Assembly: GCA_964473565.1 (NCBI GenBank)
Contig: CAYYPI010000001.1
Coordinates: forward strand, 57,854 to 121,853
DNA length: 64,000 bases
Reading direction: 5' to 3'
Source: an uncultured Gammaproteobacteria bacterium
GTDB taxonomy: Bacteria > Patescibacteriota > Patescibacteriia > Patescibacteriales > UBA12465
Part shown: piece by piece, positions 1 to 64,000 of the stretch
How positions within the stretch are numbered: the stretch's first letter is position 1
Layout: each line of letters begins with the position of its first letter
Notes under the pieces: generated by a model
Told to the model about the DNA's origin: nothing
Database searches by the model: none
What the model saw: the letters and a program-made list of their open reading frames with translations, nothing else
Program-made: the position numbers and the translations under genes

Positions 1-98
1 GTGGAGAAGTTATTGCAGATTTTGTTGGTCTTAGGCCAAAGGAGGCTCTGAAACAAGAAATCGAGCAAGAATTAGAAAAATAATAATTAAGCAAAAAT

Positions 99-1325
99 AT
101 GACTAAATTATCAGCAGATAATATTAAAAGAATAGATCGTTTAAAGAATTTATTAGATTTATCTGCTAAAGAAGTCAAACTCCTTAAAACCGCTACACAG
201 ATAAAGAAAGCCACTATCAACTTAAAAGGAAAAAAATATCAAGCTTTTAGAGTTGTATACAATAGAGCTTTAGGTCCTGGCAAGGGTGGTATTCGTTTCC
301 ATCAAGAGGTAAATGAAGAAGAGGTTACTTCATTATCATTTTGGATGACAATTAAAAATGCATTAGCAGATATACCATATGGTGGTGGTAAAGGAGGAAT
401 AAGAATTAATCCTAAAAACCTAAGTGAAAAAGAAAAAGAGAAACTTAGTCGTGAATATGTTAGTAAATTTTATAAATTCTTAGGTCAAGACAAAGATATT
501 CCTGCCCCTGATGTTTATACCAACAGTCAAGTTATGGCTTGGATGCTAGACGAGTTTGAGAAAAAAACTCAAAGGCATGAACCAGGCATGATAACTGGCA
601 AACCGGTAGACTTAGGAGGTTTGCTTATGAGACAAGATGCCACTGCTAAAGGCGCTTACATTGTCATTAAAGAAATAATTAAGAAAAACCTTAAGACTAA
701 AAAACCAAACTTTGTTATTCAAGGTTTTGGTAATGCTGGTTCATATTTAGCACAAATGTTAAATAAGGATGGCTATAAGATAGTAGCTGTATCTGATAGT
801 AAGGGAGCAGTATATAATAAAAAGGGTTTAAGCATTGATGATTTAGTTAAGATAAAAAGCCAAGGTGGATCTGTGGTTGACTATAAAGATGCAAAGAAAT
901 TAAGCAATGAAGAGGTTTTAGAGTTAGACACAGACATTTTAGCTTTAGCGGCCCTTGGTGATCAAGTTACAAAAAAGAATGCTAACAATATTAAAGCTAA
1001 GTATTTATTAGAGTTAGCTAACGGACCTATAAGTGAGGAAGCTGATAAAATATTATTTGCTAAAAATAGTATAATCATACCTGACATTTTAGCTAATGCT
1101 GGTGGTGTGATTGTTAGTTATTTTGAGTGGGCGCAAAATAAAGCTGGTAATGTTTTAGATGATAAGTATTTAGAAAAATTACTGGAGACTAAAATGAAAA
1201 ACAATTGGAAAAAAGTCTATAATCAGTATTTAGAAAATGATAAAAACATAGATCTAAGAACAGCCGCTTATATGATAGCGGTTAAAAAAATACTTAGCAC
1301 TGAAAAGTTAAGAGGTAATCTATAA
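99..1325 (+). CDS. gdh: Glu/Leu/Phe/Val dehydrogenase family; NAD(P)-glutamate dehydrogenase
   Basis: 408 aa; glycine-rich catalytic motif GGGKGG and KGGIRFH region; C-terminal Rossmann GxGNAG. Confidence 0.85.
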   Translation: MTKLSADNIKRIDRLKNLLDLSAKEVKLLKTATQIKKATINLKGKKYQAFRVVYNRALGPGKGGIRFHQEVNEEEVTSLSFWMTIKNALADIPYGGGKGGIRINPKNLSEKEKEKLSREYVSKFYKFLGQDKDIPAPDVYTNSQVMAWMLDEFEKKTQRHEPGMITGKPVDLGGLLMRQDATAKGAYIVIKEIIKKNLKTKKPNFVIQGFGNAGSYLAQMLNKDGYKIVAVSDSKGAVYNKKGLSIDDLVKIKSQGGSVVDYKDAKKLSNEEVLELDTDILALAALGDQVTKKNANNIKAKYLLELANGPISEEADKILFAKNSIIIPDILANAGGVIVSYFEWAQNKAGNVLDDKYLEKLLETKMKNNWKKVYNQYLENDKNIDLRTAAYMIAVKKILSTEKLRGNL

Positions 1326-1361
1326 TAATTATATATAGATAAACAATTTATTGAATAAACA

Positions 1362-1392
1362 AAAACAGCTTTTTAAAGTAAGCTGTTTTTGT
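1362..1392. terminator. bidirectional rho-independent terminator between convergent genes
   Basis: aaaaacagcttttt-aaagtaa-gctgttttt hairpin with A-run on one side and T-run on the other. Confidence 0.5.
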
Positions 1393-1420
1393 TTATCTAA
1401 AGTTTTCTTTTGCTTGTTAT

Positions 1421-2437
1421 CTAGTTACAAGTAGCAGCCGCTGCTGTATTAGATCCAGCTGTGTTGTAACCAAAGCCAGGACTAGGCGCTGAGTTTGAGA
1501 GCTCTGTATCGCATTCACTTGGAGCTTCCCCTTCAAAGGCTGCACAAACTGTAGCTAGAAGTGTAGCTGAGTCTCTACCACTTGATACCTTTGATCCGTT
1601 AATAACTAAAGTAGGAGATCCACTAACACCATACTGTTCATTCTCTGCTTTATGAATAGCAAACTCAGGGTATGAACCTTTGTAGTTTACATTATTCTCA
1701 AAGTTTTCAATTATCTTGTATTCTTCATCAACAGTGTCAACACAAGAATTCATAGCAGAAGTGTTAATGCCTGTTTCATTTAAACAAGACTCACCATTAC
1801 CTTCTTCAAGAAAACAACTTAAGTATTCATTAAACTTATCTGGCTCTTCTTGGTTAATACAATATTGATTCATTTGTTCAACTAATTCTTCTTCTCCGTG
1901 CATAGCATAGTCAACGAACTTAATTTCAAAGTCAATCTTATCTTCAAGCAAGTTAGCTACAGGTAAAATTCCTTTTTCAATTTGAGTTCCGTATGGGCAA
2001 TGACTCATAACAAATACTTCTACATTTGGTCTTTCAGACTTTACAACATTATCTGGTACTACCGGCTCACTGTTTGCATTATTGGCGCTGTCAGTGTTGT
2101 TAGAGGCAGTGTTGTCTGTTTCTGATCCTGGCATGTTCAAACCTTGAGGAAAGAAAGTACTGCCATCTAAACTTAAATATGAAGTAACTACTTCACCCTG
2201 ACCAATATCTATAGCCATCTTATATAATCCATTTTCTTCAACAATACTGTTAATATTAACAGTTTGTCCGTCTACCATTAAATTCTCATTAATGAAAGTC
2301 TCAGTTTGAGCTTTAGCTTCTTCAATACCCATAGCTTGATTTTTACTATCAGTTGAAGCAGTAATTGCCCAAATCATAGAGGCCACCAGCAAGACTGCCA
2401 ATACCCCTATCACAATAGAAAGTTTATTTTGTTTCAT
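1421..2437 (-). CDS. secreted/membrane-anchored DsbA-like thioredoxin-fold protein
   Basis: N-terminal TM helix; HCPYG active-site-like motif and GxSGSPTLVING motif typical of DsbA-like thioredoxin fold; Ser/Asn/Thr-rich linker. Confidence 0.5.
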   Translation of the reverse strand: MKQNKLSIVIGVLAVLLVASMIWAITASTDSKNQAMGIEEAKAQTETFINENLMVDGQTVNINSIVEENGLYKMAIDIGQGEVVTSYLSLDGSTFFPQGLNMPGSETDNTASNNTDSANNANSEPVVPDNVVKSERPNVEVFVMSHCPYGTQIEKGILPVANLLEDKIDFEIKFVDYAMHGEEELVEQMNQYCINQEEPDKFNEYLSCFLEEGNGESCLNETGINTSAMNSCVDTVDEEYKIIENFENNVNYKGSYPEFAIHKAENEQYGVSGSPTLVINGSKVSSGRDSATLLATVCAAFEGEAPSECDTELSNSAPSPGFGYNTAGSNTAAAATCN

Positions 2438-2551
2438 AATATTATGATAACTCCAAAAAGGAGTGTTAATTAGGTTTTTAAAGTCTTATCAGTATATCAA
2501 AGAAATAATTAATGGTCAAAAAAATATTCTAATAGCAATAGGGATATATAA

Positions 2552-3817
2552 TCACTTTCTTTTATTGTATTTTAAACTAATAATACCTATACCAATTATA
2601 GAGACCAAGCTTAAATATTTTTTGTAATTATTATTATCCTTATTTATATTATTATAGTAATTACTTTTATTTAAACTAAGATATTTTTGATTTTGCGGGT
2701 AATGAGGTAAGAGTTTTAAATAGAGCTCATTAGAGCTTTCTTCTAAGAGTCCAATAATTTCAATTTCTTCTCCACTAATATAATTATGTTCTATATTTTT
2801 TTTATTTAAGATTTTTAAATCAACTTTTATTTTTTTATTTTTATATAATAGCAGTAAAGTATTTTTATTTACTTGATCTATTTTAGCTTTTAAACTATAA
2901 ACCTTATTTAAGTTGAGATTATCTAAATTAAAATCTAGGGCTGGACTTAAAAATGAAGATTTTAATATTTTAATATCATCACTACTGTTAGTTTTAATCC
3001 TATAAAAATTATTTAGCTCACTAAATCTCCCGGTAACTGTAATAATATCACCAGGGTTAATATCTATAAATTCACTATAGTGATTATAGACTTGAATAAC
3101 TTGTGATTGCTTGCTGTCTTTAGTGAGTAGGAAATAACGGTCACTTAAATCACCTGGAGCTACCAGTACAGAGCCAGTTAATCTGAACTCAGTTTCTGCT
3201 TTAGCCACACTAAGTTCATCCCAATTTAAATAGTTATTATCCTTAGTATTTTCTAAATCATCTTGATTATAGTCTTCATCTTTAGTATTAGAGCAAGATT
3301 TCTTTCTACGTTCTACTATAGGCTTCCAGATAAAACCTTGTTCTTCAAAACTATAGATATAATCCTCAGGAGCATTTTTGTAGCTAACTGAGTCAGCTAC
3401 TTTATCATCTTTAGTATATAAGTATAATGTTTCCTGAAAATTGTTTAAAGTAATATTAGTTTTAGTTCTTGGTAAAATAAGGTAATCATCATCTTCTAAC
3501 CACAGATCTTCGCTAAATAAATATCCTTTACCCAAACCATAAGTATCAATTAAAAACCAGCCATTTAAATTGATTTCAGTGTTAGAGCTGTTATACAATC
3601 TAATCCATTCTTTATCTTTGTCCTTATCGCAAGGATTAGGAAATATTTCTTGAATAATAATTCCTTGCCAGGCTTTAGCTTGGCTTTGTTTTTCTGCTTT
3701 AAGTTCTTTATCTTCATTACTATCAGTGTTTGATACAACAATAGCCCTACTTTTTTGAGGAAAAAATAGAAAAAAGAAAAGAGATATTAAAATTAATAAT
3801 TTAAAAACGTTATTCAT
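2552..3817 (-). CDS. lamin-tail-domain (LTD) containing surface protein
   Basis: N-terminal signal/TM; motif IQEIFPNP...EWIRLYNSSNTEINLNGWFL typical of LTD; C-terminal TM anchor. Confidence 0.5.
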   Translation of the reverse strand: MNNVFKLLILISLFFFLFFPQKSRAIVVSNTDSNEDKELKAEKQSQAKAWQGIIIQEIFPNPCDKDKDKEWIRLYNSSNTEINLNGWFLIDTYGLGKGYLFSEDLWLEDDDYLILPRTKTNITLNNFQETLYLYTKDDKVADSVSYKNAPEDYIYSFEEQGFIWKPIVERRKKSCSNTKDEDYNQDDLENTKDNNYLNWDELSVAKAETEFRLTGSVLVAPGDLSDRYFLLTKDSKQSQVIQVYNHYSEFIDINPGDIITVTGRFSELNNFYRIKTNSSDDIKILKSSFLSPALDFNLDNLNLNKVYSLKAKIDQVNKNTLLLLYKNKKIKVDLKILNKKNIEHNYISGEEIEIIGLLEESSNELYLKLLPHYPQNQKYLSLNKSNYYNNINKDNNNYKKYLSLVSIIGIGIISLKYNKRK

Positions 3818-3870
3818 ATAATCAATATAAATAACGCTTGCTTAAGAACTTTTAAATTTAAAATAGATAA

Positions 3871-4593
3871 TTATTGTAGTAAGTCTAGTTTTTCTTTTAA
3901 GTCTTTTGGCATCTTAATGCTAAAGCTTTTTTTCTTTTTTCTTTGATTATAAAATGAAAGCTTATTAGCAACCAGAAAAATTCTATCTAAGTTTAATTTT
4001 TTACTAACCTTAAGACTATTTTTAGTAGAGTATAAGTTATCACCAGCTAGGGGAGCGTTTAGTGCTAAGCAGTGCACACGAATTTGATGAGTTCTACCAG
4101 TTTCAATTTGCAAGTTAAGTAATGAGAAGTTAGTATAAGTCTTTTCTGTTTGATAGTGAGTAATAGCTTCTCTTAGTTTCTCTCCATCTCTAACTTCATT
4201 ATTATCTTCATATGTTTTAGGTACTGCTGCCATCTTATAACCTTTATTTGATCTTTTGATAGGGAAAGAAATTGTACCAGAACTTTCTGGCATGTGCCCA
4301 CAAACTAAAGCTTTATAGTGTTTTTCTACTCTTCTATTTTGAAACTGCTCTTTAAGATGTAAATAAGCTTTTTGTTTTAAGGCCACAACCATTAAACCGC
4401 TAACTTCTTTATCTAAACGATGAACAATTCCATAACGATTACTGTCTTCACCCACTTTTTTTATTTTTGGATATTTTTCTACAAGATAGTCACTTAAAGT
4501 TTTTTCATTACTACCAGGGCTAGCATGAACTAATAAACCAGCTGGTTTATTAATGACTACATAATTTCTGGTTTTCTTAATTACTTCTATCAT
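3871..4593 (-). CDS. RluA-family pseudouridine synthase
   Basis: HRLDKEVSGLMVVA catalytic-Asp motif; 240 aa. Confidence 0.8.
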   Translation of the reverse strand: MIEVIKKTRNYVVINKPAGLLVHASPGSNEKTLSDYLVEKYPKIKKVGEDSNRYGIVHRLDKEVSGLMVVALKQKAYLHLKEQFQNRRVEKHYKALVCGHMPESSGTISFPIKRSNKGYKMAAVPKTYEDNNEVRDGEKLREAITHYQTEKTYTNFSLLNLQIETGRTHQIRVHCLALNAPLAGDNLYSTKNSLKVSKKLNLDRIFLVANKLSFYNQRKKKKSFSIKMPKDLKEKLDLLQ

Positions 4594-4633
4594 ATATAAA
4601 TTTTATTATTAGCTAAGACTGTATTAGGATAGA

Positions 4634-5782
4634 CTATTTTAAAATATCTTGCAATCTTTTAAGGTTTTTATCTAAGTTTAAGCTATTTGTAATTAGATAA
4701 TGTGAGTTAGCACTCAAGTCTTTACGCTTTAAAGGATCTCTGTATAAGGAGATAATAGCAGATATTAAGTCATCTACCTCAGCTTTAGACTCTATAGAGC
4801 ACTTCTTCTCTTGAAGTAAATAAGAAAGGTTTTGTTCTTTTAAAGTAATAATAGGTAAGGACTTACTTAATGCTAAGAGCAAATAATGATACTTGCATAA
4901 AGATAATCTGTCATTACTTAAAATAAATAAATTGGCAGTATCTAGCCATTCATTAATATGGTCCTTTTCGTTTAAAAACCAAACATTTTTTTCTACACCC
5001 AGTTTATTTGCTAACCACTTGAGATTTTCATGGTTCTTGTTTAGTCCAATAATCAAAAGTTGAGCAGAGGGTATGGCTCTAAGTAAATCAGGTAGGGTTT
5101 TGATAATTACTTCAGTATAATTTTTATGCTTTAAATCAGCTAAAACTACTATACTAAAGTAGCGATGAAAGAAGTTTAAAGTTTTTGATTTGCTTAAATT
5201 ATCAAAAATGCTTTCTTGATGAGATTCTCTGTGAGAGTAGCTTAATAAGGGGAAGTGAAAAACTTTATTGCCATAGCTTTCTTCAGGAAAGATCTTCTCT
5301 AGCTCCTGTTTTTCTTTATTGTGAAAAGCAATAATTTTTATATTTTTGCCCCACTTCTTTAACAACTTCTTAGCTTTACTAACATATTTGTCACTCATTA
5401 TTTCGGCTTCAGGCAAGAACCACCATTGCACTTTCAAGCTATTATTATTTGAGTTTTCACTCTCTAAATCTTTCTTTGATTCTTTTTCTTTTCTTTTGTG
5501 TCCATATAATTTAAGTAGACAAGAAAAGATGATTCTCTCTGGCCAGCTAGCACAAATTATTGTTAAGGAATCTTTTTTTAGATGCTCACTTATCTCTTTC
5601 TTAGCTTTAAAAATTAAATATGGAAGCAATATAAAAAACAGATATTTATCAAAACCGTTATTTTTTTCATCATATAAACAAGGACCAGAAATAAAATGAA
5701 AGTTTTTATTTTTTAAATCATCAAATAATGAATTTAAATATTCATTGTCTAGACTTTTATGATTGGCAAGATAAAAAATCAT
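4634..5782 (-). CDS. hypothetical protein, possible glycosyltransferase (next to flippase)
   Basis: 382 aa ORF; no strong motif recognised; context with Wzx-like flippase. Confidence 0.3.
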   Translation of the reverse strand: MIFYLANHKSLDNEYLNSLFDDLKNKNFHFISGPCLYDEKNNGFDKYLFFILLPYLIFKAKKEISEHLKKDSLTIICASWPERIIFSCLLKLYGHKRKEKESKKDLESENSNNNSLKVQWWFLPEAEIMSDKYVSKAKKLLKKWGKNIKIIAFHNKEKQELEKIFPEESYGNKVFHFPLLSYSHRESHQESIFDNLSKSKTLNFFHRYFSIVVLADLKHKNYTEVIIKTLPDLLRAIPSAQLLIIGLNKNHENLKWLANKLGVEKNVWFLNEKDHINEWLDTANLFILSNDRLSLCKYHYLLLALSKSLPIITLKEQNLSYLLQEKKCSIESKAEVDDLISAIISLYRDPLKRKDLSANSHYLITNSLNLDKNLKRLQDILK

Positions 5783-5795
5783 GTTAATTATATTC

Positions 5796-7247
5796 TTAAT
5801 TTATTTCATTTAAAAACTCTACATCTTTTTTATCCCATCCTTTTAAGAGATAAAAGGTTAAGAAATATATACCTATGGCAATAAAAATAGTAGTCATTAG
5901 TCCGTACCAAGTATACTTAAAGGCACCGGGAATAATTAATATAGAAGCTAGCATCACTAGTGACGAGAGAAAGCTCTTGAAAAGCACCTTATGCTTAGGC
6001 AGGAAGCCGATAAACTTGTAGACATAGAATATAGCCATAATAGCGACCACAGCTTCACTATATACTGTCATCCAAGCTGCACCAATATATGAATATTTAG
6101 GAATAAAGAGAATGTAGCCAATTACTGAAGTAATACTGGTAAATATATAGATTGGTATTAACTTCTTTTGCTTATCAATTGCAATAATTGCATGTGAGAA
6201 CAAGGTGCCAATAAATATTAGAGCTCCTGCTAATATTAATATTTTTAGAACCTCAGCTGAGGCCTTAAATTCAGAGCCAGCAATTAAATGAATAATTTCT
6301 GTTGCTAAAAACTGCGTAGCAATTAAAACGGGTATAGCCAGTAGTATCATAAAGTCATAGCTCTTTTGAATTAACTTTTTAAACTGAAATACTTTTTTTA
6401 GCGCCCAGGTTCTAGTAAAAAAAGGTAGCATTAAACCTGCAAACATAAAAGGTACGGTCACTAAAACATCAATAACCTTATAGGCTGCGCCATAGATACC
6501 AACATCACTTTGTGGTTTTACCAGTGATAGTATTAAAGTGTCAGCTTTTAAATAAATTAAATTAAAAACAATAGTAAGTGCTAGGGGCCAAGACTTAATT
6601 GCTATTTCCTTCCAGATATTTAAGTCAAAACGCAAACTTATTCTTATAAACTTCCTAGAAAAAAGAAAGTGTAAAAGAAAATTAATTAGATTAGAAATAA
6701 CTGTACTCCATAATACACCATTTAAGCCCAGGTTATACCTTATTGCCAACCAAACTCCTAAAACTAAAAATAATCTCCCTCCTACCTCTGCGATAGCTGC
6801 CCTTTCCATTTTAAGCCTTTTCTGAAAAAGGCCAACTAATATTTGATTTAAAGCAATAAAAAGAAAAGAAAGAGATAATATAAGTACACCCATTTTAATA
6901 GTGTAGTCATAAGGAAAGAGCCAAATTAAAGCTGGACCTAAACTAAGAAAGATTATTGCTGAGACTAGTCTTAGTGCAAAAAGATTGTCTAATATTTTTT
7001 TCTCTGATACTCCAGGCAAGCTAATCATTTGCACCGTCACCAGCGTTAAACCTAAGTCAGCAATAATAGCAAAAATAGAGACAAACGTTATAATAGTAGT
7101 ATACTCACCAAAGCCATTAGCTCCTAGATAGCGAGTCATTAAGGCGGTGGCAATTAAAGCAATAGCAGTTGATATTATTTTGCTAAGTATTTGTATGCCT
7201 GTATTGTATGCTATCCTTTTTTGTAGTAGTGGAGCCTTAGTTGTCAT
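5796..7247 (-). CDS. polysaccharide biosynthesis flippase (Wzx/MOP superfamily)
   Basis: 483 aa, ~12-14 predicted TM helices, N-terminal pattern typical of oligosaccharide flippases. Confidence 0.6.
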   Translation of the reverse strand: MTTKAPLLQKRIAYNTGIQILSKIISTAIALIATALMTRYLGANGFGEYTTIITFVSIFAIIADLGLTLVTVQMISLPGVSEKKILDNLFALRLVSAIIFLSLGPALIWLFPYDYTIKMGVLILSLSFLFIALNQILVGLFQKRLKMERAAIAEVGGRLFLVLGVWLAIRYNLGLNGVLWSTVISNLINFLLHFLFSRKFIRISLRFDLNIWKEIAIKSWPLALTIVFNLIYLKADTLILSLVKPQSDVGIYGAAYKVIDVLVTVPFMFAGLMLPFFTRTWALKKVFQFKKLIQKSYDFMILLAIPVLIATQFLATEIIHLIAGSEFKASAEVLKILILAGALIFIGTLFSHAIIAIDKQKKLIPIYIFTSITSVIGYILFIPKYSYIGAAWMTVYSEAVVAIMAIFYVYKFIGFLPKHKVLFKSFLSSLVMLASILIIPGAFKYTWYGLMTTIFIAIGIYFLTFYLLKGWDKKDVEFLNEIN

Positions 7248-7355
7248 ATAGATGCTATTTTTGCTATAATGCTAGTAAATATACAAAATATTATATTATA
7301 TAAATACTTTAATTAATCAATTGAAGCTTTTCAATTAAATTATAACACAAAGGCT

Positions 7356-7796
7356 ATGAAAAATGCTAAGAAAAAACTTCTCTCCGCTATAATACTACTC
7401 ACATTTTTAGTTATTCCAAGTTTCTTAATGACTCAAACAAACGTTGTTTCAGCTAGCAGTCTTTGGGATGCTCAGGTTGGCATTGAAGATGTAGGACAAA
7501 AAGCTTATGGAGAAACAGACTCTCCCCAAGACATCAGAATCACTGTTATGAAGATAGTTAATGTGGTATTGCAGTTCTTAGCTGTGATCTTCTTGGTACT
7601 TATTATTATCTCTGGTTATCAATGGATGACTGCTGGAGGAAACGAAGAACAAATCAAGAAAGCCAAAAAGAACCTATCAAACGCTGTTATTGGTCTACTT
7701 ATCATATTAGCTTCATGGTCTATTTCTTACTTTATCCTTAGAAGAATGATAGCTGTTGTTACCAATGAAATGAATTATTTAGAACCTACTTTTTAA
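7356..7796 (+). CDS. small membrane protein, pilin-like (TrbC/VirB2-like topology)
   Basis: 146 aa; signal peptide plus two hydrophobic helices; located upstream of giant LamG surface protein. Confidence 0.35.
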   Translation: MKNAKKKLLSAIILLTFLVIPSFLMTQTNVVSASSLWDAQVGIEDVGQKAYGETDSPQDIRITVMKIVNVVLQFLAVIFLVLIIISGYQWMTAGGNEEQIKKAKKNLSNAVIGLLIILASWSISYFILRRMIAVVTNEMNYLEPTF

Positions 7797-7846
7797 GAAC
7801 AAATAATTACTTAACTTAATTGTCACATTTTAAATACTATATATAG

Positions 7847-10543
7847 ATGAAGAGCTTAAAACAATTGTTAAAGATATATACACAAACAAAAAGGTTTTTA
7901 CAGGTAAAAAAACCTAAGTTTTTTGGTACTAAAAATATTTTTAAACTCAAAGCATTTAAACACAGTATAATTAAAAAGAACAAAAAAGCAGCAATTCTAG
8001 TTGTAGCAATGCTAATTATTGCCAGCAGTTCTATTTTTGTTTTTGATGTATTTTCTCAGCAGTCAGGCTCTAGAGTTTTAGATATGAGCTTAAGTGCAGA
8101 AAACTACGATGCTGTCACTAACACTTTTTATGATAGGAGTGGTAATGATAATCACAGTGACTATATTAATAATGTAAATTTTGTTGATGGGCGTTATGGT
8201 AGTATAGATGGAGCTATGAGTTTTGATGAAAATGCTAATAGTGGAACAGGAGAATATGTCGAAGTTGGTAATATTGAAAATTTTAGTAATGAAGAAATAA
8301 CCTCCATGGCCTGGATAAAACCAAATGCTTCAAGTGATGCAAGAGCGCCTATTACTAGAATAGATAGATTCTATCTTCAGCATTATAGCAATGACAGATT
8401 GGCCACTTATTGGTACGGGTGGAATAAACCAGGTTATCACACTTCCAGTGTTGATTCAGTGCCAGTAGGTGTTTGGACTCATGTTGCTGTTACTTGGGAT
8501 CAAGCAAATGGTGTAACTTTTTATATTAATGGAGAAAAAGATAATCAGATTTCAAATAGTGGAACAGGAGACGACATAGGTTGGATAAAGATAGGACAGG
8601 AAAATTCTAGCAGAAGGTATGATGGTTTGATTGAGGATATAAAAGTATATAACAGGTCTTTGAGTCAGGAGGAAATCCAAAATATATACAATTCATCACA
8701 ACCCATGGTCAGTGGCTCTAATTTAAATAAAGGTTTGGTGGGACACTGGAGTATGGATGAGGATGATTTTATAGAGGGAACTGAAAACTTAGCTCCTTAT
8801 ACAGATTATTCAGACAGAAATTATAATGAAGTTTATAATGCAAGTTGTTGGGGTGGTGATGGTGCAACAATTGAATATTTTGATTCTGGCGGTTATAACG
8901 ATATGCCATATAAAAAATTAATTAAAACAGATGCTGGCACAGGGGGGTGTTATCATAATAATAGTCAGTATTTTGATATAGAAAACAACACAACTTATAT
9001 TATAAGTGCTTATATTAAAGCAAACAGAAATCAAAGTTTTAATGGACATGTATTGAATATTAATAGACCAAGCGACAATCGCTATAAAACATCAAGTGGT
9101 TTTGATGTTACAACAGAATGGCAAAGATATTATTGGGTATATAATTCTTCTTCTGATGATGCTGGGACTTATCAAGCTAAACATATTATTTATATAGATG
9201 ATAATTTACCACTTGAGGTATATTGGTCAGGATTTCAAATAGAAGAGAAATCTGATATAACTCCTTATGTTAATGGTACTAGGGTTGGCACATTAACAGA
9301 GAAAACACCATATTCAAATCATGGAGATACTGGCATTGAACAATCTTTTTCTTTTAATGAAGATAGGTTTGGGAAAGAAGGTGGTGCTATGAGTTTTAAT
9401 GGAATTGATAATGTTGCTACTGCTGGTAATATTATTGATAATAATTTTGATGCTTATACAGTTTCTTTATGGGCCAAGCCAAACAACATAAGAACATCTG
9501 AACATGATATGCTTATTTCAGATGTAGGAGGCCATTGGTGGTATGTTTCTATAAATGGAACAAAATGGTTTTATAGAAATGATGAGACTGGAGATATATG
9601 GTCAAATGATAACGTTCAAGAAAATGAATGGTATCATATTGTTATTAATAATGATGGTTATGATGCTACTATGTATATTAATGGAGAACAACAGGGGACT
9701 GTAGGAAATGGCAGTGGCTTTGAGGACAGCGTGTTTAGTTTAGAAATAGGAAAATATTCTGCTAGCTATCCTTTATGGGATGGCCTTATAGATGATGTAA
9801 AAATATATAATAGAATTTTAAGTGAAGCAGAAATACAATCTTTATATGATTCATATGAGCCTAAAATAAGCGCAGGTAGTTTAAATAAAGGTTTAATCTT
9901 AGATATGCCTTTAACCTTAAAATATACAAAAGACGAAACATCTGGCTCTGAAATAATGACAGATAAAACACCTTATTCTAATGATGGACAGAATTATGGG
10001 GCGACAATAAGTGAAGAAGGTGCTGATTTTGATGGTGTTGATGATTATTTAAAAATTTCACATGACGCAAGTTTAAATACCCAAGAAGAAATCACAATTT
10101 CATCTTGGTTTTTAACAAGAACTAATTCGTCAGGACATATGAACATTATTGGAAAAAAATATTCTACGGCATGGGAGCTTAATATAGTTAATAATGACTT
10201 GTATTTTAATGTAAATATTGGGGGTAATTTTTATTCATATTTTTTAAGAAAAGATGATATAGTTACAGAAAATACATGGAATCACGCCCTTTTTACATAT
10301 AACAGTAATGATGGGGTTGCTAAATTATATTTTAATAATGTTTTAGTTGATTCAAGAAATGTAGCTGGCTTAATTGGTGTTAACACTCATGAGGTAGAAA
10401 TAGGTCATAGAGAGTCCTCATTGCTATGGAATGGAAAAATAAGTAATGTCCGTATATATAACCGCGCCCTTTCAGAAACAGAAGTAAAAAGTTTATATGA
10501 CAAAGGCAGATCAAGTAGTGGCATGATTATGCATGAAGAGTAA
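7847..10543 (+). CDS. large secreted protein with three concanavalin-A-like lectin/glucanase (LamG) domains
   Basis: 898 aa; N-terminal TM; thrice-repeated module ending in I(E/D/S)D(I/V)K(V/I)YNR(S/I/A)LS..E(I/V)(Q/K)..Y. Confidence 0.6.
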   Translation: MKSLKQLLKIYTQTKRFLQVKKPKFFGTKNIFKLKAFKHSIIKKNKKAAILVVAMLIIASSSIFVFDVFSQQSGSRVLDMSLSAENYDAVTNTFYDRSGNDNHSDYINNVNFVDGRYGSIDGAMSFDENANSGTGEYVEVGNIENFSNEEITSMAWIKPNASSDARAPITRIDRFYLQHYSNDRLATYWYGWNKPGYHTSSVDSVPVGVWTHVAVTWDQANGVTFYINGEKDNQISNSGTGDDIGWIKIGQENSSRRYDGLIEDIKVYNRSLSQEEIQNIYNSSQPMVSGSNLNKGLVGHWSMDEDDFIEGTENLAPYTDYSDRNYNEVYNASCWGGDGATIEYFDSGGYNDMPYKKLIKTDAGTGGCYHNNSQYFDIENNTTYIISAYIKANRNQSFNGHVLNINRPSDNRYKTSSGFDVTTEWQRYYWVYNSSSDDAGTYQAKHIIYIDDNLPLEVYWSGFQIEEKSDITPYVNGTRVGTLTEKTPYSNHGDTGIEQSFSFNEDRFGKEGGAMSFNGIDNVATAGNIIDNNFDAYTVSLWAKPNNIRTSEHDMLISDVGGHWWYVSINGTKWFYRNDETGDIWSNDNVQENEWYHIVINNDGYDATMYINGEQQGTVGNGSGFEDSVFSLEIGKYSASYPLWDGLIDDVKIYNRILSEAEIQSLYDSYEPKISAGSLNKGLILDMPLTLKYTKDETSGSEIMTDKTPYSNDGQNYGATISEEGADFDGVDDYLKISHDASLNTQEEITISSWFLTRTNSSGHMNIIGKKYSTAWELNIVNNDLYFNVNIGGNFYSYFLRKDDIVTENTWNHALFTYNSNDGVAKLYFNNVLVDSRNVAGLIGVNTHEVEIGHRESSLLWNGKISNVRIYNRALSETEVKSLYDKGRSSSGMIMHEE

Positions 10544-10607
10544 GACTTGGTGTTTGTGTTAAGCTAAGAATTTTTAGGTTTATTTTCAATGTATTACTTT
10601 ACTACTT

Positions 10608-10636
10608 TTGACAAAATCTCCTCCCTTTGTTATCAT
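10608..10636 (+). promoter_or_regulatory. sigma70-like promoter upstream of nusA
   Basis: TTGACA - 17 nt - TATCAT. Confidence 0.35.
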
Positions 10637-10725
10637 ATAATCAATATATAAAGCTAGTTGTTAATATAACAATTAGCTTTTTTAAATAATTAAAAAGATA
10701 ATAACTTAGATAATAAGTAAAAAAT

Positions 10726-12033
10726 ATGTCAGATCTATCAAGTGCCATACAACAGGTTTGTGATGAGAAAAACCTAGACTATGATATGGTGGTCTCAGCT
10801 ATTGAGATGTCTTTAGCTGCTGCCTATCGTAAAGATTATGGTGAAAAAAATCAAAACATTAAAGTAGAATTTGATCCTAAAACAGGAAAGTCTAAAATAT
10901 TTGATGTAAAAGAAGTTGTAGAGGATGTACCAGAAGAAGTTTTAGAAGAAATGAGACAAAGAGAAGAAGAGGCTAAAGAAAGAAGAGAAAGAAGAGCTCA
11001 AGGTAAGCCAGAGGAAAAGAAAGTTGAAGAAAAAAAACCTGAACTGAAAGAAGGTGAAGCTGAAGAAGAGGTAAGAAGGTTTAACCCTAGAACAGAAATA
11101 CAACTTAGTGAAGCTCAGATTTTAAAGTCTGGCGCTAAAGTAGGTGATGAAATAGTTACCGAGCTCCCTATCCCTGAAGAGTATGGCAGAATGGCTGCCC
11201 AAACTGCTAAGCAGGTAATCGTGCAAAAACTTAGAGAGATAGAAAGAGATATGATCTTCAATGAGTTTAAAGGTAAAGAAGGTGAGGTGGTTAGCGGTGT
11301 AGTGCAACGCAGAGAACCTAGGTTTGTGCTAGTTGATTTAGGAAAAGCTGCTGGTTATTTGTCTCATGATGAACAAATTCCACACGAACAATATAATTCA
11401 GGCGAAAGAATTAAAGTATATATTAAAGAAGTAAAGTTAGGACCTAAAGGGGCTGAGATAATTCTTTCTAGAAAATCAGAAGAGATTTTAAAGAAAGTCT
11501 TTTATCTTGAAATCCCTGAAATTTCTAATGGTTTAATTGAAATTAAAGGAGTAGCTAGAGAAGCTGGTTCTAGATCTAAGGTAGCGATATATACTGAAGC
11601 AGAAAATGTTGATCCAGTGGGTTCATGTGTAGGGCAACGTGGTGCTAGAATTCAGACAATTATTAATGAACTAGGAGGAGAAAAGGTAGATATTATTGAA
11701 TATGATGAAGATCCTAAGAAGTTTATCTCCAACTCTCTTTCACCTGCTCAAACAATAGAGATTGATTTAAATGAAGAAGAAAGAAAAGCAGTGGTAAAGG
11801 TAGCAGAGGATAAGTTGTCACTGGCTATTGGAAAAAATGGTCAAAATGTACGTTTAGCTGCTCATTTAACTGGTTGGAAAATTGATATTATTGCTGAAGG
11901 CGCTGAGATAAGTGAGGAAGCTGTAGAGGCATCAGCTACGCCTGAAGATGTAAAGAAGGATAAAGAGGACTTAGAAGAGGTAGTAGATGAAAAAGAAGAG
12001 ACTAAAGAAGAAGAGAAAAAGGAAGATAAATAA
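10726..12033 (+). CDS. nusA: transcription termination/antitermination factor NusA
   Basis: NusA N-terminal domain, S1 and two KH domains; charged insertion in NTD and K/E-rich C-terminal tail. Confidence 0.85.
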   Translation: MSDLSSAIQQVCDEKNLDYDMVVSAIEMSLAAAYRKDYGEKNQNIKVEFDPKTGKSKIFDVKEVVEDVPEEVLEEMRQREEEAKERRERRAQGKPEEKKVEEKKPELKEGEAEEEVRRFNPRTEIQLSEAQILKSGAKVGDEIVTELPIPEEYGRMAAQTAKQVIVQKLREIERDMIFNEFKGKEGEVVSGVVQRREPRFVLVDLGKAAGYLSHDEQIPHEQYNSGERIKVYIKEVKLGPKGAEIILSRKSEEILKKVFYLEIPEISNGLIEIKGVAREAGSRSKVAIYTEAENVDPVGSCVGQRGARIQTIINELGGEKVDIIEYDEDPKKFISNSLSPAQTIEIDLNEEERKAVVKVAEDKLSLAIGKNGQNVRLAAHLTGWKIDIIAEGAEISEEAVEASATPEDVKKDKEDLEEVVDEKEETKEEEKKEDK

Positions 12034-12121
12034 TCTAAATACTTAAAATAGATTAACAAGCTTTAAGCTTATTAAAGAAATTAAACTTAGATATTAAATA
12101 ATAAATTAATTAAGAAAAAGT

Positions 12122-14104
12122 ATGGAAAGCACTTATTTTATTATTGGTAGCGCAATTCTGGCATTAATATATGGAGTTGTTGCTATCAAATCAATTTTAA
12201 AATTACCTACTGGTAATGAGAAAATGCTTAGCATTGCTAAAGCTATTCAAGATGGAGCTAGAGCTTTTTTATCTAGACAATACAAAACTGTAGCAATGGT
12301 ATCAATCGTAGTATTTTTAATTATTGGTCCAACTTTAGGCTGGTTAACTGCTTGGGCTTTTCTAGCCGGTGCAGTTTTTTCAGGTTTAGCAGGATACATT
12401 GGTATGCATGTAAGTGTACGTGCTAATGTTAGAACTGCTGAAGCTTCTAGAACAGGCTTAAAACAAGGTTTAGCTGTAGCAGTTAAAGGTGGTAGTATTA
12501 CTGGAATGTTAGTGGTAGGTTTAGCCCTGCTTGGTACTGCCGGTTTTTACTTTTTAACTAAAGACTTAAGTGCTTTAATTGGTTTTAGTTTTGGTGGTTC
12601 TCTTATTTCTATCTTTGCCAGACTTGGTGGTGGAATTTATACAAAAGCAGCTGATGTAGGAGCTGACTTGGTAGGAAAGATTGAAGCTGATATTCCTGAA
12701 GATGACCCTAGAAACCCAGCTGTAATTGCTGATAATGTTGGTGATAATGTGGGTGACTGCGCTGGTATGGCAGCAGATCTTTTTGAAACATATGCTGTAA
12801 CTTCAATTGCTGCTATGATTTTAGGTTCTCTTACCTTTGTTGGTAATGAAAATGTTATTGTATACCCATTAGCTATTGGAGCAGTTTCAATTGTAGCTTC
12901 AATTATTGGTATTTTCTTTATTAAACTAGGAAAGAAACAAAACATTATGAAAGCTTTGTATAAAGGCTTAATTGCAGCAGGACTTCTTTCAGCTATTGGT
13001 TTCTATCCTCTAACACAATATTTCTTTGCAGATAATGCAGTGTATTCAGTAATGAATGTTTATTTAGCAGCACTAATTGGTTTGGTTGTTACAGCGCTAC
13101 TAGTAGTCATTACAGAATACTATACTTCAACTAAATATAGTCCAGTTAAAAGTATTGCCAAGGCTTCTGAAACAGGGCATGGTACTAATGTTATTGCTGG
13201 TTTAGCAGTGTCACTACAGTCAACACTCTGGCCTGTATTAGTAATTGTGGCAGCTATTATTGGTTCATACTCACTTCTTGGTTTATATGGTGTAGCTATT
13301 TCAGCTATTTCAATGCTATCTTTAACAGGTATTATTGTAGCTTTAGATTCATATGGTCCAATTACAGATAATGCCGGTGGTATTGCTGAGATGGCAGAGA
13401 TGGGTGAAGATGTGCGTGAAAAAACAGATGCTTTAGATGCTGTTGGTAATACTACTAAAGCGGTAACAAAAGGTTATGCTATTGGTAGTGCAGCCTTAGC
13501 AGCTTTAGTGTTGTTTGCTGACTATACTCACAGTATTGGTGATAATGTAGTCTTTTTAATTAACGATCCTTATGTACTTTCAGGACTATTTATTGGTGGT
13601 CTTCTGCCTTTCTATTTCGCTGCTCTAACTATGAAATCAGTGGGTAAGGCAGCTGGATCTGTGGTAACCGATGTAAGGAAACAATTTAGTGAAAAACCTG
13701 GCATTATGCAGGGCCTAGAAAAACCTAATTATGGTAGAACTGTTGACATTGTTACTAAGTCTGCTATTAAAGAGATGGTAATCCCCGCACTTATTCCAGT
13801 GCTTGCTCCAATAGTTGTAGGAGTAGTTCTAGGTGTTGAAGCTTTAGGAGGATTACTAGTTGGTTCAATTGTTACTGGTATTTTTGTAGCAATCTCTATG
13901 ACCTCAGGTGGTGGTGCTTGGGATAATGCTAAGAAATACATTGAAGATGGCCACTTTGGTGGCAAGGGTTCAGAAGCTCATAAAGCAGCTATAACTGGTG
14001 ATACAGTTGGTGATCCATATAAGGATACTGCTGGCCCAGCTATTAACCCAATGATTAAGATATTAAACATTGTAGCCCTACTGATCGTAGGTTTGCTACT
14101 GTAA
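12122..14104 (+). CDS. hppA: membrane-bound proton/sodium-translocating pyrophosphatase
   Basis: 660 aa polytopic; hallmark motif [18 protein letters not shown]. Confidence 0.9.
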
Positions 14105-14119
14105 TAATAACTATTTTTT

Positions 14120-15409
14120 ATGGAAACTAAGACACAAAAATTAGAAAAATCACAAGTTAAAATAACAGTTACCCTTCCTTGGGGTGATGTAGAAAAATAT
14201 CAAGAACAAGGAGCTCAAGAATTAGCTAAGAAGGTAAAGATTGAAGGTTTTAGACCTGGTAAGGTTCCTATGGATGTGTTAAAGCAGAAAGTAGGAGAAA
14301 TGGCTATTTTAGAAGAAGCTGCCTATATTGCTATTAACAAAACTATGGTGGAAGCAATTGAGAAGGCTCTACCTGAAGATCAGGCTATTGGTCAGCCAAA
14401 GGTTAATATTAATAAATTAACCACTGGCAGTGATTTAGAGTATCAAATTGAAATAGCTCTACTTCCAAAAACTGAAGTTAAAAAGTATAAAGATTTAGCT
14501 ATTGAAAAAGAAAAAGTTGAGATTAATGATAAAGAAATGGAAAGAACCTTGAAACAGCTAGCTGATATGAGAACGCAGGAAAAGATTGTTGAACGTGAAG
14601 TAAAAGACGGTGATAAAGTTTTAGCAGACATTGAAATGTTTCAAGATAATGTACCGGTTGAAGGAGGACAAAGCAAAGACGCCCCTATTATTATGGGTCA
14701 AGATGCTTTTATCCCTGGACTTGATAAAAAATTACTTGGAGCTAAAAAAGGTGAAAGCAGAGATTTTACCCTACCATTCCCTCCTAATCATCACCAAAAG
14801 AACTTAGCAGGTCAAAAAGTTGATTTTAAGGTAAAGATAAAGGATGTATATGAAAGACAGGTACCTGAAATTAATGATGAGTTTGCTCAAGGCTTTCAAT
14901 TTAAGAACCTTAAAGACTTAAAGGATAATTTGGGACAAAACATTAAGGCTGAGAAAGAGCAGAAAAATGAACAGAAAACAGAAATAAAGATTTTAGAGGA
15001 AATCATGAAAAATACAAACTTTGGTGATCTTCCTGATGTTTTAATTGAGAATGAAACTAAAAATATGATGGCTGAAATTAAGCAATCTGTTGAAAAACAA
15101 GGTGGGAAGTTTGAGGATTATTTGCAAAGCCTTGGTAAAAATGAAGAGCAAATTAAAGCAGATTTATTACCTGAAGCTACTAAAAGAATAAAGATTGCTT
15201 TGATTATTAAAGAAATTTCTAAGAAAGAAGATATTGAAGCTACTGAAAAAGAAGTAGCAGATAAGGTTGAAGAAATTAAAAAGCAGCATGCAGATAATAA
15301 AGAGGTGCAAGAGATGGTTAAAAGTGAAGAATATGCTAATTACGTTAAAAATCTTTTAACTAATCAGAAGGTAGTAGCTAAATTAAAAGAGTGGAATACT
15401 AAGAAATAA
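14120..15409 (+). CDS. tig: trigger factor
   Basis: 429 aa; N-terminal GFRPGKVP motif, FKBP-like middle domain. Confidence 0.8.
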   Translation: METKTQKLEKSQVKITVTLPWGDVEKYQEQGAQELAKKVKIEGFRPGKVPMDVLKQKVGEMAILEEAAYIAINKTMVEAIEKALPEDQAIGQPKVNINKLTTGSDLEYQIEIALLPKTEVKKYKDLAIEKEKVEINDKEMERTLKQLADMRTQEKIVEREVKDGDKVLADIEMFQDNVPVEGGQSKDAPIIMGQDAFIPGLDKKLLGAKKGESRDFTLPFPPNHHQKNLAGQKVDFKVKIKDVYERQVPEINDEFAQGFQFKNLKDLKDNLGQNIKAEKEQKNEQKTEIKILEEIMKNTNFGDLPDVLIENETKNMMAEIKQSVEKQGGKFEDYLQSLGKNEEQIKADLLPEATKRIKIALIIKEISKKEDIEATEKEVADKVEEIKKQHADNKEVQEMVKSEEYANYVKNLLTNQKVVAKLKEWNTKK

Positions 15410-15413
15410 TTAT

Positions 15414-15887
15414 ATGGGCACTTTGGCCTTTAATAGGCAAGCTAAAAGAGAGTATGAAATCTTAAAAACCTATGAAGCCGGGATGGTTTTAAAGGGTTAT
15501 GAGGTAAAGTCTGTTAAAAATGGCCAAATCAATTTAAAAGGTAGCTATATTGTTATTAAAAGAATAGAAGGTAAGAAAGATAAAGCTCTAGCTCCCTTTT
15601 TAGTTAAAGCTCACATACCTATATACAAGCCTGCCGGACAGAAAGATGAATATGACCCCTATAGAGATAGGCAATTACTATTAAATAGAGATGAAATTAA
15701 TCAGTTGATTGGTAAGTCGCAGGAGGCGGGCTTGACACTTATTCCCTTAAAAGTTTATACTAAGCATAACCTTTTAAAGTTAGAAATTGGCGTAGGTAGA
15801 GGAAAAAAGAAAGTAGATAAAAGGGAGGATATTAAAAAGAGAGATTTAGATAGAAGAATTAATGCTCTTAAAAAAAGAAGATTTTAA
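15414..15887 (+). CDS. smpB: SsrA-binding protein SmpB
   Basis: 157 aa; NRQAKREYEILKTYEAGMVLKGYEVKS N-terminal signature. Confidence 0.9.
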   Translation: MGTLAFNRQAKREYEILKTYEAGMVLKGYEVKSVKNGQINLKGSYIVIKRIEGKKDKALAPFLVKAHIPIYKPAGQKDEYDPYRDRQLLLNRDEINQLIGKSQEAGLTLIPLKVYTKHNLLKLEIGVGRGKKKVDKREDIKKRDLDRRINALKKRRF

Positions 15888-15893
15888 TATTTG

Positions 15894-16275
15894 GGGATGA
15901 CCGGCATCGATAGCAAGAGTCCCTTAAATATTCAGAGCGTGTCTGAGTGTACACGTAAATACCACTCAAAATTATAATTGCAAACAAACTTGCAAGCAAA
16001 GCTACTTTCGCATGGAAAGTTCCTAGCTTTGCACCTGTTGCTGCTTAAATAGCATGCAACCATCTGTCCAGCTAGCTCCGAGCTGGGTCACAGGTGTCAT
16101 CAGGAGCTCGACTTTAAGTTTTTGCTTTTAGGCTTAAGGTTTTAAACAAATAAAAGCTAGAAGTGCTTGGTTTCGTTTAGCTTAGACAAGTACTTTGAAA
16201 CCTTCAAGCTAAACTATCTCTGTAAAGTTATTTAAGAAGCCTTGTTAGACGCGGGTTCAATTCCCGCCATCTCCA
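15894..16275 (+). ncRNA. ssrA: tmRNA (SsrA)
   Basis: Starts GGGGATG, ends with tRNA-like T-arm GGTTCAATTCCCGCC and acceptor CATCTCCA pairing with 5' end; internal tag reading frame GCA AAC AAA ... GCT GCT TAA (…FAPVAA*); immediately downstream of smpB. Confidence 0.8.
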
Positions 16276-16342
16276 CATTTCTTAAAATCAAATTACTTAA
16301 AGTATTATATTATTTCCTTAAATAATATAATTTTTATATATA

Positions 16343-16426
16343 GCTGCGGTGGCGGAACTGGTAGACGCGTTGGACTTAAAATCCAATGGTAGCGATACCG
16401 TGGGAGTTCAAGTCTCCCCCGCAGCA
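16343..16426 (+). tRNA. tRNA-Leu (anticodon TAA), class II with long variable arm
   Basis: acceptor GCTGCGG/CCGCAGC, anticodon loop CTTAAAA, long variable arm, T-loop TTCAAGT. Confidence 0.8.
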
Positions 16427-16808
16427 CTAAAAAAACTGTGTTTGTCACAGTTTTTTTGTTTATACCCTTTACAAAACAAAAAAAATAAGCTAATATAATT
16501 TTAAGATCTTTAAACTATTACATAAAAAATATTATATACTTTTTAAAGTGATAATTACTAATTATATTTCATTTCTATTTATAGATCTGAAGCTAGTTTT
16601 TAAATTGAATTGTTAATTTGATTGATTGATTGTATTCGTTAAAAACTATCATTTGTTTTCATGGTTTACTAAATTGTGTTGTCTTTGTTCATTTACTTTT
16701 TAAAGTTGTATGGGGTTAGCTATTATAGTTAACCCCTTTTTTTCTTTTCTTGACTAAAGATTCCAGATTATATACAATATATTTGCTTTGAAAGAAGTTT
16801 TTTTATTT

Positions 16809-16880
16809 GCGGGTATCGTATAATGGCTATTACATTACCTTGCCAAGGTAGAGATACGGGTTCGATTCCCGTTACCCGCT
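16809..16880 (+). tRNA. tRNA-Gly (anticodon GCC), U73 discriminator
   Basis: acceptor GCGGGTA/TACCCGC, anticodon loop TTGCCAA, T-arm ACGGGTTCGATTCCCGT. Confidence 0.85.
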
Positions 16881-16900
16881 CACTGAATTATCGCAAGAAG

Positions 16901-16926
16901 CAGAGTTTAAAAGCTCTGTTTTTTTG
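16901..16926 (+). terminator. rho-independent terminator after tRNA-Gly
   Basis: cagagtttaaaagctctg hairpin followed by T7. Confidence 0.4.
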
Positions 16927-17127
16927 TTTTTTATGTTTATAACAAACTAAAATATTTTAATTAAAAGCAATAAATACAACCATAGTAAAAAAGAGGTTAT
17001 AAAAGTTAAAGCTAATATTTGAGGTTAACTCTATAATATAGCAATCTAAGAGAAAAAAATTTGTGAATTTGGATTTATTTTAAAGAAATTTTAAAGAAAA
17101 TTGTGTTAACTTATGTTAAAATTTGAA

Positions 17128-17156
17128 TTGACTCTAAGGCAGTAAAAGAGTAAAAT
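17128..17156 (+). promoter_or_regulatory. sigma70-like promoter of the R-M/AIPR operon
   Basis: TTGACT - 17 nt - TAAAAT, about 30 nt upstream of the methyltransferase ATG; a related sequence recurs upstream of the RhuM gene (22319-22362). Confidence 0.4.
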
Positions 17157-17187
17157 TAAATTAATAAAGTAATTTATAGAAATTATT

Positions 17188-18006
17188 ATGAAACCATATT
17201 TTAAAGATAAAAACTTTTCATTATATTTAGCTGACTCAACTAAATTTTTAAATGAAAATATAAAAGAAAATTCAGTTGACATGATATTTGCTGATCCGCC
17301 ATACTTCTTGTCTAATGGCGGATTTTCTGTTCACGCTGGAAAAAGAGTAAGTGTAGATAAAGGACAGTGGGATATAAGCAATGGATTAAAAAAAGACTTT
17401 GAATTTCATATAGAATGGATTAAACAATGTCATAGAGTTTTAAAACCAGGAGGAACTATTTGGATTTCTGGAACATATCACTCTATTTATCAGTGTGGCT
17501 TTGCTTTACAGGTTAATAAGTTTCATATTTTAAACGATATTGCTTGGTTTAAGCCTAATGCTTCACCTAATTTAAGTTGTCGTTTTTTTACTGCTAGTCA
17601 TGAAACACTTATTTGGGCTAGAAAAGAATTAAGTCATCCTAAAACTGGAAAAGCAGTAAAACAAAAACATAAGTTTAATTACGATTTAATGAAAAACGGT
17701 CATTGGCCAGAAGATTTTATTAAAAAACCAGGACTACAAATGAGAAGTGTTTGGTCCATGGGAACACCTAAACCAATAGAGAAAAAGCATGGCAAACACC
17801 CCACTCAAAAACCAATTGATCTTTTGGTTAGAATAATTATGGCTAGCACTGACAAAGGTGATACTGTTTTAGATCCTTTTACAGGTTCTTCAACAACGGG
17901 ATTAGCTTCTTATTTGAATGGCAGAAAGTTTATTGGTGTTGATTTGGAAAAGAAATACTTGGATTTATCTGTTAAAAGATTAAAAGATATTAAAAACAGT
18001 AAATAA
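17188..18006 (+). CDS. beta-class N6-adenine DNA methyltransferase, DpnA (M2.DpnII)-like, probable GATC specificity
   Basis: motif IV DPPY (MIFADPPYFLSNGG) preceding motif I (LDPFTGSSTTG); extensive similarity by recall to S. pneumoniae DpnA (VSVDKGxWD, PNLSCRxFT, GKHPTQKP, RFIGID). Confidence 0.85.
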   Translation: MKPYFKDKNFSLYLADSTKFLNENIKENSVDMIFADPPYFLSNGGFSVHAGKRVSVDKGQWDISNGLKKDFEFHIEWIKQCHRVLKPGGTIWISGTYHSIYQCGFALQVNKFHILNDIAWFKPNASPNLSCRFFTASHETLIWARKELSHPKTGKAVKQKHKFNYDLMKNGHWPEDFIKKPGLQMRSVWSMGTPKPIEKKHGKHPTQKPIDLLVRIIMASTDKGDTVLDPFTGSSTTGLASYLNGRKFIGVDLEKKYLDLSVKRLKDIKNSK

Positions 18007-18007
18007 T

Positions 18008-18925
18008 ATGAAATTTTTAGATTTTTATAAAAACAAGTTAAATTGCAAAACAGAAGATGAGGTTTTTAATTATTTAATTTCAAATTTACAAACATCAATC
18101 TCAGATTGGAGTTTTTTTGTTGACTGGGAAAAAGTTAAAAATCATATTTCTAATATTGAGACAGAATTAAATATATTAAATTCAGTTTTAGGTAAAAGCG
18201 ATTTAGATAATAAGTTTATTCAGATTATAAAAGAATATCCAAAAACTAAAAAGGCTTTATTAATTTTAATTGCAGTTAGGCACGAAAAATTAAAAGAAAG
18301 ACCAATATTAAATTTTAACGATGGCTTGAATGTTGAAGTTAAAGATTATATTTTTGATATAAAAAAAGAATTAACTCCAAAAATACAAAAGGAGTTATTA
18401 AGATTTTTTCACGAGAGTGGATTAAAAAGGATTTTTTATGATAAAAATATTAAAAATTTAGTTGATTATTGTTTTGGAGTTGAAGTTGGTATGGATACTA
18501 ATGCTAGAAAAAATAGGGGTGGTCATAATATGGAAGACATAGTCGAAGACTTTATTAAGAATATTTGTAAGAAAAATAATTATAAATATTTGAAAGAAGC
18601 AACTTCTGAAAAAATTAAAAAGGAATGGGGTTATGATGTTCCAGTTGATAAATCATCTAGAAGATACGATTTTGTAGTAGATAACGGAAAAGAGTTGTTT
18701 ATATTTGAAACTAATTTTTATGGTGGTGGTGGCTCTAAACTCAAATCAACTGCTGGTGAATATAGAAATTTATTTGATGTTTTGAAAGGAAAATATAAAT
18801 TTATTTGGATAACTGACGGATTAGGCTGGAAAACGACTGCTAAGCCGTTAAGAGAGACTTTTAATCATAATGATTATTTGTTTAATTTATCTATGTTAGA
18901 AAATAATATTTTAAATTTTTTATAA
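18008..18925 (+). CDS. type II restriction endonuclease, DpnII/MboI family (GATC)
   Basis: 305 aa; motifs VDYxxGVEVGMDTNxRKNR, NFYGGGGSKLKSTAGEY, FIWITDGxGW, LRETF, LENNIL recalled from R.DpnII; 2-nt gap to methyltransferase. Confidence 0.7.
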   Translation: MKFLDFYKNKLNCKTEDEVFNYLISNLQTSISDWSFFVDWEKVKNHISNIETELNILNSVLGKSDLDNKFIQIIKEYPKTKKALLILIAVRHEKLKERPILNFNDGLNVEVKDYIFDIKKELTPKIQKELLRFFHESGLKRIFYDKNIKNLVDYCFGVEVGMDTNARKNRGGHNMEDIVEDFIKNICKKNNYKYLKEATSEKIKKEWGYDVPVDKSSRRYDFVVDNGKELFIFETNFYGGGGSKLKSTAGEYRNLFDVLKGKYKFIWITDGLGWKTTAKPLRETFNHNDYLFNLSMLENNILNFL

Positions 18926-18928
18926 ATT

Positions 18929-20647
18929 ATGACTAGAATAGATCAATCCTCTAATCAAGATTACCATTTAGTCAAAATTAAAACTCAAGAAACAGTAAAT
19001 AAGTTAGGGAGTGTTTATGGATTCTCCGAAAATTCTATTGGCTTTGAATTTTTAGTACTTTCAAAAATATTTAAAAGGCAAGAAGATGAAATTATAGAAG
19101 ATATTACAGATTCTGTTTTTTTGAATAAATTATATAATCAGGATAGTGGCCCAGATAGAGGCATAGACGCTTTAATAATTGATAATGAAAAAAATATAAT
19201 TCATTTATTTAATTTTAAGTATACAGAAATTATTTTTAATAGAGTAAAAGAAAAAAATTTTCCTGGAAATGAAGTAAATGAGATAACTGTTTTCTTGAAG
19301 AATTTATATGAGAAAGAAGAGTCTTCTTTTTCGGGCAACTCGGCTAATAATAGATTAGAAGAAAAAGTAAAAGAAATTTGGAAAAAGCAAGAGGAAGGGG
19401 TAATCTTTACAATTGAAATCCATTTTGTCGCCAATTTGTTTAAAGGGTTAGCCGACCAAGAAGAACAAAGGCTTGTTTCTGAATTAAAAAATTACAGAAG
19501 CGATGTTTCTTTTAATTATATTTTAACTAGAGATATTGTAGACATTTTAATTAGCAGATCAGAAAAAATAGATTGCAAATTTAAAGCATTATCAAAAAAT
19601 TTTTTTGATAAAACAGAAGGCGGTAATAGAGCTTTAATACTAGAAATGTCAGCTTTAGACTTATTAAAAATTACAACTAATAATTTAGGATTAAGAAATA
19701 AAATTGATTTTGAAGATGAAGAAATAACTAATTCAAGTATAGAGGAAAATATTTTTGGTGATAATGTTAGAGTGTATTTAAAACAAAGAACAAATATTAA
19801 CAGGAATATTAAAGAAACGGTTCTTAATGATGAAGAAAAACCAAATATATTTTTTTATAATAATGGCATTACTATAACCTGCGATCACATAAAATATCAA
19901 GGACAAAGAAATCAAACTATTACATTAGAAAACTTTCAAATTGTTAATGGCGGCCAAACAGTGCATGCTTTGAGAGCAGCTTTTGAAGAAAATAGTGATA
20001 ATTTTGAAGAAATAACAATTTTGTGTAAAATTTATGAAACAGATAATCCTAATTTTAAAAGTAAAATAGCAGAATATACTAATAGTCAAAACCCAGTAAA
20101 AGATCGTGATATAAGGTCAATAGATCTTGTGCAAATCAAATTAGAAGAAGAGTTTAGGGATCTGGGATATTTTTACGAAAGAAAAAAAAGTCAATACGAG
20201 AATGAGAATAGAGATAAAAAAATAGATTCAGAAAAATTAGGACAATCTCTTTTGGCGTTCAACATAGAAATGCCGGCAGAGGCAAAAGATAAAAAAAGAA
20301 TAATATTTAGTGACAAATATGACGAAATTTTTAACGATACTTTATTAGCAAAAGACGCTTTAATTGTATTTAATCTTTATAAAGAAATTGAAATAAAAAA
20401 AATAAAAAATAAAAAGGAAAAACCCTATTTAATGCATGCAACATATTATATTATGTTTTTTATTAAAAGATTATATCAAGCAAAAAAGAAAAAACCATCT
20501 AATTTAATTGATCTATATGATGAGGCTATAGAAAAAATTGAAATAATTATAAAAAAAGAAAAAGAAAGGCTGGGAGAGGATTATCTAGATGCTGTCTTGT
20601 TTAAATCAAATAGACCTAAAGATTATTTAACAGAATTAAGTATGTAA
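18929..20647 (+). CDS. AIPR-family abortive-infection protein (N-terminal PD-(D/E)xK-like region + AIPR C-terminal domain)
   Basis: 572 aa; conserved IVNGGQTVHAL and FFYNNGITITCD motifs reminiscent of AIPR (PF10592); 3-nt gap to the endonuclease gene. Confidence 0.55.
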   Translation: MTRIDQSSNQDYHLVKIKTQETVNKLGSVYGFSENSIGFEFLVLSKIFKRQEDEIIEDITDSVFLNKLYNQDSGPDRGIDALIIDNEKNIIHLFNFKYTEIIFNRVKEKNFPGNEVNEITVFLKNLYEKEESSFSGNSANNRLEEKVKEIWKKQEEGVIFTIEIHFVANLFKGLADQEEQRLVSELKNYRSDVSFNYILTRDIVDILISRSEKIDCKFKALSKNFFDKTEGGNRALILEMSALDLLKITTNNLGLRNKIDFEDEEITNSSIEENIFGDNVRVYLKQRTNINRNIKETVLNDEEKPNIFFYNNGITITCDHIKYQGQRNQTITLENFQIVNGGQTVHALRAAFEENSDNFEEITILCKIYETDNPNFKSKIAEYTNSQNPVKDRDIRSIDLVQIKLEEEFRDLGYFYERKKSQYENENRDKKIDSEKLGQSLLAFNIEMPAEAKDKKRIIFSDKYDEIFNDTLLAKDALIVFNLYKEIEIKKIKNKKEKPYLMHATYYIMFFIKRLYQAKKKKPSNLIDLYDEAIEKIEIIIKKEKERLGEDYLDAVLFKSNRPKDYLTELSM

Positions 20648-20825
20648 AATTAAACTTACCACCAACCACTGTATTGCCCCGCTAAAAGCGTTGACCATAT
20701 GTTGTCCAAATGGTGATAAAAGTAGATATATTGAGTAGTTTTAGATAACTAAGATTAAACAATAATTACCTAATAATAGACAATAATTTGCATATACGGT
20801 GTTATTGTCTTTTTTGTTTCTCCGT

Positions 20826-20847
20826 TTCGATTCCCGTTACCCGCTCA
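20826..20847 (+). repeat. 22-nt exact direct repeat of tRNA-Gly 3' end (att-like)
   Basis: ttcgattcccgttacccgctca identical to 16861-16882. Confidence 0.8.
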
Positions 20848-20857
20848 AAGATACAAA

Positions 20858-20884
20858 AACAACCTCGAGAAAGGTTGTTTTTGT
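20858..20884 (+). terminator. rho-independent terminator
   Basis: aacaacctcgagaaaggttgtt hairpin + T5. Confidence 0.45.
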
Positions 20885-21004
20885 TAGGTAAAGTTTGACT
20901 ATTATCTATTTAGGGATGAATTCAAAAAGTTAGTATATTTGTTTGACAAGATATATACTAAGTTATAAGATAGTATATATAATAAAAAAGATAACAACTA
21001 ACTT

Positions 21005-22135
21005 ATGAATATTGAAATTTGTAAAAAAATCAAACAACCTGAAGGTTTTGAGGCATCCGTGCCTAACGATTTTCCTGTCAAAGGCCTGTTTGACATTTCT
21101 CAAGAATTGATAAATAAAGCAGGAGAGGCGGAGAGGTTAGTAGGAAAACTGGATGGCATAACTCAAATATTGCCAGATGTTCAGTTTTTTTTGAAAATGT
21201 TTTCATTAAAAGACGCTACCTCTTCAGCTCAAATTGAAGGAACTCAGGCAACTATTGTAGATGCTGTTGAGATGGACGCTGGAATTGATGGAAAAGAAAG
21301 CGATGCGCAAGATATTATTTTCTACATCAAGGCTCTTGAATATGGTATTGAAAGAATAAAAGAGTTTCCTTTATCATTAAGATTTATACGTGAACTACAC
21401 TCTAAATTAATGAAAGGTGCTCGTTCAACTCATTTTTCTGATCCTGGAGAATTTCGTAATTCACAAAATTGGATAGGGGGAACATCTCCCGCGAACGCTG
21501 CTTTCGTTCCACCGCCTGTTCATGAAATGAAAAGAGCTCTAAATGATTTAGAAAAGTTTATGTATGATCAAAAGTCAACATTACCTATTATTCATATAGC
21601 ATTTTTGCATGCTCAATTTGAAACAATCCATCCGTTTCTAGATGGTAATGGACGAGCAGGCAGGCTGTTGATTACTTTAGCTTTGTATAAAATGAAATTA
21701 TTAGAGAACCCTGTACTGTTTTTGTCTTCTTATTTTAAGCAACATCAAAAAGTATACTATTCTAAACTCAACAACTATCATTCAGGTGAGGTGTTTGAAT
21801 GGTTAGAATTCTTTTTAGATGGGGTTATTGATACAGCAAATAAATCAATTTCTATAGCAAAAAAAATTAAAGATATTTATAAGAATGATATGTTAAAGAT
21901 ACAGGCTCTTGCAAAAAGAGAGTCTGAAAGTGGAGCTTTAGTTTTATCTAAATTATATGGTAATCCAATTATAACAACTAAAATTATAATGGACTGGACA
22001 GGGTTTACACGTTCAGGGGCTCAAAAAGTGATAAACAGATTTGTAAAAATTGGAATATTGGAAATACGTGACGAAGAAGGAACTTATGATAAAAAGTATT
22101 CTTATAAAAAATATTTAGAAGTCTTTATTAATTAA
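21005..22135 (+). CDS. Fic-family protein (AMPylase-type), class II with N-terminal inhibitory motif
   Basis: Fic motif HPFLDGNGRAGR; upstream SxxxEG inhibitory helix motif (TSSAQIEGTQ). Confidence 0.85.
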   Translation: MNIEICKKIKQPEGFEASVPNDFPVKGLFDISQELINKAGEAERLVGKLDGITQILPDVQFFLKMFSLKDATSSAQIEGTQATIVDAVEMDAGIDGKESDAQDIIFYIKALEYGIERIKEFPLSLRFIRELHSKLMKGARSTHFSDPGEFRNSQNWIGGTSPANAAFVPPPVHEMKRALNDLEKFMYDQKSTLPIIHIAFLHAQFETIHPFLDGNGRAGRLLITLALYKMKLLENPVLFLSSYFKQHQKVYYSKLNNYHSGEVFEWLEFFLDGVIDTANKSISIAKKIKDIYKNDMLKIQALAKRESESGALVLSKLYGNPIITTKIIMDWTGFTRSGAQKVINRFVKIGILEIRDEEGTYDKKYSYKKYLEVFIN

Positions 22136-22206
22136 AAGAATATTCTTAACCACTTTCAATAACTTAACCCTAAGACAGATTTGACTAAGTTCCAGTTTGG
22201 AGCTCA

Positions 22207-22256
22207 CTAAATTATTGAAATAGCAGAATTTAAAAGCTCTGTTTTTTTTGCTATTT
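22207..22256 (+). repeat. imperfect copy of the sequence flanking tRNA-Gly (att-like)
   Basis: gctcactaaattattgaaatagcagaatttaaaagctctgtttttttt vs 16874-16926 gctcactgaattatcgcaagaagcagagtttaaaagctctgttttttt. Confidence 0.6.
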
Positions 22257-22385
22257 TTTTAAAACATTACTAAATTAATCATTATAATTATTAATAAAAA
22301 ATTAAGTAAATATTTGTTAAAGTTAAATTAACTCTAATTAATCTAAAGAGTAAAATTAAAACATGAAAGAAAAGAAAATAAAAAA

Positions 22386-22853
22386 TTAGCAATTTATCAA
22401 GCAGAAAATGGTGCAACAATTGAACTTTCTGTTGATTATAAAAAGGATACTATTTGGGCAAGTATAAATGAAATTGCCCTTCTTTTTGAAATTAATAAAT
22501 CAAATGTTTCTAGACATGTGAAAAATATTTTTTCTGAAGAAGAGGTTGTAAAAGATGCAACTGTTGCAAAAAACGCAACAGTTCGAAGGAAAGAAGGAGG
22601 CAGAGAAGTAGAAAGACAAATAGATTGTTATAGTTTAGATATAATTATAGCTATAGGATATAGAGCTAGATCAACAAAAAGGGCTACAGAGTTTCGTAAG
22701 TGGGCAACTAAAATTTTAAAAGAGCATATTACTCAAGGCTATACCATTAATGAAAATATTTTAAAGAAAAAGCAAGATTTATATCTAAAAGCTTTGGAAG
22801 ATATAAAATTATTATCTAAAAATAATAAAAACCTAAAACAAGTGATGTTTTAG
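22386..22853 (+). CDS. RhuM-family (virulence/defense-island) protein; N-terminus lacks canonical start, possible frameshift
   Basis: ATVAKNATVRRKEGGREVERQIDCYSLDIIIAIGYRARSTKRATEFRKWATKILKEHITQGYTINE matches RhuM core; conserved N-terminal region (LAIYQAENGATIELSVDYKKDTIW…) is in frame upstream of the GTG used by the ORF track but the only ATG (22363) is in another frame across a poly-A run. Confidence 0.65.
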   Translation, partial: LAIYQAENGATIELSVDYKKDTIWASINEIALLFEINKSNVSRHVKNIFSEEEVVKDATVAKNATVRRKEGGREVERQIDCYSLDIIIAIGYRARSTKRATEFRKWATKILKEHITQGYTINENILKKKQDLYLKALEDIKLLSKNNKNLKQVMF

Positions 22854-23017
22854 AGCTTATTAAATCTTTTGCTTATTTTGTTCAATGTAAAAAATGCATT
22901 AATATAAGTTGTACTTTTATTTTTTTGAAAAAGTTGTTTTGTAAAAATCCATTTTTATTGTTTTCAAGCTTTAAAACTGATAAACTTGTATTATAATTAA
23001 TAAAAGCGTAGTTTTAT

Positions 23018-23653
23018 ATGAATTTTGAAAAAAACTTTTTTGAGAATAATAAAAAAGAAAAAAATTTTGAGTTAAATTTTGAAGAAATGAATAATAAGGA
23101 AGTTCAGGATTCTTGCACTGCTATAGCCAATGAAATGCAAGGGTATTTGTCAATTCCTGCTAACATTAACTTTAAACCATCAAAAAATAGTGAAAACAAT
23201 GGATTTGCTTCGATATTACATAAAGAGTATAGAGATCCTGATTATCAGCATAATATTACTATAATTTACACTAATGAACATATAGAAGAAATACCATTTT
23301 ATTTAGCACATGAATTGGGACATTGTTTTGAAGAGCAAATTATTGATGTAGCCAAAAAAAATAAACTAGAGGTATACCCTAAAGAGTCACCCCTTTATGA
23401 TGAAATGGATTGGGAAGGGCCTTATGGTGATTTAATCGCTACTTACATTTTATCGCCTGAAAGTTTTAAAAAAAATGAAAATTTACCATATTTAGATAAT
23501 TGCAAAATAATTTTTAATGAGATCTTTGAAAACAAAGATTTTTCTGATTTAAGAACTCAAGTAGAAAAAAGTCAAAAAGAAAATAGCCAAGATTTTATTG
23601 GAGACAGAGTGTTTGATAAAATTAAAGAATATTTTGAAAAAAATAATAAATAA
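23018..23653 (+). CDS. hypothetical protein with HExxH zinc-peptidase motif (ImmA/IrrE-like?)
   Basis: 211 aa; AHELGHCFEE motif. Confidence 0.45.
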   Translation: MNFEKNFFENNKKEKNFELNFEEMNNKEVQDSCTAIANEMQGYLSIPANINFKPSKNSENNGFASILHKEYRDPDYQHNITIIYTNEHIEEIPFYLAHELGHCFEEQIIDVAKKNKLEVYPKESPLYDEMDWEGPYGDLIATYILSPESFKKNENLPYLDNCKIIFNEIFENKDFSDLRTQVEKSQKENSQDFIGDRVFDKIKEYFEKNNK

Positions 23654-23786
23654 TAAAGTGTTGAACTACGAAAACTTTAATAAAAGTTAATGCTAATAAT
23701 AACTTAGTTAAAAAATTATTTTTAAAAGAGAGCCTCAGTGTGTTAGTTAAAAAGAAAAAAAGGAGGTTTTTAAACCTCCTTTTGTT

Positions 23787-24059
23787 TTAGAAATCAATAT
23801 CAGTTCTGATATTAATTTTTTGTCCTTGTTTTAAATTTGGTATTTCCGTGGTTTCGTGAAAACTACCATTTTCAAACGTAAAGTGAGATTTGCCAGCCCC
23901 TTGAAAGACAGCGCCTCCATCGAACTTACTAACAATTCTAGCTTGTTCGATTTCTCTACCTTGAAATTGAGTATTTCTGGGACCGCAATGCGGACAACCC
24001 GGAACACCTCCTGCACAAATAGCACAACGCATAAATACCTCCTTTTTTAAAATGAACAA
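23787..24059 (-). CDS. small zinc-ribbon protein
   Basis: 90 aa; N-terminal CAICAGGVPGCPHC (CxxC-x7-CxxC); convergent with HExxH gene, shared bidirectional terminator at 23758-23790. Confidence 0.4.
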   Translation of the reverse strand: MFILKKEVFMRCAICAGGVPGCPHCGPRNTQFQGREIEQARIVSKFDGGAVFQGAGKSHFTFENGSFHETTEIPNLKQGQKINIRTDIDF

Positions 24060-24203
24060 ATGTTTATAATATAGTACAATGTATTTATTTTTACTTCAAG
24101 TGATTAAAATATATAAATTGATTTCTAAGCCTATAAAAGCTATAATAAAGTTGTAGAGCTTATAATTAAATGAATAAATTGCTATTCATATATATTTTTA
24201 ATT

Positions 24204-25010
24204 ATGTATATTGCATTTGATATTGGGGGTACTAATACTAGAGTGGGTAGTTTTGTTGATTTTAAAAATATAAAAGAAATAAATCGCTATAAGACTCCTA
24301 AATCATACCAAGAGGGCTTTAATAAAATAGTTGAAAGTATTAATGAGCTCAAAGAAGGAAAGCTGAAGGGTTTAGTTTTAGCTTTACCAGGAATAATAGA
24401 TGATAAGGGAAATAAATTAAAGAGAGCCCGTAATTTAATAGATTGGGAAAACAGAGATTTAAAGAAAAAGCTATCCTCTAAATTTAACTGCCCAGTTTAT
24501 TTAGTAAATGATGCTGATTTAGCTGCCTTAGGTGAGGCTTCATTTGGGAGTGGAAAAAAATATAATTTAATTGGCTACCTTACTTTAGGCACAGGAGTAG
24601 GTGGTTCTAGAATAGTTAATAGGTCAATTGATAGATTTCATTATGGCTTTGAACCAGGTCATCAAGTTTCTTTAACTGATAAGAATGTTAGCTGGGAATC
24701 ACTTATTGGTGGTAAATCCTTTTTAAGAAAATATAAAGTCTCACCAAAAAACTGCCAAAACTCTAAGATTTGGGCCAAGTGGCATAAAGACTTGGCTTTA
24801 GGTATTATTAACTTAATTATTTTCTGGTCTCCAGAGCTAATCATATTAGGAGGTGGGCTTTCAGAAGATAAGGTTAACTTATCTATATTAAAAAAAGAAA
24901 TTGATAAAAGCCTAAAAATATTTAAAACACCTTTAATTAAGAAAGCTCAACTTAAAGACAAGTCAGCCTTGTATGGAGCAATGGCTTTTATGGAAAATAA
25001 AAATGGATAA
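24204..25010 (+). CDS. ROK-family sugar kinase (glucokinase-like)
   Basis: MYIAFDIGGTNTRVG N-terminal ATPase motif; 268 aa. Confidence 0.6.
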   Translation: MYIAFDIGGTNTRVGSFVDFKNIKEINRYKTPKSYQEGFNKIVESINELKEGKLKGLVLALPGIIDDKGNKLKRARNLIDWENRDLKKKLSSKFNCPVYLVNDADLAALGEASFGSGKKYNLIGYLTLGTGVGGSRIVNRSIDRFHYGFEPGHQVSLTDKNVSWESLIGGKSFLRKYKVSPKNCQNSKIWAKWHKDLALGIINLIIFWSPELIILGGGLSEDKVNLSILKKEIDKSLKIFKTPLIKKAQLKDKSALYGAMAFMENKNG

Positions 25011-25187
25011 AATAAATCAGAAAATATTAAAAAAGGTTAATATAAAAAATAAAATAAACAAACAGGATTATTTAACATTTCTAAGCTCAACTGAAAAAGA
25101 TAAACTTTTAAAGTAGTTATATTATTTAATATCTAAAATATAACATTTAATAATTTATTGTTCTTTTAATTTTAAAAATATCAAACT

Positions 25188-25436
25188 ATGAAAAAAACTG
25201 TTTTCTCTAAATCTGGAAGGAAAATTGAGATTGATATCTCAGACGAGGCTTGTAGTGAATTTGGTTTTAAACATGGTGCTCGTATTGTTCACCCTAATCT
25301 TGGTAAAGGCACTGTTGAAGGTGTTGGTCATGTTAATGGTTGCACAGATGTTAATGTGCTTTGGTATAAGTTAGATGTAGATGAAGGCGTCTCATTTAGT
25401 TATCCTAAGTTAGTAATAAAAGCAGTAGAAAAATAA
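25188..25436 (+). CDS. hypothetical protein
   Basis: 82 aa ORF followed by strong terminator 25467-25493. Confidence 0.3.
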   Translation: MKKTVFSKSGRKIEIDISDEACSEFGFKHGARIVHPNLGKGTVEGVGHVNGCTDVNVLWYKLDVDEGVSFSYPKLVIKAVEK

Positions 25437-25533
25437 GTTGCTTTTGGTGACTACATAGTTTTAGTTCCGCATCTGTATAGGTGCGGTTTTTTTATCTCTA
25501 ATCACCTTATATACTTGATTTAATTATTTCTTT

Positions 25534-25926
25534 TTGCTACTATTTTTAAGTTCTTTAAAAAATAATAAAAACATGGAAAATGCAAAAGATTTAAAAAGAC
25601 GTCAAAAAACATTACAAGAAAAAATGCTTTCAAGTGTTGTTGCTAAGCACTCAACTCAAAACAAACAACGTTTTAGATTAAACGGTTATTTGTATGATTT
25701 GAGAGTCGGCTATAACAAGGATGAATTTGAGATTATGCCAGGAGAATTTATTTTAGACGAAAAGAATCTTTTATGGATTTGCTTAGGCGCAGGAAAAGCT
25801 CCAGATTTTGGTAATGGAGAGGTGTTGTGGTTTTTAGCTGAAAAAGATAATGTTAAATTTTTTGATAATTTTTCATTAGAAGATTCTACTAATCTTTTCA
25901 GTAAAACACCTTCACTGCTAATTTAA
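25534..25926 (+). CDS. hypothetical protein
   Basis: 130 aa ORF, no recognised motif. Confidence 0.3.
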   Translation: MLLFLSSLKNNKNMENAKDLKRRQKTLQEKMLSSVVAKHSTQNKQRFRLNGYLYDLRVGYNKDEFEIMPGEFILDEKNLLWICLGAGKAPDFGNGEVLWFLAEKDNVKFFDNFSLEDSTNLFSKTPSLLI

Positions 25927-26004
25927 TTAGTTCTTTTATTTGTTTTATTAAAATCTAACCAAACCTCACTATTATATGTGGGGTTTTATTATTTATATTA
26001 AAAA

Positions 26005-26030
26005 ACAGCTCTTAGATTTGAGCTGTTTTG
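26005..26030. terminator. bidirectional rho-independent terminator
   Basis: acagctcttagatttgagctgt hairpin flanked by A5 and T4. Confidence 0.45.
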
Positions 26031-26036
26031 TTTAAT

Positions 26037-27455
26037 TTATTTTGCAAGGTACTCTTTAGTCATTGAGACAATTTCCCTGGCTTTTTTACTGGCATTACCG
26101 GTGTAACGAGAGGGCTCTTTTAGTAATTGAATGATATTTTCTGGAATGGTTTCAACTACTTGACTCAAGTCTCCATCATATTGAGCAAAATAATTTAAAG
26201 CCTGCAACAAAGTTCTGCCTGTTTTTTTAGCAAAAGGCATTAAGTCTTCGTTAACCAATTTGTGAGCATCTCCAGTGTAACCAGCCATTTGCAGTGCAAT
26301 ATACAAAGGCTCTGCAATTACTAAACCGGCACTCATTTTCAGGTTTTCTTGGCACTTTTTGGTGTGAATCTCAATCCTTTCAAAAAAGCTTTCATTTTGT
26401 TTGTTTGTTCGTAATAAGGTATCAAGCTGTTTTTGTAGGTTAATCAAAATGATGGGAAAGTCACGTGAGACTGAGCTACCAACCAAATCTCTTTGGTGTT
26501 CACTAATTAAAGTGTCCATAACCTTACCAAACTCATTTTTTGTTTTAATCCACATCCCTTCAGTGTTTTCAAAATTTTTGGGATTTCTTTTGTGCGGCAT
26601 AGTAGACGAGCCTACTTGGTTTTTTTCAAATACTTCACTTAATTCTGCAATTTCAGTTCTCATTAAATTTCTACCATCCCTGCCAAGTTGAGCCAAGGAG
26701 GCGGACATCATGGAAACAGAAAACAAGAAGTAAGCTAAAGGTTCAGGGGGAAGTATTTGCGTGCTAATGGGTGCTGCTTTAAGACCAAGCTTTTCTAAAA
26801 CTTGCTTTTCAAAGCTTTTACCGGATCTTTCAAGGTTCAAACCCATTTGAGCATTATATGCTCCCACTGCACCAGAAATCTTACCAACCAGTCCCTTTGC
26901 GCTGTCATCCATTTGCTTTAAGTTAAACAAAATTCTGTTTAATATGCTTGCTAACCAAAAACCAACTGTGATAGGAAGGGCGTGTTGTCCATGAGTTCTG
27001 CCAATTTGAGGAATCTCAGCAAATTCTTCAGTTTTAACCATCATCTGGTTTGTCAGTTTAACAATAGACTCCCTAATAAGGTTGTAAGCTTGTATAAATT
27101 GCAAGCTACGGCCGGTGTCAATGACATCATAACTGGTTAGAGGTATGTGCACCCAGCGCTGCAGTCTTTTGTTTAAAAGAGATTTAATTTTCTGAACTAA
27201 AGCACGAATGTCATGATGTGTTACTTCTCTTTCAATTTGGTCAATTTCTGAAGTTTTGATTTTGAGTAACTCCTTTTTAATCTCTTCACTTAGAGATTGA
27301 TAGTCTGCTTTCGGGATTACTGAATTTTCATACAATGCCTCCATTGTGGCTAACTCAACTAAAACATAAGGTTTGTACAAGTTATCATAGCCAAAAATGT
27401 TTAGCATTTTTTTGGGTTGATACCTTGGATTACCAGGTAAGAATAAATTTTCCAT
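26037..27455 (-). CDS. purB: fumarate-lyase superfamily enzyme, most likely adenylosuccinate lyase
   Basis: 472 aa; signature GSSTMPHKRNP. Confidence 0.6.
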   Translation of the reverse strand: MENLFLPGNPRYQPKKMLNIFGYDNLYKPYVLVELATMEALYENSVIPKADYQSLSEEIKKELLKIKTSEIDQIEREVTHHDIRALVQKIKSLLNKRLQRWVHIPLTSYDVIDTGRSLQFIQAYNLIRESIVKLTNQMMVKTEEFAEIPQIGRTHGQHALPITVGFWLASILNRILFNLKQMDDSAKGLVGKISGAVGAYNAQMGLNLERSGKSFEKQVLEKLGLKAAPISTQILPPEPLAYFLFSVSMMSASLAQLGRDGRNLMRTEIAELSEVFEKNQVGSSTMPHKRNPKNFENTEGMWIKTKNEFGKVMDTLISEHQRDLVGSSVSRDFPIILINLQKQLDTLLRTNKQNESFFERIEIHTKKCQENLKMSAGLVIAEPLYIALQMAGYTGDAHKLVNEDLMPFAKKTGRTLLQALNYFAQYDGDLSQVVETIPENIIQLLKEPSRYTGNASKKAREIVSMTKEYLAK

Positions 27456-27629
27456 TGCTATTAATTTTGATTAAACATTATTTGATTGTAAAGAATATTA
27501 AATTCTATGATATTGTCTAAGTTTTGTCAATTTAAAATTGAGTTTAAACTGCATTATTTCAGTATTTTGTAATTATAATGTATTTATTCTATTATATAGA
27601 TATATTATTATAGTTTTAAATATTCTTAC

Positions 27630-28811
27630 ATGACTCAGATTAATAAGTTTTATTTAGCTTCCTTTTTAAAGAATCAAATTTACTTTGTTCCTGTTATTGT
27701 TTTATTTTTTCAAGACCTCGGTCTTGACTATGCACAAATCTTTTGGATATTCACTGCTGGCTCTATCTTCGCTTTTATTATTGAAATACCCACTGGGATA
27801 TTAGCTGATCTTTATGGTAAGAGAACTAGTATTATTTGGTCAAAGTTTGTAATATTTTTAGCTTTTATAGCTTTTGCTATAGCTGAAAACTTTTGGGGAC
27901 TTCTTTTAGCTAATTTATTATATGAACTTGGAAAAAGCTTTCGTTCAGGCACAGAAACTGCCTTTGTTTATAATTATCTACTGGAAGATAAAAATAGGCC
28001 TAGCTATACCAAGGTAAAATCTAATCAAAAGTTTTATGCTAGAATTTCAGAAAGTATTGGTACAGCTCTGGGTGGTTTTTTAGCTTATCAATTTGGTTTT
28101 AGTTTTGTCTTCTTTATTGCTGCTATTCCAGCCTTTATTAATTTCTTGCAAACTTTAACTTGGGAAAAGATTAAAGAGAATTTGTATAAAGGTAAGTTTA
28201 GTTGGAGAAAAAATGCCCTATTTGCTACTGAGTCCATTCAGGAAATCTTTAAATCTTTTGCTTTGAGAAAAGTGGTAGCTAATATTGCTATCTTCACAGC
28301 TGTGTTTGTAGCTGCTGATAAGTTTATTCAGCCATACATGAAGGAGGTTGGCATTGAAATACAATATTTTGGTTTAATATATTCAGCCTTTTTAATATTA
28401 ACTGCTTTCTTGGTGAGGTATTCATATAAATTAGAAGATAGATTTGGCGGAGTTAGGCTTATGAATTATCTTAGTCTCTTAGCCTTTTTACCCTTAATAC
28501 TTTTAGGTACAGGTATTAGTGCTGTTTGGGGAGTAGCGCTTTTCTTTTTTGTGATGATGGTAGAAAATATTAGATCACCAATAGCTAATACTTTATTTCA
28601 TCAAAATGTTAATTCTGATAATCGCTCTACCATGGGCTCAATACTTCAGCTTTTTAAATCTTTAGCCCAGTTAATACTACTGCCTGTAATTGGTTACAGC
28701 GCAGATATCTTTAGTGCTTCTACTGCTATATTTATTTTAGGGGTAGTGTTATTTTTAAATGCTACTTTGTTTTGGATCTCCAGAAGAAATTTAAAAGAGA
28801 AGACTGTTTAA
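27630..28811 (+). CDS. MFS transporter
   Basis: 393 aa, 10-12 TM helices, MFS-like loop motif GKRTSIIW. Confidence 0.65.
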   Translation: MTQINKFYLASFLKNQIYFVPVIVLFFQDLGLDYAQIFWIFTAGSIFAFIIEIPTGILADLYGKRTSIIWSKFVIFLAFIAFAIAENFWGLLLANLLYELGKSFRSGTETAFVYNYLLEDKNRPSYTKVKSNQKFYARISESIGTALGGFLAYQFGFSFVFFIAAIPAFINFLQTLTWEKIKENLYKGKFSWRKNALFATESIQEIFKSFALRKVVANIAIFTAVFVAADKFIQPYMKEVGIEIQYFGLIYSAFLILTAFLVRYSYKLEDRFGGVRLMNYLSLLAFLPLILLGTGISAVWGVALFFFVMMVENIRSPIANTLFHQNVNSDNRSTMGSILQLFKSLAQLILLPVIGYSADIFSASTAIFILGVVLFLNATLFWISRRNLKEKTV

Positions 28812-28903
28812 AACAGAAAAAAAGATTTTATTATTAAAATTTCTTTTTAATATATAAAAATTAATAATTATTTTTTACTAATATTAAAGACAAAAAATAG
28901 GGT

Positions 28904-28932
28904 TTGACCATGTTTTGTAAATTTGCTACTAT
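28904..28932 (+). promoter_or_regulatory. sigma70-like promoter of membrane protein-nrdJ-pduO operon
   Basis: TTGACC - 17 nt - TACTAT. Confidence 0.4.
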
Positions 28933-28933
28933 A

Positions 28934-28982
28934 GCTATATATAGTAGTTTTTATTATTCTAATACCACTATATATAGTATTA
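28934..28982 (+). promoter_or_regulatory. tandem NrdR-box-like palindromes
   Basis: two copies of CTATATATAG (gctatatatagtag / cactatatatagtat), centres 34 bp apart, immediately downstream of the -10 element. Confidence 0.4.
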
Positions 28983-29008
28983 TCTTAATTTTTTAATTAT
29001 TTAACATT

Positions 29009-29560
29009 ATGAAAAATAAATCAAAAAAATCTTCATTTGATTTACTCAAAATGATAAGTGCTTGGATCCTAAGTTTTGGTCTTCGTTTAATGCCTTTTCG
29101 TCCACCAAACATTGAACCAATACTTGCTATACAAATGCCATTTACCAAAAAGTTTGGATTTATTTTTGGTTTTATGTTTGCTTTTTTTAATATTGTAATA
29201 TTTGATGTGGTAACTGGAAGAGTTGGACTTTGGACAATTATCACTGCCTCTGTTTATGGTCTCCTAGCCTTATTTTCTGCTTGGTATTTTAAAAAGCGTA
29301 AAAATAAAGCTCGTCACTATGCTATTCACGCTATTTACGCCACTCTAATATATGATGCTTTAACTGGACTAACCATTGGTCCTTTGTTTTTTGGTCAGAG
29401 TTTTTATACTACTTTAATTGGACAAATTCCTTTCACCGCTTACCACTTACTTGGTAACGTCTCTCTGGCTCTACTTTTCTCTCCTGCTATCTATAAGTTT
29501 ATGGCTACTAATCCAAAACTCAACTTTTCTTATCTAAAAAGGAAGTTATTACACGCTTAA
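29009..29560 (+). CDS. small polytopic membrane protein (candidate vitamin/B12 ECF S-component-like transporter)
   Basis: 183 aa, ~5-6 TM; co-oriented and apparently co-transcribed with B12-dependent RNR. Confidence 0.35.
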   Translation: MKNKSKKSSFDLLKMISAWILSFGLRLMPFRPPNIEPILAIQMPFTKKFGFIFGFMFAFFNIVIFDVVTGRVGLWTIITASVYGLLALFSAWYFKKRKNKARHYAIHAIYATLIYDALTGLTIGPLFFGQSFYTTLIGQIPFTAYHLLGNVSLALLFSPAIYKFMATNPKLNFSYLKRKLLHA

Positions 29561-29607
29561 AAATAATAGTATTTATAATATAAATATATAATAATAAATT
29601 AAAAAAT

Positions 29608-31914
29608 ATGCCTAATTCTAATACACCTAAAGGGATTACTAAAGTCAGAAAAAGAGACGGACGTTTAGTTAATTTTAAAACAGAAATAATTGAGGAAGCT
29701 GTTAAAAAAGCTTTCGTTGAAACTAAAGTTGAAAGCAATGGTTTTGCCAAAAAAATAGCTAAACAGGTTGAAGCTGATTTAAAGAAATTAAAAAAAGTAT
29801 CCACTGAAAAGAATTTTGTACCAACAGTGGAAATTATTCAAGATTTAGTAGAAGAGGAGTTAATGAAAAATGATTTTACTAAAGTAGCTAAAGCTTACAT
29901 CCTATACAGAGAGCAAAGATCTAAGCAACGTGAAAAGAAATTTGAAGTGCCAGAACATGTGCGCAAATTAACTGATGATAGTAAACAGTATTTTAGAAAC
30001 CCATTATCTGAATTTATCTTCTACCGGACTTATGCTCGCTGGATTGAAGATGAGCAACGTAGAGAAACTTGGATTGAAACTGTAGATAGGTATATGCAGT
30101 ATATGAAAAAGCAGTTAAAAGAGAATTTAAGTGATAAAGATTATAATGATATTAGAGAAGGTATTTTAAAACAGGAAATCATGCCCTCTATGCGCTTAAT
30201 GCAGTTTTCAGGTAAGGCAGTAGAGAAAACAAATGTTTGCGCATATAACTGTTCATACACTGCTCCAGAAAACTTCCAGGATATTGCTGAAATTATGTAT
30301 GTATCTATGTGTGGTACTGGTGTGGGTTGGGCTGTGGAAAGTCAAAATGTGGGAAAGTTTCCACAAATTCAAATGCAAAGTGGTAATGCTAAAAAAATAC
30401 ACGTAGTTGAAGATAGTAAAGAAGGTTGGGCAGATGCGCTAGCACTGGGTATGAAAACTTGGGCCAGTGGTGAAGACCTAGAGTTTGATTATTCACAGCT
30501 TAGACCAGCGGGAGCAAGGCTTAAAACTATGGGTGGTAAGAGTTCTGGTCCGGATCCATTAAAACAACTTATGGACTTCACTCGCATGAAGATGTTAAAC
30601 AGGCAAGGAAAAAGACTTAGAAATATTGATTTACATGATATTATTTGTATGATTGGTTATTGTGTTGTCTCTGGTGGTGTTAGAAGAAGCGCTATGATCT
30701 CACTCTCTGATTTAGATGATAGAGATATTAGAGATGCTAAAAAGGGACAGTTTTATGTCAATGAGCCACAAAGAAGTTTAGCTAATAATAGCGCTACCTA
30801 CATTAAAAAACCAAGTAGTGAAGAATTTTTAAATGAATGGTTAGCTCTGGTAAAGTCCGGCTCAGGTGAAAGAGGTATCTTTAATCGTGGTTCACTAGCT
30901 AAAACCATGCCTCAAAGAAGAATTGATTTACTTAAAGAAAAGAAAGGTTATTTTGATATCACAGGTAACTTTATCATCGGCCAAATGGGAACCAATCCTT
31001 GTGGAGAAATCATTTTGCAATCTAAACAATTTTGTAATTTGTCTGAGGTGGTAGCCAGAAGTGATGATGATGAAAACAGCTTAATGAGAAAGATTAGATT
31101 AGCCGCAATACTAGGAACTTATCAAGCCAGCTTAACTAATTTCCCATATCTTTCTAAGGGCTGGAAAAGCGCTTGTGAAGCAGAAAGACTTTTAGGTGTT
31201 TCCGTTACTGGTCAGTGGGACTCTAAGGCTAGCAGAGAGGAGGAGACTTTAAAGAAATTAAAAGATGAAGCTATTAAGGTGAATAAAGAATATAGCAAGA
31301 AGTTTGGTATTGAAGAATCTACTTCTGTTACTTGCGTAAAACCTTCTGGTACAGTTTCTCAATTAGTTGATTGCGCTTCAGGTATGCACGCTAGGTTTGC
31401 TCCATATTATATCAGAAGGGTTAGAATTTCAGCTACAGACTCACTATTTAAGATGCTTCGTGACCAGGGTGTTCCTCATAAGGCAGAAGTAGGTCAAATG
31501 TATGGAAGTGCTAGCACTTATGTATTTGAATTCCCAGTTAAAGCTCCTAAAGGTTCTATCTTTAGTAACGACCTTAGTGCTTTAGAACAGCTTGAACATT
31601 GGAAAAAAGTCAAATTAGCATATACTGAACATAATCCATCAGTAACTATATCGGTAGCTGAAAATGAATGGATAGAAGTAGCAAATTGGGTCTATGAAAA
31701 TTGGGAGATAATTGGAGGATTATCATTCTTACCTAGAAGCAATCATGTATATGAATTGGCTCCCTATGAAGAAATAGATAAAGAAAAATACGAAGAACTA
31801 TTAGCTAAATTTAAGCATATGGATTTTGCACAAATTGTTAGCTATGAAAGAAAAGATGAAACTGAGGTTAAGAAAGAGTTAGCTTGTGCTGGTGGAGCTT
31901 GTGAGATTAACTAA
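29608..31914 (+). CDS. nrdJ: adenosylcobalamin-dependent ribonucleotide reductase, class II (monomeric RTPR-like) with N-terminal ATP-cone
   Basis: 768 aa; ATP-cone VRKRDGRLVNFKTEIIEEAV; thiyl-radical motif NPCGEI; C-terminal redox cysteines CAGGAC as in L. leichmannii RTPR. Confidence 0.85.
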   Translation: MPNSNTPKGITKVRKRDGRLVNFKTEIIEEAVKKAFVETKVESNGFAKKIAKQVEADLKKLKKVSTEKNFVPTVEIIQDLVEEELMKNDFTKVAKAYILYREQRSKQREKKFEVPEHVRKLTDDSKQYFRNPLSEFIFYRTYARWIEDEQRRETWIETVDRYMQYMKKQLKENLSDKDYNDIREGILKQEIMPSMRLMQFSGKAVEKTNVCAYNCSYTAPENFQDIAEIMYVSMCGTGVGWAVESQNVGKFPQIQMQSGNAKKIHVVEDSKEGWADALALGMKTWASGEDLEFDYSQLRPAGARLKTMGGKSSGPDPLKQLMDFTRMKMLNRQGKRLRNIDLHDIICMIGYCVVSGGVRRSAMISLSDLDDRDIRDAKKGQFYVNEPQRSLANNSATYIKKPSSEEFLNEWLALVKSGSGERGIFNRGSLAKTMPQRRIDLLKEKKGYFDITGNFIIGQMGTNPCGEIILQSKQFCNLSEVVARSDDDENSLMRKIRLAAILGTYQASLTNFPYLSKGWKSACEAERLLGVSVTGQWDSKASREEETLKKLKDEAIKVNKEYSKKFGIEESTSVTCVKPSGTVSQLVDCASGMHARFAPYYIRRVRISATDSLFKMLRDQGVPHKAEVGQMYGSASTYVFEFPVKAPKGSIFSNDLSALEQLEHWKKVKLAYTEHNPSVTISVAENEWIEVANWVYENWEIIGGLSFLPRSNHVYELAPYEEIDKEKYEELLAKFKHMDFAQIVSYERKDETEVKKELACAGGACEIN

Positions 31915-31946
31915 TTATAAATATAATAAAATATTTATATAAATCT

Positions 31947-32483
31947 ATGTATTACACGGGTAAAGGAGATAAAGGTACCAGCAAACTTTTTAATTCTAAA
32001 GATAGACTTAATAAAGCTGAACAGATTTTTGAGGTTTTAGGTTCTTTAGATGAGCTTAATTCTTGGCTTGGTCTTAGCTCTGTTGAAGCTAAGGATAATC
32101 CAGAGATACTAGAGACAATAAAGAAGACGCAAAATGATCTCTTTACTTGTCAGGCTCACTTTGCTCGCTCAGATGTAAAGATTCCTGAAGATTTTGTTAG
32201 CAGTTTAGAGGAAAAGATAGCTAAGATATCAGAAAAGATTAAACCTAGAAACAGTTTTGTTTTAAGTGGGGGGTCTAAGCTTAGCGCTAATTTAGATATT
32301 GCTAGAACTTTAGCTAGGAGAGTTGAAAGGCAGGCCTTGAAATTAAGCGATGAGGATAAAAAAGAAGTAAATGAAATAGTTTTTGTCTATTTAAATCGTT
32401 TATCTAGCTTATTTTATGTCTTAGCTAGACTAGCTAATGATATCTATGAAGCTAAAGAGACTGCACCCCAATATAACAGCTGA
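31947..32483 (+). CDS. ATP:cob(I)alamin adenosyltransferase, PduO-type
   Basis: MYYTGKGDKGTSKLF N-terminus typical of PduO-type ATR; 178 aa. Confidence 0.8.
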   Translation: MYYTGKGDKGTSKLFNSKDRLNKAEQIFEVLGSLDELNSWLGLSSVEAKDNPEILETIKKTQNDLFTCQAHFARSDVKIPEDFVSSLEEKIAKISEKIKPRNSFVLSGGSKLSANLDIARTLARRVERQALKLSDEDKKEVNEIVFVYLNRLSSLFYVLARLANDIYEAKETAPQYNS

Positions 32484-32607
32484 TTGTAAGTTAATCATTA
32501 CTTTTCCTTGACTAATAATACAAAAACTATATACTGAAAGTAGTTAAGAAATAGATAAATTATAAAAGTAGATGCATTTGCATCCCTTTTGTTGTTAGTA
32601 GATAAAT

Positions 32608-33165
32608 ATGAGAATTAAATGGCGAAAAGCTAAACCAAAACAGGTAAAACCATACTTTACCTCCAATAATAGTATTAAGGCGGAGAGAGTCTTTTTAATT
32701 GATGAAAATAATGAAAGAGTTGGTGAAGTTGAGACATATGAGGCACTGCAAAGAGCGGAAGATTCTGATTTGGATCTAGTTTTAGTTAACCCAAAAGCTG
32801 ACCCTCCTGTAGCTAAAATAGTTGATTTAGGCCAAATGAAATACGAAAGAGAGAAAAAAGCCCATAAGCAAAAAATCCTACAAAAGAAAGTGGATCTTAA
32901 AGCAATTAGGCTTTCAGTTAGAATTAGTTCTCATGATTTTGACTTTAGATTAAAGCAAGCCCAGAAGTTTTTAAAGCAAGGAAATAAGCTGAAATTAGAA
33001 ATAAATATGAGAGGTAGAGAAAAGCAACATCCAGATCAAGCTAAGGAAGTGATTAGAAAATTTGTTAATCTACTTAAAGACTCCGAAGGATTAGAGGTGG
33101 TTGAAGAGCAACCCTTGACAAAACAAGGTGGAAGGTTTACTATTATACTAGCAAATAAAAGCTAA
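32608..33165 (+). CDS. infC: translation initiation factor IF-3
   Basis: VFLIDENNERVGEVETYEALQRAEDSDLDLVLVNPKADPPVAKIVD; followed by rpmI-rplT. Confidence 0.85.
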   Translation: MRIKWRKAKPKQVKPYFTSNNSIKAERVFLIDENNERVGEVETYEALQRAEDSDLDLVLVNPKADPPVAKIVDLGQMKYEREKKAHKQKILQKKVDLKAIRLSVRISSHDFDFRLKQAQKFLKQGNKLKLEINMRGREKQHPDQAKEVIRKFVNLLKDSEGLEVVEEQPLTKQGGRFTIILANKS

Positions 33166-33217
33166 GACTTTTTATATCAGGTTTACGCCTGTTTTTTATT
33201 CTAAAAAAAGAAATAAT

Positions 33218-33415
33218 ATGCCGAAAATAAAGACACATAAAGCCACAGCTAAACGATTTAAAGTTACCGGCACTGGCAAAATAAAACAAAGAAAAGGTGG
33301 TCAAGATCACTTTAACTCTAAAGAATCAGGGAAAACTACTAGACAAAAAAGAAAAGATAAGGATGTCTATAAAGGTTTAGTTAAAACTGTTAAGAAATTA
33401 ACTCCGTATTCATAA
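33218..33415 (+). CDS. rpmI: 50S ribosomal protein L35
   Basis: MPKIKTHKATAKRFKVTGTGKI. Confidence 0.9.
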   Translation: MPKIKTHKATAKRFKVTGTGKIKQRKGGQDHFNSKESGKTTRQKRKDKDVYKGLVKTVKKLTPYS

Positions 33416-33444
33416 TAAAGCCAATATTAGGCTATTTTAAACTT

Positions 33445-33792
33445 ATGCCCAGAGTAAAAAGAGGAACAATTCATACAAAAAGAAGAAAAAAACTTTTAAA
33501 AAGTGTTAAAGGATATAAGTGGGGACGTAAAAATCAAATTAGATTAGCGTCTACCGCTCAAACAAAAGCTGGAGCTCATGCTTTTAAAGATAGACGTAGA
33601 AAGAAAAGAGATATGAGAGCATTATGGCAGATTAAGATTAGTGCTTTTGCTAAAGAAAATTCTTTATCATACTCACGTTTAATGGATCTTTTTCGTAAGA
33701 AAAAGGTTGGTTTAGACAGGAAGATTTTAGCAGATTTAGCTGAAAATAATAAAAAAGTTTTAAAAGCTGTTTTAGAAAAAGTAAATAAATAA
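33445..33792 (+). CDS. rplT: 50S ribosomal protein L20
   Basis: MPRVKRGTIHTKRRKKLLKSVKGYKWGRKN. Confidence 0.9.
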   Translation: MPRVKRGTIHTKRRKKLLKSVKGYKWGRKNQIRLASTAQTKAGAHAFKDRRRKKRDMRALWQIKISAFAKENSLSYSRLMDLFRKKKVGLDRKILADLAENNKKVLKAVLEKVNK

Positions 33793-33793
33793 T

Positions 33794-34009
33794 ATGATGT
33801 TTGCACTTAAAATTGCTCAAATTATTATCGCTATACTATTAATTGTAGTTATTTTGTTACAAAACAGGGGCTCAGGACTGGGCAGTGCTTTTGGTGGTTC
33901 TAATGCTGTTTTTACAACAAAACGTGGCTTAGAAAAAAAACTCTATAATATTACTATTGTTTTAGCAATACTCTTTTTTGCGGTATCTCTGGCTGTTGTT
34001 ATTATATAA
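33794..34009 (+). CDS. secG: preprotein translocase subunit SecG
   Basis: 71 aa, two TM helices with LLQNRGSGLGSAFGG loop. Confidence 0.7.
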   Translation: MMFALKIAQIIIAILLIVVILLQNRGSGLGSAFGGSNAVFTTKRGLEKKLYNITIVLAILFFAVSLAVVII

Positions 34010-34035
34010 CTCTACTGCATTTAACTTTTTTATAA

Positions 34036-36105
34036 GTGAACGAAGATCAAAATATAAAATTTGAGATAAAAGATAAAAACCAATCTCTTTGGTCACGTTT
34101 TTATTTATCTCTAAAAATAAAACTAAAAAAGTTTTTTCAAAAAAACAAGTTTTTTAATAATCAAAAAGCAAATAAAGATATTGATCATAAATTAGTTAAT
34201 AAAAAACTTATATACAATTTAGCTCCATCTAAAATACCTTCTTTTAAACAGTTAAGACATGTAAAAAAGTTTTTAAGTTCTAAAGAAAAAAGATGGATTA
34301 ATATATCAATACTTTTAATAGTTATTAGCGTATCATTGCTAGGCTGGGGTTTTTATCAAAATAACTTAGAAACAGTTCCTAGTTTTGGCGGTGAGTATAG
34401 TGAGGGCTTAGTGGGTGGCCCTAGATACATTAATCCTTTGTATGCTTTTTCTGATGTAGATAGTGATTTAAGTTTTTTAATTTATTCTCGCTTATTTAAA
34501 TATAATGGTAATGGTGATTTGGAATATGATTTGATTAAAGATTATGAGATTCAAGAAAGTGGTAGAATTTATATTTTAAATCTAAGAGATGATGTCTACT
34601 TTCATGATGGTGAAAAATTAACAGCTAATGATGTTGTCTTCACCCTTAATGCCATCAAGAATCCTGATTTCAGATCTCCACTAAGAAGTATTTTTAGTGG
34701 CGTTGGTGTTGAAAAAGTAGATGATTATACAATAAAGCTAAGTTTAGCTGAAGCTTATGCAGGTTTTGAAGAGTTATTAACCTTTGGAATTTTATCAGAA
34801 AGAATCTGGCTTAATTTTAACCCTGAAAATGCTAATTTAGCTGAAGAAAATATAATGCCCACAGGTTCGGGGCCATATATGTTTGACTCTTTTTCAAAAA
34901 ATGAAGAAGGAAATATTAAAGAGTATCGTTTACTTGCTAATGAAGATTATTACCACAACTCACCTTATATAGAAGAAATAATGTTTAAGTTTTATCCTGA
35001 TTTTTATAGTTTAAATACTGCTTTAAATAATGATGAAGTAGAGGGTATCAGTTATATTTCAAATGCTAATAAAAAGGATATTATAGCTCAGAATTCAATT
35101 AACTTTCATAATTTATCTGTACCTCAAATTACTTCTATCTTTTTTAATCAAGATAATAATGATTATTTAAGCTCTAAAAACTTTAGAGAGGCTCTAGCTT
35201 TATCAATAAATAAGGATGAAATTTTAACTAATGTTTTTGGTGAATCTGTAAGAAAAGTTGACGCACCAATACTTCCGGAATGTTTTGCATATAATAATGA
35301 GATTGACGGTTATGGATATAATTTAGAAGAAGCTAAGGAGCTTTTAGAGCAAGAAGATTTATTTATACAAGAGATAAGTCAAGAAGATCTCAGTAGAATA
35401 AGTCAGGAAGAAGAAAGTGAAGAAAACAGTGAAGTGGAAACTGAAGATTCAAACGATGAGGAAAATGTAGATGATGAGAGTGCTGAAGATGAAAGTTTTG
35501 AGATAGAGGGTTATGACAAATTAAAAGCTTTAAGTGAGTCAGCAGGATTAGATTTGCTTGGTAAGTGGCTATACAAAGAAAATGATGAAGGGGAAAGGGA
35601 GTATCAAGTTTTAAGTATTACTATAACTGATACTCAATCTAACAAAGATTTAGCAGAAAGATTATCCGAGACTTGGAAAGACTTGGGAATTAGAACAGTT
35701 ATAACAGTTGTTAGTGCTGAAAATATTCAAACTCAGGTTATTGAACCACGAGAATTTGAAATATTAATTTATGGTCAAGCTTTAAATTTTGATCCCGATC
35801 CTTATGCTTATTGGCACTCTGGACAGGATTTAAATATAGTTAACTATAGCAATGAAAAAGTCGACACCCTACTTGAAGAAGCTAGAATAACTTTAGATGA
35901 AGAAGAGAGAGCTGAAAAATATAAAGAATTTCAAGAAATAATTCATGAAGAAATTCCTGCAATCTTTTTATACTCACCTCTATATATTTACCCTCAAAAT
36001 AAAAAAGTTAAAGGTTTTAATACTGAAAGTATTTTAAAACCTGAACACAGATTCTCTAATATAAATAATTGGTATATTAAAGTAAAAAGTAAGTTTGCAT
36101 TGTAA
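34036..36105 (+). CDS. ABC transporter substrate-binding protein, family 5 (peptide/nickel), membrane-anchored
   Basis: 689 aa; N-terminal TM anchor; SBP_bac_5-like core; long acidic insertion (EESEENSEVETEDSNDEENVDDESAEDE). Confidence 0.65.
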   Translation: MNEDQNIKFEIKDKNQSLWSRFYLSLKIKLKKFFQKNKFFNNQKANKDIDHKLVNKKLIYNLAPSKIPSFKQLRHVKKFLSSKEKRWINISILLIVISVSLLGWGFYQNNLETVPSFGGEYSEGLVGGPRYINPLYAFSDVDSDLSFLIYSRLFKYNGNGDLEYDLIKDYEIQESGRIYILNLRDDVYFHDGEKLTANDVVFTLNAIKNPDFRSPLRSIFSGVGVEKVDDYTIKLSLAEAYAGFEELLTFGILSERIWLNFNPENANLAEENIMPTGSGPYMFDSFSKNEEGNIKEYRLLANEDYYHNSPYIEEIMFKFYPDFYSLNTALNNDEVEGISYISNANKKDIIAQNSINFHNLSVPQITSIFFNQDNNDYLSSKNFREALALSINKDEILTNVFGESVRKVDAPILPECFAYNNEIDGYGYNLEEAKELLEQEDLFIQEISQEDLSRISQEEESEENSEVETEDSNDEENVDDESAEDESFEIEGYDKLKALSESAGLDLLGKWLYKENDEGEREYQVLSITITDTQSNKDLAERLSETWKDLGIRTVITVVSAENIQTQVIEPREFEILIYGQALNFDPDPYAYWHSGQDLNIVNYSNEKVDTLLEEARITLDEEERAEKYKEFQEIIHEEIPAIFLYSPLYIYPQNKKVKGFNTESILKPEHRFSNINNWYIKVKSKFAL

Positions 36106-36119
36106 ATAGATAAAATATT

Positions 36120-36854
36120 ATGAATGAGAAGAACTTTATTTCTTCCCTTAAAAAAGATCTTAAATCTTTAATTGATTTAGAATATAAAAATAGAGCGCAA
36201 AGTTTTTTTAAAGAAAAAATATTTCCTATTGGAGTTAAATCTAAAGATTTAAATACTTTAGAAAGAAAATATTATAAAAACTTAGAATCTTTAAGTAAAA
36301 AAGATTTCTTTAAAATTATTAACTCTTTATTACAAGAACAAGAACAAGAAATAAGAAGTTTAGCTTTTAAATGGTTATACACAAGAAGAAAAGATTTCAC
36401 AAAAACAGATTTTATAGTCTTTGAGAGATGGCTAAAAAAATATGTAAACAATTGGGCGCATTGTGATAGTTTTTTAACTCATAGTTTAGGGTATTTACTT
36501 CATTCTTATCCTGAGCTCATACAAAAAACAGATTCTTGGATAAAGAGTAATAATAGATGGCTTAGAAGATCTGCTTCTATCATATTAATATATACTTTTA
36601 AGTATCATAAAAATAAATCACAATTTAATCTATTTTTTTTAAGACTTGAGAAAGTAATACTTGAACAAATTAATGACAGTGATGACTTAGTGCAAAAAGG
36701 CTATGGCTGGAGCGCTAAAGAGGCTAGCAATATAGACGAAGAATTAGTGTTTAAATTTATATATAAACATAAAGAAAGCTTACCGCGTACAGCCCTTAGA
36801 TACGCAATTGAAAAAATGAATTTAAAACACAAGCAAAAAGCAATGTTTAAATAA
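36120..36854 (+). CDS. hypothetical protein, possible HEAT-like DNA alkylation repair (AlkD-like) protein
   Basis: 244 aa helical repeat protein; ERWLKKYVNNWAHCDSF region. Confidence 0.3.
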   Translation: MNEKNFISSLKKDLKSLIDLEYKNRAQSFFKEKIFPIGVKSKDLNTLERKYYKNLESLSKKDFFKIINSLLQEQEQEIRSLAFKWLYTRRKDFTKTDFIVFERWLKKYVNNWAHCDSFLTHSLGYLLHSYPELIQKTDSWIKSNNRWLRRSASIILIYTFKYHKNKSQFNLFFLRLEKVILEQINDSDDLVQKGYGWSAKEASNIDEELVFKFIYKHKESLPRTALRYAIEKMNLKHKQKAMFK

Positions 36855-36937
36855 AAAAATATCTCTCTATAATAAATTAATAAATTAGAAAATTATAAAT
36901 AATTATATAAAAATATTATTTATACTTACAAAAAAAT

Positions 36938-38806
36938 ATGTACAAAAGATACAAATCACAGACAAGCGATGCACGACAAAGTGCGACAAATAAAGATAGT
37001 GATAAAAAGAAAAACCTAAATAAAAATACAGGAGTCAATAGTCAAAAAAGCTCTAAAAAACAGGGCCCTTTTCATAAACCGCAAAGCAAAGATTATAAAA
37101 CTAAAGTTAAAAGTACTCAAACCTTTGCTAAAGGAAAACTTAGAGTTATGGCTCTAGGAGGATTAGAAGAGGTTGGTAGAAATATGACTTTAATTGAGTA
37201 TGAAAAAGAGATAATAATCGTTGATATGGGCTTAATGTTTCCTGATGAAGATATGCCAGGAATTGATTATATTATCCCTAACACTGAATACTTACAAGAT
37301 AAAAAAGATTGGATTAAGGGTGTAGTTATTACTCATGGTCACTATGATCACATCGGTGCCATACCTCATATTATGCCTGTTATTGGTAACCCTCCTATGT
37401 TCATGGGTAAGATGACAGCAGGGTTAGTAAGAAGAAGACAAAAAGAATATAAAAATAGTTCTAACTTAAAGATTCAAGAAATTGATGAACATAATAAGGT
37501 TACTTTAGGTAGGAATTTTAAAGTAGAATTTTTAAGAGTTAATCACTCTATACCAGATTGTTTTGCTATTATAGTTCACACACCAGTAGGAACAGTTGTT
37601 CATACAGGAGACTTTAAGATAGACTTTTCCCCTGTTAATGATAAGCCAGCTGATTTAAATCGTATAGCTCAAATTGGTGATAAAGGTGTTACGCTCTTAA
37701 TGTCTGACTCTACTGATGCAATAAGCCCTGGATATCAGGTTTCTGAATCTGTTATTGGTGAAGAAATGGGTAAATTATTTGAAGAGATTGAGGGTAGAAT
37801 TATTATTGGTACTTTTGCTTCTCAGTTAGCTCGTGTGCAAAAATTATTTGATTTAGCAGCTAAATATAATAAACGTATATATCTTCAAGGTAGAAGTATG
37901 ATTAGTAATGTTGAAGTAGCTCATGAAATTGGCTATTTAAAGTTTAACCCTAAACTTTTACTTACTGACGAAGAATTTAAAAGAATTCCAGATAATCAAT
38001 TAGTCATTTTAGGTACAGGTGCTCAAGGAGAAACTAATGCCTTTTTATCTAAAGTAGTAAACGGTGATCATAGAGTAGTAAGTTTGAAGGCTGGTGATAC
38101 AGTTATTTTCTCATCTTCAGCTATACCTGGCAACGAAAGAAGTATTCAACATTTAATGGACGCTATTGTTAGACAGGGAGCTAAAACCATTAATTATAAA
38201 ATGCTAGATATTCACGCTGGTGGTCATGCTAAACAAGAAGACTTAAAGTTAATGATTAGATTAATGAAGCCTGAATATTTTATGCCTATTGAAGCTCATC
38301 ATTTCATGCTGCAAGCTCACGCAGAGCTAGCTAGTAAAGTAGGCGTGGATAGAAATAAAATATTTGTGGCTGATAATGGTCAAGTAGTTGAATTAAAGAA
38401 AGAAGGAGACAGGGTTGAAGGTACTCTAACAAAAGAAAAAATCCCAACTGAGTATGTGATGGTTGATGGTTTAGGTGTTGGAGATGTTTCTAATATCGTA
38501 TTAAGAGATAGACGTATGATGGCAGCTGATGGTATGATAGTTGTAATTACTACTATTGATTCTAAGACAGGTGATATTATTGGAAATCCAGATTTAATCT
38601 CTAGAGGTTTTATTTACATGAAGGAAAATAGAGATTTAATTGAAAGCACAAGAATGAAAGTGAAGAAAATGGTTAAAGATAAACCTAGCACCACTCCTAC
38701 TGATGATGACTTCTTGAAGAATAAGATTAGAAACGATATAGGACAATTTTTATTTAACAAAACCAAGCGCAGACCTATGGTATTGCCTGTGGTTATTAAA
38801 GTCTAA
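36938..38806 (+). CDS. rnj: ribonuclease J (beta-CASP metallo-beta-lactamase)
   Basis: HGHYDHIGA (HxHxDH) motif; 622 aa with K-rich N-terminal extension. Confidence 0.85.
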   Translation: MYKRYKSQTSDARQSATNKDSDKKKNLNKNTGVNSQKSSKKQGPFHKPQSKDYKTKVKSTQTFAKGKLRVMALGGLEEVGRNMTLIEYEKEIIIVDMGLMFPDEDMPGIDYIIPNTEYLQDKKDWIKGVVITHGHYDHIGAIPHIMPVIGNPPMFMGKMTAGLVRRRQKEYKNSSNLKIQEIDEHNKVTLGRNFKVEFLRVNHSIPDCFAIIVHTPVGTVVHTGDFKIDFSPVNDKPADLNRIAQIGDKGVTLLMSDSTDAISPGYQVSESVIGEEMGKLFEEIEGRIIIGTFASQLARVQKLFDLAAKYNKRIYLQGRSMISNVEVAHEIGYLKFNPKLLLTDEEFKRIPDNQLVILGTGAQGETNAFLSKVVNGDHRVVSLKAGDTVIFSSSAIPGNERSIQHLMDAIVRQGAKTINYKMLDIHAGGHAKQEDLKLMIRLMKPEYFMPIEAHHFMLQAHAELASKVGVDRNKIFVADNGQVVELKKEGDRVEGTLTKEKIPTEYVMVDGLGVGDVSNIVLRDRRMMAADGMIVVITTIDSKTGDIIGNPDLISRGFIYMKENRDLIESTRMKVKKMVKDKPSTTPTDDDFLKNKIRNDIGQFLFNKTKRRPMVLPVVIKV

Positions 38807-38808
38807 AT

Positions 38809-39516
38809 ATGTTAGATGATTTTATTAACTGGATAATGCTTTTAGTAGAAAAATTAGATTATTGGAATATCACTTTTCTTATGACAATTGAGAGTTCTTT
38901 TATTCCTTTCCCTTCTGAACTTGTTATTCCTCCAGCTGCTTATCTTGCCCAGCAAGGTCAGTTAAACCTTATTTTAGTAATTGTCTTTGGAATTTTGGGT
39001 AGTCTTTTGGGAGCTTTAATTAATTATGTTTTAGCTATAACCTTAGGCAGAAAGATCTTATATAACTTAGTTAAAACAAAAGTGGCCAGATCTCTTTTGC
39101 TTACTGAGTTAAAACTAAAAAAGTCAGAACAGTATTTTTTAAAGCACGGAGAGAGATCTACATTTTTTGGCCGATTAATCCCAGTTATTAGACAACTTAT
39201 TTCTATTCCAGCGGGACTAGCTAAAATGAATATATTTAAATTTTGTTTATATACCTTTTTAGGTTCTAGTATCTGGGTAATAATCTTAGCTTTATCTGGT
39301 TATTATTTTGCTCAAGAGCAAGCCCTCATCCTTTTGTATTATAAAGAAATAGTATTTTTCATTTTAGTTATTGCTTTAGCAATAATATTTATAAGAAGAA
39401 GAGGAGTTAATAGAAGAAAAATAGAGCTTTATCAAAAAAAAGAAATTAATATTACAAAGACAGATTTAGAGGAAAATAATAATAAAGATACAAATAATAA
39501 TGATTTAATTGATTAG
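38809..39516 (+). CDS. DedA/TVP38-family membrane protein
   Basis: MTIESSFIPFPSELVIPPAAYLAQQG signature. Confidence 0.8.
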   Translation: MLDDFINWIMLLVEKLDYWNITFLMTIESSFIPFPSELVIPPAAYLAQQGQLNLILVIVFGILGSLLGALINYVLAITLGRKILYNLVKTKVARSLLLTELKLKKSEQYFLKHGERSTFFGRLIPVIRQLISIPAGLAKMNIFKFCLYTFLGSSIWVIILALSGYYFAQEQALILLYYKEIVFFILVIALAIIFIRRRGVNRRKIELYQKKEINITKTDLEENNNKDTNNNDLID

Positions 39517-39548
39517 CTAATTTCTTAGATTTGAGATAAAAATAAAAA

Positions 39549-39570
39549 AGAGTCCATGTGGCTCTTTTTG
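39549..39570 (+). terminator. rho-independent terminator
   Basis: agagtccatgtggctct hairpin + T5. Confidence 0.5.
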
Positions 39571-39706
39571 CTTTTCAATACTTGCATTATTTGTAATCTT
39601 AGTATAGAATAAAAAAATAATATAATAAATTCACCTATAAGAATCACTTTTGGTTTAAGGTGGCCAAAAGGCTTTCCTGAAAAGGAGGGTTAAGATAATT
39701 TTTTTA

Positions 39707-41017
39707 TTGCTCAAAAGCAATATAAAGTTACATAAAATTATGTCAGAAGAAACAAAACAAACAGATTTTTCTAAGCTTTTAGATAAGCAGGAATTTAGCA
39801 TTCCTCAAGTAGGAGATGTTATTAAAGGCACAGTAGTAGCTGCTTCTAAATCAGAAGTAAGACTAGATGTTAATGGTGTAATGGTAGGAGTAGTTAGAGG
39901 ACCAGAATTATACTTGGAAGATGATGAATATGGTAAATTAAAACCTGGTGATGAGGCTGAAGCTATGGTTGTTGAAACAGAAAATGAAAATGGAGAATTA
40001 GAATTATCATTTAAGAGAGTTGGACAAGAAAAGGCTTGGAATATTTTAGAAGAAGCTTATCAAGATAAGGAGCCTGTTACTATTAAGATAGTTGATGCTA
40101 ATAAAGGTGGATTAATGGCTAGATTTAGACAGATAAAAGGCTTTTTACCAGTTTCACAATTAGCTCCTGAACACTATCCACGTGTAAGTGGCGGAGATAA
40201 GAGTAAGATTTTAGATAAACTAAAGAAATTTGTAGGACAGAAAATGGAAGTAAATATTATCACTTTAGAAGAAGGTGATGACAAAATTATATTTAGTGAA
40301 AAAGAATTATGGAATAAACGTAAAAAAGACGTTATTTCTCAATATAAAGAAGGTATGGTTGTTGAAGGTGTAGTTACAGCTATTACAAACTTTGGTGTAT
40401 TTGTAAGCTTTGGAGAAAACATGGAAGGTTTAATTCATATTTCTGAATTAGCTTGGCAAAGAATTGACTCTCCTCATGATTTAGTTAAAGTTGGAGACAC
40501 TATAAAAGCAGAAGTAGTTAACTTAGAAGGTTCTAAGATATTTCTAAGTGCTAAGAAGTTAATGAAAGATCCTTGGCAAGAAGCTACTAAGAAATATAAG
40601 GAAGGCACTGTAGTAGAAGGTGAAATTCTAAAAGTTAACCCTTTCGGATTATTTGTTAAACTAGATGAAAAAATTCATGGTTTAGCTCATATTAGTGAAC
40701 TAGGATTAAAACCTAAAGAGAAGATTAGTGAAATTTTTAGTGCTGGAGAAAAAAGAGAGTTTGAAATTATTAATATCTCACCAGAAGAGCATCGTTTAGG
40801 TCTTAAATTAGCAGATAAGAAAGATAAAAAGAGCAAGAAAAGTGAAGAAGAGAGTGTAGAGAGCGAAGAGAAAGAGGAAAAAGCAGATACAAAAGAGAAG
40901 AAAGATAAAAAAGTAAAAGAAGAAAAAAAGGAAAAAGAAACTAAAGATGATAAAAAAGAAACTAAAAAAGAAAGTACAGATAAAGCTGAAAAGACTACAG
41001 ACTCAGAGGAAAAATAA
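39707..41017 (+). CDS. rpsA: 30S ribosomal protein S1 (4 S1 domains) with K/E-rich tail
   Basis: repeated S1 OB-fold modules (GxV.G.V..I...G.FV); 436 aa. Confidence 0.85.
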   Translation: MLKSNIKLHKIMSEETKQTDFSKLLDKQEFSIPQVGDVIKGTVVAASKSEVRLDVNGVMVGVVRGPELYLEDDEYGKLKPGDEAEAMVVETENENGELELSFKRVGQEKAWNILEEAYQDKEPVTIKIVDANKGGLMARFRQIKGFLPVSQLAPEHYPRVSGGDKSKILDKLKKFVGQKMEVNIITLEEGDDKIIFSEKELWNKRKKDVISQYKEGMVVEGVVTAITNFGVFVSFGENMEGLIHISELAWQRIDSPHDLVKVGDTIKAEVVNLEGSKIFLSAKKLMKDPWQEATKKYKEGTVVEGEILKVNPFGLFVKLDEKIHGLAHISELGLKPKEKISEIFSAGEKREFEIINISPEEHRLGLKLADKKDKKSKKSEEESVESEEKEEKADTKEKKDKKVKEEKKEKETKDDKKETKKESTDKAEKTTDSEEK

Positions 41018-41127
41018 GCTAAATTTACCATATAAAACAACAGGCTCAGCTTGTTGTTTTATTTGCCAAAAACCTTAAGTCATTATATACTTAAACTAAT
41101 TGAATTTAAGTTTATTTAAGAATTATT

Positions 41128-43023
41128 ATGAAGAAATTAATCAAGAATTTTTTAATATTTTTTATAGTTTTTTTGGTTTTGGCTGCTGTTTTTAGCTCTT
41201 ATAGCTTGACTGGAGATGAACCAGAAACTAAAGGCCTTAATTATTTAGTTAGCTCAATTGAAAACGAAGAGATTTCTAAAATTGAAGTTGAAGAAACCAG
41301 AGTTTTGTTGACTACTAAAGAAGGTGAAGAAAAAATAGTTAAAAAAGAAAGTAACCAATCTTTTTCAGAGTTAATAGCAAATTTAGGAGTAGATAAACAA
41401 AAAGTAGAAAAGGTTGATATTCAAATACAAGAACCAGGAGGTTTTGATTATATTCTTGCTAATATCTTACCCTTTTTAATACCCTTTTTACTTATAGCCG
41501 GATTTATATATTTCATGATGAGAGGTATGCAAGGGGCTAATTCTAGGGCTATGAGTTTTGGTCAGTCTCAAGCTAAAGAAGCAGAAAAAGATTCTAAAAC
41601 TAAAGTAACCTTTAAAGATGTAGCTGGAGCTAAAGAAGCTAAAGAAGAATTAAAAGAAATAGTAGACTTTTTAAGGTTTCCTAAGAAATTTCATGATTTA
41701 GGGGCTAAAACTCCTAAGGGAGTATTGCTTCTTGGTAGTCCGGGTACTGGAAAAACCTTGCTGGCTAGATCGGTTTCTGGAGAAGCCAAAGTACCTTTTT
41801 TCCATATTTCTGGTTCAGAGTTTGTAGAGATGTTTGTGGGTGTGGGAGCTTCTAGGGTTCGTTCTCTTTTTCAAAAGGCTAAGAAAAGTGCACCGTGTAT
41901 AATATTTATTGATGAGATTGATGCAGTAGGAAGAAAAAGGGGTGCAGGACTGGGAGGTTCACATGATGAAAGAGAACAGACTTTAAATCAAATTTTAGTT
42001 GAGCTAGATGGTTTTGATCCTAATGATAATGTTATTGTTATTGCCGCTACTAATCGTCCTGATGTTCTTGATCCAGCTTTACTTAGACCTGGACGCTTTG
42101 ATAGACGTATTATTGTTGATGAACCAGATTTAAATGCTAGAGAAGAAATATTAAAAGTTCATGTTAAGAAAAAACCTTTAGATAAAGATGTAAAATTAAG
42201 AGAAATTGCTGAAAGAACTCCAGGTTTTTCTGGCGCTGACTTAGCTAATCTTTTAAATGAAGGCGCTATTATCGCAGCTCGACAAAACAAGAAAAGTATT
42301 TCTAGAGAAGATTTATTTGAGGCTGTAGAAAAAGTAATGATTGGTCCAGAGAGGAAAAGTAGAGTTTTATCTGACAAAGAAAAAAAGATTACTGCTTATC
42401 ACGAAGCTGGTCACGCCTTGGTTGCTCATTTTCTACCTAATGCTGATCCTGTTCAAAAGATATCTATTATTGCTAGAGGTAAAGCAGGCGGTTACACATT
42501 AAAAGTTCCAACTGAAGATAAACATATGCATCCTAAGTCAGATTTCCTAGATGAACTATCAGTACTCTTAGCTGGTTATTTAGCTGAGAAAGAAGTTTTC
42601 AATGAAGTGACTACAGGAGCTACCTCTGATTTACACAGAGCTACTATGATTTCTAGAAGTTTAGTAACTGATTATGGTATGTCTGAAAAGCTAGGACTTA
42701 GAACTTTTGGAGAAAAAGAAGATATGATATTTTTAGGCAGAGAGATTCATGAACAAAGAGATTATAGTGAAAAGGTTGCAGAGAGAATAGATGAGGAAAT
42801 TATTAATTTTATCAATTCAGCTCAGGAAAAGACCTTAAAAATTCTAAGGGATAAGAGAGAATATTTAGATAAAGTAGCTAATAAATTAATAGAGAAAGAG
42901 ACCTTAGATAAAAAACAGTTTGAAGAGATTGTTGGAGCAAAACAAAAAGAAGATAAAGATGATAAAGATAAAGAAGATAAAAATATTGTTGGTCATCAAA
43001 GTGATAAAAATAACTTAGTTTAG
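41128..43023 (+). CDS. ftsH: ATP-dependent zinc metalloprotease FtsH
   Basis: Walker [20 protein letters not shown] zinc site; 2 N-terminal TM. Confidence 0.9.
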
Positions 43024-43104
43024 CTTGACTAGTATAGATTCTAAGTTATACTAAATAAATATTAAATAAAAAAATTACGTTTAAACGTAAATATATAAAA
43101 AAAT

Positions 43105-43305
43105 ATGTCAGTACCAAAGAAAAGAAGAACATCTGGTTCAGCAGGTAAACGTAGATCACATCATGGTTTAAAATCTGCTACCATTAATACTTGTCCTCAA
43201 TGTAAAAAAGCTGTGAGACCACATCAAGCTTGTAGTTTTTGTGGATACTATAAGGGCAAACAAGTTATTAAAACAAAAAGTGAAACTAAAGTTAAAAATA
43301 AATAA
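43105..43305 (+). CDS. rpmF: 50S ribosomal protein L32
   Basis: [22 protein letters not shown]…CPQC…[12 protein letters not shown]. Confidence 0.85.
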
Positions 43306-43307
43306 TT

Positions 43308-43841
43308 ATGTCTAATCGTCATTTAGCTAGAACGCTTGCCATGCAAAGTTTATTTGTCTGGGATTTTAATAGTCAAAATTCAGATAATTTAAAGGAAATA
43401 ATAGAGGAAAACTTTATTAATTTCGCACCAGATTTTGATGATAATGGTTTTGTTGAAAATACCGTTTACGGAGTTGTTGATAATTTAAAAGAGATTGATA
43501 AGCAGATTATTAAATATGCCACTGAATGGCCTTTGGATCAAATTACTGTGGTTGATAGAAATGTTTTACGCATCGGTGTTTATGAAATGCTTTTGGATGA
43601 GTCCATTCCTCCTAGAGTAGCAATTAATGAAGCTATTGAAATTGCTAAGAATTATGGAGGTGAATCTTCAGGTAAATTTGTTAATGGAGTTTTAGGAGCG
43701 ATATATAATGATTTACCAGAGAAAGTAAGAGAAAGTGATCATAAAGCTGAAGAGAAAAAAAAGAAAGAAGAAGAAAAAGAAGAGCAAGAGTCTCAAAAAG
43801 AAAATAAAGAAGAAGAGGGTGAGATTAAGACAGCTAAGTAG
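43308..43841 (+). CDS. nusB: transcription antitermination factor NusB
   Basis: [18 protein letters not shown]-terminus; K/E-rich C-terminal tail. Confidence 0.8.
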
Positions 43842-43948
43842 TACTAGAGATTGAAATAAATATATTTATAATTTAGTTTTTATACGTTTGTAATTTTGGA
43901 TTAGCTACATTAAATAGCTTATCCCAAATTAGAGGTGTATATATTTAT

Positions 43949-44641
43949 ATGCCAGATCTCAAAAAATTAGAAAAAAAATTAAACTTTAAGTTTAAAGATT
44001 CTGACAAGTTAAAACAAGCATTAGTTCATCGTTCTTATATAAACGAACATCCTAATTTTACCTTAGGTCATAATGAGAGATTAGAATTTTTAGGTGACGC
44101 AGTTTTGGAGTTGATAATAACTAAGTATCTATTTAATAATTACCCTGAAAAACCTGAAGGAGTTTTAACTAACTGGAGAGCTTCACTTGTTAATTCTAAA
44201 ATGTTATACCAGGTAGCTTCAGAATTAGAGCTAGATAATTATCTGTACCTTTCTAAGGGAGAGGCTAAAGACGGCACTACTAAAAGTAGGCAGTACATTA
44301 TGGCCAATGCGGTTGAAGGAATTATTGGAGCTATGTACTTAGATCAAGATATAGAAAAGACTGAAGTTTTTGTAAATGAATTTATTATTTCTAAACTCCA
44401 TCATATTATTACTAATGAATTATACTTAGATCCTAAATCTAGATTGCAGGAATTAGCGCAAGACAAAGAAAGTATAACTCCTCATTATGATTTATTAAAT
44501 GAAGAGGGACCAGATCATGAAAAAATATTTACTATCGGTGTTTATTTTGAAGATGACTTAATTGCTAAAGGTAAAGGGTCATCTAAACATGAAGCTGAGG
44601 TTGACGCCGCTAAAAAAGCTTTAAAAATAAAAAAATGGTAA
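43949..44641 (+). CDS. rnc: ribonuclease III
   Basis: ERLEFLGDAVLEL signature, C-terminal dsRBD. Confidence 0.9.
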   Translation: MPDLKKLEKKLNFKFKDSDKLKQALVHRSYINEHPNFTLGHNERLEFLGDAVLELIITKYLFNNYPEKPEGVLTNWRASLVNSKMLYQVASELELDNYLYLSKGEAKDGTTKSRQYIMANAVEGIIGAMYLDQDIEKTEVFVNEFIISKLHHIITNELYLDPKSRLQELAQDKESITPHYDLLNEEGPDHEKIFTIGVYFEDDLIAKGKGSSKHEAEVDAAKKALKIKKW

Positions 44642-45747
44642 AAGAAATAACATTAGAAGAACTACTTAATATAGCTGTGAAGCATAATGCTTCAGATTTG
44701 CATTTAGTTACAGGTTTAGCCCCTATCCTTAGGATAGATGGTATCATTAATGATATTAATATAGTTCTATCTAGAAATTTCAATGAAGATTATACTTTTA
44801 GTACTCAAGCCGATAAAGACAATAAGTATCAAAAAGTTGATAAAAAAAGCCTAGAAAAAATTATTGCTAATATTTTAAATGATGAGCAGAAACAGAAATT
44901 TGAAGAAAATAAAGACTTAGATTTTAGTATTAGTACTGAAGGAGGTAGATTTAGAGTTAATTTATCAAAAGAAAAAGATAATCCAAAGTTAGTAGCAAGA
45001 GTCATTAGTAATGAAACTCCTTCTTTAGAGGATATTAATATGCCAGAAATTACTAAAGATATTTTGAAGCATAAACAAGGTTTAGTGTTGGTAACTGGAC
45101 CTACGGGTTGTGGTAAGTCTACTACTTTAGCAGCTATGGTTGATTATATAAATAAAAATAGACGCGCTAATATAGTTACTTTAGAAGATCCAATTGAGTT
45201 TATTTTCAAACCCCACAAAAGCGTTATTACGCAAAGAGAATTAAAAACAGATATGACAAGTTTTGAGGCTGGTTTAAAACACGTGCTTCGCCAAGACCCT
45301 GATGTAATAATGGTAGGAGAAATGAGAGATTTAGAAACTATTGCAGCCGCTATTACTTTAGCCGAGACAGGACATTTAATTATAGCTACCTTGCATACAT
45401 ATAGCGCAGTGCAAACTATTGATAGAATAATTGATATTTTTCCTCCTCATCAACAAGCACAAATTAAAGCGCAGTTGTCTATGATTCTTAGTTCTGTAAT
45501 ATCTCAAAAATTACTTCCTAAGGTGGGTGGAGGTAGAGTTGCTGCTAGAGAAGTTTTAATTAGAAATAATGCAGTTAGTAATTTGATTAGAGATAATAAG
45601 ATTAGACAAATTAAAAATGTTATTGAGACTAGTTCTGGAGAAGGGATGATAAGTTTTGGAAGAGCTATTAAAGATTTATATCACCGTGACCTTATCAGTG
45701 AAGAAGTGGCTCAGAGCCAAATGGATGACCCTGCAGTGTTTATATAA
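44635..45747 (+). CDS. pilT: type IV pilus retraction ATPase PilT-like
   Basis: 370 aa; Walker A GPTGCGKSTT, Asp box, His box; overlaps rnc stop by 7 nt. Confidence 0.8.
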   Translation: MVKEITLEELLNIAVKHNASDLHLVTGLAPILRIDGIINDINIVLSRNFNEDYTFSTQADKDNKYQKVDKKSLEKIIANILNDEQKQKFEENKDLDFSISTEGGRFRVNLSKEKDNPKLVARVISNETPSLEDINMPEITKDILKHKQGLVLVTGPTGCGKSTTLAAMVDYINKNRRANIVTLEDPIEFIFKPHKSVITQRELKTDMTSFEAGLKHVLRQDPDVIMVGEMRDLETIAAAITLAETGHLIIATLHTYSAVQTIDRIIDIFPPHQQAQIKAQLSMILSSVISQKLLPKVGGGRVAAREVLIRNNAVSNLIRDNKIRQIKNVIETSSGEGMISFGRAIKDLYHRDLISEEVAQSQMDDPAVFI

Positions 45748-45940
45748 TATATTAATAAAAAAAATAATAATTAGCATTCAATTATCCCCTTTATTTTAAG
45801 CCTTTTTAAGCCCTTGACATTATTATTTTTTCAGCTATAATTATAAGCAGTTTAAAAAACATCATAAACTATGATAAATTTAAGCTCAATATTAAATAGA
45901 TTAAGCGGATAGGTACCGTCTTTTTGATGACTGTATTTAA

Positions 45941-45962
45941 GCCGCTGAGATAGCGGTTTTTT
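45941..45962 (+). terminator. rho-independent terminator after pilT
   Basis: ccgctgagatagcgg hairpin + T6. Confidence 0.45.
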
Positions 45963-46682
45963 GTTTCTTAAAATTTAAAGTTTAACTCCTGCCTCTCTTT
46001 TATAAAGATAGGTGGAATTTAAATTTTAAATGTACTTTGACATTTGAATAATAGAACCAATTAATTAAGTAAAAATAAAGTTTTTTCGTTCAAGATAAGA
46101 GCGTGGGAAAATCTCAACAAGAGTATACGGTGGATGCCTCGACATAAAAAGACGATGAAGGACGTAGCAGCCTGCGAAAAGCTTCGGTAAGGTGGCAAGC
46201 AACCTTTGACCCGAAGATTTCCGAATGGGGAAACCCGCCCTATTGAAGATAGGGCATGCCTTGAGTCAAATCAAGGCAGGAAGACCCGGTGAATTGAAAC
46301 ATCTTAGTAGCCGGAGGAAAAGAAAACAAACGTTTATTCCCTTAGTAGTGGCGAGCGAAAGGGGAAAAGCCTAAACTTTATAGACTGAGTTTAATGGATT
46401 TATCTACTTCGGTAGATAATGAAGTTAAACGGAAGGATTTGGGTCCACATGTTTATAGAGGGTTGTAAGAAAATTGTGTTTATCTCCCAAACAGATAAGG
46501 CAAAGTTACAAAAAACTATTTTTAACTAAATGAGCTGGAAAGCTCAGCCAGAGAAGGTGATAGCCCTGTAAGTGAAAAGAATAGTTTCTTTGCTGCAATT
46601 TTTCTTAAGTAGTGCGGAACACGTGAAATTCCGTATGAATCTGGGTCGACTATGATCCAAGGCTAAATACTTTTTATGATCA

Positions 46683-46717
<35 letters not shown>

Positions 46718-47895
46718 CATCCCGGTAAGGGAGGTGAAATAGTACCTGAAACCATATACTTACAAGGAGTCGGAGCCCATTTATGGGTGACGGCGTGCCT
46801 ATTGAAGAATGAGCCAACGAGTTTGTTCTATGTGGCTACATAAGTCCTAACAGGAAATATGTACAGTGAAAGCGAGGGTTAACTGCCCGTATATTTCACT
46901 TCCATTTAACGCCAATGTTAGTGTTAAGTGGAAGTGAAATCAGAGTCGCATGGACAAGACCCGAAGCCGGGTGATCTAGCCATGGCCAGGTTGAACTTTA
47001 GCGAAAGCTAAAGGGAGGACCGAACACACTAGTCGTGCAACACTAGGTGATGAGCTGTGGTTAGCGGTGAAATTCCAATCGAACTCGGCGATAGCTGGTT
47101 CTCCTCGAAATAGCTTTTGGGCTAGCCTCGGATGTTGACTACTGGAGGTAGAGCACTGAATGAGGGCGGGTCTTCGGATACCGTCTTTAACCAAACTCCG
47201 AATGCCAGTAGGTATAATCCGGGAGTTAGACTATGGGGGCTAAGCTCCATCAGTCGAAAGGGAAACAGCCCTAACCGCAATCTAAGGTCCCTAAATATAT
47301 GCTAAGTGTCAAAGGTGGTGTTGTGACTACGACAGTTAGGAGGTTGGCTTAGAAGCAGCCATCCTTTAAAGAAAGCGTAACAGCTCACTAACTAAGTTGT
47401 TTCGCGCCGAAAATTTATCGGGGCTAAAGCATATTACCGAAGCTGCGGATTCTAGAACTATGTTCTAGAGTGGTAGAGGAGCGTTCTGTTTAGCGTTGAA
47501 GTTGTGTCGTGAGGCACAGTGGAGCAGACAGAAGCGAGAATGTTGGCATGAGTAGCAAAAAGGCAGGTTAAAACCCTGCCCACCGAAAACCTAAGGTTTC
47601 CTGGGCAACGCAAATCGTCCCAGGGTTAGTCGGTCCTAAGGTCATGCCTGTGTAGTGCAGGCGCAGCCGATGGAAGAGCTGGTTAATATTCCAGCACTAC
47701 TGTTGTTTTCCGATGGGGGGACACGGTTTCAAAGTTCAAGCGCATTTAATGGTATGTGCGTTGCTTGCCTCAAGAAGCGATCTAGGCAAATCCGGATCAA
47801 TAGCTTTAAGAGGTCGGCAAGAGGTGAAGCCTTTGGTGGAACTGATTTGAGCATAGGAGCTGTCAAGAAAAACCTCTAGGGTTAATTCAACAGTA

Positions 47896-47927
<32 letters not shown>

Positions 47928-48189
47928 CGAGAAGCCTCAGGTGTACGAGAGAACCTTCGTTAAGGAACTCGGCAAAATAGCGGCCGTAATTTCGAGATAA
48001 GGCCTGCCCTGAGCAATCGGGGCCGCAGCTAAAGAGCTCGAGTGACTGTTTAGCAAAAACACAGCTCCCTGCTAACTCGAAAGAGGATGTATAGGGGGTG
48101 ACGCCTGGCCAGTGTCCGAACGTTAAGAGGAAGGGTTAGCTTTGGCAAAGCCCTGAATTCAAGCGCGGATGAACGCCGGCGATAACTAT

Positions 48190-48955
48190 GAAATGATTGT
48201 AGTTATAAAATTTGGCTATTTGCGGGAATATCCTGTTAAGTTAAGAGTACTAGTCTTTTAAAAGGCAGTAAAAATCTCTTAAATAACCCTAAGCAATTTA
48301 GGTACGGGACAATCCGCAGGAAAGACTCTAATAAAAAATTATATGACAGACAGTAAATGGCTTAAACAAGTAGATCCTGCTAAAGGTTATTACCTAGCTG
48401 GATTTGCTGACGGAGAAGGAAGCTTTAATGTCTCTTTAAGAAAGAGGGATGACCATACTATGGGTTGGCAAGTGGTACTTACATTTAATGTATCTCAAAG
48501 AGAGAGCCACATATTAGCCCAGTACAAAAGAATTTTAGGTTGTGGTCGCATACAAGAAAGATCAGATGGTCTTCACATGTATGTGGTTAGCAATCCTAAT
48601 GCGATTGTAGAAAAGGTCATACCTTTCTTTAAGCGCTTTAACTTCTTATCTCAAAGAAAAAAGCAAAATTTTTCTATCTTCTGCAAAATAACAGAATTAG
48701 TTTATTCTAAAGCTCATCTAAATAAAGATGGTTTAGAAGAAATTGTTAAATTGCGTGAAAAGTTAAATGAAGGAAAAGGTAGAAAAAGAAAATATAATCA
48801 AGAAGATGTTACTAAACATCTTAAAGAGAATCCTCAGAGACTACATGCCAAACAAAGACCTTTTCGTAATGAGAAGGCCTAGATGATATAGTCCGATCTC
48901 TATAGAGATATAGAGTGTTAATAAAGGTTGGCTTTATTAACTGTTAACATAAATG
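48190..48955 (+). mobile_element. group I intron 1 in 23S (after …AACTAT)
   Basis: exon sequence resumes at aatcgtcctaaggt; carries HEG ORF. Confidence 0.6.
48343..48882 (+). CDS. LAGLIDADG homing endonuclease (single-motif)
   Basis: LAGFADGEGSF motif; inside 23S intron. Confidence 0.8.
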   Translation: MTDSKWLKQVDPAKGYYLAGFADGEGSFNVSLRKRDDHTMGWQVVLTFNVSQRESHILAQYKRILGCGRIQERSDGLHMYVVSNPNAIVEKVIPFFKRFNFLSQRKKQNFSIFCKITELVYSKAHLNKDGLEEIVKLREKLNEGKGRKRKYNQEDVTKHLKENPQRLHAKQRPFRNEKA

Positions 48956-48969
48956 AATCGTCCTAAGGT

Positions 48970-49698
48970 TCTGCAGTTTAGAAGATCTAGACTGTGGAAG
49001 GCTAGGACGGTTCGTAAAATTCGCTGCCTAGCTATATGAAAATATAGTTGCCATAAAACACTCAGTAAAATGCGTGGAAATCTTCAAAAGATATTAAGTA
49101 CTAGACTGTTTGTAAAAATAGTCAGTAAAAATCTTAATATACAGGGAGGCAATACGCAGGATTATTATTTAATAATCCTCAGAGACTTAACACTGAGGTC
49201 TTAATTATATGATCATAAACAAAGATTGGGTATCAGGATTTGTTGATGGTGAAGGAACTTTTTATGTAGGGATTAATTATAATTCCACTATGACTAATAA
49301 AATACAGATTTTACCTGAATTTAGAATAGTTCAACATGAAAAGGATATAAAATTACTTTATGCTTTAAAAGATTTTTTTAAAGCAGGTGTTGTTAGAGTT
49401 AATCATGACAATAGGTATGAATTACGAGTCAGAAGACTACAACATTTATCAAGTATAATTATTCCTCACTTTCAAAAACATCCGTTAATAACTCAAAAAC
49501 AGTTTGATTTCATTAAATTTACTAAAATAGTAGAGTTAATGATAAAACAAAAACATTTAAACAAGGAAGAAATAATCAAAATTATTGATATTTCCTGTAA
49601 GATGAATAGACAGAATAAAGAAAAAGCCTTGAAAATAAAAGAAATGTTGTTAAGACAAGATAAAGTCCATACTTAATAGAAATATTAAGAGGGTATAG
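48970..49698 (+). mobile_element. group I intron 2 in 23S (site equivalent to E. coli ~1931, before AGCGAAATTCC)
   Basis: exon resumes agcgaaattccttgtcggg. Confidence 0.6.
49209..49676 (+). CDS. LAGLIDADG homing endonuclease (single-motif)
   Basis: VSGFVDGEGTFYV motif. Confidence 0.8.
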   Translation: MIINKDWVSGFVDGEGTFYVGINYNSTMTNKIQILPEFRIVQHEKDIKLLYALKDFFKAGVVRVNHDNRYELRVRRLQHLSSIIIPHFQKHPLITQKQFDFIKFTKIVELMIKQKHLNKEEIIKIIDISCKMNRQNKEKALKIKEMLLRQDKVHT

Positions 49699-50186
49699 AG
49701 CGAAATTCCTTGTCGGGTAAGTTCCGACGTGCACGAATGGCGCAACAACTTGAGCACTGTCTCAACGAAGGACTCGGCGAAATTGCATGACGAGTAAAGA
49801 TGCTCGTTAATCATAGTCGGACGAAAAGACCCCATGAAGCTTTACTACAACTTGATATTGAGTTAGGGGTACGCATGTTCAGTAATAGGTGGGAGACTCA
49901 CGTCACCAATGAGAGACCACCCTTGCGTGCTCTTAGCTCTGACTTGCTTAATTGCGAGGACAGTGTCTGGTGGGTAGTTTGTCTGGGGCGGATGCCTCAT
50001 AAAAAGTAACTGAGGCGTTTACAAAGGTTGGCTATCCCGGAATGGAAACCCGGGAGATAGCGTAAAGGCACAAGCCAGCTTTACTGCGAGACTTACTAGT
50101 CGAGCAGTTGCGAAAGCAGAACTTAGTGATCCGACCGTTCGATATAGGACGGCGGAAGCTCATCGGATAAAAGCTACTCTGGGGAT

Positions 50187-51100
50187 ACGTCTGTGTCCCT
50201 ATCTATTAGTAATAATAGATATAGTACTCGGCTAATAACGGTGAAACCCTTTGTCTGCACTTAGGAGTAAGTGTAGAGGTAAGATGAAGGGCAATACCGT
50301 GGGAAGTTAAAAGGTCATAATCATAAAACTTATGATGTTAAGTAAAAGGCAAAAACACATTATCTATGGAATTATCCTAGGTGATGGTTATTTGCAGGCT
50401 ACAGGCCAAAAGAATGCACGACTTCGTGTTGAGCATTCTGCAAAACAAAAACATTATATCGATTGGATATATGATCACTTAAATAACGTTTTTACTGATA
50501 AACCAAAGTATATTGTTAGGAAACATCCAAAAACTAAAAGATATTACGAATATTATAGATTACAAAGTAATTCTTCACCTGTTTTTGGAAAACTTCAAAG
50601 GGCTTTCTATGAGTCTAAAGAAAAATATATACCTGATAATATTTCTAAATACCTACAGACTAATTTAACATTAGCTGTCTGGTATATGGATGATGGATAT
50701 TATTACAGTAAAGACAAATCTGCTCATTTCTATTTACCTTTAGTAGATAGTAAGAGTCAAAAAAATCTCCTTAAATGTTTAAAAGATAATTATGGTTTGG
50801 AAGGCAAAATATATTGTCGACCTGATCGCAGAGCTTGTCAATTAAATTTAAGAGGAGAAAACAAAGATAATTTATTTAGTTTAATTAAACCTTATATACT
50901 AAAAGAGTTTAATTACAAACTACCTTTTAACCCCGTATCGACTGAGAGCGAGAAATAATTCAGAATATTGAGCTCGAAATATTAGTGTTAGCGCTAATAT
51001 TATATGCCGTGCTCCTGAAATATAATTTCAGGATGAAGATATAGTCAGTGCCTAAAGCAATTTAGGATTATATTGCAAAAAGAAAGAGCAATACATACGA
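50187..51100 (+). mobile_element. group I intron 3 in 23S (between GGGGAT and AACAGGCT)
   Basis: exon junction ctctggggat | acaggctagtcccgccc. Confidence 0.6.
50332..50958 (+). CDS. LAGLIDADG homing endonuclease (two motifs)
   Basis: IYGIILGDGYL and AVWYMDDGYY motifs. Confidence 0.75.
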   Translation: MMLSKRQKHIIYGIILGDGYLQATGQKNARLRVEHSAKQKHYIDWIYDHLNNVFTDKPKYIVRKHPKTKRYYEYYRLQSNSSPVFGKLQRAFYESKEKYIPDNISKYLQTNLTLAVWYMDDGYYYSKDKSAHFYLPLVDSKSQKNLLKCLKDNYGLEGKIYCRPDRRACQLNLRGENKDNLFSLIKPYILKEFNYKLPFNPVSTESEK

Positions 51101-51150
51101 ACAGGCTAGTCCCGCCCAAGCGTCCACAGCGACGGCGGGGTTCGGCACCT

Positions 51151-51961
51151 TAACATATCGGGGTGCAATCTCGAGTAATCGAGTGAATAAATTTGGCTTA
51201 TAACGGTGGACTCCATATTTTAGATAACCTATAATATAAATATGGACAATACCGTGGGAAGTCTAACTCAATACCAGAAGTCAATAATCATCGGTTCAAT
51301 ATTGGGCGATGGTTATATAAGAAAAATCAGAGGAAGATCTGAAGCTTTTCTTGAAGTTAATCATTCTGTACTGCAACAGGATTATGTGGATTGGAAATAT
51401 AAAGTACTTGCAAATATTACTAAATCAGCTCCTAAAAGGCGTTTATGTAATGAAGGAAGAGTTGCTTATCGTTTTTTTACTAAGCAACATAAGTATTTAA
51501 GTTATTTGCTAAGTATATATTACCAAGATCATGTAAAAATTATACCTAAAAATTTAAAGTTAAATTCTTTAATTCTTGCAGTATGGTACATGGATGATGG
51601 AAGTATGTGTAGAGAAAGAGATGTATATCTAAATACACAGCAATTTTCAATTGAAGATCAATTAAATTTGTTAGCGTCTTTAGAGAAAATTGGTTTGCAA
51701 GCTAGATTAAATAAAGATAAAGAATATTATAGAATTAGATTCTTGAAAAATAGTTTGCAAAAACTAAAACATTTAATATCACCACATATTATTACATCTA
51801 TGAGATACAAAATTGAGTTATGACCCTGTAGAGACTTGCTCATTTAGAGCTTATAACATTACTTCCTTGGGGAAAATTAACAATGTTATAATACGCCAAC
51901 TCCTAACTGACAATTAGGATGAAGATATAGTCCGTACCATTAGTAATAATGGAATGATACA
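51151..51961 (+). mobile_element. group I intron 4 in 23S (between GGCACCT and CGATGTCGGCTC)
   Basis: exon junction ttcggcacct | cgatgtcggctc. Confidence 0.6.
51242..51823 (+). CDS. LAGLIDADG homing endonuclease (two motifs)
   Basis: IIGSILGDGYI and AVWYMDDGSM motifs. Confidence 0.75.
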   Translation: MDNTVGSLTQYQKSIIIGSILGDGYIRKIRGRSEAFLEVNHSVLQQDYVDWKYKVLANITKSAPKRRLCNEGRVAYRFFTKQHKYLSYLLSIYYQDHVKIIPKNLKLNSLILAVWYMDDGSMCRERDVYLNTQQFSIEDQLNLLASLEKIGLQARLNKDKEYYRIRFLKNSLQKLKHLISPHIITSMRYKIEL

Positions 51962-51997
51962 CGATGTCGGCTCGTCGCATCCTGGGGGTGAAGAAGC

Positions 51998-52050
<53 letters not shown>

Positions 52051-52054
52051 CCGT

Positions 52055-52358
52055 TTAGAAGCTAAATAATTTGTTTGGCTTTTAAACCCTCTGAATCCAG
52101 CACATAACAGACGTTACAAAATACGGCGGCATATCTGAGTAATCAGATATTGAGAAGTTGACTCATATCGGTGAAACCCTAATTCAAGGGCAATACCGAG
52201 GGAAGTCGCTTATATTAAATAGATATAAGTTGACCCCTTAGAGACTTCTTCCAATGATTGGAAGAGAGTGATGTTGATAAACATTGCTAACACGTCAACC
52301 CCCTAATAATTTAGGGTGATAGTATAGTCCATTACACTTGGTAACAAGTGATGATAAT
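52055..52358 (+). mobile_element. group I intron 5 in 23S, ORF-less
   Basis: exon junction gggttcagaccgt | gcgtaagacaggtcggtc; contains the same core element (ggtgaaaccct…gggcaataccgagggaagt) as introns 3 and 4. Confidence 0.5.
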
Positions 52359-52712
52359 GCGTAAGACAGGTCGGTCTCCTATCCACTATGATCGCGGAAA
52401 CTTGAGGAGTCCCTTCCCTAGTACGAGAGGACCGGGAAGGACGAAGCTCTAGTGTACCAGCTGTTCCACCAGGGGCATTGCTGGGTAGCTACCTTCGGTT
52501 TGGATAAGCGCTGAAAGCATATAAGCGCGAAGCCGTCTCCAAGATTAGGTTTCATAGGTTGGTCAGAGAATATGACCTTGATAGGCTCTAGGTGTAAGCG
52601 TAGCAATGCGCTCAGCCGAGGAGTACTAATAAACCGTTTGATTTTCCCACACTTTTGTGTTGAAGAGAAAATTTTATTGAACTTATTAATTGTTTTTCAG
52701 CATATAGAAAAA

Positions 52713-52848
52713 GACGCCATCGTTCTGGTGGTTCTAGCGAAGGGGTAACACCTGACTTCCATCCCGAACTCAGAAGTTAAGTCCTTCAGCGCCGATGATA
52801 CTTGGGTTTTGTACCCTGGGAAAGTAGGCCACCGCCAGAACAATGGCG
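52713..52848 (+). rRNA. rrf: 5S rRNA
   Basis: helix I gacgccatcgttctggtgg/ccaccgccagaacaatggcgt; CCGAACTCAGAAGTTAAG loop C region. Confidence 0.8.
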
Positions 52849-52945
52849 TTTTTTTGTACCTAAAAATCAAATTTTAATTACTGTATACGGTTTATTTTTA
52901 TATTTAAAAATGTTAGTATAGTAGTATATAAACTAATATTTTCTT

Positions 52946-54319
52946 ATGCCTATTAAAGCATCAATATCAGGTATTAGAGGCACAATAGATGATAGTGATG
53001 GACTTCGACCTGATATAATTTCCCAATATGTATTAGCTTATGGCACTTGGCTGTTAAATAGCTTTGACTATCAAGTAAGTGTTATTTTAGCTAGAGATTC
53101 TAGACCTTCAGGTAAGTTAATTAATAATATTGTTAAGGGAACCTTAAATTATTTAGGTATAGAAGTGATTGATTTAGGTCTAGTTAGCACCCCAACTGCT
53201 GAAATTGCTGTAACAGAGTTTAAAGCTCAAGGTGCTATAATTATCACAGCCAGTCATAATCCTAATAACTGGAACGCACTTAAACTATTAAATGAAAAAG
53301 GAGAGTTTCTTAACTCTTCCAATATGGATGAAGTTTTAAAGATATTTAAAAGCAAGAAATTTAATAAAGGAGCAAACACAAAAGTGTTAAACAAAACAGT
53401 GGCTAATTTTAATAATTTTCATATTAAAAAAATTCTAGACTTAAAAGTAATTTCTAAAGAAACAATTAGTAAAGCTAACTTTAAAGTGGTAGTAGATGGC
53501 ATAAACTCAGTTGGTGGTCCAGCAGTACTACAATTGCTTAAAGCTTTAGGTGTTAATGATATTATTGAATTAAATTGTGATTGTAGTGGCAATTTTAGGC
53601 ATAATCCTGAGCCACTAGCTGATAATTTAACAGAGTTGTCATCTCTAGTTAAAAAAGAAAAGGCTGATCTTGGTTTAGCTGTTGATCCTGATGGAGACAG
53701 GTTGGCAATTGTTTGCGAAGATGGTAGTTTCTTAGGAGAGGAATACACCCTAGTTGCAGTAGCGGATTATATTTTATCACAGTTTGGTCCTGGTAATACG
53801 GTTTCTAATTTATCATCATCCCGTGCTTTAGCAGATATCACTAAGAAATATAATGGTAATTATTTCTCTGCTCCAGTAGGTGAGATTAATGTAGTGGAAA
53901 AAATGAAGGAAGTTGGTGCTATAATTGGCGGTGAAGGCTCTGGAGGTGTAATTTATCCTGCCTTGCATTATGGTAGAGACGCTTTAGTTGCTGTAGCTTT
54001 ATTTTTAAATTATTTAGCTACATTAGATAAACCTTGTTCATTTATTAAAGATTATCTACCTAAATATCATTTAATGAAATATAAAGTAGATTTAAAGGAA
54101 GGTGATAAAATTGAAGCTGTGTTTAAAAAAATAAAAGCACACTTTAAGGAAGCTAAAGTAAACGACTTAGATGGTTTAAAGTTAGATTTTGAAAACTCTT
54201 GGGCACATTTAAGAGCTTCAAACACCGAACCTATTGTTAGGCTGTATATTGAAGGAAAGACTAAAAAGGAATGCCATGATTTATATGAAAAAATAATTAA
54301 TATAATAGAAAATAAATAA
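52946..54319 (+). CDS. phosphohexomutase (phosphoglucosamine/phosphomanno/phosphoglucomutase family, archaeal-type)
   Basis: active-site loop ITASHNP; 457 aa. Confidence 0.8.
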   Translation: MPIKASISGIRGTIDDSDGLRPDIISQYVLAYGTWLLNSFDYQVSVILARDSRPSGKLINNIVKGTLNYLGIEVIDLGLVSTPTAEIAVTEFKAQGAIIITASHNPNNWNALKLLNEKGEFLNSSNMDEVLKIFKSKKFNKGANTKVLNKTVANFNNFHIKKILDLKVISKETISKANFKVVVDGINSVGGPAVLQLLKALGVNDIIELNCDCSGNFRHNPEPLADNLTELSSLVKKEKADLGLAVDPDGDRLAIVCEDGSFLGEEYTLVAVADYILSQFGPGNTVSNLSSSRALADITKKYNGNYFSAPVGEINVVEKMKEVGAIIGGEGSGGVIYPALHYGRDALVAVALFLNYLATLDKPCSFIKDYLPKYHLMKYKVDLKEGDKIEAVFKKIKAHFKEAKVNDLDGLKLDFENSWAHLRASNTEPIVRLYIEGKTKKECHDLYEKIINIIENK

Positions 54320-54339
54320 GAAATTAATAAACATTTTAT

Positions 54340-55083
54340 ATGACAGACATTATTATCTTAGCAGCTGGTAAAGGCACAAGAATGAATAGCGATTTACCAA
54401 AAGTGCTTGTTCCCTTACAAGAAAGACCAATGATTCATTATCTATTAGACTCAATAACAAAGAGTAATATAAAGGCTAAACCAGTTATTGTGGTTTCTCC
54501 TGATAATCATGAGCAGATAAAAGAAGCCTTAAAAGAATATGACCTTAGATTTGCTGTACAGGACAGACAATTAGGTACTGGACATGCTGTGCATAGTGCC
54601 AAAGATGAAATTTCACCTAAAGCAGAAAAAGTTTTAGTTTTATATGGAGATCATCCTTTCCTTAGTTCTGAGTCAATTGATAATTTTGTTAATAAAGAAG
54701 TTGAGGCTTTAAATTTAATGTCAGTAAAAGTAGATGATTTTAGTGATTGGAAAAAAGCTTTTTATCACTGGGGTCGTTTAGTTAGAGATGAAAATAATAA
54801 ACTAGAGAAGATTGTAGAGTTTAAAGATGCTAGCGAGGAAGAAAAGCAGATTACTGAAGTAAACCCAGCTATGTTTATTTTTAATTCTTCATGGCTTTGG
54901 GAAAATATTAGTAATTTAGATAATAATAATAAACAAGAAGAATACTATCTTACCGATCTAGTATCTTCAGCTTTTAAGCAAGGAGCTGAAATTAAAACTA
55001 CACAAATAGATGCAAAAGAAGCCATGGGAATTAATAGCTTAGAAGAGTTAGAAATTGCAAAAAAATTAAATTTAGACAATTAA
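54340..55083 (+). CDS. sugar-1-phosphate nucleotidyltransferase (GlmU N-terminal-like)
   Basis: IILAAGKGTRM motif; 247 aa, no LbH domain. Confidence 0.7.
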   Translation: MTDIIILAAGKGTRMNSDLPKVLVPLQERPMIHYLLDSITKSNIKAKPVIVVSPDNHEQIKEALKEYDLRFAVQDRQLGTGHAVHSAKDEISPKAEKVLVLYGDHPFLSSESIDNFVNKEVEALNLMSVKVDDFSDWKKAFYHWGRLVRDENNKLEKIVEFKDASEEEKQITEVNPAMFIFNSSWLWENISNLDNNNKQEEYYLTDLVSSAFKQGAEIKTTQIDAKEAMGINSLEELEIAKKLNLDN

Positions 55084-55095
55084 ATTAATAAAAAT

Positions 55096-56091
55096 ATGAA
55101 AATAAGTTTCTTTGAAATAAAAGGCTGGGAAAAGAAATATTTAAAAGCTTCTTTAAAAGGGCATAAGTTGTCTTTTTACAAAGAACCCTTAACTGAAGAT
55201 AACGTTTTACTGGCAAAGGGTGCTGATATTATTTCTGTATTTATTTATTCTAAGATAAATAAAAAAGTTTTAAACACTCTTAAGAATTTAAAGCTAATTT
55301 GTACTAGATCAACTGGTTATGATCATATTAGTCTTGGCATAGCTAAAAAGAAAGGTGTCTGTGTTTGTAATATCCCCTCTTATGGTGAAAATACAGTTGC
55401 TGAACATACCTTTGCTTTAATATTGGCATTATCTCGAAATATTCATAAGTCTTATATAAAAACATTAAGAAATGATTTTTCTTTGGAAGGTCTAAAAGGT
55501 TTTGATTTAAAAAATAAAACTTTAGGAGTTGTTGGTGCTGGTAAAATAGGCTTACATGTAATTAGAATAGCTAAAAGCTTTGGTATGAATGTTTTGGCTT
55601 TTGATGTAAATGAGGATAATTTTATTTCTGAGGTTTTAGATTTTAAATATGTTAGCTTTATTGATTTATTAAAAGAATCAGATATAGTATCGCTACATGC
55701 TCCATACAATGAAAAAACTCATCATATGATAAATAAGAGTAGTATTAAATTAATGAAGAAAGGCAGCTTTTTAATTAATACTTCTAGAGGAGGTTTAGTG
55801 GATCTTGATGCTCTTATAATGGGATTAGATAAAAATATAATAGCTGGTGCAGGTCTGGATGTTATTGAGGGAGAGGAATTTATTAAAGAAGAAAAGCAAT
55901 TATTATATGATCCAGAAAAAATGGAGTCCGCATTAACACTAGCAAAGGATCATATATTATTTGATAATGAAAAGGTTATCTTTACTCCTCATATCGCTTT
56001 TTATAGTCATGAGGCCTTACTTAGAATATTAAAACAAACCAGTGAAAACATTAAATCTTTTGTTAAAGGTGATAATTTTAATAAATTATAG
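55096..56091 (+). CDS. D-isomer-specific 2-hydroxyacid dehydrogenase
   Basis: GVVGAGKIGLHV Rossmann motif; 331 aa. Confidence 0.8.
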   Translation: MKISFFEIKGWEKKYLKASLKGHKLSFYKEPLTEDNVLLAKGADIISVFIYSKINKKVLNTLKNLKLICTRSTGYDHISLGIAKKKGVCVCNIPSYGENTVAEHTFALILALSRNIHKSYIKTLRNDFSLEGLKGFDLKNKTLGVVGAGKIGLHVIRIAKSFGMNVLAFDVNEDNFISEVLDFKYVSFIDLLKESDIVSLHAPYNEKTHHMINKSSIKLMKKGSFLINTSRGGLVDLDALIMGLDKNIIAGAGLDVIEGEEFIKEEKQLLYDPEKMESALTLAKDHILFDNEKVIFTPHIAFYSHEALLRILKQTSENIKSFVKGDNFNKL

Positions 56092-56093
56092 TT

Positions 56094-57332
56094 ATGAAAA
56101 AAGTTTTAGATTTGCATATTCATTCTCGCTATTCTAGAGCTTGTTCGCCTGAATTAACTTTAGCAAACATTGCCAGTGCTGCTCAGGAAAAGGGTGTAGA
56201 TATTATAGCTACAGGAGACTTTAGTTACCCTAAGTGGTTTAATAACATAGAGACCGAGTTAGAAGAGTTCAATAAATCTGGTTTATATAGATTAAAAAAA
56301 GATAAAAACATTAAAACCCTTTTTATATTAGCAACTGAGCTTTCATTAGTGTATAAAGATGGAGCAAAAGCTAGAAGAATTCATTTAGTAGTACAGGCTC
56401 CTAATTTAGAAGCGGTAAGAGACTTAAATAAGTATTTAGATAAAAAATATAATATTCGCTCTGATGGTAGACCAATACTTGGTATGAGCGCTGTTGAATT
56501 GGTGAAACTATGTCTTAGTATTCATCCTAAGTTTCTCATATATCCAGCTCATATTTGGACTCCTTGGTATGCTGTATTTGGTTCTAAATCAGGATTTGAT
56601 AGCATGGAGCAGTGCTTTAAAGATCAAACTAAGCATATCTATGCTTATGAAACAGGTTTATCTTCTGACCCAGAAATGAACTTTCGTGTGTCAGCCTTAG
56701 ATGGCTTAACGGTATTATCTAACTCAGATGCTCATAGTTTGCAAAATATTGGCAGAGAAGCTAATGTGATGGATTTAAATGAGTCTAGTAGCTATGATGA
56801 GATATATGAAGCAATAAAGAATAGAGATTTAAATAAACTAAAGTATACTATTGAATTCTATCCTGAAGAAGGCATGTATTATTTTGATGGGCACAGGGAT
56901 TGTGATTACAGTGCAAACCCTCAAGAAACTAAGAGATTAAAAGGAATATGCCCAATATGTAAAAAACCATTAGTTTTAGGTGTATCTTATAGAGTAGATG
57001 AGCTAGCTGACAGAAAATTAGGTTATAAACCTAAAAATAGACAGGGCTATAAAAAACTAATTGAGCTAGATAAGATTATTGCAGAGAGTTTAAATATTAA
57101 AAGTAGGAAATCAATTAAAGTTCAAGCAATATATAAAAAAATGATTGAACATTTAGGTTCGGAGTTAGATATACTTTTAGAACTTGAGATTAAGAAAATA
57201 AAAAAGGAATTTGGCGAGCTTATAGCTTTGGGTATAGAAAGAGTAAGAAAAGGTGATTTAATAATTAAACCCGGTTTTGATGGAAACTATGGAGAGATAA
57301 AGATTTTTACTAACAAAGAGAAAACAAGTTAA
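56094..57332 (+). CDS. PHP-domain protein, endonuclease Q-like (TIGR00375 family)
   Basis: LDLHIHSRYSRA PHP motif at N-terminus; C-terminal HRDCDY…GICPICKKP zinc-finger-like segment; 412 aa. Confidence 0.45.
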   Translation: MKKVLDLHIHSRYSRACSPELTLANIASAAQEKGVDIIATGDFSYPKWFNNIETELEEFNKSGLYRLKKDKNIKTLFILATELSLVYKDGAKARRIHLVVQAPNLEAVRDLNKYLDKKYNIRSDGRPILGMSAVELVKLCLSIHPKFLIYPAHIWTPWYAVFGSKSGFDSMEQCFKDQTKHIYAYETGLSSDPEMNFRVSALDGLTVLSNSDAHSLQNIGREANVMDLNESSSYDEIYEAIKNRDLNKLKYTIEFYPEEGMYYFDGHRDCDYSANPQETKRLKGICPICKKPLVLGVSYRVDELADRKLGYKPKNRQGYKKLIELDKIIAESLNIKSRKSIKVQAIYKKMIEHLGSELDILLELEIKKIKKEFGELIALGIERVRKGDLIIKPGFDGNYGEIKIFTNKEKTS

Positions 57333-57342
57333 ATAATATAAT

Positions 57343-57840
57343 ATGAAAAAAAATAATATATTTTATTTGTTTGTAGTAGGTATTTTTTTAACTCTAAGCG
57401 CACTTTCTTTTTATTGGTTTAACAATGTTAACACTTATACCGAAACCAATAAATCTAATAATATAGTAGAAAATAGTGCTAATATTTGGTATAAATTTAA
57501 TTCTATATTAGACTTTTTAGATATAATTGGTAACAATTCCAGCAATCAAGCTAAAGGCGTTGATATGCTTGATAATCCTATAGAAAATAGTGCTAATGTT
57601 CTTAGTACTTTTAAAATAGATAATGAATTGGAGCAGGAAATAGAGTATCAAGAGGGATCAATTAGTCCTAGCTTTAATGAGCTTGTAGAAGAAAAACAAC
57701 TCAAAGAAAAGACTTGGTATAAAAAATATAGTCAATGGATATCTCAAAAGGGCTTTTATACTTTTAAAAAAGAAAACCTTTTAGAAGTAGGCTGGCAAAA
57801 TTCTTTGGGTAAAACATATAGCATAAGCATACCTTTTTAG
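57343..57840 (+). CDS. hypothetical membrane-anchored protein with internal repeat
   Basis: N-terminal TM; IENSANIWYKF / IENSANVLSTF repeat. Confidence 0.3.
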   Translation: MKKNNIFYLFVVGIFLTLSALSFYWFNNVNTYTETNKSNNIVENSANIWYKFNSILDFLDIIGNNSSNQAKGVDMLDNPIENSANVLSTFKIDNELEQEIEYQEGSISPSFNELVEEKQLKEKTWYKKYSQWISQKGFYTFKKENLLEVGWQNSLGKTYSISIPF

Positions 57841-57928
57841 TTTTACTAATACTCTAAAGCGGTGTATAATATTATTAGAATTTTTTTAAAACTTTATCAT
57901 TTTAATTAATTATAATTAACTTATATAT

Positions 57929-58267
57929 ATGATATTTAACGCTTTATCAATTATTGTATATAATACAGGTTTAGCAATTGAGTATATTGGTGTTTTTGTG
58001 GTGGTAGCAGCAGTGATTTCAGCTCTGTATATGTTATTTTTCGCTGGTTATAACAGTGATTATATTAGGATAAAATTTGCTAGAAACGTAATGTTTGGAA
58101 TTGAATTTATTATTGCTGGAGATATACTTTTAGTAACTGTTATACAGAATTTAGATGAAGCTTTAAAATTAGGTGGTGTTATTTTAATTAGAATTCTTTT
58201 AGGATATGCTTTAAGACAGGAATTCTTAATTGATAATAAAAAATTAGACAAAATGTATAAAAAATAA
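57929..58267 (+). CDS. hypothetical small membrane protein
   Basis: 112 aa, three predicted TM helices. Confidence 0.3.
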   Translation: MIFNALSIIVYNTGLAIEYIGVFVVVAAVISALYMLFFAGYNSDYIRIKFARNVMFGIEFIIAGDILLVTVIQNLDEALKLGGVILIRILLGYALRQEFLIDNKKLDKMYKK

Positions 58268-58276
58268 TTTAAATAT

Positions 58277-59320
58277 ATGGTCAATAAAAAAACAGAGAAA
58301 AAAACAGACAATAAAGGAGAAAATAATCCTAAACAAGAGGCAGCTGATACAGCTATTGAACAAATTAAAGGTAAGTTTGGTGAAGGAGCAATCATGAAAT
58401 TTGGTGAATCAAGAAGAAGTGATGTTGATGTTATACCAACTGGTTGTCTTTCTTTAGATATAGCACTTGGAATTTTAGGAGTTCCTAGGGGTAGAATTAT
58501 TGAGATATTTGGACCTGAAGCTTCAGGAAAAACTACTTTAGCTCAGCATATTGTGGCTGAGGTGCAGAAAAAAGGTGGTTTAGCAGCTTTTGTTGATGCT
58601 GAGCATGCACTTGACCCTGAATACGCTAAAAAAATTGGTGTAAATGTAAATGAGTTACTAATTTCTCAGCCTGACACAGGAGAGCAGGCTTTAGAGATAG
58701 TAGAAACACTTACTCGCTCAAATGCAGTTGATGTTATTGTGGTAGACTCTGTAGCGGCACTAGTTCCACAAAAGGAGATTGATGGAGAAATGGGTGATCA
58801 GCATATGGGACTTCAAGCTAGATTAATGAGTCAAGCTTTAAGAAAACTTACTGGTGTGGTCTCAAAAAGTAAAACGGTTATTATCTTTATAAATCAAATT
58901 AGAAATAAAATTGGTGTATTCTTTGGTAACCCAGAGACAACAACTGGTGGTAATGCTTTAAAGTTCTATTCTTCAGTTAGAATTGAGGTTAGAAGAGCTG
59001 CTCAAATTAAACAAGGTGATAGAAGTATTGGTAACAGGGTTAAGGCTAAGATAGTAAAAAATAAAGTTGCAGCCCCTTTTCAAACCACTGAGTTCGATAT
59101 TATGTATAATGAAGGTATTTCTTTAGCTGGTGATTTGCTTGACGTAGGCACTGAATACGGAGTAATTAAGAAAGCTGGTAATAGCTATAGTTTTGGTGAA
59201 GATAAACTTGGTGTAGGTAGAGAGAATGCTAAAAAAACCATTAGAAGTGATAAAGCTTTAATGAAGAAAGTTAAAGACAAGATTTTAGAAGTACATCAAA
59301 ATAAAGATAAACAAGAGTAA
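58277..59320 (+). CDS. recA: recombinase RecA
   Basis: [13 protein letters not shown] Walker A, canonical RecA core throughout. Confidence 0.95.
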
Positions 59321-59337
59321 ATTAATTATATTTTATA

Positions 59338-59366
59338 AAGCCGTTTCTAGTTAAGAAACGGCTTTT
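59338..59366 (+). terminator. rho-independent terminator after recA
   Basis: agccgtttctagttaagaaacggct hairpin + T4. Confidence 0.5.
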
Positions 59367-59381
59367 ATGTAGCCTTATTTT

Positions 59382-60062
59382 ATGAAAAAAACTATTGTAA
59401 TATCTGTAGGGGGATCACTAATAGCTCCTGCTGTTGATAAAATTGATGATATTTTTTTGAGAAAATTAATTAAGTTAATAAATGATAATTATAATACCTA
59501 TCGATTTATTCTAGTAGCTGGTGGAGGTATGGTGGCAAGAAATTATATTGATAGTGCCAGGAAGCTTGTTAATATCAGTGATAAGGAGGCTGATTGGCTG
59601 GGAATTAGTGCTACCAGGCTTAATGCTAATTTATTAAAGACGATTTTATCTAATAAGGCTTATAAAGAAATAATACAAGAGCCTAGTGATGATATTAAAA
59701 CTAATAAAATTTTAGTTGCAGGCGGCTATAAACCAGGGAGGTCTTCAGATGATATGGCAGTATCTTTAGCGGTGAAATATAAAGCTGAAGTGGTTATAAA
59801 TTTAACCAATATTGATTATGTTTATGATAAAGATCCTAGTAAATATAGTGACGCTAAGAAGTTAATTAAAGTATCTTGGGATAAATTTTTGGATATTATT
59901 GGCAGACAATGGACACCAGGTAAGAATACGCCTTTTGATCCTGTAGCTTCAAGGCTAGCGCAGAAAAATAAGATTAAGGTACTTATTATAAATGGAAAAA
60001 AGATTAGCAACTTAAACAAATATTTATCAGGAGATAAGTTCAAAGGAACAATAATTAATTAA
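59382..60062 (+). CDS. pyrH: UMP kinase, archaeal-type
   Basis: VISVGGSLIAP, LVAGGGMVARNYI, NLTNIDYVYDKDP, FDPVAS motifs matching archaeal PyrH. Confidence 0.7.
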   Translation: MKKTIVISVGGSLIAPAVDKIDDIFLRKLIKLINDNYNTYRFILVAGGGMVARNYIDSARKLVNISDKEADWLGISATRLNANLLKTILSNKAYKEIIQEPSDDIKTNKILVAGGYKPGRSSDDMAVSLAVKYKAEVVINLTNIDYVYDKDPSKYSDAKKLIKVSWDKFLDIIGRQWTPGKNTPFDPVASRLAQKNKIKVLIINGKKISNLNKYLSGDKFKGTIIN

Positions 60063-60070
60063 AATAAAAA

Positions 60071-60093
60071 AACCCCGTTAAGGGTTATTTTTT
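60071..60093. terminator. bidirectional terminator
   Basis: aaccccgttaagggtt hairpin flanked by A-run and T-run. Confidence 0.45.
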
Positions 60094-60100
60094 TGACTTG

Positions 60101-60173
60101 TGCGCCGTGCAGGATTTGAACCTGCGACCGTTTGCTTAAGAGGCAACTGCTCTACCAACTGAGCTAACGGCGC
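60101..60173 (-). tRNA. tRNA-Lys (anticodon CTT)
   Basis: reverse complement GCGCCGTTAGCTCAGTTGGTAGAGCAGTTGCCTCTTAAGCAAACGGTCGCAGGTTCAAATCCTGCACGGCGCA. Confidence 0.75.
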
Positions 60174-60180
60174 TAGTATG

Positions 60181-60254
60181 TGGCTGGAGAGAGGCTTGAA
60201 CTCTCGACCTCGGCGTTATGAGTGCCGCGCTCTAACCAACTGAGCTACCCAGCC
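60181..60254 (-). tRNA. tRNA with CAT anticodon (elongator Met or lysidine-Ile)
   Basis: reverse complement GGCTGGGTAGCTCAGTTGGTTAGAGCGCGGCACTCATAACGCCGAGGTCGAGAGTTCAAGCCTCTCTCCAGCCA. Confidence 0.65.
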
Positions 60255-60273
60255 ATATTTTTAAAGGCGAATG

Positions 60274-60347
60274 TGTACTCGGCAGGACTTGAACCCGCAA
60301 CCTCCTGGTCCGAAGCCAGGCGCTCTATCCAGTTGAGCTACGAGTAC
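60274..60347 (-). tRNA. tRNA-Arg (anticodon TCG)
   Basis: reverse complement GTACTCGTAGCTCAACTGGATAGAGCGCCTGGCTTCGGACCAGGAGGTTGCGGGTTCAAGTCCTGCCGAGTACA. Confidence 0.7.
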
Positions 60348-60375
60348 ATGCCTTTAAGAAATATACTAATATAAT

Positions 60376-60654
60376 CTAACTTTTTAACTCATCTCTAAGT
60401 CTTTTTCCGGTTTTAAATTTAGCAACTTTTACTTCAGGGATAGTTATACGTTCGCTTGGCTTTTGTGGATTAACACCTCCGCGAGCGTATCGCACCCTAG
60501 AAAGAAAAGTACCAAATCCGGCTATAGTAACTTCCTTATCTTTCTTTAACTGTTCTATAACAGTGTTAGTAAATGTATCAATCATGGCCTCAGCTTGCTT
60601 TTTGCTTACCTCAGCTTCTTCTTGTATTTTGTTAATTAATTCAGCTTTGTTCAT
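60376..60654 (-). CDS. hup: DNA-binding protein HU
   Basis: MNKAELINKIQE…GFGTF…RNPQ-like arm; 92 aa. Confidence 0.85.
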   Translation of the reverse strand: MNKAELINKIQEEAEVSKKQAEAMIDTFTNTVIEQLKKDKEVTIAGFGTFLSRVRYARGGVNPQKPSERITIPEVKVAKFKTGKRLRDELKS

Positions 60655-60714
60655 AAAATTACAATTAGGTTTTCATTATAACATAAATATTTCAAATGTG
60701 AATATTTATGGATA

Positions 60715-62232
60715 TTAGCGAGCGTATTCGGTCACCCGTAGCTCTCTAATAAGGTGAATCTTAATTTCTCCAGGATATTTTAATTCTTCCTCAATTTTTT
60801 TACAAATATTTTTAGCTAATTGATGGGCACCATAATCATCTATTTTTTCAGGTGTTACAAACACTCTTACCTCTCTACCAGCCTGAATAGCATAAGTCTT
60901 ATCTACACCTTCGAAAGAATTAGCTATTTTCTCTAGTTCTTCTAATCTTTTTAGATAATTTTCATAATTATCATTTCTTGCTCCAGGTCTAGCAGATGAT
61001 ATAGCATCAGCTACCTTAACAATAACAGATTCTAGAGTTGTTGGTTTGTCGTCATGGTGTGTTTCAATTGGAGCTATTATTTCAGGTTGAAGTTTAAACT
61101 TCTTGGCTATATCTGCACCAATATCGGTATGATTACCTTTGATTTCATGATCAACAGCTTTCCCGATATCATGAAGTAGACCACCTTTTTTAGAGAAGGT
61201 AACATTAGCGCCTAGTTGTTCAGCTAATAGGGCTGAAATATGTGCCACCTCAATAGAGTGACGTAGAGCATTTTGACCATAACTTGTTCTGTATTTAAGT
61301 CTTCCTAATATTTGAACAAGCTTAGGATCAAAACCTGTTACTCCAACTTCGTACATAGCTTCTTCTCCAGCTTTCTTAATATCAGTAGCTATTTCACCTT
61401 TTGATCTTTCTACAGCCTCCTCAATTTTAGCAGGATGTATGCGACCATCTTTAATTAAATAATCTAAGGTTTTCTTAGCAATATGCCTTCTTATTAATGA
61501 AAATCCTGACACAGTAATAGCATTAGGCGTGTCATCAACAATAATTTCAACTCCAGTAGCCTGCTCAATAGCTTTAATGTTTCTACCTTCTCTACCAATT
61601 ATCCTACCCTTAATTTCATCACTAGGCAAATCAACTGTAGTAGTGGTTAGCTCAAGGGTATAAGTAGAAGCTAGTCTTTGCATAGAGGTAGCCATAATGT
61701 CTTTTGCTTTATTCTCTAAGACCTCCATGTTATCATCTTCTAGTTTCCTGATTCGTACTAACAAATCGTCTTTATTTTGTTCTTCAATGTTTTTAAGTAA
61801 CCTTTCCTTAGCCTCTTCTTTAGTTAAGGCAGCTATTTTTTCTAATTCTAGATTCTGATCTTCCTTAATTTTCTTAATCTTCTCTTTAATTTCTTGAACT
61901 TCATTAACTTTGTCATATAGTTTTTGTTGTTTGTCTTGTAGCTCAAGTAATTTTTGAGAAAAAGAATTCTCTCTTTGCTCTAAGCGTCCTTGTAGTTTGC
62001 TAATCTCCCTTCTACGATCAGACTCTTCTTTTTTAGCCTCGTCTATTATTTTCAAGGCTTTATCTTGGGCAGATAATAGGTGTTCTTTATGTTTTACTTT
62101 AGCTTCACTAATGATTTTATTTGCTTTTTCCTCTGCATGACCAATCTTTGATTTTGCAAGTTGTTTGTGAACAATAAATCCAATAAAAAAAGCTCCTATT
62201 GCCACTGCCAAATACAATAAATATTCTAACAT
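60715..62232 (-). CDS. rny: ribonuclease Y
   Basis: N-terminal TM, coiled coil, KH domain, HD domain (GLLHDIGK). Confidence 0.85.
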   Translation of the reverse strand: MLEYLLYLAVAIGAFFIGFIVHKQLAKSKIGHAEEKANKIISEAKVKHKEHLLSAQDKALKIIDEAKKEESDRRREISKLQGRLEQRENSFSQKLLELQDKQQKLYDKVNEVQEIKEKIKKIKEDQNLELEKIAALTKEEAKERLLKNIEEQNKDDLLVRIRKLEDDNMEVLENKAKDIMATSMQRLASTYTLELTTTTVDLPSDEIKGRIIGREGRNIKAIEQATGVEIIVDDTPNAITVSGFSLIRRHIAKKTLDYLIKDGRIHPAKIEEAVERSKGEIATDIKKAGEEAMYEVGVTGFDPKLVQILGRLKYRTSYGQNALRHSIEVAHISALLAEQLGANVTFSKKGGLLHDIGKAVDHEIKGNHTDIGADIAKKFKLQPEIIAPIETHHDDKPTTLESVIVKVADAISSARPGARNDNYENYLKRLEELEKIANSFEGVDKTYAIQAGREVRVFVTPEKIDDYGAHQLAKNICKKIEEELKYPGEIKIHLIRELRVTEYAR

Positions 62233-62673
62233 ATGCTTTAATTTGGAGTCTAGGACCTTTATAGTCGATATTAGATTGTATAGAATTCACCAATAATTAA
62301 AATAATAAATACATTAAGATTTTATATCTTTATAAATAATTATTTATATAAATTAGTGAATTATTGGGTGTTTTCATAATATTATTACTACAATAAACTG
62401 CGTTTATGTTGTGTTGGTATAATCTGTTTTTTACTATATGAAACTTTTTCTATACATTTTAATACCTAAATCTCCTAAATTCCAGTTGCAATTTAATTAA
62501 TTATTAAACTACAATAAGCTTATCAAAAAGAATTAGTTTTGTAAAGATTAAAAGAGACTTTTAAATAGAAAAAATAATATTTTAATATAGTTTTTAACTT
62601 GACTAATATAGCTTAGTAAAGTAAACTAGTAAAAAACACTTAAAAAAAGGGCTTGAGCCTATTTTTATATTTT

Positions 62674-64000
62674 ATGAATTTAACAGAATTAGCAAGACGA
62701 TTAAAAATAACACCACAAGAATTGCGCGATATTTTGCCACGCATGGGTTTTAGTGTGGGTCAAAAAGCAATTAAGGTGGATAATAACACTGCTCAGAAGG
62801 TAATTAGAGAGTGGCCAAAGTATAAAAAACAATTAGAAAGAGAACAAAGAGAGAAGGAAAGAGAGGAAGCAGAAAATGAGCAGGATTTACCTAAGGAAAA
62901 AAAGAAAGTTGAGGTAGGAAAGTATATTACTATAAGAGATTTTGCTAACCTTGCAGATATTGCTGTTAATAAGGTCTTAAGTACATTAATGAAAAATGGT
63001 GTTTTTGCATCTATAAATGAGAAAATTGATTATGACACCGCCTCAATTGTTTCAGATGAATTAGATATAGAAGTTGTACCTAAGCAAGCAGAGGATGATG
63101 GTGAGAAAAAGGAAAATGAAAGAAGTATTAAGGAGGTCTTAGAAGCTGAAAAAGAGTCTTCACTTGTAGAAAGAGCTCCGGTGGTAGTAGTGATGGGTCA
63201 TGTGGATCATGGTAAAACCGCTCTTTTGGACGCCATTCGTAGTACAAAAGTAATTGAAAGTGAGGCAGGCGGAATTACTCAGCATATTGGTGCTTATCAA
63301 GCAGAAAAAAACGATAGATTAATTACTTTTATTGATACCCCGGGTCATGAAGCTTTTACTGCTATGAGAAGTAGAGGCGCAAAGGTTGCTGATGTGGCAA
63401 TTTTAGTGGTAGCAGCTGATGATGGTGTAAAGCCTCAGACTGTTGAAGCTTATAGAATTATTGAGAATGCTAAAATTCCTTTTGTGGTAGCTATTAATAA
63501 AATAGATGCAGAAGGAGCTGATATTAATAAGACCATGCAGGATTTATCTTCTCAGCTAAATTTATTACCAGAAGAATGGGGAGGTAAAGTTATTACAGTT
63601 CCTATATCAGCAAAAATGAGAGAAGGTTTAGATAAGCTTTTAGATATGGTGCTGTTATTATCAGACACAGAGATTAAATCATTAAAAGCTAATCCTAATA
63701 CAAGCGCTACCGGAACTATTGTTGAATCACACGTTGATAGGAATGCCGGGCCAGTAGCTACAATTCTTATTCAAAATGGTACTTTAAAGGTTGGTGATCA
63801 ATTATGTTTTGAAGATGTTGTCTACGGAAAAGTAAAAGCATTATCAGATTATAAAGGAGATAATATAAAATCAGCAGGACCTTCAGTTCCAGTTAGAGTT
63901 TTAGGTCTAAAAATTACACCTAAAGTAGGAGATATGTTGTATGTAGGAGAGGGTAAAAAAGTGAAAAGCAGAAAGATTAAATACAGTGAAACTCAAGATG
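62674..64000 (+). CDS. infB: translation initiation factor IF-2 (5' partial; continues beyond window)
   Basis: MNLTELARRLKITPQELRDIL…; G-domain VVVMGHVDHGKTALLDAIR, DTPGHEAF, NKID. Confidence 0.85.
   Translation, partial: MNLTELARRLKITPQELRDILPRMGFSVGQKAIKVDNNTAQKVIREWPKYKKQLEREQREKEREEAENEQDLPKEKKKVEVGKYITIRDFANLADIAVNKVLSTLMKNGVFASINEKIDYDTASIVSDELDIEVVPKQAEDDGEKKENERSIKEVLEAEKESSLVERAPVVVVMGHVDHGKTALLDAIRSTKVIESEAGGITQHIGAYQAEKNDRLITFIDTPGHEAFTAMRSRGAKVADVAILVVAADDGVKPQTVEAYRIIENAKIPFVVAINKIDAEGADINKTMQDLSSQLNLLPEEWGGKVITVPISAKMREGLDKLLDMVLLLSDTEIKSLKANPNTSATGTIVESHVDRNAGPVATILIQNGTLKVGDQLCFEDVVYGKVKALSDYKGDNIKSAGPSVPVRVLGLKITPKVGDMLYVGEGKKVKSRKIKYSETQD

Follow-up and report, generated by a model that had tools for sequence, protein, structure and literature searches.

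Defence genes at a Patescibacteria tRNA-Gly gene in a probable tandem array of integrase-less element remnants

The tRNA-Gly(GCC) gene in the 64,000-nucleotide stretch of DNA analysed here (the window) is followed by what is probably (probability about 0.8) a run of three tandem remnants, all without an integrase, of elements that insert via a tyrosine recombinase at the 3' end of this gene. The host genome belongs to the Patescibacteria (candidate phyla radiation), and the repeats at the locus are attachment-site scars of a family of tyrosine-integrase elements targeting tRNA-Gly(GCC) in these bacteria. Direct support comes from the anatomy of the locus, its homology to integrase-bearing elements, its variability and the independent deletions found in it. 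In class, the locus is one of tandem accretion and decay, CIME- or tycheposon-like. It is a genomic island of a well-known kind, here in a little-studied phylum, whose remnants carry anti-phage genes. Its features are listed in Table 1.

Table 1. Features of the tRNA-Gly locus, with positions counted from the first letter of the window.
Feature	Position	Strand	Basis or detail
tRNA-Gly(GCC), integration target	16809-16881	+	ARAGORN, Rfam
attL core, 22 nt	16861-16882	+	exact repeat; T-loop first base to 2 nt past discriminator
Terminator T1 (hairpin 16895-16924) and deletion scar (16925-16936)	16883-16936	+	terminator scan
Conserved non-coding backbone segment	16937-17088	+	lies between mobility module and cargo in intact elements
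Cargo promoter TTGACT-N17-TAAAAT	17128-17156	+	promoter scan
Type II N6/N4 DNA methyltransferase	17188-18006	+	Pfam PF01555 1.9e-55; PADLOC MTase_II 6e-90
DpnII-family restriction endonuclease	18008-18925	+	Pfam PF04556 6e-91; PADLOC REase_II 9e-90
AIPR / AbiU-like abortive-infection protein	18929-20647	+	Pfam PF10592 2.7e-50; PADLOC AbiU 5e-49
Right arm of unit 1	20654-20825	+	TGTATTGCC at 20670-20678; GTTGACC 20690-20696, GTTGTCC 20701-20707
attR core of unit 1, left boundary of Fic unit	20826-20847	+	exact 22-nt repeat
Terminator T2 (hairpin 20855-20882), left end of Fic unit	20848-20884	+	terminator comparison
Fic/DOC protein (SoFic-like)	21005-22135	+	Pfam Fic_N plus Fic; PADLOC SoFic 1e-102
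Type-B right end of Fic unit, conserved ~60 nt	22146-22206	+	ends in degenerate core TTTGACTAAGTTCCAGTTTGGAGCTCA (22180-22206)
Terminator T1' (hairpin about 22222-22248), left end of unit 3	22207-22277	+	78% identical to 16882-16954
Paralogue of unit-1 cargo promoter region	22286-22360	+	TTAACT-N17-TAAAAT at 22328-22356, promoter scan
RhuM-family gene, N-terminal domain only	22363-22853	+	Pfam PF13310 2e-22; PADLOC PDC-S05/S23
211-aa protein, HELGH motif	23018-23653	+	no Pfam or PADLOC match

The target gene is preceded by smpB, tmRNA and tRNA-Leu, an order that relatives keep. The window contains just two exact copies of the 22-nt core, TTCGATTCCCGTTACCCGCTCA; the number expected in shuffles is zero even with three mismatches allowed. 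As at genomic islands, unit 1 lies between direct repeats of the tRNA 3' end, and the exact recurrence named in the original prediction is confirmed. The tRNA-Gly copy that the element supplies at attL has no encoded CCA; the native attR in one relative (L097) retains GCTCCA. Two weaker likenesses had also been claimed, and both hold. The sequence after the tRNA (16882-16954) recurs imperfectly at 22206-22277 (78% identity, E = 5e-9), with a terminator 24-mer found in the window only at 16900 and 22223, one mismatch apart. The region of the methyltransferase promoter (17087-17160) is paralogous to that upstream of RhuM (22286-22360; 75% identity, E = 9e-6), and both contain TTGACT/TTAACT-N17-TAAAAT. 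The third site has no good copy of the tRNA end and instead carries the degenerate core, GTTTGGAGCTCA, of a distinct conserved element end. The predicted division into three units stands, as does their gene content (N6_N4 methyltransferase, DpnII endonuclease and AIPR/AbiU, then SoFic-like Fic, then RhuM); the predicted span of 16809-22362 was too short, and the variable region reaches at least 23751.

At its left end, an intact element in a relative has the 22-nt core, starting from the T-loop, its own terminator and a convergent integrase gene whose last codons overlap terminator and core. Next come an HTH_17 excisionase and, in some elements, a rolling-circle-type Rep, then the conserved non-coding backbone, a sigma-70 promoter with defence cargo, a right arm of ~190 nt with paired arm-type sites, and the core again. 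The integrases are lambda-type (PF14659 + PF00589), are accompanied by an excisionase and converge on the tRNA; pairs of arm-type 7-mers with an 11-nt period lie at +106 to +127 and -137 to -125. One contig of a close relative (L001/L092/L106; SmpB 93% identical, flanks 87-89% identical in nucleotides) has the same tRNA-Gly and T1 followed by an integrase (PF00589 + SAM_3), HTH_17, Rep (PF23343), a homologue of window 16937-17088 (85%) and MTase, Schlafen/AlbA_2 and ResIII cargo, and at its far end this element has the exact core and a right arm that matches window 20656-20859 at 92% identity. The same integrase family adjoins the same tRNA-Gly in L004, L008, L081, L083, L087, L093, L094 and L095. 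Among these loci, a second repeat copy falls within the fetched DNA for L008, L081 and L083 only, and there direct repeats of 22-29 nt, all from the T-loop, bound the elements. The integrase-bearing elements of L083, L081, L106 and L107 are bounded by the identical 22-nt core, and in every element compared the left edge of core identity is the start of the T-loop. At E <= 1e-20 there are at least 1,796 integrase homologues, mostly from Patescibacteria among those with a source name.

Judged from its sequence, unit 1 (16883-20847) is an element of this kind, comprising a DpnII-type R-M system plus AIPR/AbiU, that keeps both exact cores, backbone, promoter and right arm, and whose integrase, excisionase, Rep and left-arm sites have gone in one clean deletion. 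Its T1 is 88-92% identical to that of L001, L093, L094 and L095, and the minus strand of this stretch still encodes the last ~18 integrase codons, with tblastn placing integrase residues 376-393 on 16928..16875. When aligned to L001, the window lacks L001 ~2233-4600 at the scar, and collinear alignment with L001, L095 and L093 shows that the integrase-excisionase(-Rep) block went in one deletion. The backbone is 84-85% identical to L001 4601-4751, L095 7287-7437 and L093 1-133, although the integrases of L095 and L093 are merely ~50% identical to that of L001. The cargo promoter aligns with TTGACT-N17-TATGAT in L001 and L095. The methyltransferase and endonuclease matches are near full length (PF01555, 1-220/221; PF04556, 2-277/278; PADLOC MTase_II and REase_II likewise), and these adjacent, intact genes, the endonuclease being of the cognate family, are predicted to form a DpnII-type Type II R-M system. 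The right arm is 87-92% identical to arms in L106, L096-L104, L107 and L117, and its motifs lie at equal distances from the core in L083, L081, L008 and L106. Its two 7-mers, GTTGACC and GTTGTCC, are spaced 11 nt, and matching pairs are present in the left arms of integrase-bearing elements. Unit 1 keeps the right-arm pair (20690-20707) and has lost the left-arm pair in the integrase deletion. Their position and co-variation suggest that these arm-type repeats are recombinase-binding sites; because the left-arm sites are gone, unit 1 is probably unable to excise alone.

A tyrosine integrase lies beside the tRNA in L001, L004, L008, L081, L083, L087, L093 and L095, and none does in the window. 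Neither tblastn with a relative's integrase nor an HMM from 80 family members gave more than noise across its 64 kb, in agreement with the prediction that no integrase lies within or beside the region. Scans of viral contigs with the core and the type-B end found no match; no excised circle or attP junction turned up, and the locus gives no sign of present-day mobility.

Relatives differ at this locus. In L107, L108, L111 and L116 (flanks 88-93% identical), the tRNA-Gly core runs straight into T2, Fic, the type-B junction and T1', and therefore unit 1 is present or absent precisely at the core; in L107 the equivalent of 20826-20847 is the core of tRNA-Gly itself, directly before T2 and Fic. 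In L096-L104, an attR core with native CCA and native terminator is joined directly to the homologue of 23752 onward, and the cargo ahead of the right arm varies (DUF8328, or MTase-MutH-AIPR). L001/L106, L101 and L097 carry cargo at the same site that differs from that of the window, and integrase-less units lie between exact cores in L106 (MliC/META, 1.1 kb) and L083 (1.6 kb). In the more distant L002 the site is empty, with infC immediately after tRNA-Gly; relative to distant genomes, the window has a tRNA-Gly to infC interval of 15.7 kb. The original prediction had called for a comparison of related genomes for an empty site and variable content, and an invariant gene order, which it took to speak against accretion, is contradicted. 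Three integrase deletions (window unit 1, window unit 3 and the T1' element of L107) have different end points, which indicates repeated decay. Integrase-bearing relatives, relatives lacking unit 1 and the empty site thus support accretion at one attachment site, as had been proposed, with the integrase lost by deletion.

Unit 3, from 22207 to about 23751, would be akin to unit 1 but older, having lost more by deletion and lacking a right end. Read directly from the sequences, the minus strand of T1' still encodes a KTELLNSA-like integrase C-terminus, and T1' is common to the window and L107 up to 22247. The RhuM gene is a probable pseudogene. Its 5' end is frameshifted: the ATG at 22363 lies out of the RhuM frame and meets a stop after 8 codons, and the RhuM frame itself, open from 22365, has no start codon. 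The HELGH protein is encoded within 20883-23751, a segment that the closest relatives lack, and its gene probably makes up the rest of the unit-3 cargo. Of the explanations first offered, lost machinery holds for units 1 and 3, for which relatives have, at the same tRNA, integrase-bearing counterparts that share arms and backbone, and a novel mechanism is unnecessary for either.

In the course of events that we propose, integrase-bearing elements would accrete at tRNA-Gly and then lose their mobility genes by deletion. Each integration would rebuild the tRNA-Gly from the element's own copy and displace older insertions further from the tRNA. For unit 1, the only way out would then be cis-mobilisation, in company with a further integrase-bearing element that had entered at the tRNA. 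We infer the recombination chemistry, a crossover in the T-loop and the order of events, which is drawn from few relatives; the data are equally compatible with unit 1 having been precisely lost in the L107 lineage and with its having been gained in the window lineage. Their usefulness presumably keeps the defence genes in place once the mobility genes have decayed.

Unit 2 (20848-22206) appears to be a short, integrase-less unit that carries Fic and has a different end type. Hairpins of the T2 type, AACCTC-N4-GAGGTTGTTTTT, come after cores or junctions in L107, L117 and L010, and a promoter-like site (20943-20971, promoter scan) lies ahead of Fic, which has 7,795 homologues at E <= 1e-60, mostly in Patescibacteria MAGs among those with a source name. 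Unlike the canonical element, the unit lacks a right arm bearing arm-type sites, and simple decay does not account for its right core, which is degenerate but conserved from genome to genome. The type-B end aligns with six other junctions with different cargo (three in L107, two in L117, one in L010), and homology to L117 stops exactly at 22206. Since this end bounds integrase-less units with other cargo elsewhere, type-B units may be mobile by an integrase supplied in trans, and the Fic unit leaves some room for the trans-acting machinery of the original prediction.

Extended to all three units, this idea would make them functional cassettes moved by a family integrase encoded elsewhere, whether in the genome or in a neighbouring or incoming element, and the locus an integron-like or satellite-like shuttle for defence genes at tRNA-Gly. 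We consider this unlikely. It would fit the exact cores and intact right-arm sites of unit 1, the arm-type sites kept on both arms of the integrase-less unit 2 of L083, and the occurrence in four genomes of type-B units, each with a terminator, a promoter, cargo (Fic, LPD3, RHH-YafQ or unknown genes) and the 60-nt end closing in GTTTGGAGCTCA. It would also fit the Fic unit having at least two right-hand contexts and ending exactly at GCTCA. However, unit 1 is without the left-arm sites that every integrase-bearing element has, the three integrase deletions with their different end points resemble decay rather than design, and the insertion or departure of other elements at the tRNA accounts for the varied left contexts of the Fic unit. 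The absence of an integrase from the window and of circular forms from the viral-contig scans also favours decayed remnants over cassettes moved in trans.

A much less probable account is an assembly chimera, in which strain variants were linked in silico through their common ~200-nt right arm and core and the three units never occupied one cell. All comparison sequences are metagenome assemblies, with frequent contig breaks at tRNA-Gly; contigs of close relatives are heavily fragmented exactly here, and several cargo variants share near-identical arms. Yet the order right arm, core, T2, Fic, type-B end recurs in the independent L117 assembly at 85% identity over 1.6 kb, the Fic-T1' junction is also present in L107, and both flanks are collinear with relatives. 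An AT-rich genome with an intrinsic-terminator hairpin at each junction might suggest chance matches, or common paralogues of terminators or promoters, unlinked to mobile DNA; this reading of the repeats is ruled out by the shuffles, by their restriction to this locus within the window and by the same core and arms bounding integrase-bearing elements in many genomes.

The integron likeness first proposed did not hold. Arrays of short, mostly single-gene units with a common end and one recombination site do recall integrons, type-B units most closely. However, IntI, attI and Pc are all missing from the window; the recombinases of relatives are lambda-type integrases with arm-binding domains, accompanied by excisionases; the junctions are tRNA-end repeats, or a type-B end followed by simple 7-bp-stem terminators, and do not look like attC; and every unit has its own sigma-70-like promoter and terminator, unlike promoterless cassettes.

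Closer parallels are CIMEs and the tandem accretion of ICEs and IMEs, such as the ICESt1-related elements of Streptococcus thermophilus (review PMC5704250). There too, integration is site-specific at a gene 3' end, integration genes are deleted with attL and attR kept, later elements build tandems at the same site, and a remnant exits only with a functional neighbour. Window unit 1 and the second units of L106 and L083 fit this description. Unit 1 derives from an integrative element by loss of the integration genes, with both cores exact and the right arm intact; with its left-arm repeats missing, it is more decayed than a textbook CIME. Unlike CIMEs, no member has conjugation or mobilisation genes: intact relatives are limited to an integrase and an excisionase, with a rolling-circle-type Rep in some. 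The host, too, differs, belonging to a Patescibacteria lineage whose genome is tiny, and defence genes make up nearly all the cargo of the window's family.

Tycheposons of Prochlorococcus (bioRxiv 10.1101/2020.12.28.424599) are likewise tyrosine-recombinase elements at tRNA genes of a streamlined genome. Shared features are partial-tRNA flanks, successive integrations that push older elements deeper into the island, degenerate remnants, extra partial tRNAs and a mobility/replication module with variable cargo; some relatives resemble phage satellites (compare L004, which carries terS and primase). The phylum differs, the window cargo serves defence rather than nutrient acquisition, and the replication gene in relatives is a Rep_ORF2/G2P-type initiator. 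In Dehalococcoides (PMC3146451), genomic islands at ssrA (tmRNA) also arise by site-specific integration at the 3' end of a small-RNA gene; the window differs in cargo and in its target, the neighbouring tRNA-Gly rather than tmRNA. As a separate observation, an integrase of the family studied here lies directly after tmRNA in L010.

The window belongs to a Patescibacteria (CPR) genome of ~32% G+C, with an SmpB whose best matches are in Patescibacteria MAGs and a gene order of NusA, H+-pyrophosphatase, trigger factor, SmpB, tmRNA, tRNA-Leu and tRNA-Gly(GCC). The 22-nt 3' end of this tRNA-Gly, TTCGATTCCCGTTACCCGCTCA (the core), occurs exactly at 16861-16882 and 20826-20847; no other copy was found in the window at up to 3 mismatches, and shuffles gave 0. 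The tRNA flank is repeated as well (16882-16954 versus 22206-22277, 78% identity, E=5e-9), as is the promoter region (17087-17160 versus 22286-22360, 75% identity, E=9e-6). Chance and terminator paralogues, including paralogues of the kind found at many loci, are ruled out as sources of these repeats by the shuffles and the lack of further copies in the window. Three units result: unit 1 (16883-20847; DpnII restriction-modification and AIPR/AbiU), unit 2 (20848-22206; Fic) and unit 3 (22207 to ~23751; RhuM and the ORF w23018). The original prediction had reported these repeats, the cargo genes and the absence of an integrase, and all were confirmed: no tyrosine recombinase is encoded in the whole 64 kb, and the gene calls hold, with RhuM being a fragment frameshifted at its start.

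The ORF w23018 had no match in Pfam or PADLOC and is missing from the closest relatives. Homology to the DUF8328 cargo of relatives was rejected for lack of similarity; w23018 might encode an uncharacterised defence or anti-defence function. Exact-protein look-ups with the window's Fic, IF3 and L20 gave no record. The non-coding backbone (16937-17088) and the arms match no known RNA family, and an Rfam e-value scan of 16700-24200 matched tRNA only.

Features of the window and of comparison contigs (L handles) carrying type-B ends or elements of the same family
Feature	Source	Position	Remarks
SmpB	window	15414-15887	
tmRNA	window	15893-16276	
tRNA-Gly(GCC)	window	16809-16881	
N6/N4 MTase	window	17188-18006	
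DpnII-family REase	window	18008-18925	
AIPR/AbiU	window	18929-20647	
Fic (SoFic-like)	window	21005-22135	
Type-B end	window	22146-22206	cargo Fic
RhuM-family fragment	window	22363-22853	start frameshifted
w23018	window	23018-23653	211-aa ORF with HELGH (HExxH-like) motif
5S rRNA	window	52724-52840	
Type-B ends	L107	about 6945-7007, 11535-11598, 12190-12253	other-cargo units: LPD3, RHH-YafQ
Type-B ends	L117	about 5236-5296, 5650-5720	short unit
Type-B end	L010	8264-8330	minus strand; 1.3-kb unit
Element cargo	L008		Schlafen, DpnI
Element cargo	L081		OLD-type nuclease
Element cargo	L087		RelA/SpoT, large NTPase
Element cargo	L004		terS, primase

The absence of an integrase from unit 1 is explained by a close relative, represented by L001, L092 and L106, which are parts of a single 94-kb contig. 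Its SmpB is 93% identical to that of the window and its flanks are 87-89% identical in nucleotides. L001 carries a window-type tRNA-Gly and T1, the terminator hairpin at the left end of unit 1, together with a 393-aa tyrosine integrase (PF00589 and PF14659); the integrase gene is on the opposite strand and has its stop codon within the tRNA 3' end. Next come an HTH_17 excisionase-like gene and a Rep_ORF2/G2P-type replication initiator, and then a segment 85% identical to window 16937-17088. The cargo, placed after a TTGACT-N17 promoter, differs from the window's and comprises an MTase fusion, a Schlafen/AlbA_2 ATPase and a ResIII-nuclease. The element ends ~10.4 kb from the tRNA with a right arm that shares 92% identity with window 20656-20859, then an exact 22-nt core. 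Only L001 ~2233-4600 (integrase, excisionase, Rep and a GC-rich hairpin) breaks the collinearity of the window with this element, being absent from the window; a deletion scar lies at 16925-16936, and the last ~18 codons of the integrase persist on the minus strand of T1. Because of this collinearity, we conclude that unit 1 is an integrase-deleted member of an integrative-element family.

Integrases 44-71% identical to that of L001 adjoin the same tRNA-Gly in L004, L008, L081, L083, L087, L093, L094 and L095, and there are at least 1796 homologues at E<=1e-20, those with a named source being mostly from Patescibacteria. In L010, a family integrase immediately follows tmRNA (11081-12103), which hints at a second target site. 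Direct repeats flank the elements whose two ends were both in the fetched DNA, measuring 22 nt in L083 (7.4-kb element), 25 nt in L081 (11 kb) and 29-33 nt in L008 (5.0 kb); all start at the first T-loop base. At the distal end of the array in the relatives L096-L104, the repeat reads ...GCTCCA, with the native encoded CCA, and is followed by the native terminator, while the tRNA itself is the element's ...GCTCA copy. This arrangement is as expected if strand exchange occurs to the left of the GCTCCA/GCTCA difference, plausibly in the T-loop. Integrase-bearing elements also contain a 7-mer pair with an 11-nt period (GTTGCCC, GTTGACC or TGTGGCC) at +106 to +127 after the core, within the integrase 3' coding region, and a matching pair at -137 to -125 before the distal core, with a TGTATTGCC-like motif near -156. 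By analogy with lambda-type integrases, these pairs are candidate arm-type sites; unit 1 retains the right-hand set (20670-20707) without the left-hand set.

Cargo across the family is overwhelmingly defence-related and element-specific. One family integrase at tRNA-Gly lies in a phage-satellite-like element (L004 11408-16666; terS, CHC2 primase and DUF5659). T1 (16882-16934) and the ~150-nt backbone are 84-92% identical across elements (window 16937-17088, L001 4601-4751, L095 7287-7437, L093 1-133), in which the integrases are only ~50% identical to that of L001 and the host SmpB 52-58% identical; these segments are either exchanged as modules or strongly constrained, perhaps as promoter/operator or Rep origin. 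The exact core, T1 and the type-B end (the conserved right end of the Fic unit) were unmatched in IMG/VR contigs, among which excised or phage-borne forms were sought. Patescibacteria genomic islands have been reported in general terms (PMC12455944). No account of this tRNA-Gly element family turned up in the searchable literature; the kind of system itself is well known.

The locus varies among relatives, contrary to the invariant gene order that would have refuted the original prediction. In L107, L108, L111 and L116 (flanks 88-93% identical), the tRNA-Gly core joins T2, Fic, a degenerate junction and T1' directly, T2 and T1' being the hairpins at the left ends of units 2 and 3; window 20826-22247 corresponds to L107 5622-7049 at 86% identity. 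Unit 1 is missing in all of these, having been removed or never inserted exactly at the core. In L096-L104, whose ROK protein is 94% identical, the homologue of window 23752 is preceded at ~40 bp by a right arm, core and native terminator; Fic, RhuM and w23018 are all missing, and the cargo before the arm is a DUF8328 gene, or an MTase (85% nucleotide identity to the window's) with a MutH-family gene and AIPR. A more distant genome, L002, has an empty site, with infC starting two bases after tRNA-Gly. The variable cargo and the empty site support the proposal of repeated accretion at one att site. The whole 15.7 kb from tRNA-Gly to infC was rejected as an island. Clear accretion is limited to about 16883-23751, as the closest relatives also have the stretch from ROK to PduO. 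In the interval separating the array from the MFS gene, the window and L096 carry ROK-ASL and L106 carries ROK-TreT (10001-13388), while L109 lacks such a block (L109 9150-9330 compared with window 27561-27738). L109 suggests that the ROK-ASL block is also variable, and the plastic region may extend to about 27560.

The array was probably built in three steps. A T1'-type element with RhuM and w23018 would have integrated and then lost its integrase and right end; the Fic unit would have come between the tRNA and this element, giving the state shared with L107; and a DpnII-R-M/AIPR element would have inserted at the tRNA and been stripped of integrase, excisionase and Rep. The last step can equally well be read as precise loss of unit 1 in the L107 lineage. 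Lost machinery, one explanation offered by the original prediction, accounts for the missing integrase of units 1 and 3; its novel mechanism and integron-like reading are not needed there and stay a minority possibility for type-B units alone.

Integrase loss is recurrent. In the T1' element of L107, the 145 nt nearest the core survive with their left-arm 7-mers, and the sequence then resumes in mid-backbone; unit 3 keeps T1' and the promoter region with little in between; and the deletion end points of unit 1 form a third distinct pair. Just distal to integrase-bearing elements, integrase-less single-gene units also lie between exact 22-nt cores at L106 5848-6935 (1.1 kb, MliC/META lipoprotein, own right arm) and L083 2156-3770 (1.6 kb, uncharacterised 395-aa protein, arm-type repeats on both sides).

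Patescibacteria have very small genomes and are often called poor in classical defence systems and mobile elements. The locus represents a concrete, recurrent route by which they gain or swap defence genes (R-M, AbiU/AIPR, Fic, RhuM, Schlafen-type ATPases, DpnI, OLD-type nucleases and toxin-antitoxins), via a family of small tyrosine-integrase elements that target one tRNA-Gly next to tmRNA, with mobility genes quickly deleted after cargo arrival. It supplies directly testable items: a defined att core, candidate arm sites, a strongly conserved non-coding backbone and integrase-less mini-units. The conceptual advance is modest, since the integrase-less remnants follow the same pattern, and the same accretion-and-decay logic, already known from streptococcal CIMEs and tandem accretion (PMC5704250) and from degenerate Prochlorococcus tycheposons (10.1101/2020.12.28.424599).

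The Fic unit starts directly after the core with a T2-type hairpin, has its own promoter, and ends, 70 nt beyond the stop codon of Fic, in a ~60-nt conserved stretch closing in TTTGACTAAGTTCCAGTTTGGAGCTCA (22180-22206). In L117, from an independent Pacebacteria assembly, homology spans the right arm, core, T2, Fic and type-B end and stops exactly at 22206; followed upstream for an adjacent integrase, the contig ends at the backbone. The same end (...AACTTCTTTTAATAACTTAACCCTAAAACAGGTTTGACTAACTTCCACTTTGGAGCTCA) closes short integrase-less units whose cargo is LPD3, RHH-YafQ or of no known type, and a terminator hairpin is always next. Type-B units contain no integrase, and arm-type 7-mer repeats are absent, as checked in the window's Fic unit. 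Crossover with the tRNA in the T-loop cannot produce their degenerate core. Type-B units may all stem from a single decayed junction that recombination has spread, or they may be cassettes mobilised in trans, exchange taking place near GCTCA. That they form a distinct defence/toxin cassette class, inserted at the GCTCA end of the core by a trans-supplied Patescibacteria tRNA-Gly integrase in an integron-like, tRNA-anchored array alongside larger integrase-bearing elements, we consider unlikely. In such a cassette, a hairpin terminator and a promoter would accompany a single gene or two-gene operon and the conserved ~60-nt end ...CAGGTTTGACTAACTTCCACTTTGGAGCTCA, as in 20848-22206. Derivation of the degenerate third core from a decayed tRNA-Gly promoter region, suggested by a single window-versus-window alignment (p about 0.01), was rejected, as the similarity was not significant when 6 type-B ends and 9 tRNA upstream regions were considered. 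Nor is the type-B end supported as a sigma-70 promoter: a -35-like TTGACT is conserved, with no consistent -10 in the alignment.

Assemblies of the closest relatives (L090; L096-L105; L107-L116) very often break at the tRNA-Gly locus. The contig with the window's exact SmpB stops just past smpB, and most contigs with a near-identical ROK (19 contigs) or Fic (45 index blocks) are under 10 kb. The frequent breaks suggest strain heterogeneity and repeats. Elsewhere in the window, the 23S rRNA match covers 4.1 kb against a 2.9-kb model and contains two LAGLIDADG_1 ORFs (48343-48882 and 49209-49676); two LAGLIDADG_2 ORFs (50332-50958 and 51242-51823) lie between the Rfam 23S end and 5S rRNA. The rRNA operon at 46111-52840 is rich in introns and homing endonucleases.

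Follow-up and report, generated by a model that had tools for sequence, protein, structure and literature searches.

The window analysed here, a stretch of 64,000 nucleotides, contains two adjacent genes that most probably (we put the probability at roughly 80%) form a functional two-gene Type II restriction-modification (R-M) system on a tRNA-Gly island, with a predicted GATC specificity. The upstream gene encodes a beta-class DNA methyltransferase (M), which would be the sole protector, and the downstream gene encodes a DpnII-family endonuclease (R), which would cut unmethylated GATC (Table 1). M would make chromosomal G6mATC as the only protecting enzyme, while R, a putative PD-(D/E)xK nuclease, would cut incoming DNA that is unmethylated at GATC. 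M, R and an AIPR/AbiU-type gene appear to be packed as one probable operon, which would be carried on a small integrase-less island next to the tRNA-Gly gene of a Patescibacteria (CPR) bacterium. Enzymatic activity, co-transcription and the sufficiency of a single methylase are what we infer for this module.

Table 1. Coordinates of the R-M module and of the surrounding island in the window
Feature	Position	Strand	Evidence and remarks
tRNA-Gly(GCC), anchor of the variable region	16809-16881	+	ARAGORN, Rfam
Terminator-like hairpin native to the tRNA-Gly locus	16895-16924	+	Terminator scan; common to L087 and L099
Candidate sigma-70-like promoter, TTGACT-17-TAAAAT	17128-17156	+	32 nt upstream of M; consensus scan, 10/12 matches; weak
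M, beta-class N6-adenine DNA methyltransferase, DpnA / M2.DpnII type	17188-18006	+	272 aa; predicted target G6mATC
R, DpnII-family Type II restriction endonuclease	18008-18925	+	305 aa; predicted cutter of unmethylated GATC
AIPR/AbiU-type abortive-infection gene	18929-20647	+	Pfam AIPR 2.7e-50; PADLOC AbiU 5.3e-49
att-like right repeat, exact 22-nt copy of the tRNA-Gly 3' end	20826-20847	+	Repeat family D3, 100% identity
SoFic-type Fic protein, further defence-type gene	21005-22135	+	Pfam Fic, Fic_N; PADLOC SoFic 9.9e-103
Degenerate (~79%) second copy of the tRNA-Gly end and terminator	22202-22277	+	Repeat family D1; alignment; self-blastn vs 16878-16954

The methylase, the endonuclease and their gene layout

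M matched Pfam N6_N4_Mtase (E 1.9e-55, residues 30-262 covered) and, over its full length, PADLOC MTase_II (E 6.4e-90). Its motifs follow the beta-class order, with motif IV (FADPPY, residues 34-39; DPPY at 36-39) located before motif I (LDPFTGSSTTG, residues 228-238). The second, DpnA-type methylase of LlaDCHI from plasmid pSRQ700 (LlaDCHI-B) shared 51% identity with M (254 bits, E 2e-89), and an HMM built from 41 DpnII-linked beta methylases gave M a score of 406 bits. Among solved structures, the best match was CcrM (6pbd; 165 bits, E 1.9e-47), ahead of H. pylori 5hek (95 bits) and MboIIA (65 bits). The best NCBIfam match was the CcrM equivalog, with 204 bits where the cutoff is 830. Judging by these scores, M is nearer to DpnA-type, DpnII-linked enzymes than to GANTC or other beta-class enzymes. 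Homologs of M reach 87% identity (P0001), in Patescibacteria.

R matched the Pfam DpnII family (PF04556) with an E-value of 6.1e-91 (305 bits against a cutoff of 23), and the alignment was nearly full length, residues 20-303 corresponding to positions 2-277 of the 278 in the model. PADLOC REase_II was also matched (E 8.7e-90), and R.LlaDCHI was 36% identical to R (E 1e-62). Two alignments of R were prepared: a cross-phylum one with 12 sequences from Lactococcus (including R.LlaDCHI), Staphylococcus, Levilactobacillus, Streptococcus, Psychrobacter and CPR members, and a second one with 35 sequences of closer relatives. All residues that are invariant in the family in the two alignments are kept in R, namely D153, D163, N165, R167, K168, R170, D221, E234, N236, G242-S243-K244 and D270. 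A sequence search of R against the PDB, which holds no solved DpnII-family structure, gave no meaningful match. The AlphaFold2 model of R (mean pLDDT 79) has an alpha/beta core, in which D221 and the E234-x-N236 element lie on neighbouring beta strands and K244 starts the next helix. In a Foldseek comparison of this model with the PDB, all matches were PD-(D/E)xK nucleases (BstEII, BsoBI, PspGI, MspJI, Hjc and NucS/EndoMS), although weak ones (E 1.8e-4 to 1e-1; TM 0.2-0.36). The predicted C-terminal core of R appears to resemble PD-(D/E)xK nucleases. Homologs of R reach 80% identity among metagenome proteins (P0122, P0123).

The preliminary description of this locus had taken M for a DpnA-like beta-class methylase and R for an R.DpnII-like endonuclease, and both assignments hold. 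It had also named inactivating substitutions in R as evidence that would speak against the system; there is no sign of them, and every invariant residue is present.

The two ORFs were recovered on the same strand at the positions first reported, with 1 nt between the stop codon of M and the start of R. Promoter-like sites in the AT-rich region around the candidate promoter (17128-17156) were not enriched over shuffled sequences. Homology (36-51% identity to characterised enzymes) and gene linkage point to a GATC specificity for both M and R. When five alpha methylases were used as tblastn references, no Dam/DpnM-like methylase was found in the 64-kb window, and an alpha-methylase HMM made from 50 sequences gave a best E-value of 0.35 against all six-frame ORFs of the window. 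The absence of a DpnM-like gene nearby, claimed in the preliminary description, is therefore confirmed over 64 kb. Likewise, no second beta-class methylase was found in the window, and the 263 nt between the tRNA-Gly terminator and the start of M contain no ORF of at least 50 aa on the + strand.

The window contains 125 GATC sites against 134 ± 10.6 expected, so that the site is not depleted and no avoidance is seen in the window. Because the count is near expectation, the genome does not seem to escape by site avoidance, and an active R would make protection by methylation necessary.

Distribution of the beta-only layout and probable protection by a single methylase

A scan of one genome per GTDB species, for which varied DpnII-family endonucleases were aligned as the query, confirmed at least 598 DpnII-family loci. 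The best 80 were kept and classified by tblastn with alpha and beta references; these loci are biased to relatives of the query, and their proportions are no census. Within the best 80 of at least 598, a subset of 46 loci was well flanked, R being full length and each of its flanks measuring 2 kb or more. Nineteen of the 46 were alpha-only, 14 were alpha+beta, 12 were beta-only, and one had neither methylase. In most beta-only loci, M comes right before R in the same orientation. Among the best 80, R proteins with 55% or more identity to that of the window came mostly from beta-only loci in which M directly precedes R on the same strand (L006-L010, L012, L013, L015-L017, L032). L011, which is alpha+beta, clearly stands out as an exception, and the other loci in this identity range lack the length or completeness needed for classification. 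The beta-only layout is further seen in Nitrospirota (L022, L024), in Actinomycetota L042, L047 (divergently oriented), in a Lutispora MAG (L035, with a short downstream flank), in Saccharibacteria (L084) and in an archaeal MAG (L016). Furthermore, the Pfam-labelled neighbourhoods of L088, L091 and L093, whose R proteins are 69-80% identical to that of the window, contain N6_N4_Mtase and DpnII genes and no D12 methylase.

On an NJ tree of R, which is rough, places the window unreliably and is used here qualitatively, the three architectures are interspersed, which indicates that the methylase complement has been gained and lost repeatedly. Solo and cassette beta methylases were also compared, and no architecture-specific insertion or deletion distinguishes them: a GxWPEDxxKKP insertion is found in both alike, and an LSHPKTGKAV insertion is restricted to the sub-lineage of the window and L015. 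The one-methylase layout is common. The preliminary description had considered a layout without DpnM unusual, and this view does not stand in the light of the 12 beta-only loci among 46, the three loci L088, L091 and L093, and most of the nearest R relatives. The dpnM-dpnA-dpnB cassette is one of three common DpnII-family layouts, and a DpnA-type methylase is frequently found alone, which argues against DpnA-type enzymes as purely accessory single-strand methylases. A search of the literature brought up no beta-only DpnII-type system that has been characterised by experiment.

Reduced-genome CPR organisms may depend on DNA uptake. It is conceivable, if rather unlikely, that the module is a Patescibacteria DpnII-type system streamlined to one methylase that could work on single- as well as double-stranded DNA and would maintain chromosomal G6mATC and, in addition, pre-methylate DNA taken up as a single strand. 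If this is true, dsDNA phages would be restricted and DNA imported by natural competence would be spared. The dependence on uptake, if real, would explain the predominance of beta-only layouts among the CPR-type loci closest to the R of the window. In a variant of this proposal, the AIPR gene abutting R may be a functionally coupled abortive-infection back-up.

Cerritelli et al. are said to have found in 1989 that DpnA is active on duplex DNA as well as on single strands. In papers on pneumococcus, by contrast, DpnA figures as the enzyme that methylates single strands, and DpnM as the one that methylates duplexes (PMC3573125, PMC3812788). Following the latter description (PMC3573125), M could be an accessory enzyme, acting for instance on incoming ssDNA, with a Dam/DpnM-like methylase elsewhere maintaining GATC methylation, given that our alpha-methylase search spans 64 kb of a larger genome, in which the proteins P0121 (R) and P0241 are encoded on a contig of 217,796 bp. 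We consider such a division of labour quite improbable. The window has no alpha-class methylase, and the beta-only pair spreads as a complete module across many contexts and phyla; as such a pair would be lethal without protection of its own, its presence in many unrelated settings argues that it is self-sufficient. In S. mutans, moreover, single deletion of dpnM or dpnA leaves genomic DNA methylated at GATC, so that DpnA alone keeps GATC methylated in a strain without dpnM; methylation is lost only when both methylases are gone, and both genes were shown to be active (PMC11904264).

The reading of M as sole protector also presupposes an active, GATC-specific pair. The missing GATC avoidance would fit an inactive R as well, with M left effectively as an orphan, and a neighbour on the island is indeed decayed, being represented by a frameshifted RhuM fragment (22365-22853). 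A drift of the system to a non-GATC site such as GANTC would be in line with CcrM as the best solved-structure and NCBIfam match of M. We find decay or a changed specificity highly unlikely, as R is full length with all its invariant residues, M fits the DpnII-linked beta methylases far better than CcrM and falls well below the equivalog cutoff, and the linkage of M and R is tight across many lineages.

The tRNA-Gly island, its AIPR gene and the origin of the module

The best named relatives of the NusA protein encoded in the window are from Pacebacteria, Patescibacteria, Falkowbacteria and Parcubacteria, and two LAGLIDADG ORFs are found within a 23S rRNA gene that is 4.1 kb long. On these markers, the host is a CPR bacterium (Patescibacteria).

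Just upstream of the R-M pair lie smpB, tmRNA, tRNA-Leu and tRNA-Gly. The last 22 nt of tRNA-Gly (16861-16882) serve as the left direct repeat, and the M, R and AIPR genes are enclosed between its two copies; the right repeat is followed by a hairpin (20853-20884), detected as an inverted match by self-blastn. The degenerate copy at 22202-22277, beyond the Fic gene, marks a second, older junction. The G+C content is 24-29% over most of the 17-26 kb region (33% at 21-22 kb) versus about 30-38% in the preceding 10 kb. No integrase or recombinase domain was found among the ORFs between 16.9 and 25.9 kb.

Positions 9259 to 16924 of the window align collinearly, at 78-88% nucleotide identity, with a sister strain (L099) whose NusA is 90% identical. 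The collinearity runs exactly to the end of the tRNA-Gly terminator, and blastn homology to sister strains stops at 16923-16924. Beyond the terminator, L099 has a 153-aa ORF, a MazG-like gene and an SLFN-g3-type helicase, which are unrelated to the cargo of the window. A metagenome scan with the full tRNA-Gly gave one more example on a single 1.4 kb contig (L087), in which identical tRNA-Gly and terminator sequences are followed by yet another sequence; the contig is too short to reach the point at which synteny resumes. As the differing cargo in L099 and L087 shows, the region is a defence islet at a tRNA hotspot that varies between strains and has no integrase. An empty site was sought via SmpB, and the sole match was a 5.5 kb contig that stops before the tRNA. 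Several further beta-only modules likewise have a tRNA gene as their neighbour (L010, L032, L016), and the M-R module of L088 adjoins a serine recombinase.

Horizontal acquisition of the module, as proposed in the preliminary description, is well supported by the synteny break against L099, the different sequence in L087 and the 22-nt repeat. The reason given there, a CPR-like host, does not hold: the closest homologs of M and R come from Patescibacteria, which places the gene pool within the CPR and not in pneumococci. The donors were most likely other Patescibacteria, to judge from the homologs found there (up to 87% identity for M and up to 80% for R).

The AIPR gene starts 3 nt after R and is probably co-transcribed with M and R. 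A homolog of the AIPR gene of the window was detectable at only one of the best 80 of at least 598 DpnII loci, and on this count we rejected the idea that AIPR is conserved alongside the R-M pair. In locus L072, an AIPR gene with 70% identity has a D12 methylase on one side and a DpnII-family R on the other, and L064 and L027 have GmrSD genes where L072 has AIPR; in L093, a distant AIPR gene precedes M-R. The occurrence of GmrSD in the same cassette position suggests interchangeable cargo, and we treat the AIPR gene as such a piece of putative defence cargo, not as a conserved third component. An obligate three-component defence system, with abortive infection coupled to restriction, could be imagined from the gaps of just 1 nt and 3 nt, from the AIPR gene wedged between methylase and R in L072 and from the distant one flanking M-R in L093, but it is hardly tenable in view of the single homolog among those 80 loci, the lack of AIPR in the nearest R relatives L088 and L091, and the GmrSD genes in the AIPR position of other cassettes.

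Significance and comparison with known systems

The two-gene system proposed here is an ordinary and apparently intact module, one more predicted GATC R-M system in an abundant family. The family is very large, with thousands of close homologs, and the module alone matters little. In attempts to transform CPR bacteria, it is of practical use to know of a predicted G6mATC-dependent barrier. Should the prediction be correct, DNA from Dam+ E. coli would be expected to be protected.

CcrM and M.HinfI (GANTC, beta-class) have the same fold and motif order as M. CcrM possesses a C-terminal domain that is absent from M (272 aa in M versus 366 aa in the 6pbd chain), and M differs from CcrM and M.HinfI in its linkage to a DpnII-family R and in being nearer to DpnA-type enzymes.

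The reference R-M systems were obtained by tblastn of R against PLSDB plasmids. LlaDCHI (pSRQ700, Lactococcus lactis) is described, in a passage of PMC6458302 citing Moineau 1995, as a characterised Type II system related to pneumococcal DpnII. The window shares its R family and its beta-methylase subfamily with LlaDCHI and with the dpnM-dpnA-dpnB cassettes of DpnII (S. pneumoniae, S. mutans), and in all of them the gene of the beta methylase comes directly before that of R in the same orientation, the two nearly overlapping. The window differs in that it is without the Dam-like alpha methylase (DpnM or its LlaDCHI-A equivalent), and in that its module is found in a CPR host on a tRNA-Gly island instead of on a plasmid or at the dpn locus; the module is also not known to be under competence (cin-box) control.

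A single methylase combined with a DpnII/MboI-family endonuclease, as in the window, is also present in Pin25611FII of Prevotella intermedia, in Psychrobacter pYP14d and in S. thermophilus pSt08. The single methylases of pYP14d and pSt08 are annotated as DNA adenine methylases and served here as alpha references, whereas that of the window is beta-class. M.Pin25611FII alone confers G6mATC protection (PMC5608340); Pin25611FII is a single-methylase MboI-type system, and its likeness to the window concerns the number of methylases. Among the close counterparts are also the two-gene beta + DpnII loci of Patescibacteria and other phyla, whose R proteins are 56-62% identical to that of the window in the genome survey. 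Their architecture is identical to that of the window, and the difference is in the flanking cargo, which is T5orf172, AAA_13, DUF4238 or a serine recombinase in those loci and AIPR in the window.

Possible successive insertions at the tRNA-Gly site

The SoFic gene is full-length and is flanked by an exact tRNA-end repeat (20826-20847) on one side and by a degenerate copy of the tRNA end and terminator (22202-22277) on the other. Since the gene lies between an exact and a degenerate copy, this arrangement suggests that the same tRNA-Gly site received two insertions, one after another. In the sister strain L099, this site is occupied by other genes, which may represent a different defence cargo.

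The RhuM-family gene fragment at the island's edge is decaying, because it carries an apparent frameshift in an A-run close to the start, and only about one third of the family's length is left. The stretch of ~75 nt upstream of this defence-candidate fragment (22286-22360) is 75% alike to the ~75 nt a little 5' of the start of the DpnA-type methylase gene (17087-17160), and the motif AAGAGTAAAATTAAA precedes the start codon in both. This likeness may have arisen by duplication of a promoter or leader, or may be the scar of a recombination event.

Features of the window and of the compared loci
Feature	Locus	Position	Annotation
Laminin_G_3 protein	window	7847-10543	898 aa; three Laminin_G_3 (concanavalin-like lectin) repeats
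SoFic-type Fic protein	window	21005-22135	PADLOC SoFic, 9.9e-103
RhuM-family fragment	window	22365-22853	PADLOC PDC-S05/S23
LAGLIDADG homing-endonuclease ORFs (two)	window, inside 23S rRNA gene	48343-48882; 49209-49676	
Cargo at tRNA-Gly site	L099	8975-11502	153-aa ORF; MazG-like gene; SLFN-g3-type helicase
DpnII-family cassettes with intervening defence gene	L072	2317-6595	
	L064	2217-6619	
	L027	2470-5870	

Apparently composite cassettes in other DpnII-family loci

Three surveyed loci contain an extra defence gene between the D12 (alpha-class) methylase gene and the endonuclease gene, with little or no intergenic space. The intervening gene is AIPR in L072 and GmrSD in L064 and L027; a second, divergent N6_N4 methylase gene follows the endonuclease gene in L072 and L064. 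These cassettes look like composite M-X-R operons.

Putative surface protein and 23S rRNA gene

A role at the CPR cell surface or in attachment is possible for the window's Laminin_G_3 protein. Similar genes adjoin the restriction-modification module in the near relative L091 and are also present in the sister strains. In the related strains L100-L105, whose NusA is 94% identical, the interval separating nusA from the Laminin_G_3 surface-protein gene upstream of it holds two transposase-type genes, one with an rve domain and one with an ISL3 DDE domain. The corresponding interval of the window appears to have no equivalent of these two genes.

The 23S rRNA gene (46111-50222) is 4112 nt long, versus 2925 nt for the model. 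Its two LAGLIDADG ORFs are probably intron insertions of the kind known from CPR rRNA genes.

Follow-up and report, generated by a model that had tools for sequence, protein, structure and literature searches.

An AIPR-family (AbiU-type) gene in a DpnII-type restriction-modification operon on a tRNA-Gly-bounded islet of a CPR bacterium

The last gene of a compact methyltransferase (MTase)-DpnII restriction endonuclease (REase)-AIPR operon was found to encode a member of the AIPR family, and we consider it probable, at roughly 60%, that its product is a functional AbiU1-type defence protein, predicted to form a second layer behind the restriction-modification (R-M) pair. The operon lies in the window, by which we mean the whole 64,000-nucleotide stretch of DNA analysed here. 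The AIPR gene occupies positions 18929..20647 of the + strand, opens with ATG and encodes 572 aa, as had been described earlier. The origin of the window from a CPR bacterium (Patescibacteria) is backed by the best matches of its housekeeping genes and by LAGLIDADG introns in its 23S rRNA.

The ORF starts 3 nt past the endonuclease stop, exactly as the first-pass annotation had stated: the REase TAA at 18923-18925 is followed by ATT and then by the ATG at 18929. This start is backed by 98-100% query coverage among full-length homologues. The resemblance to AIPR that the annotation had read from short motifs also holds. All of the quoted motifs are present (DRGIDALIIDNEKNIIHLFNFKY at residues 75-98, FFYNNGITITCD at residues 307-318 and QIVNGGQT at residues 337-344) and coincide with positions that do not vary in the family alignments. 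The match to PF10592 is not due to chance; it spans residues 277-535 (profile positions 2-285 of 308) and scores 172.2 bits (E=2.7e-50), where membership is defined by a score over the Pfam gathering threshold of 25 bits. Moreover, the PADLOC AbiU profile (PDLC02357) aligns with residues 34-534 (E=5.3e-49) and PHROG 1841 covers the whole protein (E=2.5e-74). More than 1000 homologues were retrieved from several phyla, including plasmids and phages, and many of them already carry the name "AIPR family protein"; a search of the contig index did not recover the exact protein. Judged by sequence, the 572-aa ORF is confirmed as a genuine member of the AIPR (AbiU-type) family. It is also intact, with both of its domains under purifying selection: against a 91%-identical relative the dN/dS of the gene is 0.063, and the N-terminal and AIPR domains taken separately have values of 0.069 and 0.049.

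The AIPR domain proper (residues 277-535; 19757..20533, + strand) is delimited by the PF10592 stretch and carries the invariant motifs ENVRVY, NNGIT..C, QIVNGGQT, TNSQ, RD and ERKK, their invariance being judged in two alignments, one of 46 homologues and one of 16 distant homologues. The PADLOC AbiU profile scores 165.8 bits against the full protein versus 170.7 bits against the C-terminal part alone, and does not match the N-terminal domain alone. The profile therefore gains nothing from the N-terminus, and homology to lactococcal AbiU is shown for the AIPR domain only.

The N-terminal alpha/beta domain (residues 1-215; 18929..19573, + strand) is a candidate nuclease. Its AlphaFold2 (AF2) model was obtained with high confidence (pLDDT 92, pTM 0.89) and predicts a four-stranded sheet. 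Conserved residues are E54, D61, D76, D80, (N/Q)95-x-K97 and E115, and those invariant in the family alignments are Q10, D11, D61, D76, D80, K97, E115 and N140. In the model, D80 opens the strand 81-85 and N95-x-K97 closes the strand 90-97, which gives the acidic...(D/E/Q/N)xK arrangement on a beta-hairpin that is typical of PD-(D/E)xK enzymes. Even among homologues at 28-44% identity, D76 and D80 do not vary and (Q/N)xK is retained.

Foldseek searches of the PDB with the full-length model and with the N-terminal domain alone returned no match at E<=0.001. The top match of the N-terminal domain was weak (CdiA-CT, 4g6u, E=0.036, TM 0.23), and the further weak matches 5mv0, 5liq, 9ibq and 8dgf are PD-(D/E)xK enzymes too, none of them significant. 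Searches of PDB sequences with phmmer and with a profile (hmmsearch) gave no real match to the protein; the sole match, to caspase-3 (E=0.04), is spurious. With thresholds relaxed, no named family was assigned to this domain of the window protein by Pfam, PADLOC or NCBIfam, and none by Pfam and NCBIfam over the 46 homologues, where sub-threshold matches to Vsr, Mrr_cat_2 and GpA_nuclease were isolated and confined to single homologues. The first-pass annotation had likened this segment to a PD-(D/E)xK nuclease. The conserved D80...(N/Q)95-x-K97 and the weak matches to that fold speak for the proposal, but none of these matches is significant and no profile matches; likewise, structure prediction gave a confident model but no significant fold match. 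Since the fold search gave no significant match, the assignment as a PD-(D/E)xK nuclease stays suggestive only. A HEPN domain, which has been claimed for the AIPR N-terminus (PMC3506569), was rejected, given that the domain is alpha/beta rather than all-helical and has no conserved Rx4-6H (R...H) motif.

The motif QIVNGGQT of the AIPR domain is taken by us to resemble the DGQQR/DGQHR motif. This is a lead that we count in favour of a reading in which the protein is a modification- or NTP-dependent DNA endonuclease of Type IV-like character, analogous to GmrSD/BrxU with the domains reversed, which would cleave modified phage DNA directly once it has got past DpnII and would spare the host cell. 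Such an enzyme would complement one that cuts unmethylated GATC only, and it would make use of the candidate nuclease domain. AIPR/AbiU1 has also been placed in the ParB/DndB/COG1479 (DUF262, DGQHR) superfamily assemblage (PMC3632139), and weak matches of the protein to DndB-like (E=0.03) and ParB-like (E about 0.9) models were obtained in BFVD. However, no significant match of the AIPR domain to ParB-like, DGQHR, DUF262, GmrSD or DndB proteins was found in the PDB, Pfam or NCBIfam, so that in both sequence and structure a significant link to DUF262, GmrSD or DndB is missing, and the phenotype reported for AbiU is delayed phage transcription, not DNA degradation (PMC13064643). We regard the Type IV-like reading as improbable. 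A ParB/DndB-like nature of the AIPR domain is a proposal that draws on the literature (PMC3632139) and the weak BFVD match.

The two genes upstream form a DpnII-type Type II R-M pair, in which a DpnII-family REase adjoins its cognate DNA adenine methylase. The first gene (17188..18006, + strand) encodes an N6/N4 DNA methyltransferase of 272 aa (PF01555, 188.7 bits; PADLOC MTase_II, 299 bits; dN/dS 0.096), and the second (18008..18925, + strand) a DpnII-family Type II REase of 305 aa (PF04556, 305 bits; PADLOC REase_II, 299 bits; dN/dS 0.069). All three cassette genes are therefore under purifying selection (dN/dS 0.06-0.10). The MTase would be the modification subunit of the system, with a GATC specificity that is predicted from the partner REase and the family. 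The GATC tetranucleotide is not avoided (observed/expected 0.84) and behaves like other 4-mer palindromes, and its frequency therefore carries no signal on R-M activity.

The MTase stop is separated from the REase start by 1 nt, and no internal terminator was predicted within the three-gene operon. A sigma-70-like promoter candidate (TTGACT-17-TAAAAT, 17128..17156, + strand) lies 31 nt 5' of the MTase start; it is a consensus match only (10/12), and promoter-like sites occur at chance density in this AT-rich region. That the AIPR gene is translationally coupled and served by one promoter, as the first-pass annotation held, can only be inferred. Coupling is unproven, and the missing Shine-Dalgarno (SD) motif is uninformative because the genome is SD-poor (SD-like motifs precede 3 of the 35 genes in the window). 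The broader claim, of an abortive-infection-type gene within a three-gene Type II R-M unit, is well founded, with a strong PF10592 match and a gene order that recurs in relatives.

Indeed, relatives L001, L170 and L171 (91%, 65% and 60% identity) have their genes arranged as MTase-REase-AIPR and separated by <=8 nt, and a DpnII-type cassette contains the AIPR gene in all 12 of the inspected relatives at >= about 47% identity. These cassettes follow one of two orders. In order A the AIPR gene is appended after the MTase-REase pair, and in order B it separates the DpnII REase from a D12 (DpnM-like) methylase, the genes lying 2-8 nt apart. The AIPR tree does not agree with that of DpnII (window versus relative L169, 77% against 47% identity), and the pairing has therefore been re-formed and not merely inherited. 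Window-type MTases (64-70% identical) also occur with a MutH-family nuclease (L058) or with a small PD-ExK protein (L056, L060), in each case together with a distant AIPR protein, which suggests that the constant element is GATC modification and not one REase fold. The association with R-M operons that is published for the AIPR family is thus seen at the window and in its close relatives. Farther out, R-M proteins (Types I, II, IIG and III) make up ~20% of the immediate neighbours at 80 GTDB loci, an enrichment. At most of these 80 loci, which hold the more distant homologues, no R-M gene directly adjoins the AIPR gene; the types are diverse in the others.

This pattern bears on a second reading, in which the AIPR clade is dedicated to partnership with GATC-specific modification systems rather than being a generic stand-alone Abi. 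The protein would be tied to the GATC R-M enzymes in function, and perhaps also physically, and be held latent by them, as a guard or fail-safe comparable to PrrC-EcoprrI, and would be a dependent module triggered by phage inhibition of restriction or methylation or by an altered GATC methylation status. The position of the order-B gene and the survival of the DpnII linkage through partner shuffling both fit such dependence. So does the rebuilding of the architecture, as MTase-nuclease-AIPR or MTase-AIPR-nuclease-MTase, with non-homologous DpnII, MutH-like and small PD-ExK nucleases, which suggests that the AIPR protein reads GATC methylation or guards the R-M enzymes, in the way that PrrC guards EcoprrI. 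PrrC, moreover, offers a precedent for R-M/Abi cooperation (PMC3506569). Should this be true, a phage that undermines restriction or methylation would set off the AIPR protein. However, AbiUi alone, the one family member with phage-resistance data, gives resistance in Lactococcus, where it lowers the efficiency of plaquing (EOP) 10-100-fold and delays phage transcription (PMC13064643), and stand-alone AIPR genes were found in phage and plasmid defence hotspots, one of them, in Salmonella phage RE-2010, being annotated 'prevents superinfection'. The scarcity and diversity of R-M neighbours among the distant homologues point the same way. We consider this dependent role possible but doubtful, both for the clade and for the window protein.

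The preferred reading, that of a defence protein in its own right, is consistent with these stand-alone homologues in phage and plasmid defence hotspots, because of which the AIPR protein is probably able to act on its own. A DpnII linkage as strict as this could also imply that the protein depends on the R-M system.

The cassette is a 4-kb islet bounded by repeats of the tRNA-Gly 3' end, the configuration of a tRNA-integrated island. The tRNA-Gly(GCC) gene at 16809..16881 (+ strand; ARAGORN, Rfam) ends in the left, attL-like 22-nt direct repeat (16861-16882), and the right, attR-like copy lies at 20826..20847 (+ strand). The repeat is exact, and 100 shuffles gave 0 chance matches. Directly after the tRNA gene, within the islet at its left margin, is a terminator-like hairpin with a T-run (16895..16924, + strand), of which a degenerate copy occurs at about 22222. 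At the other end, the islet closes with a conserved non-coding tail (20648..20825, + strand; 92% identical to the relative), and conservation with the relative stops just after the right repeat. An AT-rich hairpin at 20778-20810 followed by a T-run within this tail is likely the operon terminator, and the tail may also hold recombination-site arms. Rfam reported no RNA family in the tail, and small ORFs there were unconvincing. Past the right repeat, a further hairpin with a T-run (20855..20887, + strand), read from the sequence and folded in the minimum-free-energy structure, is presumably the displaced native terminator of the tRNA-Gly gene.

The MTase, REase and AIPR genes are the only ORFs between the repeats, where no integrase was found. 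Comparison of the islet DNA with phage records matched the tRNA-Gly gene only. The same repeat arrangement is seen in relatives L001-L004; tRNA genes or long direct repeats were not found beside the other cassettes of the clade, and tRNA-Gly targeting is therefore specific to the lineage of the window and L001. In the relative's islet, copies of the tRNA plus flank stand on both sides. The cassette of the window sits in a small defence island (SoFic, RhuM-like).

A further reading is selfish stabilization, in which the AIPR protein mainly maintains the mobile R-M islet through post-segregational killing or exclusion of competitors, phage defence being secondary. The discrete islet between tRNA-Gly repeats would suit such a role, as would the serine recombinases and the Rep gene that adjoin the cassettes of some relatives and the frequent occurrence of homologues on plasmids and in prophages. 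Nevertheless, R-M pairs are already addictive by themselves, no antitoxin-like partner is present, and an anti-phage phenotype has been measured in the family (PMC13064643). We therefore judge this explanation highly improbable.

A cell-death ('abortive infection') outcome has, to our knowledge, never been mechanistically demonstrated, AbiU included. Under the preferred two-layer reading, the R-M pair would cut incoming unmethylated GATC DNA, and the AIPR protein would act against phages that escape restriction. The N-terminal domain, with its D...(Q/N)xK signature, would act as the nuclease effector, and the C-terminal AIPR domain, with QIVNGGQT replacing DGQ(Q/H)R, may serve as a sensor and regulator that binds nucleic acids or nucleotides. 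The result would be a block or delay in phage gene expression of the kind reported for AbiU in lactococci.

What a CPR bacterium would defend itself against, raised as a puzzle in the first-pass annotation, is no paradox, given that CPR bacteria have been described both with R-M systems and in interaction with phages (PMC12455944, PMC13578794). For CPR biology, the locus is a further case of a streamlined genome that gains defence through small mobile islets, here at a tmRNA/tRNA hotspot. The AIPR/R-M association itself is published (Iyer 2008; Makarova 2012, 2013; PMC2292703, PMC3506569, PMC3632139); having been described since 2008, the pairing makes this a well-documented example and not a discovery, and it leaves current understanding unchanged. 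New here are the DpnII linkage of clade members at >= about 47% identity, in two orders with shuffled partners, the association of the MTases with other nucleases, and the tRNA-Gly-bounded islet. AIPR proteins form a large defence family that is annotated widely but is practically uncharacterized in mechanism and, from PDB searches, has no solved structure; to it the locus adds a clean, compact example under purifying selection. It offers two leads, namely the D...(Q/N)xK signature, which lies in an N-terminal domain modelled with high confidence, and a GATC R-M linkage that survives partner shuffling. From the two of them, experiments on mutants and on R-M dependence can readily be designed.

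Among known systems, the MZA system shares the AIPR domain through its MzaE component. The window protein matches NCBIfam NF041935 in part (E=2e-12) and PADLOC MzaE (E=1.7e-10); membership in MZA, which calls for an equivalog-level score and neighbouring Mza genes, was rejected. With GmrSD/BrxU and DndB the protein has in common the two-domain logic of a nuclease plus a ParB-like domain and the ParB-superfamily assemblage (PMC3632139), but the domain order is reversed, the nuclease type differs and there is no significant sequence or fold match. As in PrrC-EcoprrI, named by Makarova et al. as the model case of cooperation between R-M and Abi (PMC3506569), the gene of a second-line effector lies within or at the end of an R-M operon, in a conserved linkage; PrrC is, however, an unrelated protein (an ABC-ATPase plus anticodon nuclease), and the R-M system there is of Type Ic.

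The R-M pair is closest in content to the dpnM/dpnA/dpnB GATC cassette, with a DpnII-family REase and an N6_N4 (DpnA-like) methylase. The likeness extends to the D12 (DpnM-like) methylase that the window's relatives also have, whereas the window has one methylase only. We know of no AIPR gene, appended or inserted, that is part of the classical DpnII cassette.

The founding member of the AIPR family (PF10592) is AbiU1/AbiUi of Lactococcus lactis. In contrast to AbiU, the window protein has an N-terminal domain with no detectable AbiU profile match, its locus contains no AbiU2-like HEPN partner gene, and its host is a CPR bacterium. The AF2 model of AbiUi resembles FokI (PMC13064643), and its length is cited in a review as 568 aa; the window protein has 572 aa versus the 537 positions of the PADLOC AbiU profile. 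Like AbiU1/AbiUi, it matches PF10592 and PADLOC AbiU over the AIPR domain, with NNGIT and QIVNGGQT conserved, and like the AIPR family at large it is associated with an R-M operon (PMC2292703, PMC3506569).

The 572-aa ORF (18929 to 20647, + strand) begins, as the first-pass annotation had described, 3 nt past the endonuclease stop, the TAA at 18923 to 18925 being followed by ATT and then by the ATG at 18929. Upstream, a single base separates the stop of the methylase gene (MTase; 17188 to 18006) from the start of the endonuclease gene (REase; 18008 to 18925). These two genes were identified with Pfam as PF01555 N6_N4_Mtase (188.7 bits) and PF04556 DpnII (305 bits), respectively. For the third gene, all three motifs quoted in that annotation were present in the translation, and its assignment to the AIPR family was borne out by the PF10592 HMM (172.2 bits versus a cut-off of 25; E=2.7e-50; residues 277 to 535). 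PADLOC labeled the genes MTase_II, REase_II, and AbiU (AbiU E=5.3e-49), and PHROG 1841 ("Abi alpha-like abortive infection mechanism") spans residues 10 to 561 of the AIPR ORF (E=2.5e-74). The only NCBIfam match to this ORF was a partial one to MzaE, an AIPR-family protein, at 46 bits, far below the cut-off of 1050. Judged from its sequence, the ORF appears to be a functional AIPR/AbiU-type defense gene that shares a compact operon with a DpnII-type restriction-modification (R-M) system, within a tRNA-Gly islet that lacks an integrase.

The three genes are likely co-transcribed, because a sigma-70-like site that is a good match (TTGACT-17-TAAAAT, 17128 to 17156) precedes the MTase, no terminator-like site was predicted between 17188 and 20647, an AT-rich hairpin with a T-run (20778 to 20819) lies 3' of the AIPR stop, and the junctions are at most 8 nt in all related cassettes. 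The single promoter and the translational coupling proposed previously are both inferred. SD-like motifs were found before just 3 of the 35 long genes in the window, so that the missing SD before the AIPR start is uninformative; translation initiation in the window is largely SD independent. In a comparison with a 91%-identical relative, the MTase had a dN/dS of 0.096, the REase one of 0.069, and the AIPR ORF one of 0.063 (0.069 in its N-terminal domain and 0.049 in its AIPR domain). These low values show that the AIPR ORF is intact and maintained by selection.

The cassette is located directly downstream of smpB (15414 to 15887), tmRNA (15893 to 16278), tRNA-Leu (16343 to 16427), and tRNA-Gly (16809 to 16881). 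An exact 22-nt repeat of the tRNA-Gly 3' end is found at 16861 to 16882 and at 20826 to 20847, 178 nt beyond the AIPR stop, where no match is expected by chance. No integrase was found between the repeats, and the cassette is an integrase-less islet of ∼4 kb bounded by them. The locus of the 91%-identical relative (L001) is organized in the same way and contains the repeat three times (5768 to 5789, 5952 to 5973, and 9899 to 9920). The noncoding tail of the islet (20648 to 20825) is 92% identical between the window and L001, which far exceeds the conservation of synonymous sites (pS 0.45) and is also above that of the upstream noncoding region (64%); similarity stops directly past the repeat. 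Folding of the tail, which contains a likely terminator hairpin, beats that of shuffled sequences (z=−3.2), and no Rfam family matched it. The tail may comprise the arms of a recombination site or a regulatory RNA.

Downstream of the islet the two genomes diverge, with a SoFic-type Fic gene and a RhuM-like gene in the window and a YafQ-like toxin pair in L001. The Fic/DOC gene (21005 to 22135) is intact, matches PADLOC SoFic nearly end to end (342 bits), and lies directly past the right repeat with its own promoter-like site (20943 to 20971). Past it lies a third, degenerate copy of the tRNA-Gly end and terminator (∼22185 to 22277; 75% over 56 nt versus 16899 to 16954), which suggests that small defense cassettes were added stepwise, in tandem, at this tRNA/tmRNA hotspot. 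The RhuM-like gene (22364 to 22853; PADLOC PDC-S05/S23) has a reading frame open from about 22365 that does not agree with the frame of the ATG at 22364, so that a frameshift is implied in an A-run close to the start. Its ∼163 aa are also short for the family, and the gene is probably decaying, or the A-run carries a sequencing error. At the distal end of this small defense island, a 211-aa ORF (23018 to 23653) contains a HELGH (HExxH-type) motif and had no match in Pfam, PADLOC, or NCBIfam. Cassettes of other clade members are placed elsewhere, some adjoining serine recombinases, and the DpnII-AIPR module evidently travels on plasmid-like or integrative elements too. Large serine recombinases adjoin it in database loci L171 (5131 to 8124), which also has a Rep-like gene, and L007 (3935 to 5434).

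More than 1000 homologues of the AIPR ORF were present among the candidates scored in a large protein database. Most of the best 120, which come from Paceibacterota, Flavobacteriaceae, Sulfurimonas, Helicobacter, Bacillus cereus, and cyanobacteria, among other sources, are full length, at 40 to 91% identity. Many homologues already bear the name "AIPR family protein" or "abortive phage infection protein," and others are annotated on plasmids (154 records) and in phages (23 records). Alignments of 46 homologues and of 16 distant ones revealed the invariant AIPR domain motifs ENVRVY, NNGIT..C, QIVNGGQT, TNSQ, RD, and ERKK. A sequence search of solved structures found none related to the ORF. The best BFVD match was a phage "AIPR protein" (E=6e-13), and weak matches to DndB-like (E=0.03) and ParB-like (E about 0.9) proteins weakly support the published placement of AbiU1/AIPR/COG1479 in the ParB superfamily (PMC3632139).

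The N-terminal segment had been likened to a PD-(D/E)xK nuclease. AlphaFold2 gave a confident full-length model (mean pLDDT 87), and residues 1 to 215 alone reached a pLDDT of 92 and a pTM of 0.89. The modeled domain is alpha/beta, with a beta-hairpin (strands 81 to 85 and 90 to 97) that opens with D80 and closes with N95-x-K97. Q10, D11, D61, D76, D80, K97, E115, and N140 are invariant in the 46 homologues, and E54 and N95 are near-invariant. In the 16 homologues with only 28 to 44% identity, among them the proteins of Salmonella phage RE-2010 and a Paracoccus plasmid, D76 and D80 are invariant, K97 is near-invariant, and Q or N occupies position 95. A PD-(D/E)xK-type active site would be expected to look like this D...(Q/N)xK signature. 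The nuclease assignment is suggestive, and the fold was not confirmed, as Foldseek against the PDB returned no match at E≤0.001 for either the full-length or the N-terminal domain model. Several of the weak top matches were PD-(D/E)xK enzymes (CdiA-CT 4g6u, arenavirus L endonuclease 5mv0, Nt.BspD6I 5liq, BstEII 9ibq, and Avs4 8dgf), with TM-scores of just 0.2 to 0.3, and none of the sequence profile libraries searched matched the domain. Likewise tentatively, a 2026 review superimposed an AF2 model of lactococcal AbiUi on FokI over 146 of 568 residues (PMC13064643). A published assignment of the AIPR N terminus to HEPN (PMC3506569) does not fit this ORF, given its alpha/beta fold and the lack of a conserved Rx4-6H motif.

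All inspected AIPR homologues with at least about 47% identity reside in a DpnII-type cassette, in one of two gene orders. Order A, N6_N4 MTase-DpnII-AIPR, is found in the window, L001 to L004 (91%), L170 (65%), and L171 (60%). Order B, D12 MTase-AIPR-DpnII-(∼141-aa ORF)-N6_N4 MTase, is found in L169 (77%), L005/L009 and L007 (70%), L172 (58%), and L010 to L012 (47 to 51%; from Sulfurimonas and Flavobacteriaceae). In L172, a 205-aa protein without a Pfam match (7709 to 8326) occupies the REase slot. The small ORF that separates the REase gene from the N6_N4 MTase gene in order B is conserved, at ∼141 to 145 aa, and has no Pfam match (L007, 10572 to 10997; L169, 3576 to 4013). The AIPR genes have been re-paired with different DpnII-type cassettes, since the two orders are intermixed when loci are ranked by AIPR identity, the matrices of pairwise identity agree only in part (AIPR versus DpnII, r=0.63), and the window and L169 share 77% identity in AIPR, 47% in REase, and 27% in MTase. 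MTases 64 to 70% identical to that of the window precede a nuclease other than DpnII and, after it, a distant AIPR (30 to 35% identical), so the three-gene architecture is the same with the nuclease swapped. The middle nuclease is of the MutH family in L058 (4429 to 7566; PF02976, E=7e-16) and a 174-aa protein with a PDE...IEVK motif in L056 (3752 to 6666) and L060 (2200 to 5289).

That linkage to R-M within the clade withstands such partner shuffling favors the main alternative, in which the AIPR ORF would depend on the GATC R-M enzymes in a PrrC-like manner. Outside the clade the DpnII linkage is lost (4 of 80 GTDB loci), and R-M genes of various types are still common as immediate neighbors (N6_Mtase 5, N6_N4 5, D12 4, ResIII 4, and Eco57I 3, and likewise Type I S and R subunits). 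Stand-alone homologues, which argue against such dependence, are carried by a Paracoccus plasmid and by the P2-like Salmonella phage RE-2010, in whose moron hotspot the gene is annotated "prevents superinfection." A second defense layer is the most likely role of the AIPR ORF, in which the N-terminal nuclease-like domain would act as effector and the AIPR (ParB/DndB-like) domain as sensor.

Introns in rRNA genes are typical of CPR bacteria. The 23S rRNA gene of the window (46111 to 50222) measures 4.1 kb versus 2.9 kb for the model, and within it lie two LAGLIDADG homing-endonuclease ORFs (48343 to 48882 and 49209 to 49676; PF00961, E=2e-18 and 9e-25), which indicates two intron insertions. 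The H+-pyrophosphatase gene is closest to those of Patescibacteria MAGs (76%), and the nearest AIPR in GTDB belongs to a Paceibacterota MAG. Together, these markers are consistent with a CPR host.

The association of AIPR with R-M systems was already published by Iyer et al. and Makarova et al. (PMC2292703, PMC3506569, PMC3632139). AbiUi by itself decreases the EOP 10- to 100-fold and delays phage transcription (PMC13064643), and the reliance of CPR genomes on R-M systems is known (PMC12455944). A phage that binds a CPR bacterium and infects it to a limited extent is also on record (PMC13578794). Since the association, the AbiUi phenotype, and the use of R-M by CPR bacteria are all in the literature, the cassette described here is a correctly recognized case of the known AIPR/R-M pairing.
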